A stretch of DNA of 64,000 bases from Paraspadella gotoi (Eukaryota; Animalia; Chaetognatha), in NCBI GenBank assembly GCA_051294375.1, contig CM119264.1:22717826-22781825 (forward strand), given 5' to 3'. The translations under genes were made by a program, and so were the position numbers. Positions within the stretch are counted from its first letter, which is position 1; each line of letters starts with the position of its first letter. The notes beneath the pieces were generated by a model. The model ran no database searches and was not told the origin of the DNA. It saw only the letters and a program-made list of their open reading frames with translations. This document shows, piece by piece, positions 1-64,000 of this stretch.

Positions 1-237
1 ACAAGTTCGTGTCGACTGTCGAGTGTTTGCTCGACAGTATCGACTGCTTATCAGTCAAGACTCCTTTCAAAACAATAGACGACAGCAAAAAAAAGGGTAT
101 GTATCATTGTCGCTGCAGTTGATGAAAAAGAAAAAAAAACCTTTTCATCGTTTACATTTTCCTTTCACATAAACGTAGCCGTCAACCCGGCCCGACGGCA
201 ATAAAAAAAAAAGGAAAGAACGGTTCGATGAGCGCCG

Positions 238-1982
238 AGGTTCGCCCGAGGGTCGAGAAAGGGAAAAAGGTGAAAAACGCTCTCTCGGGACCCAACACAC
301 CTTGATTGTTTCCATTGTTTCCGCCGTTCTTATTCCCAAGGGCTCCGACGGGGAAGAAAGGCGTGTCGTATTCGTAGACGGATTGGAAGAGAGTTTTCCA
401 CAATTCATTGTCGTTGGCGATGTTTTGAAACCGCTTGCAGACCTGAGCCACGACGCAGAGGTCGAGCTCGAGCAAATAGGAAAAGATGCGGATCAAAACC
501 TCGTCGGGGAAGTCGTGGGTGAAGAGGCGCGCCGAGTAATTGGCTCCGCGGTGGGGATGACGAGTCAGCGCCGACGTCGAACTGGAACTCGACGCCACGT
601 AGGATCGCCGCTGACGTTTAGAAGGCGGACCTGTTGAATTTAACGACAAAAAATAGTAAAATGAAAGAAAAGAAAAATATCTTAATATCCACAGCCTTAT
701 GTTTGTCATTACTAATACTTCAAATTACTTACAAATCTAAAAGCATCATTGCATTATTGTATGAGAACAACGTCTAACAAAAATAAACTAAGTTTTGACG
801 GGAAAAAACTTAAAATGAATTTAAGGAATTTACCAAACTCAGCGCTGAGTGTGGGAGAAGTGGCACCCCCGTTGTAGTCTCCCTCGGCAGCGGTAGAAGG
901 CGCGTCCGGGTGAAACGAGAGTCTGCTCAAGTCACAAGAGCGATGATGATGATTGGAGTTGGCTTCAAGACGGTGGGCGTGGAGCATATGTTCGCACGGA
1001 CTCGTCATCGTGTGGAATCGTCCGCCGACGACACCGAGAGTGATCGTGCCGCTACCGGGCGGAAGGCCACCCCCTACGACGACGCCCATAACGCCATTTT
1101 GCAAAAGATCCCCGCCGCCGAAGTAGTGGAGATTGTGTTGATACAATTGGCATCCGGGAGAGTGATGCTGTTGAATCTAGCAAAAAGAGGAGGGAGGGTC
1201 ATTGACAACCGAATAATTGTTTTAATTTGACGAGTACAAACCGGCTCTTCGTTGGGATCCTTGTCGGAAACGTCCTGATTGGGGGGCTGATGTTCGCCCG
1301 CTAAGCAAAGGCACCGACAAGGCGCCAAACCTGAGACGGGTGTCGACATAGGCTGGGAACTTGAGGTATTCACGGCTGCTGCGGCGCAAGTACAAAGCGA
1401 AGACAAGTTGTGATGCGTGGCAAGAAATCCAGCCGGAGCATCACCTGTATGAGTTTAATGAAAACTTGATGTGAGCTTAACTCTTTCTTAAAAGCCCTAA
1501 AAGCCCTAGAACGGCAGTCAAGACATTCATTTCCGTATAAAGACTGAATGAGTAAACCAATAGATGCCTGCACCTGTTCCGGGTAGATCGACGGCCCCGC
1601 CCGCGGAGGAGGAGGCCTCTGAGGTGGATGAAGCTGCGGAAGGCGAAGACGGTGCGGCGACGGAGGGTTGCTGGGGAGGAGTGGGGCGCGAACCGCTCGA
1701 CGTCTGTGGGTTGGGAGAGAGAGAATTTCCCGTCGACGTCGCCGACGACGTCGGGGGAATGCTCACCCCGAGGGACGAAGCGCACGAAGACGACGATGCG
1801 GACGACAACGACGGATGTTGCGGCATGAGTTGTTGTGGTGGCGGCGGCAGCGGAGGCGGAAGATGGGGCGACTGTTGCGGCGGGTTCGGGCCGTTGCTGC
1901 TGCTGCTACCGGAAGTGCTACATCCCGGTGAGGTTGGGGATGACTTACGTCTAAGATGATAATTGTGGGTTGGGGGCGGCAT
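238..1982 (-). CDS. FBXO11: F-box only protein 11-like (FBXO11/DRE-1), 5' exons; gene runs off the left edge of the window
   Basis: Exon ~238-631 encodes the F-box [52 protein letters not shown], closely resembling the FBXO11 F-box. Pro/Gln/Ser-rich N-terminal exon 1573-1982 and middle exon ~834-1177. The left boundary is approximate. Confidence 0.8.
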
Positions 1983-2476
1983 TCTTTTTACTGCGTTTTA
2001 ACTTAGCCGCGATCCTTTAAAATCTTGCATCCATTAACAGATGTTTTGTCATTTTGTAAAAGGCGCGTGGGATTCAATTCTAGGGGTTCCACTATCCCCA
2101 TAGCGTAAAACGAAGCTGTGTTAAATATAATATATTTAAAAAAATAATCCAAGATTCGTTTTCTTTAACATGTAAATGTATTCATCATTTGAAGCGACGT
2201 AAGACGGTAGAAAAAGATAAAATTATGCGAAAAGAAAATTAAATTTTTCTCTCCAACGAAGAGCGAAAAACAACTCCCAAATCTACCGAGATCGAAGAGT
2301 TGACTGAAGGTTGTCCTGCTTTCCTCTCCTTTCCCACAGCTGAATAAAAATACCACAAAAGCTGATGCGATGCCAGGATTTACTTCTATATTATCCATTC
2401 CTTGCAGGATTAAGCCCAAGGGAAGGACTATTCATCTTCCATTGGCCTACACACAGACATAACACTGCGGGGAGAA

Positions 2477-2523
<47 letters not shown>

Positions 2524-2848
2524 GAGAGAGCGCTGAGAGCCTGCTCGGAAAGGCAATCAACAAGAGAAAGTGATTCTCGAAAAAAAAGAAAAAAAAAAAG
2601 AGGTTTTCGAGAGAAAAGCGAAAATACTGTCAGGCAATTACAACTGAAAATGTTCCAACATTGAAAATATTTTTTTTTCTGTTGGCGAAATTTGTAGAAA
2701 AATTTAAGAACCAAGAACATACCAGAGAGCTGCATTAGAGGCAAAGATGGCTGGCTGGCTGGCCCTTCTCTCGAGCTCAATTTTCCGCGAGGTGGAGAGG
2801 AAGAGGAAGAAGAGATTAACCCTGAGAGAGAGAAAGAGAAGAAGAGAG

Positions 2849-2892
<44 letters not shown>

Positions 2893-3842
2893 ATACCAGT
2901 TGAGCAGATGTGGGTTCTTTACAAATTACATAGCTACCGCACTATTTCTCTACGTAGAAATATGCTTTGAACTACAAAAAAACTAGTGATTGTTCAGGTT
3001 GCGATTCGAATTGAAAAGGAAAGCCCTGACCACTTTTATCGCTTAAAAAAAAGTGACGTCGCAGATGGAGAACAAAGGCATCCGGAACGAAAAAGAGAAA
3101 GTCCCTCCATTCACACAGTATTTCCTCAATTAGAATTCCGTGAATGGGACAGAAGAGCAAAGAAGAAGCAAGAAAGAATGGAAAGAGAATATAATCCCGG
3201 CGACGCAAATGCCGTCGGGCCAGAGGGGAACAAAAGAACAACCCGCTTTGTACAGACGCAAATGGGGAAAAAAAAATTTCCCTTTTAAATTTCGGGCTGT
3301 CACGCTGAGCCTTACAGCGACTTGGAAAACCTCTGATGGACGAGTGAAAAATTTCCTTTCTCTCATTGCATCTTTTCAAAAGTGATCGTTTCATATGTGC
3401 CATGAGAAAAAAAATGCCTGACTTTAAAAAAGCCGAACGGTTTTATGAGCAGTAAAATCATGTATGCGTTCTAACCGGCTCTCTTCGGTTTTGAGTTTTT
3501 TAAGGATGCGTATTAACAATACAATTTAATAAAAGTTTCTCTTTAAAATCTTACCAATATCGTTGAACATTGTTAAAATATATTTGATGAGTATTGAGTA
3601 AAGGCGAGAATTTTAGAAATAATAAATAAATTTAAAAATAACTAAGCTTCTCATATTTCTGTTTATCCTGTTTTTTTTTGGCAAAAATGACCTCGGCTAA
3701 TTTATTTCATTTTTTATTTAAAAAAGTCGGGGTAAAAAAAATGCATGGAAATTGATAATCCATTTGATTCAGTTTTTTTTTTTTTTTTTTCCAATTTCAA
3801 GGAATTCCGCGTCTTGAAATTCAGAGCTTCCTAATTTTTCAT

Positions 3843-6800
3843 CTATTTTTTTTCAACGATGCTTTTCCATCTTTTGGACACCATTTCCATTTCGTAATCC
3901 ATAAATTTTGAAAGCACGTCCCATCCTTTTTTTTGCGTTAAGAGAACATAGTCATTCGAAGGATTCATCTAAAAAAAATTGTGGCAAAGCTTCATTTTAA
4001 CTTTTGAACCGTCAAACAAAATCCCAAATTATCATACTTTGTTCGCGTAAAGTCCTAAAACAAGCGAGGCCGCCAACCTTGCCCCAACAACACTAGGAAT
4101 AGCATCCAAGTCGTAATGGTTCAATTTGCCGCGGGTCAAGTAACCTATAAGTTTTGCACATTTCCAATTATAGTTGCGGAGCTTATGTCCTCTCCTAATA
4201 AGATTAGATAATGAGAATTAGCAGTACCTTTAATTATATGGTCGCCAACATCCAGTAAGGGTATTGTATCCGGCACCATAAGCATCATGTAAGCGATCGT
4301 AAGTCCAACATCAAAGCAAAGGTAGCTAAAATAAAAATCGAAAAAGTAAAGTGATCTCGCCAGACGTTACTATCAAAGAAAATTAATAAAAAAAATCTTA
4401 TAAGCATAATGATCTATCGCTCAATGAATGATCGATGCGATGATAAATTTTTAATTGATGCGATGATAACTTATTGATTGATGAGATGATAATGAATAAT
4501 GACCACAATGATCTATTGCTCAATATTTATCTGAAAATAAAAAAAAGAATGATGCAATGATAACAAATTATCGATGATAATGATGGGATGATAATGAATG
4601 ATTGATTGATGGGATAATAATGAATGATTGATTGATGCGATGATAACAATTTATTTATTGATGGATAATATTTAATGATTGATTGATTGAATGAAAACGA
4701 ATAATTAATTGATGGGATGATAACAAATGATTGATTGATGGGATGATAACGAATGATTGATTGGATGATAACGAATGATTGATTGGATGATAACTAATGA
4801 TTGATTGATGAAATAATAATATATTATTGATAAAGTAATAACAAATTATTGATTCAATGACAATGATTTATTAATGTAATAAGGAATAAAATGAAATAAA
4901 AAAAATGGAATAAAAATAATTGAATGAATAAATTAAATTTATTATTTTAATTAAATGAAAGAATTGAAGTAAATAAATAATATTTAATAAATAAATTTAA
5001 AAATTAAAAGAATTTAATTGAACAAATTTGGGAAAGAAAAAAAAAGAAAACGAGGGGAAAAAAGCGAGATAAAAACCGGTTTTGTGATGGTAACTAACTT
5101 TTTTTAAATAAAAAATAAAAAGAGAGAGGTCCAGCCGTAACCGAGCTCAACTCGTTTTTGAACGAATAAGAGGAAGCAATAACTGAAAAAAAAAACGATA
5201 TATAATTAAATTTTAAAAAAATTCTTCTTTACTATTTATAAATTTGAATATTACAGTTAATCATAATGTGAAGGGAATTCAAAAACAAATACTTGTATCA
5301 TTAAGAAACATGTTACTTTCAAAAATTTTTAATATCTAAATATCTAAATTTTTAAATAACTACAATTGCACACTTTTATAATATCCATTTGTAAAAAATA
5401 TCCAATTTGTAAAAAATATCCAATTGTAAAAAAAGCGTAACGACATCATTAAGAAGCAAAAGTAAACCAAAAATTTCGCCAAGGCCTAGGCCCGTCTGGC
5501 GAGATATAAAATGAAAGGTTTTTTTGAAATGAAATTCAAATAGAAAAATACGGCGTAGATTTTACCCGCTAGAGGAGTCACCAAAATCCAGAACACCGCT
5601 TATCAAATACTCATCATTTTCTTCGGTAACAATGAGGTTTCCTGGCGAATTAATTAGTAAATTACGACCACTGCTAAATAACAGTAACATAATTAATATC
5701 CCTTTTTGTTTTACCTTCATTGAAGTCTCCATGAATTTGCGATGATGTAAGGTTGTCATAGTTTTTTGGCACGTTTTTTTCAAATTTTTCTATGGCGTTT
5801 TCAACAAGCTTCCGTGCATTAACACCATTGATAACAAAATCATCTGGCACAACGGATAAGAAGTCAAGCACCTTCGAAACAGATTGCATATGCCAAATAC
5901 TTTTGTAGGAATCATACGCTGTTAAAATGAAAAGTGCATAACATGGATTTCAAGCTACACCAACAGTTAACATATTCTATATACTATTATACTTAGGTTT
6001 AAAAAGTGTGAATAAAACAATTTTATGTACGTTAAATATTTAGTTGTTTTTTATTACACAAATTGTACTGTGAGGCGAGCTCTCACTTCTTTTCTACTTC
6101 ATTACATCGCCACTATCCTTCACCTTCTTCCCACTTTTATTCCTACTAGTTTCTACTGAATCATTGATTTCGAACCTGGATGATGAAAAGATAGCAAAGC
6201 TTGATGAACGCAAGCAAGTTTGTAACCGGTGTCTAAGAGCAAAGGTATTGTAAATGGAACATCCTTCATGATCTTTCCGGGTAAATATGTTAGCACCCTG
6301 ATGACATGCTTTGAATTTGATCCATCTATAAAAACAAAACTTTTAATGAAAAAGACGCTCTTTCGTTAAGTGCAATTGCAAGAACGAGTGAGCATTTAGT
6401 CATAACAATTGAACTTAAAATCTTGTGGTGGTGTCATGACGAATCGCGGACACCGTTAAAAAATATATATATTAAGATGTTGAAACAGACAACAACATGA
6501 AAATATAATGAATATAATGAATATAACGAAGTGCAACGTCCAAAATTATCCAGCTTAAAACTAGCTTTTCTTCACCAAATGGTTATGATCTTCACGAACG
6601 ATTCTTACCAGTGATCCGAAATGAGCTAACGAAAGCGCATAATGGCAGGTGGGTAAAGAAATATAGGAATATATTAATATTTAATACTCCAAAAATGTAA
6701 ATATTTTAATTAATCTTAATTATTTAATTTTATTTATATTATTTAAATAATTTTAATCCTTTTAATTATTTTTTTCTTTTCGAAATACCTAAGCAACAGC

Positions 6801-7858
6801 AATGAAGCAAATCAAGAATTCAGGTATGCAAATTGCATAGAAGTGGAGGATTAGTATTAGTAAATTAGATTTTTTAAAACCAAACTGTCAAAACGCTGAT
6901 GAAGGCTTGTAAAGCAAGTCGAAACATGTCTGTTCAATTTAAATAAAATTCGTTGCAAACAAAAACTTTGTCAATTCTCTAATCACTAATAACAACGAAA
7001 AAGAAAGAAAGGATTACTTCAAAGAAAAAGCAATATTGCCGTCAGTAATTTAATTTTTTTTTTAAATTTGAATACTCGGCTTAGCTAGTACATTGTACAG
7101 TGTACACTGTACAATATAATGTAATCTAATTTTTTATGCTCATCGCTACTTATCATTTTTTTGAGAAACGGAGCAAGACTTACCTTTATTTGGAATGTTG
7201 CACAGCTTATGTAATCTCCCGTTTAACATTGGAACTACAGTTTGTATTTCAATAGATGGTAAGCTGCCACCCAAATGCTTTATGATAGCAAGCTGTCCTT
7301 CAATCACTGAAATGAAATACATGAGTTTTTTAGTTAAGATTCACGTTTTTGTTTGGATATCAAAAAAAAAAAGGCAATTAATGCCCGATTCGAGGGTTAC
7401 GGAAATTTAACGTTTCAGTACAAAAGCAATATGTGGTACAGTTTGATCCGAAGTTAAGGGAAAAAAATTTTCAGGGAATAAATCGAGTTAAAATTATCTG
7501 CCAGGCAAAAATATTTTAATTTTTATATTTAACTTACCATCAGTATTTTTTGAGTCATTAGAATTCATTACTTTGAAAACAAATTCTCTTGAGCAATCAG
7601 TGTGGCAGCGCGGATTCTTTATATTAAAGAAAAAGTTTTTGTCATCGTACCCATCCAATTTCTTTATAGTTTCGACATCAAAACCGTAGTATTGCTTAAT
7701 TAACTTAATTGCCATAACCTCGTTAACCTAAAAGAGTAGATAATTAGTAAGAGAAATAATAAATGAATTTTCGAAAGTGGCATAAAATCTCCTTTAAATT
7801 TTACTTGGGCAGAGATGTTCTCTCCCGGTTTCTGAATTGTATCAACGGATGAGGTCAT
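3843..7858 (-). CDS. HYKK: Hydroxylysine kinase / aminoglycoside-phosphotransferase-domain protein, multi-exon
   Basis: Spliced exons give LDGYDDKNF, VFKVMNS, RVLTYLPG, WHMQSV, catalytic IHGDFNE(G)NLIV and GVLDFGD, then YLCFDVGLTIAYMML. ATG at 7858, TAG at 3843. Confidence 0.85.
4410..4870. repeat. Degenerate tandem minisatellite (~24-28 bp unit, TGATTGATGGGATGATAACGAA-like) in a HYKK intron
   Basis: Many imperfect repeats of gattgattgatg(g)gatgataac are visible directly. Confidence 0.8.
6380..6960 (+). mobile_element. Degenerate Penelope-like element 3' end, in a HYKK intron
   Basis: RTSEHL at ~6381 resembles the GIY-YIG R..EH motif, GYDLHERFLPVI at ~6580 resembles a PLE ORF tail, and a PLE-type hammerhead follows at 6892-6934 ahead of AATAAA. 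Confidence 0.45.
6892..6934 (+). ncRNA. Type I hammerhead ribozyme of the Penelope-like-element type
   Basis: AACG-CTGATGA-A-GGCTTG-taaag-CAAGTC-GAA-ACATGT-C-TGTT: core CUGAUGA and GAAA, 6-bp stem II, palindromic stem III ACAUGU, GUC cleavage triplet (after 6930), stem I AACG/UGUU. Confidence 0.8.
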
Positions 7859-8802
7859 AGTTGTAATTGATACGAAAACGGCCCTAAAGAAGAGAAATAA
7901 TACTAAAGACTTAATAGAATTATGTAAAAATTGATCGATTCAAAAAATGCAAAACGGCGGGCTACAAAATAAGCCATAATTTATGTTTTTAGGGTGATGG
8001 GACTCTGAGATATCGCCACAGGAAAAGTTATAATTGAGACACATCATAATGTACAATTACTACATTATATAAGGGGATGGTTCTTTAATACATGTGAAAG
8101 TTCATAAAAACATTATACCAGTTAAAGGAGGGAAAATCCCGAATTTTGTGGAATACAGTCCACTAATTAAAAATTTACCTTTTATCGAACAAAGTGACGT
8201 TTCCGTTAACTGTTTACAAGTTTTTGTTCGTCGAATCCTAAAACAAAAATTTGAACGTTATAGCAAAGAGTAGTTTCGAAGAGCTCGAATATTTATAGAG
8301 ACTTACGAAGTGACCCGGGAAACTCGAGAACTGTTGTGTCTGTATACACTATCCAACCTGGTCCAAATCGCCGAGCGAGGGGTTTTTCTCGTTATTCTTA
8401 CCCGAATGTTTTCTCCAGACTTCTTTGTGAGGATTTCTTATAAAGTTTATTTTTTTTAGGTATTTTTTTACCGTCTCGTCTTCAAGAAAATACAAACCAT
8501 CAAGCACAAACTCAAAAAGGCTTCAAGGGATGAAAAATCTCCATACTTTTTCGAAAATGCAAAGAGAAAATCACGAGATTCAATTCAACGATATTAGTTT
8601 TTTCACTTATTCCTGACTAATGAGCGTTCGAACTTTTCTAGTACTTACATGGACCTTGAGTAAAAATATCAAGAGCAAAAATACCTTATTAAATTAAACT
8701 CAGTCACAGTTTGACAATGATAGAGAAAGAGAGAGAGAGAGAGAAGAGTGTCGGGGAAATAGGAGCAGCAAGGCTCCCTGAGCTCGTTAATCAACTGCAT
8801 CT

Positions 8803-11800
8803 TTATTCGAGCTGCTTGTCCGAAAATCCCACAAAGATCCAGCGATCTTCTATGCAGGCGCCGACGCCACTGTTTCGACGTTGAAAAATTCCGGGATGAC
8901 CTTCTAAAACTGTAGATTCCACGTCGAAACAGCGTAGACCCAAAGTTAGGTTCTCCATCTGAAGTTTTTTTTTAATAAATGCGCTTTTTCTCAAATATCA
9001 TACATTTTTGAAAGTTCCTGATACTTGCAAAGTTTCTTGTGCCAAATTTAGTGGAAAAATGTTTTTATTGCGATTATGGTGGACTAAAATCCATCAACCA
9101 TTCATGAGCGGCCATTCTTCAGCAAGTCATTCGCCAAAGGTCGCCTCCCAACCCAAAGGTCCGGGGTTCTAGCCCGGTGGTCGCCTAGCAGTTAAGAGGG
9201 ACGGGGCGCTTAACCCCTCTGTAACACGGTGTTACAGCCTGATCCAAAGCTCAGGGACTGCTTATATTGAACGGTTCCGTCACTAACTCATAACAATTAT
9301 TACGGTCTCTTCATGATATTCGTTTTTTTCACTAAATTTTGCACAAGAAACTTTGTAGGTATCAGGAACTTTCAAAAATGTATGATTCTTCTGAGAGCTA
9401 AGAGTATCTTTTGAATAACACTACCTGTTTTAGATAGGACCATATATACTGCATTGAGGCACCGTTTGGGTGAACGTTTAAAAAGCAAGCCACAACGCCG
9501 ATTATGTGTGCAATTTTTCCGTCTAGTTTGGCAACCTTAGGTTCCGTAACAACAGTAGCTGCTGGTCCCTGAAAGGTAATTTAAAATGTATTATTTTTCA
9601 GTTGTAATTCCAAATTGGGGGAGAATAAAATAAACCTGCTCAACTATATCTTTTTGCTTGGATTCTTCAGAAGTCTCTTTAAATTTTTCATTTAAGAGGC
9701 TTGTCAACTTTTGCCGTAATTCATTCAATGCCGCGTCTTTTTCATCTGAATTTTCCTACACAGAAAGTACATTATATAAAATTATTATTTCGGAAAACTG
9801 ATGACTGACTGAGCCCATCTCGGCGTAATGATATCGATTGAGATTTCACTGTAAACCCGCACCTGTACGGTAATCTTCACAAACTCTTCGACTGTATTTT
9901 GCAAGGTCTTTATCTTTTCCGGAAATTCTTTTTCCAATTGCTTTTTATATTCTTCCGCCTCTTTCTTAGCCTCCGATTTTGCTCCCATAAGTTGATCTTT
10001 AAGACCTAATAAAAAACACCCAACGATCAACGTTATACTGATACTGGGCGGGTTTCAAAATCCAAGCAGTACCCATAATCATATTTTGCATCATTTTTCC
10101 CTCCTTCTCCTTAGCTTCCTTATATGCCTTGAATTCTGCTTTCAACAACTCGTTTTCGTTTTCGTAAGCGTCCACTTGACATTTAAGCTGATCGTTTTCC
10201 TCCTTGATGTTTGTCAATTCATTGCTTGCTGGCAATTCCGTTCGTCGGACTCTGAAGGAAAGGAATACATTTACACATTGTACGTTGCATCATTATTTCC
10301 CCTGGTCGAAACTGACTTTTTGGTCGGGGGCTGCGAGCTGGTAGTGTCTTTATCTCCCTCGTCACCGTCGCTCATTTCCATTTCGTCCTCGACGCGTTCC
10401 TTTAATACATCGTCAGAGTTTTTGGCTTTGAGTTCGTCGGCCAGCTTCTTCCATTCGGCGATATTTTTTCTCTGTGCCTATATAATAGATTATAAAACGA
10501 TTTTTTTTTTAGGATTTTACGGCAACTAGTAATATTTTATATAACAACCTTGGTGAAATGATCCCAGGACTTTTGAGCCTTGGCCTTGGTAAAAACGTCG
10601 ACAATCTGATCAAACTGCGATATGATGAGGTAGAGCTTTTGGCGTAGCATCTCCCGAGTGTGAACGACTTCTTCCTGATGATGGGCCTTTTCCTTCACCA
10701 GATTTCGTAGATAGGATTGTACTGACTGCGTAACAAAAGGTTGAAAACCACATTCAGTTTTAGATCGAATAGCCGCTCGAGTCATAATTGTAACTACCTT
10801 TTTAATTACGCCGAGAATAATATATATTAAAAAAAATGTATATAATTTTATTACAATAAATCAAGTTGTTTAAGAAATATGATTTTTAAAACTTGAATAT
10901 TCCAAAACAAAAAGGGAAAATTCAATTCTTGTCAAAAACTTCATAATCATTAACTTATCATTCATCTTATTTTTCAATAACTTTGTTCACTATACCTACG
11001 GATATTCAATACATTTCTTTATTTTTAATATGCTACAAAGAATGTAAAATATTTAGAAAAAAGAGATTAATCATAAAAAAAGCATTTTTTTAATGTCTCG
11101 CTTTGCTATGGAGTACTTCATTTAAAAAAAAATACTGCTCGTAGCTTAATTTTTATAAACTTTATTTTTTTAATAAACATAAATATTTATTTTACTTATA
11201 CCAAACTATTTTTAATAAATTTTAATTTACTTATAAAATTTGTTGATACAAAGTGGCGCGTTTTTTTGCACATGACTGTACTTGGCCGAAATAAGTGTTT
11301 TGCACATCTTTCACACTCGTGCAGTCACGTGATTATTTGGAAATAAGTGGCGGCGCAACACCTCGAACTCGTTGGTTCTTGTTCTTTCAACTATAAATAG
11401 CAGCAGAGAGATGCGAGCTTCTTAAGCACACCTGTCACTTTATAAAGACCTATAATTTACATACAAAAAACAACCTGTAGAAGTGTGTAAAAATTGTTGG
11501 CATTTCTTTTATTGACGTCGCCTCTTTCCAACCAGTTCAACAGGGTCTGGCAGCTTCTCGAGAATACATGAGCCCCACCTTCCCCTTTCAATTGTTCCGT
11601 CAAACTCGTGGCTTCGGCGTCCGAATAGTGGGAGGGGGGAGGTGGAGAGGGACCACGTGATGCCGTTTCGATTTCTCGTTGCCTGGAGAGTGGAATTCGT
11701 TTAAACTTCGAAATTTATAATTACTAGTTTTTCTTACCTGTGCCTCTCCTCGCGGGCCATTGCGCGTTGCAAGCATTCCCAGTCGTACTTGTCGTCTCTG

Positions 11801-12865
11801 GCAGCGGCGTAATCGACATGAACGCGAAAGGGGTTTCGAAGGTCCCGGTTTTTCTTTTTCGGCGCTTCAGCCGGAGCGCCGTCGAGCACTACGATGTCGT
11901 CGTCCGTTTCGACGACGTCTCCGCCCGACGGCTCGTCGGGTTCCGTCGCCGGGACCAGATCGGCGTTAACTTTAACGTGGGCACCCGACACGGAAACGGC
12001 ACGGTCCACGGCTTCGAACGATTTAAAGCGAATGTGGCAAAAGTTTTTCTTAGATAACCGGATGCTCTCAATCTCGCCGCAAAAGTCGAACACGTCACGA
12101 AGAACATTTTCAGGTACCCACTCGGGAACGCCGCCGACGAATATGGTGCGACAGCCTTCTGGGCGATCGCGGGTCGACGGGATGGGAAGACCCGGTTTTC
12201 GTGGCAAAATGGTGCAGGTCTTGAGAGTCATGGGCTCGTTTGGATGGAAATCCTCCGCGTTGAAGGGGCCTCCGGTTATCCAAGGAGGCATGGGACCGCC
12301 CATGGATCCCATCAAGTTTCCGCCCATAGCGCCGCTATCGCCCCACCCGCAACCGTAACCTTGCATCATTGAAATGGCCTGCGACGGGTCCGAGGTCATC
12401 ATCACATTCATCATTGACATTTGGTTCCAATTGCCCTGATTCGGATAAGACGTTATTCCAGGATTCCATCGGGACTGAAACGCGTCTGGCAAAACAAATA
12501 AATAAAGTCTAAATTTTACTTTCGCCTTCCGCGGTTTTGGCGGCTTTTGAAAGACAACTTATATTTATTTTTACAAAATCTTACTTAATTACCCTAACCC
12601 TAAACCCTCTTAACCATAACCACCCCTAACTCTGAACCACCCTTAACCTCCCTAACCCCCGTCGGCGAAAGTAAAAGTAACCCAAAATTAAAATCGAAAA
12701 AAAATTATTTTATAACAAGAACAGTTTTACGTATGAAAAAAAATGACGGCGATGGCCCAGACCTTGCCTCATATGGTTTCCTCCTCTTCCATAGTTCCGA
12801 TTAGACTGACGTCCGCTGTGTGATCCGTCAGGACCAGGAGAATTGGCGCCATCCGAAAGAACCAT
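8803..12865 (-). CDS. ENOX: Ecto-NOX disulfide-thiol exchanger (ENOX1/2-like RRM protein), multi-exon
   Basis: PSTRDRPEGCRTIFVGGVP...SKKNFCHIRF...HVDYAAARDDKYDWECLQRAMAREERHR, coiled-coil exons, and C-terminal IIGVVACFLNVHPNGASMQYIWSYL and SGVGACIEDRWIFVGF match ENOX family motifs. The start codon is uncertain; an upstream exon at 13567-13769 is possible. Confidence 0.9.
8997..9386. mobile_element. MITE-like palindromic element with ~63-bp inverted arms, interrupted by the tRNA/twister repeat
   Basis: ATCATACATTTTTGAAAGTTCCTGATAC...AAATTTAGTGGAAAAA (8997-9059) is a near reverse complement of 9324-9386. Confidence 0.75.
9075..9313 (+). mobile_element. tRNA-like/twister repeat, copy 1 (degenerate), in the last ENOX intron, antisense to the gene
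   Basis: Aligns end to end with 14016-14249 (TATGGTGGACTAAAATCC ... GTCTCTTCA). The tRNA part is rearranged and the twister T1/T2 positions are mutated. Confidence 0.85.
12514..12676 (+). mobile_element. Short non-autonomous element with 13-bp inverted termini and telomere-like (CCCTAA-variant) repeats
   Basis: TTTTACTTTCGCC (12514) and GGCGAAAGTAAAA (12664) flank degenerate ACCCTAA repeats. A related copy lies at ~19060-19160. Confidence 0.6.
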
Positions 12866-12903
12866 ATCTACGCTTCCTCCTGTAGGTACACAGGTTTTCA
12901 CTT

Positions 12904-13110
12904 TATACAGAAGGCTTCATTAGTTCAAATTAGAAAATGCTCTCCCGTAATTTCCAACCGAGAATTGCTTTCGATCAAACTAAAATTTAGTACGAATTAA
13001 TTTTAAGGCAATAGAAATGGGACTATCGAGGGGATTTTGAAATTTGACCTATGACCCGAGATATGGGCCCCTCAGGGGTCACCCCAGGCAGGCAATTTTT
13101 TTTTTTAAAT
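12904..13110 (+). repeat. Dispersed DNA-transposon/MITE-like family member
   Basis: ATACAGAAGGCTTCA ... ACTATCGA...TTTGACC...GAGATATGGGCCCC resembles 34803-35020, 44703-44930 and (inverted) 45845-46060. Confidence 0.55.
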
Positions 13111-13710
13111 TTTAATTTTTTTATCCTGATCAGTTGCAGAAACGTTTACTTGTTTAGAAAAGTACATTTATTATTACCTAAAAACAATTTTTGCTCTATT
13201 TTCCGAATCATAAACATAAGAGGTTCATGTCAGCTGAAGGAAGAAAAATCGATTTAAATTTATGAAAATTAATTTTAAAATAGTTTTTCTACAAAGTTAA
13301 GACAAATGCAATTTATCACACAAAAAAATTTATCTAAAAAAACCCAATTATTTGGTAATTTTTTGCCCCGGGGAGTTGAAATAGTTAGTATGGCCATTGG
13401 GATTTTGTATGCAAAATCATTTAGTACGTGGTTCAGTGATTTGGTCAGAACAGATTCTTGGTCAGAAAAATGGGGAAAGTATTTTCTAATATGAAGACTT
13501 CTGTATTTTTCATAATCAAAATTACTACATAATTCATTATTGAAACAGAAATAACGATAATCCTTGCCAGAGTCTATGGATTTTTCTCTGCCTCCTTCGC
13601 GGACGTATGGTTTTGTGCGATTCACGTTGAAAACAAGTGGACTGTCGTTGGCGGCAGGATCCACAACTTCGTTCTGGTTTAACGGTTCCCATGATCCCAA
13701 AGGGGTTAAT

Positions 13711-13726
13711 GTCACGTGACTTCCGG
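13711..13726. promoter_or_regulatory. Composite E-box/CLEAR (GTCACGTGAC) plus ETS (CCGGAAGT) motif upstream of ENOX
   Basis: Perfect palindrome GTCACGTGAC overlapping ACTTCCGG, ~850 bp upstream of the putative ENOX ATG. Function is inferred only. Confidence 0.35.
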
Positions 13727-14048
13727 TCCAAGAATTGCCCCCTTGGGCACCGAAGTATCGATTTGTCATTTTTAGTCAGTTTTTCGGTCACATTAATTTA
13801 TAACTTCATTTTAATAAAAAAATCGTTAAAATTAACAATTCACGTTATCTATACAGTTTACGTGTTTACTGGAACCCATGAAACAGGAAGAATTCAAATT
13901 AAGTAAAAACAGCAGTTGTATATGAGAAAACGTATATGAGAAAACACAATTTGAATAGGCAAACGAACTTAACTCGTCTCGGCTAGGCCTATAGAATAAA
14001 TTATAAAATATCTAATATGGTGGACTAAAATCCACCAACCGTTCATCA

Positions 14049-14121
14049 GCGGCCATTGGTGCCGGAGGCAAGTCATTCGCCTCCCAACCCAAGAGGTCCC
14101 GGGTTCTAGCCCGGTGGTCGC
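14049..14121 (+). pseudogene. tRNA-Gly(CCC)-derived module of the repeat; not a functional tRNA
   Basis: Acceptor stem GCGGCCA/TGGTCGC pairs fully (one G-U). T-arm CCGGG-TTCTAG-CCCGG is B-box-like. The anticodon loop CTCCCAA is present but the anticodon stem does not pair. Confidence 0.7.
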
Positions 14122-14124
14122 CTA

Positions 14125-14198
14125 GCAGTTAACAGGGACGGGGCGCTTAACCCGCCTGCAACACGGTGTTACAGCCTGATCCGAAGCTCAGGGACTGC
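14125..14198 (+). ncRNA. Putative type-P5 twister self-cleaving ribozyme
   Basis: P5 GCAGTT/GACTGC; GA then CGGG (T1); U^AA at 14148/14149; CCC (P2); GC (T2); P3 CTGCAACA/TGTTACAG; P4 CCTGA/TCAGG with loop TCCG-AA-GC, which complements both T1 and T2. P1 and P2 are very short. Confidence 0.75.
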
Positions 14199-14424
14199 TT
14201 ATATTGAATGGTTCTGTCACTAACACATAACAATAATACTGTCTCTTCACTAAAATATATTTTCTGCAAAAAATAAAGAATGTTCGCGAAAATGAAAAAA
14301 AGAGTTAAGAATCCATTGTGGTGGTATATTCACACCGACTCACATCCACCATAGGCATAGTTCAGCCTATACCATTGGCTCAGAGGGGGAACATACCATC
14401 CCAAGTGTTACGTTCCATCCACAG

Positions 14425-14600
14425 TCTTAACGACTTGTTTCCGCGTTGGCAAAGCGAGACCGTCATAGCGTAACCGATGGGCAAAGGTTTTTGTCCTATC
14501 CACCAAAGGTTTCCACGATAAGCGGTTAACTTAAAGTTGATTCGTTGAGTTGGGCCTGGCAGTTCGCATGGAAGAGGATTCCTTGGAGTTGGACTGACGA
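14425..14600 (-). mobile_element. Degenerate CRE-clade non-LTR retrotransposon 3' fragment
   Basis: Minus strand reads PLIVETFGG*D and, frameshifted, AL.QRGNK, typical of the C-terminus of the RLE endonuclease region. Confidence 0.5.
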
Positions 14601-14949
14601 ACTGGTAAACATTGCGGTGCTATTTTGTCAAATCGCGTCCAGAAGAAAGCGACGCCTACGTTTAACTTTTTATCTGAGATTTATTACAAAAGAGCAGCTC
14701 GTCCTGAAATCAATCGGAAAAATTATAATTTTATTATAATTTATACAAATACGTTGTAAGCCATGATATAATAATAATTTGAAGAAACTCCACTCCTCGA
14801 CCTGTCGGAGAGGAAGAATACGAGGAGAAAAAGTCGTCTGGATTCCTGAGATTGGTGGCGCCGTAAATGTTTATAATTGTTTCTTAGGCCACTCGGTATC
14901 TTTTTGATATTTAAAAAGGTACCCAACTACCTTAATAACTTATTACCTG

Positions 14950-15280
14950 AATACCCAGGTTCAGCGTTAGAGGCAGCTCGTCGCAGGGAAAATGGCCCAG
15001 TCCTTGGAAGCTTGCCACGCCGAAGGGATGTTTTTTGTCCCCCTTCTAGCCGAGACCCTTGGACCCTGGGATGCCGATGCAGCCCCCCAGTCGGAAAATT
15101 GGAGTGGCACTGGCAAGGCCAACCGGACGCGAAGGGGGTGAAACCTTTCGCCATCTTTTCCAGCGCCTCGGAATTTTATTAATGAAGGGAAACGCTGCCC
15201 TCCTTAGCCGGAATCCCTCTCACCTAACCTCTCATCTAACCTGACTTCAGATGTTGACGGCGACGCCGATCACGAATGAC
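14950..15280 (+). mobile_element. Degenerate CRE-clade non-LTR retrotransposon 3' fragment
   Basis: GSALEAARRR / ACHAEGMFFVPLLAETLGPWDADA / TFRHLFQRLGILLMKGNAALL across frameshifts. Confidence 0.75.
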
Positions 15281-16254
15281 TCATGAACTCTCGAAATCAA
15301 CATCTATTAAACTTTTTCTGTGATATGTCAATTTTGTGATTCTTCTTATCTATCTTCTGTTCTATATTTTGATTGTTGATGTTTTTGTCTCTTCTTTTTC
15401 AGAAAAAAAATAAAAATAATCAAGCCATAAAGATATTGAAACAGACAATAATAATCAAACAAAGCAATAATAAAAGCCACAATATGTGCACAGAATGGTA
15501 GAGAAATAGTCCACGGCTGAGTCCACAAAAACGTCCTATTACTTGGGAAAAGAGTCCCGTTCCAGCGTAGAATCCCGAATGATCGCTCAACGAGAAATCT
15601 ACTATGAAATTAAATTCAATAGGGGCGGGGGTTTTCAAAACTTTAGTCTTGAAGTCTACTTTCAGGTAAAAAAAGAATTTTTTAAAAAAGTTCGATTTTA
15701 ATGCTTTTATTGTTGCTATCGAAATTACAATATTACTATATAATTAAAAAAAAATTTTTTAATCAATCTTAACTTTTTGATGCATTCTGATAGAGCATAA
15801 AAAGTTAAATAAAAAAATAACTACAACTTTCAAAAATTCTTATGTTTTCTTGGTGAAAATTAAGAAAAAGTAATAAAATTATCGAAAGATGGATGATGAT
15901 TATAAATAGTTTTTCATATTTTTCACCCACCTATGATCAAAATATCGAAAAAAGAATTATACTTTGTATAAAAAACTTTTTGCAAGATACATGAATCTTA
16001 TCTTAAAAATAAAAAATCCTAAAAAAATTTTTAGCTTTTCCTATTTATAAATAAATATTATTTATATTTAAAATATGGGGTATGGAGTAATATTCAAATT
16101 TTTTGTCTATTCAAATTTTTTAAAAAAATGTTTAGATTTTCGTTTGAACACGTGCGAACATTGATATCTCTCCCGACCGAGGAAAAAGAGCATCTGAGTT
16201 GTAGATGGTCGTCTGAATTTAACAAATAAAATGTTAAAATGTGGGGAAACCTCG

Positions 16255-16815
16255 ACTCTCGCTCTTTTTGCGCGGAGATACAGCGGGATACCGTCTTGGA
16301 ATCCACGCGGGACCCTGCCTTTCCGAAAACTGCGTCCGTGAGGATGACTTGGGCGACCACTCCTTGCACTGCCGCGACGAACAGGTGATAAAAGGAGGCC
16401 GAGACGACCGAATTCGGAATAAAATCCAGGCGGAGGCTAATGTTGCGGCCTCATCCCGAAAAAGGAAGCACTTGGCCTTGTCCCAGAATCTAAGTGTCGC
16501 CTAACAGATGTCTACATCGCTAACTGGATTGACGGCCGCAAAGTAGCTTTCGACGTGACTGTTGTCTCCCCAGTCCAGGAACCAATCATCTTCCAAGCAG
16601 CCACCACCGCTATCAAAATGCAGAAGTCATCCAAAATCCACCTTCTCGTTGTCGAAACCTAAAACCTAAAAGCCATCGCACATCAAAATTCGCGACGTTG
16701 GGGTAAGATAAACTCCCAGATTGTAATTTTTTCTTTCAGCGTCTGTCCGTCGATCTCCAAAGAGGAAATGCAAATCTCCTCTGAATTCGCGACCTCGAAC
16801 CGAATAACTGATAAT
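16255..16815 (+). mobile_element. Degenerate CRE-clade non-LTR retrotransposon 3' fragment (zinc knuckle plus restriction-like endonuclease)
   Basis: DDLGDHSLHC...RDDRIRNKI, DVYIANWIDGRKVAFDVTVVSP, VET and QRLSVDLQRGNA, with stops and deletions and an AT-rich tail. Confidence 0.8.
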
Positions 16816-17347
16816 TATAATATCTTTATTGGCATCTTTCTTACAATAAATAGTAACAAGTATTTTAAAAGAAACAACTAAAATTTAAAATAAAAACATT
16901 CAAAATATAATCCGTAATTTCTTTTTAAACATTAAACTTTTTTTTAACGCTTTGCGTTCAACATTGTTCTCTTTTCTTATCCTCAAAGCTAAGTTCTAAC
17001 TTAAAAATTACAACTCATGTGTTTATCGAGATTTTTCCAATAATTAATCTTTTTACTTGATTCCCCACAAAAAAATTAGCTAAAAATACTTTACAAAACT
17101 ACAAAAGTAATTAATGCTTCTTGTCACCTTTGATTGCACAAACGAAGCAGGTTATGGAGCGGAAAAATTTTTTCAAGATACCGACTCGAGTGCGTTTCAG
17201 GAGTCAGGTGGATGGGTTTGTTTGGCGATAGCTTTTTTTTGGGAGTTCAGTTCCCTCTCCCATAAACCGTGTTTACTTTCGCGAATAACCTCAAAGGGCA
17301 TGTTTACATTGGAACTCATGACTTTTAAGTTTTAAAAAATTAAAAGC

Positions 17348-20300
17348 ATGGCCTTGAAAGGAGCCGGATGGCGCCGACGAACCTCTTCGTCCAAATTCAA
17401 AAAATAAAAGAGGACGCCACCAAAGAAAGGAAAGCGAACGGCGGAAATTCCTTGACAGGAATCTCTAAAATCCCCGAAGAGTTTCTGGGTGGGAAAAAAT
17501 AATAAAAGACGCCCACCTACCGGTTGAGGAACATGACAAAGAGGAAGCCAAAGGAAAAGAAATGGGGAAAGATGAAGAAATTAAAGACGGGACTGCTGGA
17601 GATGTGGGTGACGAGGACGACGATAGCTTTGTCGATGCAAGCGAAGATGGAAGCATCCCTGATGAGGATGAGAAGGTTTGAAGATTTAAAAGATGATGGC
17701 GGAGGCGGGGGAGCTGACGCTGAGAAAAAATCAAACTCAAATAATAACGCTGACGCAGAGGAGAACGACGGAGAAGAGATGGCGCCCGTATCAAAGGAGA
17801 AGATGAAAAACAAAAAGTTGAAGACGCCGAAAGAGATCCGCGTCGTTTGGATAAAAACGACGAGATGGTGGATTCCAAACCCATCTTGTATAGCGGACGC
17901 GGGCTGGTTATTGTCACAAAAAATATACTCAAGCACCCTAGACCTAATTTCCTTTCGTTCCTAAATATGGACGATATCATGTCGTGTTTCCTGATTTTTA
18001 CATTATGCCTTGGAAGCGGTGAGTTTGATATTTATTTTGATTTTCATTTTAAAAGTGCTAAAATTAGGATTTATAACGTTATTTTTGGTCACTACTGGTT
18101 CGGATATTTAAAAAAAAGAAAAGAAAATCTGGTTAATATACGTTTACTGGTGATGGTCGAAAAAATTAGTAAAAAACTTATATTGTACTGTTATTTTCTT
18201 TCTTTTTTGTTGTGTAGTAAATATTATAGAAAGATGAAGATGAAGAGTCGAAACATGTACTTTTCTTTACGAAGTAAATCGTTGAAATAAAATTCCAAAA
18301 TTTTTTCTAGTAAAAAATTAAAATTACTAAATTGTATAATTTTCATAGACATTTTAAACAAAAATTAATACATTTTTCTGCGCTAAGTTTTGTTTTTAAA
18401 TATAACTTTTGGTCCCAACATAGCCTATTTATAAAATTTACAGGACATGAAGAATCGCTCTCATATTTTGCAAAATGTCAAATTGACGGGTGAAAAAAAC
18501 GTTCCAAACACAAAGCACAATGATTTTCTGTTTTTAAACGGTCGTGAACAACTTCATCCGAACGTGGAACCTGAAAATAGGGTCAGAATAAAATTCCTGA
18601 TGGCTTTGATATTGTTGGTATTGGTAAATTGTTGACTATTGGTAAATATTTCAGGTTCAACAAAAGCAAGTCATTCCGCCTGTTGATGAGATTCTTCGCC
18701 CACCATTTCATTCTCATCTAATTATGAAAAAAGCTGAGCAAGAAAGGGCGATTTTTCCCGTACGGCCTTCAATTAACTTCCACCATCCACGTTTAAAACA
18801 TTCTGCCGATTGTTATTCTTGCTCACCTGAATATGATGAGTGAAACTTTATCCTGATAAATTATTTTCAATTCTCAGTAGCCCTAAAATGACAATTTTAA
18901 AAAAACTAAGTAAAGAATGTTTTCAATTGAAACAGAATTTGTCTCTTAAAATTAACTTACCATGTAGGAAAGTGAATTTGACTCATAAAAGGTTTAATTA
19001 AAGTCAAGGAAAATAACCGAAATATTTGAAAGAAAAAAATACTTATTAAAAAAAATTATTACCTAATTACTCTAACCATATACCCTTTTAAACCTAACTA
19101 CCCATAACCCTAAACCACCCTTCCCTAAACCCCCTTAACCCCAGTCGACGAAAGTAAAATTAAAAAATATATATTGCAAATTTATAATATGAACAATATA
19201 AAATAAATTTATTTTGATTATTCTCAGGTAATAAAATTGTATTGTTGAAACTAACGATATTATCATTATGATAATTATGAATATTGAATAGGTTTATCTT
19301 AATACTTAGTATAGCTTTTTATTTGATAACCTATGAATGTCTCTTTAAAAGTTTTACTAGTTTATTTACATTCTAATACTCTTATTTAAAAGCAATCTAT
19401 CTTCATACTGGGAGAGTAAAATTTAATTAAAACCAGTTTGAACAAACAATGTCGGANNNNNNNNNNGAACCTCTCTCGTCCAAATTCAAAAAATAAAAGA
19501 GGACGCCACCAAAGAAAAGGAAAGCGAACGGCGGAAATTCCTTGACAGGATCTCTAAAATCCCCGAAGAGTTTCTGGGTGGAGAAAAAATAATAAAAGAC
19601 GCCCACCTACCGGTTGAGGAACATGACAAAGAGGAAGCCAAAGGAAAAGAAATGGGGAAAGATGAAGAAATTAAAGACGGGACTGCTGGAGATGTGGGTG
19701 ACGAGGACGACGATAGCTTTGTCGATGCAAGCGAAGATGGAAGCATCCCTGATGAGGATGAGAAGGTTGAAGATTTAAAAGATGATGGCGGAGGCGGGGG
19801 AGCTGACGCTGAGAAAAAATCAAACTCAAATAATAACGCTGACGCAGAGGAGAACGACGGAGAAGAGATGGCGCCCGTATCAAAGGAAGAAGATGAAAAA
19901 CAAAAAGTTGAAGACGCCGAAAGAGATCCGCGTCGTTTGGATAAAAACGACGACATGGTGGATTCCAAACCCATCTTGTATAGCGGACGCGGGGCTGGTT
20001 ATTGTCACAAAAATATACTCAAGCACCCTAGACCTAATTTGCCTTTCGTTCCTAAATATGGACGATATCATGTCGTGTTTCCTGATTTTTACATTATGCC
20101 TTGGAAGCAGGTGAGTTTGATATTTATTTTGATTTTCATTTTAAAAGTGCTAAAATTAGGATTTATAACGTTATTTTTGGTCACTACTGGTTCGGATATT
20201 TAAAAAAAATAAAGGAAAAAGGAAGAAAATCTGGTTAATATACGGTTATATGGTGTTGGTCGAAAAAATTAGTAAAAAACTTATATTGTACTGTTATTTC

Positions 20301-21677
20301 TTTTCTTTTCGTGTGTAGTAAATATTATTAAAAGAAGATGAAGAGTCGAAACATGTACTTTTCTTTACGAAGTAAATCGTTGAAATAAAATTCCAAATTT
20401 TTCTTAGTAAAAAATTAAAATTACTAAATTTGTATAATTTTCAATGGACATTTTAACAAAATTAATCATTTTTCTGCCGCTAAGTTTGTTTTTAAATATA
20501 AACTTCGACTGTGAGAATTTCTATTGATTTTGGCCAAGGAATTGGCCAGTAACAATGAAACTGGCAATAGAAGGGACACGGAGGAGATATAAAAGAGATA
20601 TTCATTGATATGTAAAAATTAAATCTTTCCGATAATCCTTTTTCCTATAAGATTACTAAAGAAAAAAAAGAAAATAGTCAAAAATTGTTGAATTGCAAAA
20701 TGAGTACAAAAGTTTGAGCATACGCGATTCACATGTACGCAGTTTGAACCAGAGTGAGGCGTCTCATTTAAAAAAAAGAGCTTCAACTGAAAAAGCGAAG
20801 CAAATAGAACGAAACAATATTTTTCAACTCGTCGACTAAGGATAAAAGTAGAACGTCGGACAAACAATCTTTTAGCTTTCCACTAATGCTGCGTAAATCA
20901 TTAATTTACAGGCATCGCCACGCCCCCGTCCTCAAAATTTTAAAGATAGAATAGAAAGAATTTCAAGGATGACTAAAGGCGCGACGAGAAAAAAAAAACT
21001 GGTCTTAACATTCTGCCCCCCCGCCCCACCCTCTTTCTCGGAAAACTAGAACTTGACCGAGACGGAACGGCACGTTGCGGCGGGACGGAAGCGGGAGCAG
21101 GCGACACGGGCCGACGCTAAGAATTAGTGACTTTCTTGAAATTACTATCAATTATGCCATTGGAAGGCCCAATGAACTTTTCGCCTTTTTTCCTCTTTTT
21201 AAATGTTTTCTCGTTCGATTCGACGGGACGAAGGCGACAAAGGTCGAACGCCTCTTCACCGTTTTTTTGAGGCTCAAAAAAATTTCGAAAATTTTTTTTA
21301 CTGTTTTGCACGAGATGTAAAGAAAGAGGACGTTGGATCTTTTTTTTTTGCAAAAGAGGGATTTGATCATAGTTTTTGGGACACGGTTTGACGAAAACGT
21401 CTAGTTAGCAATCCTCTGCTGAATTGGATTTAAACTGGCCGCCGCAGTTTTGTAGGGAGCCGAACAGCTTCAAGATCTGGGACGGGTGGCGCGACGAGGA
21501 AATATCAATGACGAGGCTTGTGTATTCTGGCGATTTTATGTTATTTAGGTACCACCGGCCGGAAGAGGAATTTAAAAAAAAACTAAATCAGAGGTATGAA
21601 TGAAGGAAGGAGAAATGAAAGGCTTCGTGTTTAGCTACCGGATTAGCATCAACAAAATAGTAAAACATTATAATTGA
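17348..21677 (+). CDS. Uncharacterised acidic (D/E/K-rich) protein; first exon present twice (17348-18018 and 19467-20110)
   Basis: Merging the two copies gives MALKGAGWRRRTSLVQIQKIKEDAT...YHVVFPDFYIMPWKQ|GTGAG. Candidate downstream exons at 20912-~20978 and ~21456-21677, ending TGA. The gene model is tentative. Confidence 0.45.
17379..20504 (+). repeat. ~1 kb near-identical direct duplication (17379-18405 vs 19467-20504) across a 10-N gap
   Basis: The copies differ mostly by 1-bp indels, and the second copy begins exactly at the gap edge. Confidence 0.9.
19060..19160 (+). repeat. Second copy of the telomere-like repeat element
   Basis: ACCTAATTACTCTAACC...CCCTAAACC...CAGTCGACGAAAGTAAAA parallels 12583-12676. 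Confidence 0.6.
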
Positions 21678-24600
21678 TATGCTAATAACCTAATTTGTGC
21701 ATGCTTTTGCGAATGTTAGGTATTTTGTGGGCGAAAATTCTTGAGTAGAGTACCGATTTTTTAAACTTTTTTTATTAAGTCGAACTAACACTAAAAACAA
21801 GTGCAAAACTATTTATTTATTTTTTACACATACGCATTCTTTAAACTTTAAATTTAGAAAATTGCATGCCCTTCGAGCTTTTGGCAGCCAAAAACTGTAC
21901 TTTTTGCGTACGCCAAAGTTTTTCCCCTTCGAAGAAGCCTCCGACCATCCGGGAAGATGACGGCAGAGGCACCCAAGCTGGTCTTGCCCGCGGGTCAGCG
22001 ACACCGAAGAGATTTTCAAACCAAATACAACAGTTTGGAGCAAGCGAGCGGATTTTGAGAATGGAAGGCATTTATTTGAAGTTCATTAATGATTTTTTAT
22101 GTGCACTTAGTTTTTTTTCTACGAGCTTTTGACGGTTTTATCCAAGAAGCAAGTGGCGACGGAAGGAATCAAATTACGCTCGGTCGATAATTGTGTTGGG
22201 TGATCATTTTCGTCGGGTTTTATTGTACTTCTGGAAAAGAGTTCGGTCGGTTTTTTTTTCTGGCTTCGTTGTTTTGTTTCAACGGGATTGACATAATCCA
22301 GAGGAATTCTGTGATGATAGTAGTAAAATAAAACAATATTTGTTAAGAAAGGAAAGAGCTTCTTTCGTTTAACCTAAAACCGAAAAGGCGTGAACGATCA
22401 GATGTGAGAAGAGTTGCATGTGGCCGAGTGACTGTCGTCCGCTCGAGACTATTTTTTTTATCGATCTGTTTTACTTTTCAAAAATATATTCTTTTTTTCT
22501 CGTTGCGACGAAACCTTTTTCGACTCTTTACCGTTCCTATTTTTTCTTTTTTTCTTTTCTTTCTTTTTTTGACAAGATCGAGGATCGGTCTCTCTCCTTC
22601 TTTTTTTTTTCTTTACTCTTTTTTTTTCGTGCCTCTCTTCTCATGCTCGTCGGGCGGCCAGCGTGCTCGGAATTCGACCCCTTTGCCCTTCCTCTTCCTT
22701 CTCTCTCTCTTTCTCCTGCCTCCTCTTGCCTCTTCCTTTCCTCGATCGCTTTAAGCGGCCTTCGGAAACCCTCGTGGGAAAGCTTTTCGACTAGATTCCC
22801 CCCGCGGCAGCGGCGAAGGCAGTCTCGGTTTGGCAACCGTGGCAGCCGCTGGCGGATTCCGCGCGCGCAGCAATAGGGCGCTAGCTTGCTGCAGCAACGA
22901 GCGCCTGCCGGCTCAAGTGACGAAGAAAAACTGTAGACCGAAACTCATCGCTTTCGTGTTTTGGGAATGGGGGCGGAGGGGGTAGTTTAACGTAAGAATG
23001 CTATTTAAGAGGGGAGCGTGTCTGCTCTTTTCTATTGGGCAGTGAAACCCTTACCCAGCTGATTCCACTTCAGTGCTTGTACGCCAATATCGAATGGGTA
23101 GTAGGAATTAGATTTTTCTTTAATATGAGGATAAAGCACGGAATTGGGTTTCTTAAGAATATGGAACCAACATGAACCAAACATTCATATTTAAATTCTA
23201 TTATAAATGACTACGCGGTATAATATTACACGAGATAAAAGGATTTTTATTCCTTTCCCACTCGCCTTGAGAGTGAGAGAGAGAGAGAAGATAGAAGAGG
23301 TGAGTCACACGAAATTCCGAACCCGACCCGTGATCTCCTCGTTCTCACAACCGCAAATCTCACGGAGCGAAGCCTCAGCAGTCAGTGCATGTGATTCGCG
23401 TACTCAGCCCGATTTTGTTTTAGAGGGCGAATCCTTTATGTTACTGCCTTTGGTTCCACATCCCTCGTATCTCGTCTGTATACGGACTTCTACTGTTAAA
23501 AATAGGAAAAGGTAATGGGAACCTCTAGCGCGTTATCAGTTGAAATGCTGTCACAGGCCAATCACGCAGTCTGTTATGCGCCCTCATTTTCAAACTCTTT
23601 TTCTTTCTCTTCGTCTCTCGGACGTTTTCTCTTCTTTTAGCTGTTGAGTTCCCGAACAAAAATTGGACGAGGATCCCCCCCCAACTACTCAACTTTCCGC
23701 TCTCGTCCAGCCTCCCCACAATTTAACAAAGGCCACGGACGGACAAACTGTCACATTAAACTTCTCGATGTTTCAGACAGCGCGATAAATAATTACAATC
23801 AGCAGTTGAAATTCTCTAAGGAATAGAACATTGTACATGTTAATAAGTTCACTAATAGATAAATCCCTAAATAATGACCAAATACGTGTGAGTGTCTCGT
23901 TGACAAGGTAAAAAAATAGAAGACTTTTTAAGTAAGAGTTTGTTTTACCTCTATATTTAATGATTTACAATTGTAGATTTTGCCAGAGAGGAGAGAGAGA
24001 GAGAAGAGAAATCAGAGAGGAGAGAGAAGAGAGGAGAGAATTGGAAAGCGTAATGGTTGCTAATTTCCGAGTTTCAACTCCGGTTTTCGGCGTTGTTAAA
24101 ATGTAAAAAGGGCGGGGCAAACCAGAGGCACCAAATCCAAACTACAACGACCCGTGTCTCCTATAACTAAGCTTCGAATAGTCCTAAATTTGCCCCAATT
24201 TGATAAATTTTGTAAAGCAGACAGTTATTAAAACAGATATGAATGGTTACAAAGTCATATTTTTGTTATTTTTATTTATGTCTGTTTAATGGCATATCAT
24301 TGTAAGGAAAATACGGTTTCACTTGTGGTGAACGGCTCTGATTTCTGCCTGCGCATGATATTTATCACCATTTTGTTCGTACTTTCTTTCTTTGTCATTT
24401 TGTATGAAATATATCCTGGATAAATCTTGCTTAGCCATTACTTTCATACCTGTCATCTCTATTAAACTTACCTTTAAAGTTTATAAACCCCCCAAATTTA
24501 AATATGAATAAAAGAGTAATCTTCCAGGCAAAGTTAAGACGAAATGTGCGAAAATTTGAATTTTGGGCGTTGGAACGCGTTATCGAGGAGAAGTGCCTCA

Positions 24601-26651
24601 CTCAAACGAAGCTTAGAAAATCAAAACCAAAGGAGGAGAAGAGAAATGCTGTGCGTCGAGAGTATTCTTGGAATCCTTGATAAAGAAGGCTAGTTGTCTT
24701 TTAAGATCATCGAACATATTTCCTTTGGAGACCAAACCTGGATTCGCTATCCGGACCTTACCGGTTTGGACGATGGGATGATACGAGTATGTTAGTCGGG
24801 TATTCACCAAGTTGTGGCTCAAAACAACTGCTGCTCACGTATGACAGAGAGAAACGTAATTTTTTGGGAAATAGATAAATAACATATAATATATTGGTTG
24901 TACAATTTCATTAGAATGAAAATTGCAGCGAATTACTTTGTTTCACTATTTTCATATTTTTAGTATTTATGAAGGATTTCAGTATTAATCTTCATGTTTA
25001 ATGCAAACATATATTGCTTTGCTTTCTTAAAAATGTTTTTATTTATTCTTAATAATTCAATTGGGAAGGTGGAAGTGGCAGTGTTGTCTTCTGGAAATAG
25101 AGCGGCGAGCATCATATACAACACAAAGGTTAGGATTTTCTATCTGCTCCTAGTTTTTCTAATAGAGATCACACATGCATTTCTGTTTAGAAAGTCATTA
25201 ATGAAAAAATCATAATATCTAGAGAGGCCGAACAGGAAAGGGTGGGAATGTGATAATTCTTTTAGGGGTGACCAAAGTTATTATATGATTTTTTGTTACC
25301 AATAGGGATTTAAGATACCATTGTAGAGATTGTATGTCTGATAGGGATTACATACCGGGAAAGGTCCGTATAGTGGGCCACGCTTTATGTCATCTGAATG
25401 ATAATTTTAAAATTATATTTTTTCTTTATTCTACCTTTTTTAATTCATTTCTATATGTTGAATATTTTTTCAGTCATTTTATTTTTATTACAATGGGAAG
25501 GTCCATTCAGTTGGGGAACCGGCTATATACCCTTCTGGATTTTCGGCTTCTTTAATCCCAATATCCAGCGTATACGTGCGACCATCGACCAAATGGGTTG
25601 ATCCGGTCATTGTGCTTTATCTTCACTTATTTTAAATGATATATCTTGAATGTTTATGCTGAAACAGACCAAAGCCCCTGGCATAGACAGCAGTATTAAA
25701 TTTAGAGAAGATTTTCAATTTCAGGTTTCTGTAATAATTTGGAATTTGCTAATAAATTAAAAAGGAAGTTAAATAATTATGTTTAATTAATTATGTTAAT
25801 AACTTAAGCGGTATGTTAATGTTAAAGTCTAACCAAATTACAGTTACATGCGTTGTAAGTTAATAGAATGTAATAATACAAAATTGCGCACCGGGGGTGT
25901 CGTCTACAGATCTAATTCTCCAATTTTCAAGTGTTATTACTTATATCCAAAGTTGATTAATTTTTTCCCTAATCTTCCACGACGACGATCTTTTCGTCCC
26001 TCCTCGTCAACGGGAGTAGGCATCATTAATGAGCTTCCAGAAGCTGAAAAGTTAAGAACATGAGCTTTTCTTCGTTCGACAGAAGGACGGCCCCGTGGCG
26101 TCTTCGTCGGGTGTTCCCATAAATCTGAATTAGGAAGCGAGAACAACACGAATTGCGAATTTTTAATTTTGAAACGCAGGCGGAAGAAAGGTAGTATAAC
26201 GTTTACTGGCGGTCAAAAACAAATGTAGTCAATTTAATGTGATTTTGTTTGATAAAATGTTTAAACGTTTGACATGAATTTATTCGCGGATTCGATTGGC
26301 CCTGACTTACTTAGAAAATATTTATTTTCCTTGCACGTCTTAACGAGTGCTTTATGCAAATGAGTCTCAGCAACTTTAAATTATTAAAAAAAAAAATAAA
26401 GACAAAACTCGCGAAGCAAAAAAGGTTTTCTGCGAAACCGACCAAACTCTTTCTCTTTTTCTCCATGTATACTTTCCTTTTTTTTCTATTTCTCTTTTTT
26501 CTTTTATTTTTCCTTTCTCTTACTTCTTTCTTCCCCCTTGATCCTGCATTAGTCGCCCAGAGAACAGAAAGCGATGTAACGGCTTGAAAAGCTTTCCGTC
26601 TTGGTTGTTTGTCTCAAAGGCCACGTTGTTAGCACTTTCTCTCTCTCTTCT

Positions 26652-26725
<74 letters not shown>

Positions 26726-27897
26726 CTCTCTCTGGACAGGTAAGTAATATAATTTTTATAGTTTTATAGTTATAATACCAGTTTATAATTTTTTTTTTTT
26801 TAGTATCTACAAGAACACAAAGATGAATGAAAATTAAATATTAAATTTTCCACAATTTGTTTCAATCTGTAAAATGCGCCGCCGATAAGAAATTGGTTAA
26901 AGGATTCGCCCGCTGGCTAAAAAGGTCAGTAAATCTTGGCCACCTTTTTCAAAAGCTGTCTTCATTTTCCGCGAAATAATTAATCTAGATCTGTACTCTA
27001 TGAAAAATCCCCACCGAACACAATCTAATGACTAGATTATTCGAATAATGCTTGATTTCTTCGCCAACTTTCATAATATCATCTATTAATTTCTTCTGTC
27101 CACTTTCAACCCTTTCTGCTTTTTGTTTATTTGTACTCGGATCGATCTTAATTCATTAAATAAAAAAAAAAAAAAACATTCCTCGAGCGCTTGCCTTTGT
27201 TTTTCCATCTTAGTGCTTTTGAGGTTTAAAACTGTCTCTTTTCTCGTTAATATAATCTATACATTTTTGTTAAGTATTAGTCTTATTTCTTTCTTCCTCG
27301 TCTGAAATTTTACTCATCTCTCTTTGACAATCTGCATTCCATCAAGCACTAATAAAATATATAGAAAAACAACAAAATGATAATTAAGCATCTGCAACGT
27401 ATGTTTTTCTCCTTTTTTGAGTACTAGATAAGATAACATTACCCAAAAAGAACACAATTTAACTCTCAAAAATAGAAGCTAATAATTCCGAATAGTCTTC
27501 TTTGACCGTCGTAGTGGGCGACCGACAGGAAAAGAAAAAGGCCGTTAAGCAGAAGAATCAGATGATAAGTGTAGGATAATTATGTGTAACTTTATTTTTT
27601 ATTTTAATTAAATGTTACCAAAATCTTTCATAATTATAGGTTTTTTTATGCTTGATATTTTAGTAGTTTAAATTCTGGCGATTAAGCAGTTTACGGTAAT
27701 TATGGTCTTTATGATAGTTATCGGTTAGTCTGTCGGTAGTAGTGGTGTTGNNNNNNNNNNNNNNNNNNNNNNNNNAATACTCAATTCTGAAGCTTTGAAT
27801 TTTTATTCATTAATTTTACTTTAAAATTATGAATTTCTTTTTAATATAATTAAAAAATAATACTGTGATAATAGGGTTTGGTAAATTACTAGAGTTT

Positions 27898-28022
27898 TTT
27901 ATCAGTGCAATTAAAAGTTTGGGAGACATGGTTTTGAAAAGGAAACCATTCATCTCTCTTCACTTCTCTCCTCTTCTTTTCTCTCAAACCATGTCTCCAA
28001 AAATTTAATTTACGCTGATAAA
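27898..28022. mobile_element. Small MITE-like hairpin with ~36-bp imperfect inverted arms
   Basis: TTTATCAGTGCAATTAAAAGTTTGGGAGACATGGTTT vs AAACCATGTCTCCAAAAATTTAATTTACGCTGATAAA. Confidence 0.6.
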
Positions 28023-28364
28023 GATATGACTTCGTCGAACATGTCCATAATTTACTATTTACATTAAATTGCCAAACAAACCAAAGACTTTTACTTATTC
28101 TGAATTAAATGTTTGCAAATTTAAAATTAGTGATTACCAAAAAAATCAGAAAAAATTTTTTTAAGCAAAATTTAAAAAAAAAAACCTTTTTTTGAGGTAT
28201 TATGTTCGTTTCAGGCTAAGAAAGAAAAAAATATTAAAGACATCATTAATTGCACTTTAAATGGGTAAAAAAAGAATAAAAACTAATTAATTATTGTTTA
28301 TTTCAGTTGATAATAATAAACTACAAAAATTATTGGAAATCTAAAAAAAAGCTAAAAAAATTGT

Positions 28365-28605
28365 CATTCAGGGCCTGGTAGTCAAGCGATATCGAGGTTT
28401 GCGACGTTTTTGACCTTACCATCAGATTCTACCCCATATTGGTATAGTTAGCTGTCCCAACAGTAAAAATGCTAGCTTATATTTTTTTTGAAAAGGTTTT
28501 AACTTCCCTACCACACACAAAATTTCATTCCAATCAATCCATCCAATCACGAGAATTGGTGTTTTTTGCAAGGTGGGATGGACGGACGGACGGACATCGG
28601 TTTTT
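28365..28605 (+). repeat. Possible Helentron/DINE-1-like non-autonomous fragment
   Basis: CACACAAAATTTCAT...AATC followed by a (GGAC)n microsatellite, a layout typical of such elements. Single copy here. Confidence 0.35.
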
Positions 28606-28899
28606 TTTTTTTTTTTGCATAAATTATCATAATTCGATGTCTGATGACATGATATAAGTGAATGCCCGATAAGATTGAGGGGGCGAACCGACCGAATTTG
28701 AGGCCTTATTCATTTGCCAACATAAAATGCATCATTGGAATCCAAAATATTAGTGACCAAATAACAAGGATATATAAGAAAAGCAGCTGAATATCAACAT
28801 ATATTCACAAAATTAAGGAATAAATAAGAACAGCAAAATTTTGACAGAAATAAGTACAAAAATGAAAAAAAGGCAGACAAGTTTTTCCAAACCCCCGAG

Positions 28900-31800
28900 T
28901 TAATTTGCGCTCCATTGACTATTCAGAATGTTTGTTCCTTGAAAAGGCAAGGGAGAAACAATGTTGTGCGAATTTATGTTGCCTCGATTTAATGTAGTTC
29001 CATAAATAGAATGATTTTGAGTCGAATCATTCATTCCATTATTAAATGTATTGAATACATTGTGGTTATGAACAACGTTTAAACTATGATGCCCGGATGG
29101 AGTAAGAGGGGACATGAGTCCGTTTCCTGGTGGCATTGGAGACGTTATACTACTCTCACAATATGTTGAAGGAGATGAAGTGACATCACCATGAAGGCTG
29201 TCGCTTTGAGGAGACTTATATCCATTCATCATCGAACTAACGTAATTTCGTGATGACACAATCATTGTTGGTAGATTTTTCAGATTTTGAAGTTGCATCT
29301 CAAGTGAATGGCCATACTCTTTTAGGTTCATATTATCTTTTTCGAGCTTTTCCTGGCTCTGAGATAATTTGCCTATTTCTGCTTTCAGAGACGTTTGTGT
29401 TCTCTGTAAAAATGAGTTTGCCTCTCTTTCGCGCTTCAGCAAATCATTTCTTGACTTTTGCTTCTCAATGAAACAACTGAGTATTTCATTGAGATCCTCG
29501 TTTAAGAGATCATACGTATTAGAGATTTTAAAATTGGATGGAATGGTTATTGTTGGTAATTGAGAAAACTGCGACTCTGCTTTAATCGAATCCATTGCTC
29601 CTAAATAAAAAGAACACAAAAATAAACATTTGTTTAGGAATTATTTTCTAAAAAAATTGAAATTAACTCACCGTGCCCTTGCAGAATTGCTGGCTCAAGT
29701 TTGATATCCTCTCGACTATTGATGCAGGGTTCTTGTTTTATCTGCAGAGACCCATTTGCTGCTTCATGTAGTTGAGAACTTAAACTGGGTGAGATTTGAT
29801 CTAGCTTGCATGATTGTAAATCATTTAAATAATCGTGAGAGATATTAAAGTCATCAGGCAAATCTAGTTTGGTCATGTCAAAATCACTTCTTTCATTCTC
29901 GAGACTCATTTCAAAAGTTGCATTTTGGTTTGGAAATGTAGGGGTTTGTGACGTATGGTCGTACGGTAAAATACTACCGAGTAGTGCGTCTTTAGAATGA
30001 GTTACAGAGGGCGACAATTCACTTGGCATGGACGTAGTTTGGCTTTTTGAATTAATTTGGTTTAATTGAAAACTAAAATTATTGGAGGACGCATCAGGTG
30101 TAAGGGTAGTTCTACTCGGAGAGTTCCAAGAATAATCTTCTGTAGTTGCGTTTGAAGAATCCGTATGGAGATTATCTTTTAATGAGGAACACGTGTATGA
30201 TGTGCCTTGAAGTCCTATTTCTGTTGTTATTTCGTTAGATCGAGAAACGGACGTAAAAGGAATTAAATTTCCGCAAGCATTTTCGTTCTCTGTATTTGAC
30301 GGATCGTCATTTTCACATGGTTTGGGTCTGACGCCATTTCTTTCGGCTTGAAACTTGTCAAACCCATTCATAAGTTTCAATAAATGACCTCTACCTAATA
30401 AGTGTTCTTTCTTGTTGTGAGAAGTCGAAAATATTTGATTGCAGATTAAACAGTTGAGCGTTTCCTGTTCTCGAATAAGATAATCATCGATGGAATCCAC
30501 AGGTTGTCCATCAGTTTTTCTGGATAAAATTATAATTGCAATTAAATTTTAGTTTTTTTATCTATTACATGGTGACAATTTTAAACCCGCCGCTAAAAAA
30601 ATGTTGCCATTTGCAAACCAGTGCTTATTTCATTAATTTTAAAAATTAATTAATAAAAAATTATGTTATTTATGTATATAAATTTTATATTGATCTGTTA
30701 AGATATATTTTGACAATGAGTGAAGAAAGTTGGTTTTAAAAATGGGCTTTCATTTTTTAATTTATTTTTTAAATTAATTTTCAATTAAAAAATTTAAATT
30801 GAATTATCCAAAATTTTTAATTTATTTTTTAAAATATAATTTGTTTAAATTATTATATTTTAAAAAACTATTTATAGGGTATTATAAAAAGATTATAAAA
30901 GTTTTTAAGTTAAAAATTAATATAAAAAATATTTAAAAAAATAATTTTAAATTTATTTTCCTGTATAATTATTAAAACATTTTAAAATGATTAATAAAAA
31001 ATTTGTATTTATAAATAGTTTTTACTTTTTAGATAAAAGTTTTGTATTGTTTAAAAACAATAGTAAAAAGTAGAATAAAATGAGTACATATTTTTATTTT
31101 AAATTAGTATTTAACATTAAAAAATCTTTACAGGTTTGCAAATGAGTATCTTTTTTAAGTGGTGGATTTAAAATTGTCACCAGGTACGTATGCTTGATGC
31201 CCGTTTCAGTTTGGTGAGCACTATTTCACTATGGCCGCACCCGAAAATTTTGCCCGATTTTATTAACAGAAGATTGAAAAATTGTCAGGCGTATCTTTTT
31301 GAAATGCGGACGCAAACTTACCCTTTCAGGAAATCTAAGTAAGGTTCAGAGCGTAAGAAGTCGGCTAATTCGCGCAAATATCTCTGCTTATCTTCTTCGG
31401 CTTTGTTCTCGAATGTTTGTTTTAATTGAGATTTCTTTGGAAGGCTCGACCATTCAGTTCCAATTTGCCGTACGATTTCATTGGTGATTTTTATCTAAAC
31501 ATCAACAGAAATTTTACAATTAGTTTTACAAATTTTTAAAATTATATTAAGTTATGTCGTCGACGTATCTTACCGGTCTGCCCTGTTCTTCAGTGAGCTC
31601 ATTCTTTCGATGGTATAAAAAGATTTGGTAAGCGCTTCTTGGAGCTTTTGGAGCATTTTTGAAGTCTAATTCTGTTGCATCTCTCCTACAAGAAATTAAT
31701 ATAAATATTCAAAATTTTATTAAATTTTTATTACACTTTTTTTGCAAACGGTATAAAAAATAAAAAAATAAATTTAACAGCTTTCATATATGTTTTTAAA

Positions 31801-33486
31801 ATTGTAGATAAATTTGAAAACTGGAAGTGACTTTTTATAATAAGATTCTAAATCTCGTTTGTTCCAAGTGATATCTTCATGGTATGGTGGACTAAAATCC
31901 ACCAACCGTTGCATCAGCGTTTATCAATAATTACTGTCTCTTCATTGGTGAGCCCGACTTCCGAACACAACAGCAACAACAACACTTTCAGGCGACCATG
32001 CCTCAACCTGGCGATTGCACTTTCCGCCCACAAACACATCAGGCGACATGCCTCAACTTGGTGACGCACTTTCACCAACAACAACATTCACTGAGAGACG
32101 AAACAGACATCTTCCTATGGGAGGGGGGGATGTATGGTGGACTAAAACCCACCAACCGTTCATCAGCGGCCATTGGTGCGGAGGCGAGTCATTCGCCTCC
32201 CAACCCAAAGGTCCGGGGTTCTAGCCCGGTGGTCGTCTGGCAGTTAAGAGGACGGGGCGCTTAACCCGCCTGTACATGGTGTTACGCCTGATCCGGAAGC
32301 TCAGGGACTGCTTATATTGAACGGTTCTGTCATTAACATATATCAATAATCACTGTCTGCTTATTGGTGAGCCCGACTTCGAACACAACAGCAACAACAA
32401 CACTTTCAGGCGTACATGTTATTATTATTATATATTATTATATATATATACCTAATTTGATACATAATTGGTGTAATTTCTTTCGTTCGTGTTATTGATA
32501 AGTTTTAGATGCAAAGTTTTTAATTGCTTAAAAACCAATGGTAAATGTTGAAACAACAATTTGGACTTGTTTCGGCTCTAAAAATAATTGATATACACAA
32601 TTACACACAATTACCATGTATATTTTTTAGAATGTAATTAGCCACACTTCTCTTTAATAAGATATTTATTTTTCTTTTTGTTTCCTTACGATATGTATTA
32701 TAATTTTGTAAAATTTAATTATACTTACTTATTGATTTTACGTAATGGGAGTGTCCCTGTAGCCGTTGTGTGGTGGATTTCCTTCTTCATCTTTTTTGAA
32801 GTTTTATGTTGGGAGTCATGAAGTTGTGATAATGATTTTTTATGAAAACCCTGCTCATTTTCCTCAAGTAATTCAAAAGGTATCATCGAATCTTGTACGG
32901 GAAACGATGCATTCTTCTTCAAATTTAGGTTGTCAGCAGTATCAGAAGAAAAACTTTGTATTGCAGTTTGGTTTAGAGGCACTTGATTGGAAGGCACCTA
33001 TATTTTAACAAATATGATTAATTAGCGTTTTTTTAATAGGTCACGAAACCACAAAAAACTACAAAACCAGGGATTTCTCTCTCTCTCTCCTCAAAAAAAG
33101 CAAAATATTCTTAATCTCCCCAATCTAATTAATTTGCTTAATTTGTCATCTTTATGGGTTTTTTCAAACATTTTAAATTTTAATTGCCGTTATAGACTTT
33201 TATTACATAGAATTGTGCATTTTGTTAATGTTTTCCTTATNNNNNNNNNNTGTCTCTTCAAAAGTAAAACTACTTTAATTCTTCTTAACCAGATCCTTCA
33301 TAAAAGTATATTTTTGTTTCATACCTGATTTATACTATTGTACTCCAGTGGTGGCGGTGTGTCCGATTCGGGAATGTGTATCAAGGTCTTGTCAAGAAGC
33401 AAGCCAGTGTTTTGGGATAATTCAATAACGGGGGAAGACAAAGGGCGCATTTTCATTTGATGGCAAAGAATCTTAACTCCCTCCAT
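28900..33486 (-). CDS. HMG20-like HMG-box protein with matrin/U1-type C2H2 zinc finger and coiled coil, multi-exon
   Basis: Exons ~31574-31687 and ~31322-31494 splice to the HMG box NAPKAPRSAYQIFL...ITNEIVRQIGTEWSSLP...AEEDKQRYLRELADFLRSEPY. Then CLICNQIFSTSHNKKEHLLGRGH (30385-30455) and a C-terminal coiled coil (29280-29480). First exon 33325-33486 joins 32997 in frame. Confidence 0.8.
30568..31184. mobile_element. Tc1/mariner-type MITE with ~52-bp TIRs and TA target duplication
   Basis: TA|CATGGTGACAATTTTAAA...TTTGCAAACC and GGTTTGCAAA...TTTAAAATTGTCACCAGG|TA around a very AT-rich interior. Confidence 0.85.
31883..32418 (+). mobile_element. Tandem pair of the tRNA-like/twister repeat (copy 3 internally deleted, copy 4 full) with a shared 3' extension
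   Basis: Units start at 31883 and 32133 (TATGGTGGACTAAAA). Copy 4 has the tRNA module from 32166 and the twister fold at 32240-32311. Both continue TTGGTGAGCCCGACTT...CAACAACACTTTCAGGCG. Confidence 0.85.
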
Positions 33487-34255
33487 TTTTTGGAAGTTAA
33501 ACTATATCACAACAGATGATTAAGGCACACATTGCCGTCGTTGATTTTTATGATGGAATGACAGGTTATGATATTCGACATTGATATTGCTTTCTGGATA
33601 CAACTTAAAAAAATAGGAAGATGATTTTTGCATGTAAATATATATATTTTGGAATATATATTTTGCACATGCAATTCAAAATCTCACTCCGATGCGTCAA
33701 TTTTTTGGTTAAATTTGGATCAATTTTGATTAAGGCATTTTTAAAGAATGAATTGAAATCTTCTGTGTTTACAGTTCAAGTTGTTTTGAGTGCGGAAACT
33801 GTGATGCTCGAATTGCTCGAATTCTAAGATTCGTCACAAATGCTTTAGAAAATAGTTTTTTTTCTTAAAATAGCTAATTAAGTTGTTATTAGATTACAAT
33901 TGTTAAAAATGGTTGACAAATCTTTTTAATAAGAAGACAAGATATACAGTAGTAGTTATTATTTCCCCGCTCAAAAACTCGTTAAAATCGAAATCAGCTG
34001 CTTTTCTAACAAAAGACGGAGCAGGATTTTGTGATATAGCTCCGAGGTTAGCCTCGTTTTAGAATCTCATCGTTGGTTCAACCGCGCTCGCTTGGTTCGG
34101 TTTACCGGCATCATGGAATCCGTTTCTTGTCCATTCAAATGAATCGTTCTTCACTGTAAATTTTAGGAAAGACTAAGTGAATATGCTATAAGCTCTTTAA
34201 AATAGCGTCCTTTTATCGGTGCTCCTGATATCGGCCCAGACCAGGTGTTTGAAAT
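33487..34255. promoter_or_regulatory. Putative bidirectional promoter between the HMG20-like gene and Top2
   Basis: Divergent ATGs are ~770 bp apart, with a locally CpG-richer patch at 34010-34120. Confidence 0.5.
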
Positions 34256-37200
34256 ATGGCTTCCATAAAAGATTGGATTGCTAATGGAAAGAAGAACGGG
34301 GTCTCTGAACAGGTAACCAGTTAAAGATTTAGGTATCCCAAACTACTAATGTAAAAATAAAAAATCTAATTTATTTTGAGTATTTTTTTTCTGGAAAAGA
34401 AAGGAAAGACAACAATTTAATAGTATTAGAATACTGACGTAGTAATATTCTTATTAAGGTACAGCTGTACTTTTTGAAATTTTTGAAAGTAATTTATCAC
34501 AATATTTTTTTTCAAGGATGATTTAAACATATCTTCCGATTCTGATGATGATCTCCCTAAACCGAAAGTGAAATCTATGGATGGCTCCAAAGCCAACAAG
34601 CGACTATCAGTCGAGAGAATATATCAGAAGAAATCACAACTGGAACATATTCTTCTCAGGTAAAACATATGATTTAGTTTGGCATAAAAATATTTTAAAC
34701 TAAAGTTTTTTATTTGAATTTCTCACATTTATATGAAATTTGTACAACCGATATATAATTTTTATAATTTTATATTGGTTGTACCAATTTCATATTATAA
34801 TATATACAGAAGGCTTTATATTTATAAAATGAGGTACCCCTTTTTTGTGACCAGAACACGTTCCGAGAAAATTACCTGGACCAAATTCATTGAAATTTGG
34901 CATGAATTATCCGTATGTGAATACAAATAGAACTATCGAGACGAATTTAATATTTGACCCCTGAGCCGAGATATGAGCCCCCGGAGGTGTCACCGATAGG
35001 AGCAAAAATGGTCAAATTTTCTTTAATTTTTATTGTCGCAATCCTTAGCGTTTGCGTTTGCGGCGTTCCAAATTATAGATCGCCTTATGATTAAATTTGG
35101 GATTAAATTTTGGACAGTTATTAGGTATGTTTTGTTTGTTTTATCAAAACAAACAAATTTTCTCTTTTATTTTTATATTTTCTTTCTCTCTCTCTTTTCT
35201 CTTTTAATTATCGTCTCTCTCCCTCTCTCTTTTCCCTAGTCACTGATTCATAGAGATAAAAAACCGAGTCTGCTGCTGGCTCTGCAGGGCTTATTCTTTT
35301 CTCTTTTCTCCTGCTGCTTCTGCTGCTGACTTTTGAGTCTGCAGCTGGCTCTGCAGGGGCTCTCTCTTTTCTCCTGCTGCTTCTGCTGCTGCCTTTTGAT
35401 TTTCTTTCTTTTTCTCTCTCTCTCTCTCTCACGTGGTCACTTTCTATCGGCTATTGCCGAGCACACGGCATCATCAGGCCATCTGTTTAGAGAGACTGAC
35501 TGTCTTGTGCTGTCCCATGACTAAACTGGTTTTCAAGAGGTATTAGAGAGGCAATTTACATCAAAGCCCTCGAGCCCTCTCTGAACCGTGATGGAGGACG
35601 ATTCGAACTCCCACCAAGCTATTATTCGCTTATCAAAATGGTGGGTGAATGACCAGAACCACCCCAACCGCACAATGATTCCCCTGTCCCTACTCAACGG
35701 GCCAGGCGGAAGCCTCTCAGCAGGCAATGGACGTCCGATACCTCTCTCCAGCTTGTAGCAACTCGGTACGACTCTCCTCGCACCGAGCGTCGCCCAAAAC
35801 GATGGCTGCAGGAGGAGGTAGAGGAGTCTGTGTCTCCTGTAGCAAAACGGGCAAAAACAGGCAACCGCCTGCCTCACCGTCAGGTGAGAGGAGGGCTGTC
35901 GGCAGGCAGACCCCAGTATGTCGCACTCCACAGCTATATCCTCTCAACCTATGACAGACCAATGACCCGATCTTATCGTCAACGTCCTCCATTTGCCCAG
36001 CCGCGGGGGGCCAGCTCATTTTGAGCACTTTCTTTTACTTACTTTCACTAACTCTTTACTTACCTATCCCTCACCACTTATTCTTCAATTTCACTTCATT
36101 TTACTATTTTATTTTTCATTGTTGTTAATAGTACTAATACTTAGTTAATCTTTAAGTTTACTTATTTATTCTTATTTTCTCTGTTGTACATTGCTAAATG
36201 TATTAAATTTTATTTGTCTCTCTCTCTCTCTTTTCATTTTTCACAATCTTACTTCTCCTTCCCCTGTCCTTACCTTGAACTGTCCTTACATCTGACCACT
36301 ATCTCTTACTCAATTCTTTGTTGGAATCTCTCTCTCTCTCACTAACTCAACTTTCACAGAGAAAAACATGCCGAGTAAATCGATGTAAAAAGGAACCGTG
36401 AATAGGCTTCGAATATTACAACAATCAATCAATCATTCAATCAATCAAACCAAATAAGTAAAGATAAACAAAGACAAAACTTTTTTTTGAATGCAAAACA
36501 ATGTCAATACAACAGAAAATAGCATTAATTCTCATAATTCCCGCTACAAGGGCGCAAATCAGTCACAATCACCTTCTTAGCCGCGTAATCCGTCTTCCGG
36601 ACTCGGAGCGCGAAGTCCGCACGGGGTTTTTTCTTGGGTGCTTTTTTTCTCTTTGACGTTGGAAGCCTTCGGCGCGTTTCGGAGCTTGGGGCCCTTGGTC
36701 TTCACCTTGGGGGTATTGCGGCGCGCTTCTCTTGGCGGGTTTCGAGGAGCGCAATTCAGAATCCGAACGCGAGGATTCGTCCGAGAACCGCAAGGTCTTC
36801 TTCGCTTTGTTCTTCTCTGACAAGGAAGAGAAGGGAGGAAGTGGGAGAAGAAAGTTGATTGAGAATTAGCTACAGTATGTTAAACAAACATTCAAAGATC
36901 AACTGAAATAAAAGACTATTGAGAAAAAAAAAGTTACGTTACCTGGCCAAGGACGCGGCTATTAATGGCCGTAAACGGCAATCTAATAACTACTGGCGGA
37001 GTAATTTTTCTTGGGCGGCGTCGAAAAGAGCGTCCATATCTCTCTGCCTCTGTTGGGTCGTCTTTTCTTAGACTGCAACATCGTCGAGGTCGTTGCCGTC
37101 TTTCGTCGTCAGAAGAGTTCCCGGAAAAATGCAAAGCTTGGGCTTCTTCGTATTCATTTGAGACCCTTGGGAGGACCAGCTTTCGTTTTCTACGAAAGAA

Positions 37201-40200
37201 ATGCGAATAAAAATGACACGTAAAGGGTAAAATTTTAGAAATAGTTTAACAGGACGCACCTTGACTTCCGGGTTTAGGCTGCTCCTTCTTCCCCCGCTTT
37301 GGCCCGTTTGCAGGAGAAAGGGGGCAGATCGTCAGGTCTGATTCGCACAGAGAGGTTCGATGCGAGGAGGGGAACCAATTTGCTGATATATTTAAAAAAT
37401 AATTTTTTTTATAGTATCCGAATAACCAAAACGACGGAACTATTGTGCCTATTCTTGGCCGGCTTATTGTTTAACTCTGGGAAGTTCCTTTTGCCTCCGA
37501 TCGCTGGCGACCCGTTTTTACACGAGACTGCAGACGGCGGGCCTCCCGCTTAGGGGCGCCGCTTGGACCGGAAGAAGATTTGTCCTGCTAGGCGCTGTGC
37601 TTCGGCCGCGTGGGATTGGCTGACTGAAAGGTGTAGTATCGTCTGGCGCCTCTTCGTCTTCTAGAGTCGGTCTCGCCCAAGCGGGTGCTTAGAAAGGAGG
37701 GGAGGGGAAGAAATAAGAACTGACTGGCTGCCCTATCTTAAACTATTCTTACTTTTCACACAATATTACGTCACGTCTTTTTTCTCTCTTCTTCTTGTGG
37801 CGTGGTCTTGGAGGATCCGCGTATCTCTCGCTTTTCTTGTGTCGGCTTCTTCTTCTTCTTCTTCTCGTCAGAGAGGCCGAGAGGCGATCCGCTGAGTCTT
37901 CTGAAGTGTTCATGCGACTCGTTGTGGCCATGATTCTTCTTCGTCCACTTCCGGCCCTAGCAACGTCTTTGCCCTTTGCTTGCACGCTTGTGCGGCTCCT
38001 TCTTTCGCGCAACTGGAAAAGAATCAGTTTTTTTATAAATACTTTTTCTACATGCAGACTTTCAAAAAAGACTAATAAAAAATTGCTAATTTTGACAATT
38101 CTCTTATGAAATAACCTCCTACTTTTCTTTTTTGAGCTTCTTCTCCATACATTTCAGCGGCGATCGTTGGGCGCAATACGCCGCGCCGATCGGCGACGGT
38201 TTCGTGTCTCGCACAGCGCGCTGCGGAAGAGAATCGATTTTAGAAATCGGTTGGATTCGATCAAATTCGAGAATAAGTTCACCCGTGAAAAAAAGTTCTT
38301 CGGGGCCCTTCCACCCTTCGTCGCTCTTTTTTTTTTCTTCCGCCCGGTGAGGCTTGCGAACTCCGCAGCGTCGCTCTTCCTCCTCCACCTCGTTAATTTG
38401 GTCGCCAAAGTGTCCAGGTCGTCGGTCCAAGAGATCCGATAGGAAAAGTAAAGTGGATAGCTGATTGAAATTACACTTACTCTAAAACGAAGAAGTTCCT
38501 ACCTTGGAGTTTTGGGCCTTGAGCGCGGGCGAGTTCAGCGCTTTTTGGAATCCGGCGCTGTTGGCAACAGTTTTTGCGCCTTCCTGTTCGCTTTGGTGAG
38601 ATTCCACATTTGCATGCGTCGTCATTCAGATAATCATAGTCAGATGCGCAAACTTTAATCGTCCTCTTTCTTGTCAGGTTCGTTTCCAGATTCTTCCTGC
38701 GTCGAAAAAACGTACACGTGAACACAAATAATAATAACAAGTAAAAATAATTAACTGAGCGGCGGAAAGTCGAAGCTCCGTTTTTTGCTGCGAACTTCCA
38801 CTTCTTGACCGGGTCCCGGATCGTAGCCACCGAGGCAACCAGTGTGTCAATGCATCTTTTGACGAGCCTTGTATTTCTAAATATGTGTAGGTCAAAATAT
38901 CAGGATTAGGCCATACCATCGTTCCACTTTCCAATATGACATATACAAATTGAGAAAGAAAAACAAAGTTTATGTTTTGTTTACAAAAAAGCGAGTTTTA
39001 TTTTTTAAACGGACATGTCCTCGACTCTTTTTTCCAGTCTTTCAGCGCAATGTGAACATATAAAATTTTTGCCAAATGTTTATGATGGAGAGAGAGAGAG
39101 AGAGAGAGAAAACAAAGAATTGAGTAAAGGATAGTGTTGACGGGTGAAGACAGCTGAAGGTTGTAAGGACATTTGAGAATAAGTAGTAAGTACAATAGTA
39201 GTAGTAGTAGTTAGTAGTAGTAGTAGTACACAATAGTATTGAAAAAACTATAAATAACGAATAAATTTAAAATTAAATAAGTATAATTTAAATTTAAAAG
39301 TGTTTAAAGAGTGAAATAAAGTGGAGACATTAAGAGAAGAAAAAGTGAAAAATAAGATAAACCAGTCTCGCTGCAACCAAAATAACGAGTTTTTTCCCTT
39401 CTCGATTTTTCTCCAGATGAATGCTGGCCTGATTGCTAAGTTTGGAGACACTCGCGCGTCAACTCCCCCTCCATGTAAGCCTTTCGTTTGTGGTAAAAAT
39501 TGAGGCGAACCTTCGTGAGAATTCTCTAGAGGATAATGTCGGGGCGAAATCGTACTTGACGATCTCGTGGTTGCCGGTTGAAACAGCAACCATGGAATTG
39601 GCACGTTACAAAGGAAGATTGAACTCGGGAAAAACTAACTCGGTAAAATAATGAATTTAATTTTTGCTAAAATGGCATAATTCGCTTTCCAAATTCCAAA
39701 AACAGAGCGCTTGTGCATGCCTTCGGCTTCGCTCGTACAATTTGTGCCCTTGACATGGTGACGACGAATTTGACCGTCGTAATCTGTGTGATACTTCTTT
39801 GTAGTCGTTGAGGACGGGCTTGAATGCTTGCTCCGTCCCGTGCACCATAGGCCTCGGATTACGTTCTCTTTGTAATTCTGAGTCGCGAGCTCGAGATGGG
39901 GAGCTCGATGATTTCCGACCGGTAGAAATGGAAGATTCATTCCTCTACGACGGCAGATTTTCTGCCCGTTCACCAAGGTAAGAACTGAGGGGGGAAAAGC
40001 ACGTTTAAGGTCAAGATCGCAAGAAGCGAAAAATAATTCCAACTCACTTTCCGCCGATGAATTCAAAGGACCCTGAAAAATTTTTGAAGAAGGGCGTCAT
40101 TGGCTTCGGGTTCTTCGTCCCGAATCATCCTCCGTAGGTTAGAGATGATCTGCGGATCGTAGTTGGGGACTACGGTGCTCCATCGGTGCGCTGATCGCCT

Positions 40201-43200
40201 GCAGAGCGCCGTTCACCCAGTAACCATCGGATGGACAGGAACGTAATAGCGTGGCTCCACAGCCATGTTATGCGTCGCGGATGTATTCTAAGAGTGGGTC
40301 GGTCCTGATTAAAATAATTTTTTTCATGAAACGAGTAAAAAACATCGAAATTATTTAATAATATCGGTAGACTCAGCCTTTGGATGAAAGATAAGCCTCG
40401 TGAGCGACTCATGTGGGTGAAGATGTAACGCGGAGAGGCGGGCGTCTTTGCCGCCGTGTAAACGCGCGTTCCGAACTGACCGCGGCAGGGAAGGCCAGGC
40501 AAGTTGGATATTGTTCGTCCTAACCAAAGTTTGCGGCCATGTTGGATGATGGTGGTCTTAATGGACATTTCGGCCCGTGATGATAAGCCCGAACTTTTCG
40601 CACAGAACCTTGAACAAAGAGTTGAAAGGAAAAAAAATAAAAAAAATTTGCTGAATTCAAACATTTTCGAGACGAAATCTAATTCTTTCCGTAACGGCCA
40701 CGCGCCAATTGAGCACTTTAGCTCCTTGGTTATATTCCTTCTTGATGCAGGTGAAAGACGCTTGCGTTGACCCGGTTTAAATCCGTCGATGGCCGACGGT
40801 AGAGATCTTTCGTTGTCAGAGGTGGAGAATTGAATCAGTTCCTTGGGTTAGGAATTTAAAATAGAATTTCGTAATAACAAGAGAGAATGAGCCCTCCCCT
40901 GATCACAAAATCCCACGAACCCGATTGATAAATTCCGAGAATGTGATCTGAGTTGTTCCTTTTTCATAAAGATAAACGTCGCCCAATCCCATGTCCTTCC
41001 GTCGCGTTCGTTCCTTGAAGTTGTTGGGTGAAAAGGATCCGATTAGACGACAGGAGGAGAAATTATTTCACAGCGCGGAAAAAAAATACCTGCATGAAGT
41101 TGGACAACCATTCCTTTCTTTCGTTAACCTTAAACTTTGAAAAGGCAAGCGGTTATGGCAGAGTCGTCTTCGGCACCAGTGTACTGAATCGGATGGTTCA
41201 TATTTTTAGAGAAAATATAGCTTCTTGAGAGGAACATCCCCACTCCCCCGCCGCCACACAGCCCTGGTTTAGTGGGAATCCCACAATCCAAACCTGAACG
41301 GGATGCGATGGCGTTTCATGTCGGAAAAGTATCTTTCGCTTCTTTAGATGTGCTGGTAGCCCAAACCTAAGGAGAAACCGAAAAAAAAAAGAATTTAAAG
41401 CTCTTAATATAAATATATTTTAGTGAAGAAGCAAGAGCATCTCGCCCGTCACCTTTATAGTACTTGGCCTTCCAAGAAGTCCAGTTGTGGGTGTTTGTCT
41501 TCCACTCCTCGAACTCGGGGAGCGAATAAAAGCAAATTTCTTCTTTCCCTTTGGATACCTTTTAATGGCACATGATTGTGAATTTTAACTTCTACGATTT
41601 AAAACGATTATAAACGACTTCAGTGCATTACCTTTACAATTGGTTGATAAACTCTTCCACGAAATTATATTTTAGTAAATTTGGCCAATGTGGTGGATAA
41701 AATTGATGACTAAACCCTAAAAAAAAAGAATATTCTTACAACGATCTCAACAAATTAACAGCACCTCAACGGGTACAACCTAAAGCAATACTCATGAAAA
41801 ACCTGTAAGCCACCTAAATCATTACATTTTTAAAAGAGACCATCAAATAATAAAGACCTTTATGTGAGATCCGTCGTGATCTTGATCGCCATGATCATGA
41901 TCTTGCCGTAACGCAGAGTTTTCATATCTGCGGGGTTCTCGTATTTTTTCCATAATTGAGGCCGATGATTTTGCAGAGGTTGGATATTTCTGCGTTGTCC
42001 ATCACCTGGAAAGTGAAGACCAACTTTTTCAAAAGCTGAATTTTTAGAAAATAAAGCTAGATTCGTGATGATGTCGATCGGCTACTGGCCTGCTTGTGCG
42101 TGGCCTCTCGCACGTTAAGCAGTTTGCCCTTGAGCGGGAAAACGCCGTAACGATCGCGTCCGATGATTCCAAGCCCTGCGACGGCCAAGGCCTTAGCGAG
42201 TCTCCCTCCGTGAGAATCAGCGTGCAGTCACCGGAGTTCTTAGTTCCGGCGTCGTTGGCGTCGTCCAGCTTTGGAATTCCTGCGAAGAAGACGTAATAAA
42301 AGGCGAAAATAAAAAGTCATTATATTTTTGTAAGCAGTTGTGAATATAGTTCACCTTTGAGCTTTTGAATGCTTAGCGCCTGATGCAGTTTTCTGGAGCT
42401 GCGTTTGCTGTTTGAACCGCATCCACTGCATAATTCCCTCGACGATTCCACACTTCGCTACAGAGTTGGTGAACTTCTCGGACATCACGCATTTCGAGCC
42501 GAAGCTCTTCACTGAACATTTAACAATAAAGAAAATATTGTAAAAATAAAGTATCGAATTAATAAGTCTGGATTAGACAATAGACATCCTGCTTTTCAAT
42601 CAATCCGAGGAGCGATGAAAAAAATTATATTCAGATAAAAAAAAAAACAAACTAATTAACATTGCATTGCACAACTCGAACCTGTAGAGTCATGTTTTCT
42701 TTCGTTTGGGAATCGAATGTTGGGTTAACGATCTGACAATTAATGAAGACCCACATGTGATTTTTGATCTGAAAGGGCTTAATGTTGATGTTAGATCCTT
42801 TCTTTTCTTTTTTCTTGACAACTTCGACAAGCTGCTTGCCAAGAAGCTCAGTCACGTGATCCACGTGACGCCCTCCCTTTGTCGTAGCATGCTGGTAAAA
42901 ATATCAATGACGAGAAATACTTTTAATAAAATAAAACTTTTTAATTCTTTTAGTTTTAATCAATTTTAATCCAGCAAAACCTGTTAACAAAGCTGACTTG
43001 CTGAAATCCCTTGTCGGATGCAGCACATGCCACGTGCCACCGAGGGCCGCATTGCTCGTACACGATGCTCAAGCTTTTTCCGTCCTCATCTTTGTACGTC
43101 TTTGTGTAAAGGTTAACGTAATCCTGAAAAATAATCGCGGACAAGTTTAATGGGGGAAAAAATTAAATAGAATCATAAATAATTAATCATCATCTTTGAC

Positions 43201-46200
43201 CCTTCATCATCTTGGACCAAGCATCATCTTGGACCAATGCCATCATCATGGTAAAACCAACCCATTTCAATATTCGCGTTTTAAATAACCACACTGACAT
43301 TTTTTTCTGCTGCACTAACTACTTGAAACACCTTGAAAGTCTTTAAGTTAATCTTCTTGCGTTGAGGAAAACGGCGAGTCCGGGCGTCGTTCCGGCGACG
43401 TCATAAGCGCGGCGAGACAGAAGAGCGACGGTGTCGGCATCCAGCGTCGCCATTTTGAATTTGGGGAGATCGGGGAGAAGGAGATACAAGTGAAGTCTTC
43501 CTTGCCTAGAAAAAGTAAAGAAAAATTAGAAAGAATAAGGAAAAACACTAATAATAAATAAAGAACCTTTATAGTCGGGTAATCTTGGGTTGCTGGGCTT
43601 TGGTCATGTTCTTGCCCACGACTGGCGAAAAAACTTGTTGCCTTGCTCTTTACACTGCGTCTCTACAGTGAACTTGGTGCTAAAGATGTTAGCCAACTTG
43701 GCGCCGTAGCCGTTGCGGCCGCCAGTGACTTTTTCCTCTTCGTCATTATAATTGCTCGACGTCAACAGGTGCCCGAAAATCATCGTTGCCACGAACATCT
43801 GTTGGGAACAACTCGGATAAACATATCGCACTTTTGTTTTGAGGTAGAATTTTGTTTGTTTCTTATTTCGGTGATGGTACAATGAAAATACAATTAAGTG
43901 GATATCCGAGACCCTTTAAAATAAGGAACAGAGGAGAGGCATCATGATATCAAGAAAGATTTTCAATAAAACCAATAAATTATTAACTCATCAACGACGT
44001 CACAAACCAAGCCAGAGATCAAGCGTATTGAAGGTATAGAAAACGGACAAAAATAGGAAAAATGCCTATATTAACAAGGAGAAATACATTTGCTGATTTT
44101 CGCTTTTACCCAAGCTAAAATTAAAATTAAGAATTATCAATGAGTTTTGACATCTCAAAATTTAAAGAATGATAAATTGTTAAATCCGTCTTGACTTTCA
44201 GGCAAAGCCATACCTTCTCATCCTTGTGCTCGACTACAGGATTCCTTTGCCATTGTTCCAAACTTTGATCTCGTTCGCCTCTGGATTGATAGTTATCTTG
44301 ATGCAGCTCATCGAAGGATCGCGGACTTTGTTATCGGCCGCATTGACCAGAATTTCTCAAAGATTTTGTATAATCCGGCACGAACGTTATTTCCCGCTGA
44401 AAGCAAAACAAAATTTCTCTTCCAATATATAATAAACAATAGTAACCATCAATCATTAATTATACACTAAAACAAAATATCAAGCTGATTTAATTACCTG
44501 CACCATCGATTCAGAGGTGTCGTCAAAAACCCATTGTTTCTCGGTAACAGTCTCTACACTTCCGATGTATGAATCAGCGGTCTAGATTTTAAACATAACA
44601 GCACAAAAATTAATTTAAAATAAATATATGAAATTGGTACAACCAATATAATATATTATATAATATATTATTCATATATTATAATATAATATATATATAA
44701 TATATACAGAAGGCTTCATATTATAAAAATGAGGTACCCCTTTTTTGTGACCAAAATCTGTTCCCACCAAACTACGATCGAATTTCATGAAATTTTAACA
44801 TATAGAGTCTTAATGACGATATAAATGGAACTATCGAAGCAAATTTTGATATTCAACCCTGACAAGAGATACAGGGCCCTGGGTTGGACCCCTGGGCGGC
44901 CAAAAAAGGCAAAACATTTTTTTTCGCCATTTTTTCAAATTATTTAGTAGCATCAGGTGCATTAACGTTTTAAACATATAAAAACATAATTTAGAACTAA
45001 AAATTGATAAATTTTCAATAAATAAGCTTGTTTGAAGATGCATGGTTCATCGTTTTACTTTACATTTTCCCAAATTATTACAAATCTAACTTGAACTGCT
45101 TGTGATCATGAAGCTGAAAGTTAGGTAAACAAATATTTTTGTGGTAATAATATGTTTTTTGTGGAAGAGTAAACGTCTGTGCATCTGTTCAAAATAAAAA
45201 TAATTTAAAAAATTTAATAAAGAATCGCATAAAAAAACCGGGATTAAAAATTGAGAAAGAAAATTAATCTATAAACAGAAAGAAAAATTATATTTTATAA
45301 ATTTAGGAAAAAAGTTAATTTGGATTGTAGCAACAAATTTTTGACAGATAAGTCAGACATTTTTTGACTCTTAAGTTTTAGAGCTCTTTCTCAGCGAGTG
45401 ATTTTACAAAAANNNNNNNNNNNNNNNNNNNNNNNNNGTCAAAAATTTGTTGCTACAATCCAAATAAACTTTTTTCCAAAATTTATAAAATATAATTTTT
45501 CTTTCTGTTTCACGGTTCCTTTTTACATCGATTTAATCCTTATGCTTTTTAAAATTTTTTAAATTATTTTTATTTTGAACAGATGCACAGACGTTTACTC
45601 TTCCACAAAACATATTATATACCACAAAAATATTTGTTTACCTTAACTTTCAGCTTCATGATCACAAGCAGTTCAAGTTAGATTTGTAATAATTTGGGAA
45701 AATTGAAAGTAAAACGATGAACCATGCATCTTCAAACAAGCTTATTATTGAAAATTTATCAATTTTAGTTCTAAATTATGTTTTATATGTTTAAAACGTT
45801 AATGCACCTGATGCTACTAAATAATTTTAAAAAATGGAAAAAAAATGTTTTGCCTTTTTTGGCCGCCCAGGGGTCCAACCCCAGGGCCCTGTATCTCTTG
45901 TCAGGGGTTGAATATCAAAATTTGCTTCGATAGTTCCATTTATATCGTCATTAAGACTCTATATGTAAAATTTCATGAAATTCGATCGGTAGTTTGGTGG
46001 AACAGATTTTGGTCACAAAAAAGGGGTACCTCATTTTATAATATGAAGCCTTCTGTATATATTATATAATATATTATATTATAATATATGAAATAATATA
46101 TTATATAATATATTATTGGTTGTACCAATTTCATATATTTATTTAAATTAATTTTTGTGCTGTTATGTTTTAAAATCTAGACCGGATTCATACATCGGAA

Positions 46201-49200
46201 GTGTAGAGACTGTTACCGAGAAACAATGGGTTTTTGACGACACCTCTGAATCGATGGTGCAGGTAATTAAATCAGCTTGATATTTTGTTTTAGGTTATAA
46301 TTAATGATTGATGGTTACTATTGTTTATTATATATTGGAAAAGAAATTTTTGTTTGCTTTCAGCGGGAAATAACGTTCGTGCCCGGATTATACAAAATCT
46401 TTGACGAAATTCTGGTCAATGCGGCCGATAACAAAGTCCGCGATCCTTCGATGAGCTGCATCAAGATAACTATCAATCCAGAGGCGAACGAGATCAAAGT
46501 TTGGAACAATGGCAAAGGAATTCCTGTAGTCGAGCACAAGGATGAGAAGGTATGGCTTTGCCTGAAAGTCAAGACGGATTTTAACAATTTATCATTCTTT
46601 AAATTTTGAGATGTACAAAACTCATTGATAATTCTTAATTTTAATTTTTAGCTTGGGTAAAAGCGAAAAATCAGCAAATGTATTTCTCCTTGTTAATATA
46701 GGCATTTTCTCCTATTTTTGTCCGTTTTCTATACCTTCAATACGCTTGATCTCTGGCTTGGTTTGTGACGTCGTTGATGAGTTTAATAATTTGATTGGTT
46801 TTATTGAAAATCTTTCTTGATATCATGATGCCTCTCCTCTGTTCCTTTATTTTAAAGGGTCTCGGATATCCACTTAATTGTATTTTCATTGTACCATCAC
46901 CGAAATAAGAAACAAACAAAATTCTACCTCAAAACAAAAGTGCGATATGTTTATCCGAGTTGTTCCCAACAGATGTTCGTGGCAACGATGATTTTCGGGC
47001 ACCTGTTGACGTCGAGCAATTATAATGACGAAGAGGAAAAAGTCACTGGCGGCCGCAACGGCTACGGCGCCAAGTTGGCTAACATCTTTAGCACCAAGTT
47101 CACTGTAGAGACGCAGTGTAAAGAGCAAGGCAACAAGTTTTTTCGCCAGTCGTGGGCAGAGAACATGACCAAAGCCCAGCAACCCAAGATTACCGACTAT
47201 AAAGGTTCTTTATTTATTATTAGTGTTTTTCCTTATACTTTCTAATTTTTCTTTACTTTTTTCTAGGCAAGGAAGACTTCACTTGTATCTCCTTCTCCCC
47301 CGATCTCCCCAAATTCAAAATGGCGACGCTGGATGCCGACACCGTCGCTCTTCTGTCTCGCCGCGCTTATGACGTCGCCGGAACGACGCCCGGACTCGCC
47401 GTTTTCCTCAACGGCAAGAAGATTAACTTAAAGACTTTCAAGGTGTTTCAAGTAGTTAGTGCAGCAGAAAAAAATGTCAGTGTGGTTATTTAAAACGCGA
47501 ATATTGAAATGGTTGGTCCATGATGATGATTGGTCCAAGATGATGCTTGGTCCAAGATGATGAAGGGTCAAAGATGATGATTAATTATTTATGATTCTAT
47601 TTAATTTTTTCCCCATTAAACTTGTCCGCGATTATTTTTCAGGATTACGTTAACCTTTACACAAAGACGTACAAAGATGAGGACGGAAAAAGCTTGAGCA
47701 TCGTGTACGAGCAATGCGGCCCTCGGTGGCACGTGGCATGTGCTGCATCCGACAAGGGATTTCAGCAAGTCAGCTTTGTTAACAGGTTTTGCTGGATTAA
47801 AATTGATTAAAACTAAAAGAATTAAAAAGTTTTATTTTATTAAAAGTATTTCTCGTCATTGATATTTTTACCAGCATCGCTACGACAAAGGGAGGGCGTC
47901 ACGTGGATCACGTGACTGAGCTTCTTGGCAAGCAGCTTGTCGAAGTTGTCAAGAAAAAAGAAAAGAAAGGATCTAACATCAACATTAAGCCCTTTCAGAT
48001 CAAAAATCACATGTGGGTCTTCATTAATTGTCAGATCGTTAACCCAACATTCGATTCCCAAACGAAAGAAAACATGACTCTACAGGTTTACGAGTTTGTG
48101 CAATGCAATGTTAATTAGTTTTTTGTTTTTTTTATCTGAATATAATTTTTTTCATCGCTCCTCGGATTGATTGAAAAGCAGGATGTCTATTGTCTAATCC
48201 AGACTTATTAATTCGATACTTTATTTTTACAATATTTTCTTTATTGTTAAATGTTCAGTTGAAGAGCTTCGGCTCGAAATGCGTGATGTCCGAGAAGTTC
48301 ACCAACTCTGTAGCGAAGTGTGGAATCGTCGAGGGAATTATGCAGTGGATGCGGTTCAAACAGCAAACGCAGCTCCAGAAAACTGCATCAGGCGCTAAGC
48401 ATTCAAAGCTCAAAGGTGAACTATATTCACAACTGCTTACAAAAATATAATGACTTTTTATTTTCGCCTTTTATTACGTTCTTCTTCGCAGGAATTCCAA
48501 AGCTGGACGACGCCAACGACGCCGGAACTAAGAACTCCGGTGACTGCACGCTGATTCTCACGGAGGGAGACTCAGCTAAGGCCTTGGCCGTCGCAGGGCT
48601 TGGAATCATCGGACGCGATCGTTACGGCGTTTTCCCGCTCAAGGGCAAACTGCTTAACGTGCGAGAGGCCACGCACAAGCAGGCCAGTAGCCGATCGACA
48701 GTCATCACGAATCTAGCTTTTATTTTCTAAAAATTCAGCTTTTGAAAAAGTTTGTCTTCACTTTTCCAGGTGATGGACAACGCAGAAATATCCAACCTCT
48801 GCAAAATCATCGGCCTCAATTATGGAAAAAAATACGAGAACCCCGCAGATATGAAAAATCTGCGTTACGGCAAGATCATGATCATGGCCGATCAAGATCA
48901 CGACGGATCTCACATAAAGGTCTTTATTATTTGATGGTCTCTTTAAAAATGTAATGATTTAGGTGGCTTACAGGTTTTTCATGAGTATTGCTTTAGGTTG
49001 TACCCGTTGAGGTGCTGTTAATTTGTTGAGATCGTTGTAAGAATATTCTTTTTTTTTTAGGGTTTAGTCATCAATTTTATCCACCACAATTGGCCAAATT
49101 TACTAAAATATAATTTCGTGGAAGAGTTTATCACACCAATTGTAAAGGTAATGCACTGAAGTCGTTTTATAATCGTTTTAAATCGTAGAAGTTAAAATTC

Positions 49201-51476
49201 ACAATCATGTGCCATTAAAAGGTATCCAAAGGGAAAGAAGAAATTTGCTTTTATTCGCTCCCCGAGTTCGAGGAGTGGAAGACAAACACCCACAACTGGA
49301 CTTCTTGGAAGGCCAAGTACTATAAAGGTGACGGGCGAGATGCTCTTGCTTCTTCACTAAAATATATTTATATTAAGAGGCTTTAAATTCTTTTTTTTTT
49401 TCGGTTTCTCCTTAGGTTTGGGTACCAGCACATCTAAAGAAGCGAAAGAATACTTTTCCGACATGAAACGCCATCGCATCCCGTTCAGGTTTGGATTGTG
49501 GGATTCCCACTAAACCAGGGCTGTGTGGCGGCGGGGGGAGTGGGGATGTTCCTTCCAAGAAGCTAATATTTTCTCTAAAAATATGAACCATCCGATTCAG
49601 GTACACTGGTGCCGAAGACGACTCTGCCATAACGCTTGCCTTTTCAAAGTTTAAGGTTAACGAAAGAAAGGAATGGTTGTCCAACTTCATGCAGGTATTT
49701 TTTTTCCGCGCTGTGAAATAATTTCTCCTCCTGTCGTCTAATCGGATCCTTTTCACCCAACAACTTCAAGGAACGAACGCGACGGAAGGACATGGGATTG
49801 GGCGACGTTTATCTTTATGGAAAAGGAACAACTCAGATCACATTCTCGGAATTTATCAATCGGGTTCGTGGGATTTTGTTGATCAGGGGGGGCTCATTCT
49901 CTCTTGTTATTACGAAATTCTATTTTAAATGTCACTAACCCAAGGAACTGATTCAATTCTCCACCTCTGACAACGAAAGATCTCTACCGTCGGCCATCGA
50001 CGGATTTAAACCGGGTCAACGCAAGGTCCTTTTCACCTGCATCAAGAGGAATATAACCAAGGAGCTCAAAGTTGCTCAATTGGCGGGTGGGTTACGAAAG
50101 AATTAGATTCGTCTCGAAAAATGTTTGAATTGCAAATTTTTTAATTTTTTTTTCCTTTCAACTCTTTGTTTCAAGGTTCCGTTGCGGAAAAGTCGGCTTA
50201 TCATCACGGCGAAATGTCATTAATGACCACCATCATCAACATGGCGCAAAACTTTGTTGGGACGAACAATATCAACTTGCTGGTTCCCTGCGGTCAGTTC
50301 GGAACGCGGTTACACGGCGGCAAAGACGCCGCCTCTCCGCGTTACATCTTCACCCACATGAGTCCGCTCACGAGGCTTATCTTTCATCCAAAGGTGAGTT
50401 ACCGATAATTATAAATAATTCATGTTTTTTATGTTTCATAAAAAAAATTATTTAATCAGGACGACCCACTCTTAGAATACATCCGCGACGATAACATGCT
50501 TGTGGAGCCACGCTATTACGTTCCTGTCATCCCGATGGTACTGGTGAACGGCGCTGAGGGCATCGGCACCGGATGGAGCACCCGTGTCCCCAACTACGAT
50601 CCGCGCCAGATCATCTCTAACCTACGGAGGATGATTCGGGACGAAGAACCCGAGCCAATGACGCCCTTCTTCAAAAATTTTCAGGGGTCCTTTGAATTCA
50701 TCGGCGGAAAGTGAGTTGGAATTATTTTTCGCTTTGCGATTTGACTCTTAAACGTGGCTTTTCCCCCCTCAGTTCTTACCTGGTGAACGGAGAAATCTCC
50801 GTCGTAGAGGAAGAATCTTCCATTTCTAAGGTGGAAATCATCGAGCTCCCCATTCGAGTCTGGACTCAGAATTACAAAGAGAACGTAATCGAGCCTATGG
50901 TGCACGGGACGGAGAAGATCAAGCCCGTCCTCAACGACTACAAAGAGTATCACACAGATACGACGGTCAAATTCGTCGTCACCATGTCAAGGGACAAATT
51001 GTACGAGGCCGAAGCCGAAGGCATGCACAAGGTCTGTTTGGAATTTGGAAAGGAATATGCCATTAGCAAAAATTAAATTCATATTTTTTACCGAGTTTAG
51101 TTTTTCCGAGTTCAATCTTCCTTGACGTGCAATTCCATGGTGCTGTTCAACCGCAACCACGAGATCGTCAAGTACGATTCGCCCGACATTATCCTTAGAG
51201 AATTCTACGAGGTTCGCCTCAATTTTTACCACAAACGAAAGGCTTACATGGAGGGGGAGTTGACGGCCGAGTGTCTCAAACTTAGCAATCAGGCCAGATT
51301 CATCCTGGAGAAAATCGAAGGAAAACTCGTTATTGGTGAGCGAGACTGGTTTATCTTATTTTTCACTTTTTCTTCTCTTAATGTCTCACTATTTCACTCT
51401 TTAAACACTTTTAATTTAAATTATACTTATTTAATTTTAAATTTCGTTATTTTAGTTTTTCAATTTACTATTGTTG

Positions 51477-51511
<35 letters not shown>

Positions 51512-51589
51512 TTGTACTACTACTTATTCTCAAATGTCCTTACTACCTTCAGCTGTCTTCACCCTCAACACTATCCTTTACTCAATTCT

Positions 51590-51626
<37 letters not shown>

Positions 51627-54327
51627 ATAACATTTGGCAAAAATTTTATATGTTCACATTGCGCTGAAGACTGGAAAAAAGAGTCGAGACATGTCCGTTT
51701 AAAAAATAAAACTCGTTTTTTGTAAACAAAAATAAACTTTGTTTTCTTTCTCAATTTGTATATGTCATATTGGAAAGTGGAAACGATGGTATGGCCTAAT
51801 CCTGATAATTTTGACCTAACAATTTAGAAAACAAGGCTCGTCAAAAGATGATTGACACACTGGTTGATCGGGGCTACGATCCGGACCCGGTCAAGAAGTG
51901 GAAGTCGCAGCAAAAAACGGAGTTCGACTCGGTCAGTTAATTATTTTTACTTGTTATTATTATTTGTGTTCACGTGAACGTTTTTTTCGAGCAGGAAGAA
52001 TCTGGAAACGAACCTGACCAAGAAGAGGACGATAAAGTTGCCGCATCTGACTATGATTATCTAATGACGATGCAAATGTGGAATCTCACCAAGGAAAGGA
52101 AGGAAAAACTTTTGCAACAGCGCGATTCCAAAAAGGCTGAACTCGCCGCGCTCAAGGCCAAAACTCCCAAGGTAGGAACTTCTTGTTTTAGAGTAAGTGT
52201 AATTTCAATCAGTATCCATTTACTTTTCCTATCAGGATCTTTGGACCGACGACCTGGACACTTTGGCGACCAAATTAGACGAGGTGGAGGAGGAAGAGCG
52301 ACGTGCGGAGTCGCAAGCCCTCACGGGCGGAAAGAAAAAAAAAGAGGCGACGAAGGGTGGAAGGGCCCCGAAGAACTTTTTTCACGTGGGTGAACTTATT
52401 TCGTCGATTTTGATCGAATCCAACGATTTCTAAAATCGATTCTCTTCCGCAGCGCGCTGTGGAGGACACGAAACCGTCGCCGATCGCGCGGCGTATTGCG
52501 CCCAAGATCGCCGCTGAAATTATGGAGAAGAAGCTCAAAAAAGAAAAGTCGGAGGTTATTTCATAAGAGAATTGTCAAAATAGCAATTTTTTATTAGTTT
52601 TTGAAAGTTGCATGTAGAAAAAGTATTATAAAAAAACTGATTTGCTTTTCAGTTGGGAAAGAAGGAGCGAAAGGTGAAGAAAGAGGCAAAGACGTTGGAG
52701 GCGGAAGTGGACGAAGAGATGCACAACGAGTCGATGAACCTCGGACTCGCGGATCGTCTCGGCCTCTCTGACGAGAAGAAGAAGAAGAAGAAGAAGCCGA
52801 CAAAGAAAAAGGAAGATACGGGATCCTCCAAGACCACGCCCAAGAAGAAGAAGAAAAAGAGTGAGTAATGTGTGGAAAATGTAAGAATAGTTAAGATAGG
52901 GAGCCAGTCAGTCTTATTCTTCCCCTCCCCTCCTTTCAAGACCCTTGGGAGACCGACTCTGAAGACGAAGAGGCGCAGAGATACTTAAGCTTCAGCGAAT
53001 CCAGCGCCGAAGACAGCGCCGAGGACAATCTTCTTCCGGTCAAGGGCGCCCCTAAGGGGGCCGCGTCTGCGTCTCGTGAAAACGGGGTCGCCAGCGACGA
53101 GGAAAAGGAACTTCCCAGGTTAAAAATAAGCGGCAGAATAGGCACAATAGTCCGTCGTTTTTTATTCGGATTTATAAAAAAAATATTTTTTTAAATATAT
53201 CAGCAAATTGAGTTCCCCTCCTCGCATCGACCTCTCTGGCGAATCAGATGACGATCTGCCCTCCTTTCCTCCTGCAAACGGCAAAGCGGGGAAGAAGGAG
53301 CAGCCTAAACCCGAAGTCAAGGTGCGTCCTGTTAAACTATTTTAAATTTTACTTTACGTGTCATTTTTATTCGCATTTCTTTCGTAGAAACGAAAGCTGG
53401 GTCCTCCCAAGGTCTCAAAGAATACGAAGAAGCCCAAGCTTGATTTTTGGGAATCTTCTGACGACGAAGACGGCAACGACCTCGACGATGTTGAGTCTAA
53501 GAAAGACGACCAATCAGAGGAGAGAGATATGGACGCTCTTTTCGACGCCGCAAGAAAAATTACTCCGCCAGGTTAGTTTATAGATTGGGTTAGCATTAAT
53601 AGCCGCGTCCCTTGGCCCAGGTAACGTAACTTTTTTTTTCAATAGTCTTTCGGTCTTTGAATGTTTGTTTACATATGTAGCATTCTCAATCAACTTTCTT
53701 TCTCCCACTTCCCCTTCTCTTCCTTTCAGAGAAGAACAAAGCGAAGAAGACTGCGGTTCTCGACGAATCCTTCGGTTCGGATTCTGAATTCGCTCCCTCG
53801 AAACCCGCCAAGAAGAAGGCGGCCGCCAAACCCCCCCAAGGTTTGAAGGAACCCAAGGCCCCCAAGGCTCCGAAAGCGCCGAAGGCTTCCAAGGCGGTCA
53901 AAGAGAAAAAAGCACCCAAGAAAAAACCCGCGTGGGACTCGGGCTCCGAGTCGGAAGACGATTACGCGGCTAAGAAGGTGATTGTGACTGATTTGCGCCC
54001 TTGTAGCGGGAATAATGAGAATTAATGCTATTTTCTGTTGTATTGACATTGTTTTGCATTCAAAAAAAAGTTTTGTCTTTTGTTTTATCTTTACTTATTT
54101 GGTTTGATTGATTGAATGATTGATTTGATTGTTTGTAAATGATTCGAAGCCTATTTCTTATTGCTTTCGCGATGTTCTTTTTTCTTAAGAAATCGAAGAA
54201 AAACGCGGATGTCAGCGAGGACGACGACATGTCGCCTGAGATGGCGCCTCGCGAGCGGACCGGAAGAGGCGCTGCTCAAAAAGTAAAATACAACTTTGGC
54301 GATGACGACGATGATAGCGATTTTTAA
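34256..54327 (+). CDS. TOP2: DNA topoisomerase II (type IIA), multi-exon
   Basis: Exon 1 34256-34312 (MASIKDW...), exon 2 34517-34659 (SVERIYQKKSQLEHILLR), exon 3 from 46181 (PDSYIGSVE). Then EILVNAADN, GGRNGYGAKL, LILTEGDSA, PLKGKLLN, MADQDHDGSHIK, YKGLGTS, YHHGE, catalytic ASPRYIFT and a K/D-rich tail, stop at 54327. The 3' exons show some apparent indel errors. Confidence 0.97.
34803..35020 (+). repeat. Left arm of a long imperfect inverted repeat in Top2 intron 2 (right arm ~45845-46060)
   Basis: ATACAGAAGGCTT...AAATGAGGTACCCCTTTTTTGTGACCA recurs inverted at 46010-46057. Confidence 0.65.
35440..35640 (+). mobile_element. Penelope/Poseidon-like retroelement fragment (C-terminal half of the GIY-YIG endonuclease)
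   Basis: SAIAEHTASSGH...VLSHD, a frameshift, then NWFSRGIREAIYIKALEPSLNRDGGRFELP, the typical PLE ORF end. Confidence 0.85.
36402..45345 (-). pseudogene. Inverted, indel-ridden copy of Top2 from intron 2 to the last intron (probable assembly artefact)
   Basis: Reverse complement of 45438-54155, introns included. It mirrors about the N-gap at 45413-45437, and errors rise with distance from the gap. Confidence 0.85.
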
Positions 54328-55401
54328 TTAGACTATAGTTAACCTAAAATGTCATTACTAAATTGAAATGTCTCTCGCTTTCGCTCTACATATAACGTTA
54401 CCTTTCATTGTTACCTCCTTCCCCATTGAAGGTTTTTCTCGCATAGTACGTCCGATGATGGCCGTCTGTCTATCTGTCAAGTTTGCTCGTGATTAGTACT
54501 GGTTTTTATTAGAATTATTATCATGGTTTGTACGGATTCGTCCGTACCTCACCAAAGAATCGTTTTACTTCACATTTTCGTGTTCATATCGAGATGTAAA
54601 AAGTGTCGTTTAATATTCATTTTATCAATTTGTTTTATTGAGGCATTTATCTACAATTCACAATACTTTTTCATATTTTTTGATTTTTATTTTCATTTAC
54701 TTTTAGTTGTTACTTTATCATCATTCCAAAATACATTAGTTTGTATTAATGTAATTTGATATCTATGATCTATATTTTATTGCGACATGCGTAGCAAGCC
54801 AGGTTACGTCAATGTTACCGAAAGTATTGAGAGCGTTTCCTAGCTCGCTCTAAATAAGGCGGAACAAGTTAAAACCTGAGTTATCTCACATCAATAATGT
54901 TATTATCTTCCAGAGATAACAAAAATGAAGTTAAGGTTATAGAATACTTATCGATTTAGTATATTACAGAAGTTTCAATGTTAAATATTGGCTCGCCATA
55001 TATAGAATAGTATGTATGTTCGTAAATCGTAATATTCGTGCCAGATTTACATCGTCTTTGTAAATGTAGAAAATCATTTTCGTCTAGACAAGGCTTCTTG
55101 GCTAAAAAAAATATAAAATATTTATAAGTCATAAAAGATTTGTTGTTTTTATATAGAGAATTCCGTTAGGTGTGAGGTCGGGTCCGGGACCGGGGATGGA
55201 AGGGCAAATCGGTTAACTCGAGCCGACGAAGTCAATTGCGTTCATCCAGTGTCGCTCTTGATCCCCTTAGGCGAGGTCAGCCTTTGTGTCCGGGGTGAAA
55301 ACGATGGTTAGAATAATTTCGGTGCGTACCCGACTTTCAACTTTAAAATGAATAAGTTGGTGGAGCGAGTACATAAAGATTGAGGATTGCATCGAAATGA
55401 G

Positions 55402-55470
55402 AATACGACAATATGCAATGGAACTCGATCTCATTTGAGATAATCCACAAATTAATCTGCTTCAGAAATA
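55402..55470 (+). repeat. Short dispersed repeat with an inverted copy at ~61224-61300
   Basis: AATACGACAATATGCAA...GAACTC.ATCTCATTT.AGA.AAT.CACAAATTAATCTGCT is shared in opposite orientation. Confidence 0.6.
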
Positions 55471-56274
55471 GTTAACGAAGTGAGGGAAAATTATTACGGA
55501 TCCAGTCTCGCTCATTGTTACTCAGCAACGTTTAAAGCTATGAATGAAATGGCTAATAAAATTCTCCATTTCGAACTATAAGTGTTTGAACTCGGGAGAG
55601 CACGTTTGTTAGTTCGCTTATTTTAATATCTATTTTTTTTATTATTATTTTATTATTTCGGATTTCTCTTCCTCCGTCCTACAGAATCCCAGGTTGCAGA
55701 TCTCGACAGATTTAATTATCGAATACATGTAAATTGAATGTTTAGTCATTTTGAAAGAAATAGCGTGCCATTAATCGATATAAACCAAAGATTTATTGAG
55801 GTAGGTTTTACGGCGAAATTTAAATTAGTGGATCTTTATCGAATGGTGCATTACTTTAAATTGCAGTCATCAAAGCCGTCGTGTCTACGGTGTCTACCGC
55901 GATCCGTGAAATCGGTCGCTGCCGAGCAAACTTTCTCATCCTCGGGACGATCGGTTCATCGGCCAGCGAAACCCCCCTTGCTCTCCAGATCAGGAAGGGA
56001 TTTCCTCTTCCTCCTCTCATTCTCCCCCCGCCGATCGCCGTCTCCATAGCGTTGGGTTTCGATCGTCGTCTTCCAACGCCTCGTCGTACTCATCGTCGTC
56101 GAATCTTTTCGTCGATCGGATAGACTCGGTTCGTCATCGCCGCGATTATTCGATTTCGACAGATTCATCAAAATAAATTTAGTTAATGAAATGTTAGAAA
56201 TAAGTGAATTATATGATTACGAAAGTATTTTTCTTCTCCTGCATCTCGTTAATTAAACAAAATTCGGATTCATC

Positions 56275-57814
56275 ATGGAGACGTGCTTATCTCCTGGAAA
56301 CGGCGTAATACAGAGTCACCGAGATCTTATGGCGTCCGCCACGCAGCTTCACATTCACGCCACTGGGGCTGACGGTTCGCCAGACGTTCACAAGGGTTTG
56401 TAAATTATTTTTTCTGTAAAAAAAAACAATGCAAACAGACTATTGTGGGAATTCCAGTTGAATGCGGGAATGCAATTGCCATTTGAAAAAAAAATGCAAA
56501 TGTGGAGCGGTGGTTTCTACAAAAGTACCTAACAATTACTGAAACTCTTCGATTTCTCTTCCTGTTTTTTTAAAAAAAAATTTTCTTTACCATTTCTTTT
56601 ACGGTTCCACTGGTTAATATTACATCTATTTTCAAGCTCTTACGGTATTACTTATCAAATTTTAAAACTCGTACTTTTTTTTTCAAATCGTAACGTTTGC
56701 TAGCAAGAAAACCTATCGCTCGAAATCCAACACCCGCCTCACGAAGTCCCAATTCCTTTGTATCCCCCTCCCCCCCCCCCCCCCGAGTGCCCGCTGTCAA
56801 AACCTAAACCACCCTCTTCCCCATTCCGTCCCTCACGTCTCCGGGCGCACGTAGCCCGCGGAAGGTTCCTTAATCTATGGCCAAATCTAGAGTGTCGCGG
56901 GCGGGACGTTTAAGAGCGCCCGGTCCGGCGAGCCAAGGCGCCTTTAACAAATGATTGGGGCGAAGAGGGCGATTCGTTTTCCGTGTCACACGGCTACCAG
57001 GAATTTCTCTTGCCATCTATCAATAGATTATATTTGATTGTGGAATATTAATAAATCCCAAGATGAAAAATATTCTCATACATTGAAAAAAAAAACTACT
57101 CTTACGCGTAGCTAATTTCACGATAAACATGGCTCTATAGAAACATAATAAAATAACTAAAATAAGTAATTTTTTCCGACTGTGCGGCGACGACAACAAC
57201 AACGACGATATATATACGTCTATACTTGAATCAATCTAATCTAATCGATCGATAAATTTGTCATCAGGCGATTACTACGATCACGACCCCGACGCCATCG
57301 ACGATGACGACGACGACGACGACGAGGTTGAAAAACGGAAAAAGAGAAGGAACAGGTGAGCAATGTCTTGCTGCGTTGTGATAATTGAATGCGTGATCGA
57401 TGTGAAGTATCGCCAAGGTAGACGGACGGACGTTTGACTCTCATTGGCTCTCCTCTGGCGGTGACGAAGATTGACGCTCGACTTTTTTTAAAGTTCAACC
57501 TTCATCAAAAAAAACAAGCTTTTACGCCCTATGAAATACAAGCAATAGCTAAGGTTAAAAAAAGCTGTGGTCAATCATCCCGAATTTGCATCTGGTAGTA
57601 ACCGGTCAAATATCCATGTTTCTAAATTCCTCAGCATACTGGCGTTAATGGAATTCAAAGATAAAATATTAGAGATTTTGAAGAAAGGAAAAAAAAGATA
57701 ATGGAAAAGAAAACGGGCGAGCTTTGAAATTTTCTTTTATAATTTATTGCACTGTTAAAGGAAAAATAAAGAATGCAATCCTGACCTAAGAAAAAAAATG
57801 GTGGGAGTTTTGGA

Positions 57815-57871
<57 letters not shown>

Positions 57872-58038
57872 CACCCCAGCAGGCCCTATTTCCATTTTTA
57901 TTTACATTCTTCAGAACGACATTTACTGCTTTTCAATTGGAAGAAATGGAACGAGTTTTTCAAAAGACTCACTACCCAGACGTCTACGCGCGAGAGCAGC
58001 TCGCCATGAGATGCGCGCTGACAGAAGCCAGAGTTCAG
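56275..58038 (+). CDS. Alx: Alx-family paired-class homeobox gene, first three coding exons; helix-3 exon not seen in this window
   Basis: Exons 56275-56395, 57268-57355 and 57915-58038 join in phase to give ...[49 protein letters not shown], with an intron at the canonical Q46/V47 position. Confidence 0.85.
57815..57865. repeat. (TG)n(AG)n compound microsatellite
   Basis: Seen directly. Confidence 0.95.
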
Positions 58039-60090
58039 GCGAGTACAGCTTTGTCGATGGTCGACTTTTGAATCGACTTTAAGAAAAGTTAAGAAGCGTC
58101 ATTTCATTAATTCTGAGTATTTCGAACTAGACTTGATCTATCATTGATTATCAATATTTACTAATAATCTATAATAATGATAACGATAATATTTAATCAT
58201 TAATCGCGTTGTTGGACGACGCTCAATGTCGCTTGACTTCGTCAAATTCCTTTTTTATGTTCACTTGTCTTTCTTTCTTTCTTTATTTATACTGCGGCGC
58301 CGCAGTGTATTTATTTCGGTTTCTCCCCTTTGTTCGATTTTTTAAAGGGTCATGGATGTCCATTCCTACTTTTCTTTGTCATTGCTTGTTTCTCTTTTTC
58401 GTTCCTTCCTTTCCTTTCTTTTTTCGAGTTCCTCATTTTTTGTTCTTTCCTCCGTTTTTCATTTTAGTTTCCTTTTTTTCTTTTCTCGGTCGCGTTCAAT
58501 CAATCCTCGTTTATTTCCCTCGCCGTCTGTTTAGTATTGACGATTCTCTTAAATTATGTCCACAACGGCGGCGACATCGGTGGGCGTGGCCAGGGGCTCA
58601 ATGGCCAAGAGCCATGTTGTTATTTCTTTCCTCCGAACGATAAGAGAAACAAGTTCTTTAATTTTTTTTTACACATGCTTGTGGTGTATATCCCATACCT
58701 TTAAAAACGTGATCATCACGAAAGCGTTAATTTAAGAATGTCAATTTCGTGAGCATTGATGATATTCCCGTCTCATCGCGCCTTTGCGGTCTGACCTCCC
58801 TCCCCTGCCGCCTCCCCCTCTCCCCCATTCCCCCAAAATGACCTTTCACGTTCGTTTCGTCGTTTCGAACTTTCGACTCAACGTCGCCGATTATTCTCGT
58901 CGCCCTCGTCTCTCACTTTTACGGTGAGAGCGATTATTTCGTGAGACGGTGAACGAGACGTAAAAATCGCTCGACGCCGACTAAGACTACCTCATGATTA
59001 GATTTTTTTTTTTGGGGGGGAAAGAAAATATTGGCAACGTCGTTCTTATTGTCGCTTCGATGGTCGCCTGATTTGCGCGACCAATTGCCCGTCAAGATGG
59101 CGTGATATCGCGATTACCGCAATTCTCTCGACCCCGCCAACCGTGAGTGGATTGGATCGAGATCTGTGATTGGACGGGAAAAGGGTTTGGCTGAGTCTGA
59201 GAGAATCTATCGCGTTCGTGGATCTTTGTTCGTTGATTTATCGTCAGTCTTAACAAATTCGAAATCTTAAAGCGGTTTGTGACGGACAATGTTTTTTGTT
59301 CGATAATTAAATCGGAAAAAGATAACTTTGCTTTTCCGACGAGGCCACATTGTCGGTTTTGATCAGTAGAATTAGTTTTATAAAAAATTTGAATACTAGA
59401 TCTCAAATTTCGGATCTGAGTACATACTATTAGTGATGTTTTTTTTATTTACGTAAAAAAGCTTTCTTCGGTGAGCTTTTCTCTCTCTTATCATTTCTCC
59501 TTTCTTACATCACGCGCCCCATCAATATCCACGCCCCACTGAACCCCTCATCATTCTTCCCGCCCATTTTACCCGCCCCACCCTCGCTCGCGCACCCCCA
59601 CCGGCCACCCCCTAACCCCAACTCTTGGAAGGACGCGGCGTGGAAGTCCGTTCGATTTCGGGTTCCCGACTTCATCCCGTCGCCCCGGGGCTTTTCCTTG
59701 TAACCAGGTGAAAGACGACGGGGAGTTTTCGCTCTCTTCCTCCCGTCGAGGCCGACCTCCTTATCTCGGGCCTTTTTTTTTCGCGAGGGGGCGTTGTGGG
59801 GCTTGGAGGGGGAAATGGGCGGAGAAGGCGGGAAAGTAAGATGGCGGTGGAGTTTGGCCGCGGGACAGGGTGAGGGAATTTGGCGGGAAAGGGTGAGGAT
59901 TTGAAGGATGGTGAGTTAGGGTTGATAAACACAGAGACGGACGTTAGCGGAGGCGGTGATTTTTTTTTCTTTTTCATTTCTTTTACTTTTTCTTTTCTTT
60001 AATTTTCTCTCTCGTCGTCTTTCTCGTCCTGACTGCTGCTCTCTTCGGTACATTCTATTTTTCCATCCATACCTCTCTAGCTCTCTCTCA

Positions 60091-60094
<4 letters not shown>

Positions 60095-60167
<73 letters not shown>
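60095..60167. repeat. (CT)n microsatellite; similar tracts at 2480-2530, 2855-2889, 26640-26732, 61950-61985, 63000-63075
   Basis: Seen directly. Confidence 0.95.
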
Positions 60168-60170
<3 letters not shown>

Positions 60171-61673
60171 CTCCTAAAAATTGAAAGGATGAGTAACTTT
60201 TAATTGGAAAATCCTAAGAGCCTTTGTTGTTAAGCTGCGAGAAGCGAAGGGGATTCCGTGAAAGGAATTCACGTCATCTTGCGGATTTGTGAAGACGCGA
60301 AGAAATGACAGGATTTGAAAAAACAAAAGTTGATTCGATTGAGAGAAAAACACAAATAAATAAAGTTTAAACAGCATAATACAGTCTTCTAGAATCAATA
60401 ATGATTAAAGTATAAACACTATTACATAATATAAATCGAGAGGTAATGGGAAGCGACGAGATGAGTTATTTACTAATTAAGAAAAATACTAAAAACCGTC
60501 ATTTTGGGAAGACTCGAAAAAACACGTCATTTATCCTTATTGAATAATGAAAAATCATGTTCTCGAGGTATAAATTATCTTAAATATCATTGGAGACTAT
60601 AGTTACAAATTTCAATTTCTAATTCTTTTTTTTAACAAATATCATTTTACTTTAAGGTGCATAAAACGAAAGGAAAACGCTTGTAAGCATCGACGCGAAA
60701 ACAAATCACCTCGGATTGTTTTTTGTGTTGAGCAGCGATAATCATTGCAATCAACTCTCGGACTCAAAATCATTTCCTCCTTTAATTTATCCTGAAAAAA
60801 AAAAATCTATTCGAAATTAGAAAGAAAGAGAAAAAGAAAGAAAGAAAAAAAGAAATTAAAAAGGAAGAAAGAAAAAAAAGTTAAGACAGAAAGAAAAACC
60901 AAGAATAAAAAGGATGCAGAAGTAGAATTTTGCAGATTTTCTGACGAAAAAATCAGGTGAAATCGAGAAAAAAAGGAGGAGTTAAAAAATGAGGAAGAAT
61001 CAAAAGGCCAATCGATGGGAGGCTGATTATAAGGGAGGGTGAAGGGAGGAAAGAGGGGGGTAGAAGGAGGAAGGAAAATTGAAGAGAGTGAGGAAGACTT
61101 GTTGAAAAAATAAGTCTGAAAGTAGAATAAATTATAATGGTTTTTGAGGAAGGAGCCCTTGGTGGAGCTTACATTGTGTACGAGAAGCTTTCAGGCTCAC
61201 ACTCTCTTTCTCTCTTCTTTTATATTTGTAGCAGATTAATTTGTGAATTGTCTGAAATGAGATTGAGTTCCTCAATCTCATTTGCATATTGTCGTATTTT
61301 GATTAAGCTTTGATAAATACTTATTCTATTACCTTAAAGGTTTAATATTATTATTTTACATTAGTAAATGATCATGTTTATTTGTGGTTCCGTTAATAGC
61401 TAAATAATTAATGATTTAATTGTCATAATTGCTAGTTTATTATATATAGCATCCATTAAGATATTAACATGTAATTGCTATCTTTTCATAGGTCTATACT
61501 TGAATACATTGCAAGCCTAACTCTCTAGTTCATTAGTCTTACCAAGAAGCCAGTCAAGTAGCCTTCAAACATTAAGTAAGTCACTGAATAATTATCCACT
61601 GAACCTATAGTAACCGATGTCATGTATAATCAGGGTAACCATCATCACAACAGAGATACCCCTCTGTAAGATA

Positions 61674-61720
61674 TTCATTCATTCATTCATTCATTCATTC
61701 ATTCATTCATTCATTCATTC
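61674..61720. repeat. (TTCA)n microsatellite
   Basis: Seen directly. Confidence 0.95.
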
Positions 61721-61942
61721 TCTGTCATTCTCCGTTAGTTTTTCTTTAAGTCAGTCTTGTCTCTCTCTCTCTTTCTCTGTCTTTTTCTATATTTCTCTCT
61801 CTCTTTCTCTGTCTCTTTTTTTTATCACTCTCTTTCTTTCTCTCCCATTTGACGCATAGAACTCCTTCTCACCTTCAAGACACGAGGGAAAAAAAAGCAC
61901 AACGAAAAAAAGCGCATAAAAAAAAAGGAAATTGTGCGTTGG

Positions 61943-61985
<43 letters not shown>

Positions 61986-63021
61986 TCGTACTCTCTCTTT
62001 CTCTCTCCTCGCTTTCTCTCTCTCTCATATCGGATGAGAGCGCCCGGATCATTTGACTGGGGTGGCCCGGGGGTGAGAACCGAAAGAGAGAGAAATGAGA
62101 AAAATCTCTCCTGCTCATCTCTCGTCGTCTCTCTCTCTCTCTCTCCTCTTCTCTCTCCTCTCCCTCTGCTTGTCCCCAAGAATGCGGGGAGTTTCGGCGC
62201 CCGCCTCTGATCTTCGGAAGAGGCGAAGCGCCAACGTGAGGAGGAGGGGGAAGAGTGGAGCCTCTTTGCAGCCCCTCGCACAGCTCGGGCCATGGGAGAA
62301 GTGGGGATGAAGTGGGGAGGAGGGGGGGGGATAAAATGGGGGAAGAGAGGAGAGGAAGAGTAATGGCTGAAGAAGAGAGGAGGAGTTTGGGGAGGATTAG
62401 GAGGTTGAAGGCGAGGAGAGAAGAGGATAGAGACAGAGGAAGAAAGAGTTGGTTGAAGAAAAAAGAAAAAAGAAAAACGATTCGACCTTATAAAAAATGC
62501 ACTATTGCTTATTCTACTCTTTCAGTTTACATTTTAATATCAAGAAATTTAAAATATTTTTTTTTTAAATATTAAACTTAATAATTTGCATATTATAATA
62601 TTAATATTTGAGAAAACATGATATGGAAAACGTTTAGTGAGATTTGCTGAAGACGTGATGAGTGAAAATTCACTTTTTATCACTGGATTTGATTTGTTGA
62701 GTCTCAATGTTTGACCACAGACTAGAGTTAACATTGTAAGATATTTTTGATTAGTTTGTCTATCCATGGTAATACGTAAAAACTGTATTATCCTTGATAG
62801 TAACACGATAGACCATAAAATGAAATGAAGGAGAAAAAAAATAGAATAAAAATTTTTTTTTAAGAACTCGTTCATTATCTGTCGGAGTAAATCGATTCTA
62901 GACCACAAAAATTGTTGTTAAACGATAACGATAACCCGTCCCTTTTTCCGCCCGTTTTGGGCGTGGCGTCTATTAACCTGACTTTCCTCTTCCCATTTCT
63001 CTCTCTCTCTCTCGCTCTCTC

Positions 63022-63077
<56 letters not shown>

Positions 63078-63202
63078 CTTTTAATTAATTTTGATTTTCG
63101 TCATGAGGCGTCGATTTGGCGAAAATTCGCTTCTCGTAAAAAACAGGTGAAGCGAATCTCGGAGAGGATTCCATCGCATTATCGCGAGATAGAGTCAGTG
63201 AA

Positions 63203-63235
<33 letters not shown>

Positions 63236-63848
63236 GATGAGAGGGAGAGAGAGAGAGAGAAGAGAGAGAGAGGAAGAGAGAGAGAGAGAGAGTGAGTCTG
63301 GATCAAGTCAAAATAATTAACCACCGGTTAATAGAAAGTACAATTTTTTTCACAAACCTCATTAAAATGTGATGCAAAATAATTTTTTGAAATATTAGAA
63401 ACATTTGTACTCAAAATAAGGCAAACTTCTTACGTGTTGTTTTAATTCGTTGGCTAAATTTTACGGAATATGCTCTAAAAAATGCAGTGACAGAATAGAT
63501 GCTGAAATAAAAGATCATGTTGCAATCTCACTTTCACCTTCATAAACTTGTAAATATTTCACTCCCATTTTTAGGCTTCGCAGGTGCAGTGTCTCCCCAT
63601 GATTAAAAAGTGTTTTATTCTCGTCTTATTCAATAAAGCTCAAAGAGAATATTTATGTATGCAACACTTCGAAAGTTTTTCTCCGAGAATCAATATGTGC
63701 TTGTAATGCAAGCTCATTGCCCTCTCAGTTGTCACACTATAATCTGTATTAATCATGTACTGATCGTCTTGATTCAGATTAATGTAAACAGATTAATAAT
63801 GTCAAATTCACGCCACATTACTTTGAAATCACATAAAACGTACTTGTT

Positions 63849-63959
<111 letters not shown>

Positions 63960-64000
63960 TTCTCTCTCTCTCTTTTTCATTCTTATCTCGAGTCTCACTG

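Follow-up and report, generated by a model that had tools for sequence, protein, structure and literature searches.

The window analysed here, a stretch of 64 kb of Paraspadella gotoi DNA to which all positions refer, contains intron-split eukaryotic F-box, RRM and TOP2 genes and, among them, copies of a short dispersed repeat. A TOP2 piece reached ~110 bits with the 2-alpha and 2-beta chains, more than the 80–97 bits with the remaining topoisomerase 2 entries. The first-pass annotation had counted four copies; the repeat is real and three copies are full length (83–92% alike in pairwise comparison), but the one at 31883–31944 is a 62-bp remnant of an internal deletion, without the tRNA part and without the twister. 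That annotation lacked the PBS, the polypurine tract and the 4-bp duplications listed here, and the two copies starting at 31883 and 32133 together bound a single element.

9075–9313, + strand, solo LTR copy 1, decayed at T1/T2 and in the A box, with a TSD matching at 3/4 letters (CGAT/TGAT)
14012–14015, + strand, left 4-bp TSD of copy 2 (CTAA), repeated at 14250–14253 with a 4/4 match
14016–14249, + strand, solo LTR copy 2, 234 bp, starting with TA and ending with CA, delimited by copy alignment and loose contig ends
31883–31944, + strand, 5' LTR of a two-LTR element with an internal deletion, its first ~37 and last ~23 bases kept
31945–32132, + strand, non-coding interior of 188 bp with two ~50-bp repeats and hairpins
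31946–31958, + strand, PBS of the tRNA-Trp type, 1 base behind the 5' LTR
32119–32130, + strand, polypurine tract of 12 purines, 2 bases before the 3' LTR
32133–32363, + strand, 3' LTR (copy 4), full length with single-base indels
32364–32418, + strand, second PBS (32365–32377) and start of a second interior, together a partial tandem unit

Every copy is oriented to the + strand, opposite to the neighbouring RRM and F-box exons (− strand), but a strand bias cannot be claimed from three insertions. The single-base indels of copy 4 are possibly read errors.

Copy 2 was compared with the contigs of four of nine public sequencing runs, that is, with assembled contigs and not with raw reads, and matched 7105, 14004, 2594 and 891 contigs, respectively. 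Summed depth peaked at ~1.3 million against ~35–40 in the flanks in one run (X1), and at 4.8 million against 238 in another (X4). Since summed contig depth is no copy count and is usable as an order of magnitude only, we give the copy number of the LTR repeat in the same way, as probably of the order of 10^4, that is, tens of thousands of copies in the genome. Loose contig ends pile up before position 14016 in all four runs (169, 195, 129 and 39 per run), and at the 3' side loose ends run through the final letters of the element into AT-rich flank, again in four runs; both ends of the LTR are therefore sharp. Majority flank letters read ATAT on both sides in two of the four runs, a weak signal with an agreement of 0.39–0.67.

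With the element ends fixed beforehand, the perfect 4-bp duplication around copy 2 has a chance of 0.007 given the local flanks, and the three matching letters around copy 1 a chance of 0.069, the mismatch there being a C to T change at a CpG. Duplication lengths of 2–3 and 5–8 bp fitted worse than 4 bp at both solo LTRs (n = 2). Copy 1 is itself inserted into the centre of a hairpin-shaped, MITE-like element, whose 63-bp inverted arms at 8997–9059 and 9324–9386 are 94% alike.

At 31883–32418 the layout is LTR – PBS – 188-bp interior – polypurine tract – LTR, from which an intact two-LTR element would measure 656 bp (234+188+234). Together with the T that precedes it, the PBS agrees at 13 of 14 letters with the starts of Gypsy-32-I_NVi and Helenus-2_SyJa-I, both of which are paired with tRNA-Trp-CCA in Fig S2 of PMC10886601; the comparison is with this published tRNA-Trp site. 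A purine run such as the one before the 3' LTR precedes a fraction of 0.00055 of all window positions. The window has one full interior and one truncated one, the latter being the 56 bases behind the 3' LTR, which are 95% like 31945–32000. Its two ~50-bp repeats, small hairpins and CAA-rich spacers (31988–32090) possibly form a packaging signal. This is the single two-LTR locus in the window, and with its 5' LTR deleted and its array truncated it has no flanking TSD.

Because a PBS, a polypurine tract and 4-bp duplications are present, we read the repeat as an LTR, most likely that of a tiny, gene-less, non-autonomous and probably Gypsy-dependent TRIM of the Helenus type, a class assignment that is well supported at the level of sequence. 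The earlier label of a 'twister SINE' does not survive this, as the element is devoid of a tail or long TSD and combines sharp ends and 4-bp TSDs with a PBS, a polypurine tract and an LTR–interior–LTR order. The wider proposal, a mobile RNA of Pol III type that carries a twister-like module, stands as far as the sequence allows, and the alternative name 'retrozyme' came close. Three outer features of the LTR precede this module in copy 2.

14018–14037, + strand, 5' hairpin in the U3-like part of the LTR
14038–14045, + strand, 5' strand of an 8-bp helix with 14205–14212, around the tRNA part and the twister
14049–14121, + strand, tRNA-derived module, predicted Pol III promoter

The 5' hairpin, already described for copy 2, was found in all four copies, and its surroundings (14016–14048) fold with a z-score of −3.44, with 1 of 200 shuffles as good. 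The proposed stem around the tRNA and the ribozyme was recovered in both the MFE and the centroid structure, and the majority letter at 14209 (C in the run data) gives a G–C pair in this outer helix. The tRNA-like module, which is preceded by 33 bases of LTR, was also borne out, with a 7-bp acceptor stem and a T arm kept, a fold z-score of −2.99 (1 of 200 shuffles as good), an A-box-like word at 14057–14068 and a B-box-like word at 14102–14112 (GGTTC at 14102). Its anticodon arm is broken, and the tRNA-Gly label rests on a CCC triplet inside that arm. ARAGORN made no tRNA call, and Rfam returned neither tRNA nor twister at E ≤ 10 for stretches of 89–271 bases.

Directly behind the tRNA-like module, copy 2 shows the elements of a type-P5 twister in the order and at the coordinates first claimed.

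14125–14198, + strand, predicted type-P5 twister without P1
14125–14130 and 14193–14198, + strand, P5 strands
14134–14136 and 14151–14153, + strand, P2 strands
14137–14138, + strand, G14137 and A14138
14139–14141 and 14181–14183, + strand, T1 strands
14148^14149, + strand, predicted cut site
14154–14155 and 14186–14187, + strand, T2 strands
14156–14174, + strand, P3
14175–14192, + strand, P4

A twister descriptor that allowed all three permutations, and was written after the sequence had been seen, was run on 40,000 dinucleotide shuffles of the LTR, both strands included. It matched 27 of them, 8 as type P5, and in none were P4 and P5 as long as in the LTR. It also matched three loose background places in the window, two of which are one duplicated locus. 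Copy 2 alone among the three full copies passed the descriptor: in copy 1, whose P3 is perfect, CT replaces the T2 GC and T1 carries a G>A change, and the core elements of copy 4 are shifted by single-base indels. Natural type-P5 twisters were then taken from viral contigs (46 and 64 stretches), and an independent model was built from seven P3-bearing phage P5 twisters, without any window sequence. Across 64 kb and both strands, this model placed the three full copies at ranks 1–3 of seven matches, copy 2 first and copy 4 third, with scores of 16.3, 15.2 and 12.0 bits and rough E-values of 0.12, 0.19 and 0.87; scaled to one 234-base element, the best E-value is ~0.0004. The three copies are not independent of one another.

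Majority letters in the four runs leave the catalytic G and A, A2, both pseudoknots and the L4 adenines intact. Copy 2 has this full set as well; in copy 1 it is lost, and in copy 4 it is shifted. Two letters of copy 2, C14133 and C14159, are minority letters in the runs, and the majority restores P3. T1 is CGG/CCG, changed on both sides relative to Schistosoma with pairing kept; the Schistosoma twister has GAGGG/UCCC pairs (GGG/CCC) in Table 1 of PMC8501958. P4 has 5 bp with a pairing probability of 0.89–0.91, and P5 has 6–7 bp with a probability of 0.72–1.0. A 3-nt P2 strand was present in 72 of 104 parsed natural stretches and is therefore normal for type-P5 twisters. In the large-scale twister tests reported in the accessible parts of PMC11662667 and PMC5113685, defects of P1 and P2 were tolerated and changes in the pseudoknots or catalytic residues were not, and the corresponding part of PMC5408937 describes deletion of P1 with activity kept. 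The predicted twister-P5 layout of the LTR exceeds chance, and descent of the module from a twister seems very probable. Self-cleavage by the predicted fold would have about even odds, and cleavage at a useful level seems slightly more probable than not.

Next, the element was compared with published systems. Helenus elements (TRIMp3) are TRIMs that carry tRNA-like LTR sequence, a PBS, a polypurine tract and, in animal families, 4-bp TSDs, and their mobilisation is attributed to Gypsy in the sections of the describing paper at hand (Kojima 2024, PMC10886601). In those sections Helenus resembles the present element in being non-coding and shorter than 1 kb, in having boxes A and B in the LTR, in its PBS, polypurine tract and 4-bp TSD, and in the occurrence of solo LTRs and tandem arrays; an LTR starting with TA also has a precedent there, for example Helenus-3_TheEle (PMC10886601). 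The present element differs from the Helenus LTRs inspected in that its tRNA part lies near the 5' end of the LTR, with a twister-like fold rather than a T run behind it, and its rough copy number is far higher than the 5,575 LTRs of the largest family in the consulted parts of that publication (PMC10886601). These parts report a ribozyme in no Helenus, and in the main text ribozymes occur in one reference title only (PMC10886601).

Two LTRs from Synergus wasps in the DataS1 file of this paper, Helenus-2_SyJa and Helenus-2_SyUm, which represent the two Trp-primed families recognised there, nevertheless appear to carry a type III hammerhead directly behind the tRNA part when compared by eye with the hammerhead core. 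The order, again by eye, is GUC triplet, stem I, CUGAUGA core, stem II, GAAAC and stem III, and loops 1 and 2 of both LTRs are complementary over ~12 bases. In DataS1 the hammerhead core word occurs five times and, in the passages seen, is followed by the GAAAC half in two, both of them these wasp LTRs (PMC10886601). No canonical twister loop was found in the LTRs of that file with four loop words, a search from which line breaks can hide about a tenth. As far as the published sequences seen go, the wasp elements share with ours a tRNA-Trp PBS (13/14), a degenerate tRNA part followed by a ribozyme fold, and an LTR without T4; they differ in that theirs is a type III hammerhead and their interiors have T4 runs, and no sequence likeness beyond the PBS was noticed. 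A ribozyme fold in the same slot of a Trp-primed Helenus of another lineage raises the prior for a twister in the LTR studied here.

Plant LTR retrozymes, as presented in the portions of PMC4918200 consulted (Cervera 2016), likewise have a ribozyme in each LTR, a PBS, a polypurine tract, 4-bp TSDs, dependence on Gypsy, and solo, full and multimeric copies. They differ in their type III hammerhead, tRNA-Met priming and RNA of 600–1000 nt, and those portions describe no tRNA-like promoter (PMC4918200). Circular RNA has been shown for plant LTR retrozymes in the passages seen of PMC4918200, PMC7761336 and PMC7229834, whereas it is only predicted here. The definition of an LTR retrozyme includes a hammerhead in each LTR, where the present element has a twister-like fold instead; the element is retrozyme-like in its working if active, and lies outside the published definition.

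Our preferred reading, which we hold slightly more probable than its negation, is that the LTR belongs to a Gypsy-dependent, Helenus-type mini element whose twister excises a unit RNA, likely circularised and then copied in the manner of plant retrozymes. Pol III would start at the tRNA module of the 5' LTR and, because a T4 stop is missing on the + strand, would read through; T4 runs are lacking on this strand of both LTR and interior, as they are in 12% of shuffles of the 536-bp array, which is not significant. Cleavage in both LTRs would yield a monomer of ~422 nt without a terminal repeat. P5 and the outer 8-bp helix both enclose the cut, so that these helices would join and hold the 5' and 3' ends of the monomer, an arrangement that suits ligation, and a host RtcB-type ligase could close the RNA. 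A competing hairpin in the ribozyme core could stop the resulting circle from re-cutting. Host tRNA-Trp would prime the Gypsy reverse transcriptase on the circle, producing solo-LTR, full or multimeric cDNA, which the Gypsy integrase would insert with 4-bp duplications.

Separate steps of this scheme have precedents in the parts of the literature consulted. In plant LTR retrozymes both LTRs are cut, and the RNA is circularised and primed by a tRNA into solo, full and multimeric cDNA (PMC4918200), and RtcB closes the monomers of animal retrozymes in vitro (PMC7229834). The partial tandem unit at 32364–32418 agrees with the prediction of the circle model; tandem arrays also occur in LTR-11_DR, a Helenus family without a ribozyme reported in the text seen (PMC10886601). 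More broadly, and with somewhat less than even confidence, we suggest that animal LTR retrozymes exist, in that Trp-primed Pol III Helenus elements twice independently gained a ribozyme behind the tRNA promoter, a P1-less twister here and a type III hammerhead in the wasps, and spread through RNA circles copied by Gypsy.

The defects of the predicted ribozyme speak against our preferred reading and for a rival that we regard as unlikely, namely that this is an ordinary Helenus-type TRIM with a dead or permanently blocked twister relic, in which the ribozyme plays no role and Pol III transcripts keep a terminal repeat for normal strand transfer. The LTR evidence applies equally to such an element, and most published Helenus LTRs inspected lack a ribozyme core (DataS1 of PMC10886601, as far as seen). 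The weak points conceded at the outset, a vestigial P1 and a poor P2, were partly right: P1 is missing altogether and P2 pairing is weak, but the short P2 strand is normal in type P5, and the competing hairpin had been overlooked. The linker in place of P1 has 6 nt and forms at most one pair, and natural examples with a 3-nt P2 and at least two P2 pairs had a P1 of 5–13 bp in 69 of 69 cases. P2 of the LTR has two pairs plus a C–A, or three pairs with a bulge; natural P2 had 3/3 pairs in 66 of 72, and in the three natural cases with two pairs the missing pair is at the opposite end from that of the LTR.

The competing hairpin, 14139–14142 with 14151–14154, occupies a T1 strand and P2 with a probability of 0.94–0.96. 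Its margin over a nested fold compatible with the twister is 8.5 kcal/mol in copy 2 and 6.5 kcal/mol in copy 1. These energies leave out five G–C pseudoknot pairs and Mg2+, so the balance between hairpin and twister is uncertain. Also calculated without pseudoknot terms, the pairing probability of P2 is 0.00 in the LTR, whereas 98 natural twisters average 0.79, with 6 of them below 0.1. The T1-breaking variant G14183A reaches 3–13% of depth in the four runs, like or above other CpG sites, and is thus not depleted, as a relic would have it. Contigs of the same runs show no visible two-sided covariation within the LTR family; the three commonest stem variants (14118, 14121 and 14124) keep their pairs, which at 3/3 is not significant (about 1 in 8).

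Speaking against a relic, all residues to which cleavage is reported to be sensitive are intact in the majority letters and the defects are confined to elements reported as tolerant, where random loss of residues would be expected. Moreover, the T run behind the tRNA part, present in many of the Helenus LTRs inspected, is missing both here and in the hammerhead-bearing wasp LTRs.

That the twister likeness is coincidental, UAA, GC and AAGC standing in this order by accident in the structured 3' part of a Helenus LTR, we consider improbable. The Rfam search proposed in the first-pass annotation speaks for it, as the repeat gave no match at E ≤ 10 while natural controls matched; the scan does work, since the natural P5 controls gave 22 twister-P5 matches in 15 of 20 loci submitted. 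Over the window and three sub-stretches, Rfam reported neither twister nor hammerhead, and its miRNA and snoRNA matches are microsatellite or chance. In the same direction point the E-value of only 0.12 for the window under the phage-built model, on which natural members score 26–84 bits (92 matches), far above the 12–16 bits of the LTR copies, as well as the loose background matches of the descriptor and the fold z-scores of the twister region in the three copies (−0.41, −1.97 and +0.46). Coincidence is opposed by the shuffles, of which 27 in 40,000 match and none equally well, by the top three ranks that the copies take under an independent model, by the complementarity of both pseudoknots, and by the presence of another ribozyme class in the same slot of a Trp-primed Helenus.

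Searches beyond the window gave no exact match of the LTR motif in viral contigs (0) and three in metagenome contigs, none related. A relaxed twister core pattern matched four times in viral contigs, none of them in Rfam, and the three that were parsed lack P2 or P4 pairing. HDV-like and twister-sister readings of the fold were rejected by eye against the layouts of those ribozymes.

Compared with known twisters, the fold shares with type P5 (Rfam RF02684; phage examples L004–L112) the order P2'-GA-T1'-UAA-P2-GC-(P3)-P4, the U-T1-AAGC loop, the 3-nt P2 strand and an optional P3. It differs from them in having no P1 hairpin, a weaker P2, T1 of CGG/CCG and not GGG/CCC, a strong closing P5 and a score below Rfam detection. 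The Perere-3 twister of Schistosoma mansoni, in the part of PMC8501958 seen, is also found on an animal retroelement with P3 and a degenerate P1, but it is of type P1, lies at the 5' end of an autonomous RTE non-LTR element, which it frees from upstream RNA, and is associated with neither tRNA nor LTR. Among the phage contigs, seven (L053, L063, L097, L098, L100, L106 and L107) carry 2–5 type-P5 twisters each within 0.5–1.7 kb, often just upstream of ribosome-binding-like sequence, mostly with a 3-bp P2 and with clear covariation.

An active twister could also cut mainly in the 3' LTR as a substitute for a Pol III terminator, leaving a linear RNA with a terminal repeat of ~100 nt and no circle, which we think quite improbable. 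The outer helix needs 14038–14045, which a transcript started at the tRNA contains only in the 3' LTR, and the predicted slow cleavage and the unit without T4 would fit as well. However, the predicted start lies upstream of P2, P5, T1 and T2, so that the full ribozyme is present in both LTRs, and the P5-type fold keeps the cut ends together, favouring ligation over release.

A Helentron-like DNA element, whose ends we take to resemble the 8-bp inverted repeat next to a terminal hairpin seen in the LTR repeat, was rejected by eye against the Helentron layout. This reading and that of a target-primed, tRNA-headed SINE or non-LTR retrozyme with a twister are together very improbable: the tRNA-like module and the tie of Schistosoma twisters to RTE elements (PMC8501958, as seen in part) speak for the latter, but 33 bases precede the tRNA part, a simple-repeat tail is lacking, the ends are sharp, the TSD is 4 bp, a PBS and a polypurine tract abut the repeat where LTR elements have them, and animal non-LTR retrozymes, in the consulted sections of PMC7761336 and PMC7229834, have no LTR, PBS or polypurine tract and have larger TSDs.

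Returning to the Helenus-type element with a cutting twister, its components are known singly: Helenus, LTR retrozymes and twister-bearing retroelements. What appears new is the combination of a tRNA promoter and a twister-like fold in the LTR of an animal TRIM. In the literature covered, partly as excerpts, we found no description of a twister in an LTR element or of a ribozyme in Helenus, and the ~1000 candidates in the supplement of PMC11662667 may include the motif. LTR retrozymes are placed in plants by the passages seen of PMC7761336, PMC7229834, PMC5680766, PMC6765202 and bioRxiv 10.64898/2026.07.22.740005; in the first two they are plant elements with hammerheads, and animal retrozymes are without LTR, PBS and polypurine tract. 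The part of PMC7761336 at hand also refers to truncated twisters on RTE elements, as unpublished data, and to insect elements with a type III hammerhead.

If the twister cuts, the element would link Helenus and LTR retrozymes as an animal counterpart of the plant retrozymes, ribozyme classes would be interchangeable within the LTR life cycle, and twisters would have a role beyond the trimming of non-LTR 5' ends. It would also hint at how a Pol III transcript without terminator or terminal repeat gets reverse-transcribed. If the full model is true, this would be the first case in which a twister makes the circle of a retroelement, and a P1-less P5 twister would occur in nature at tens of thousands of copies. 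The wasp LTRs of Helenus-2_SyJa and Helenus-2_SyUm would themselves be animal LTR retrozymes, and the sections seen of the paper that presents them are silent on the hammerhead (PMC10886601).

Additionally, two features of the assembly were observed in the window. A 9-kb inverted duplication of the TOP2 region (36401–54155, 93% alike), centred on an N run at 45413–45437 and with many frame-breaking indels in one arm, is probably a fold-back artefact of the assembly. Similarly, a 1-kb direct duplication (17379–18405 and 19467–20501, 95%) beside an N run at 19457–19466 is probably an assembly overlap.
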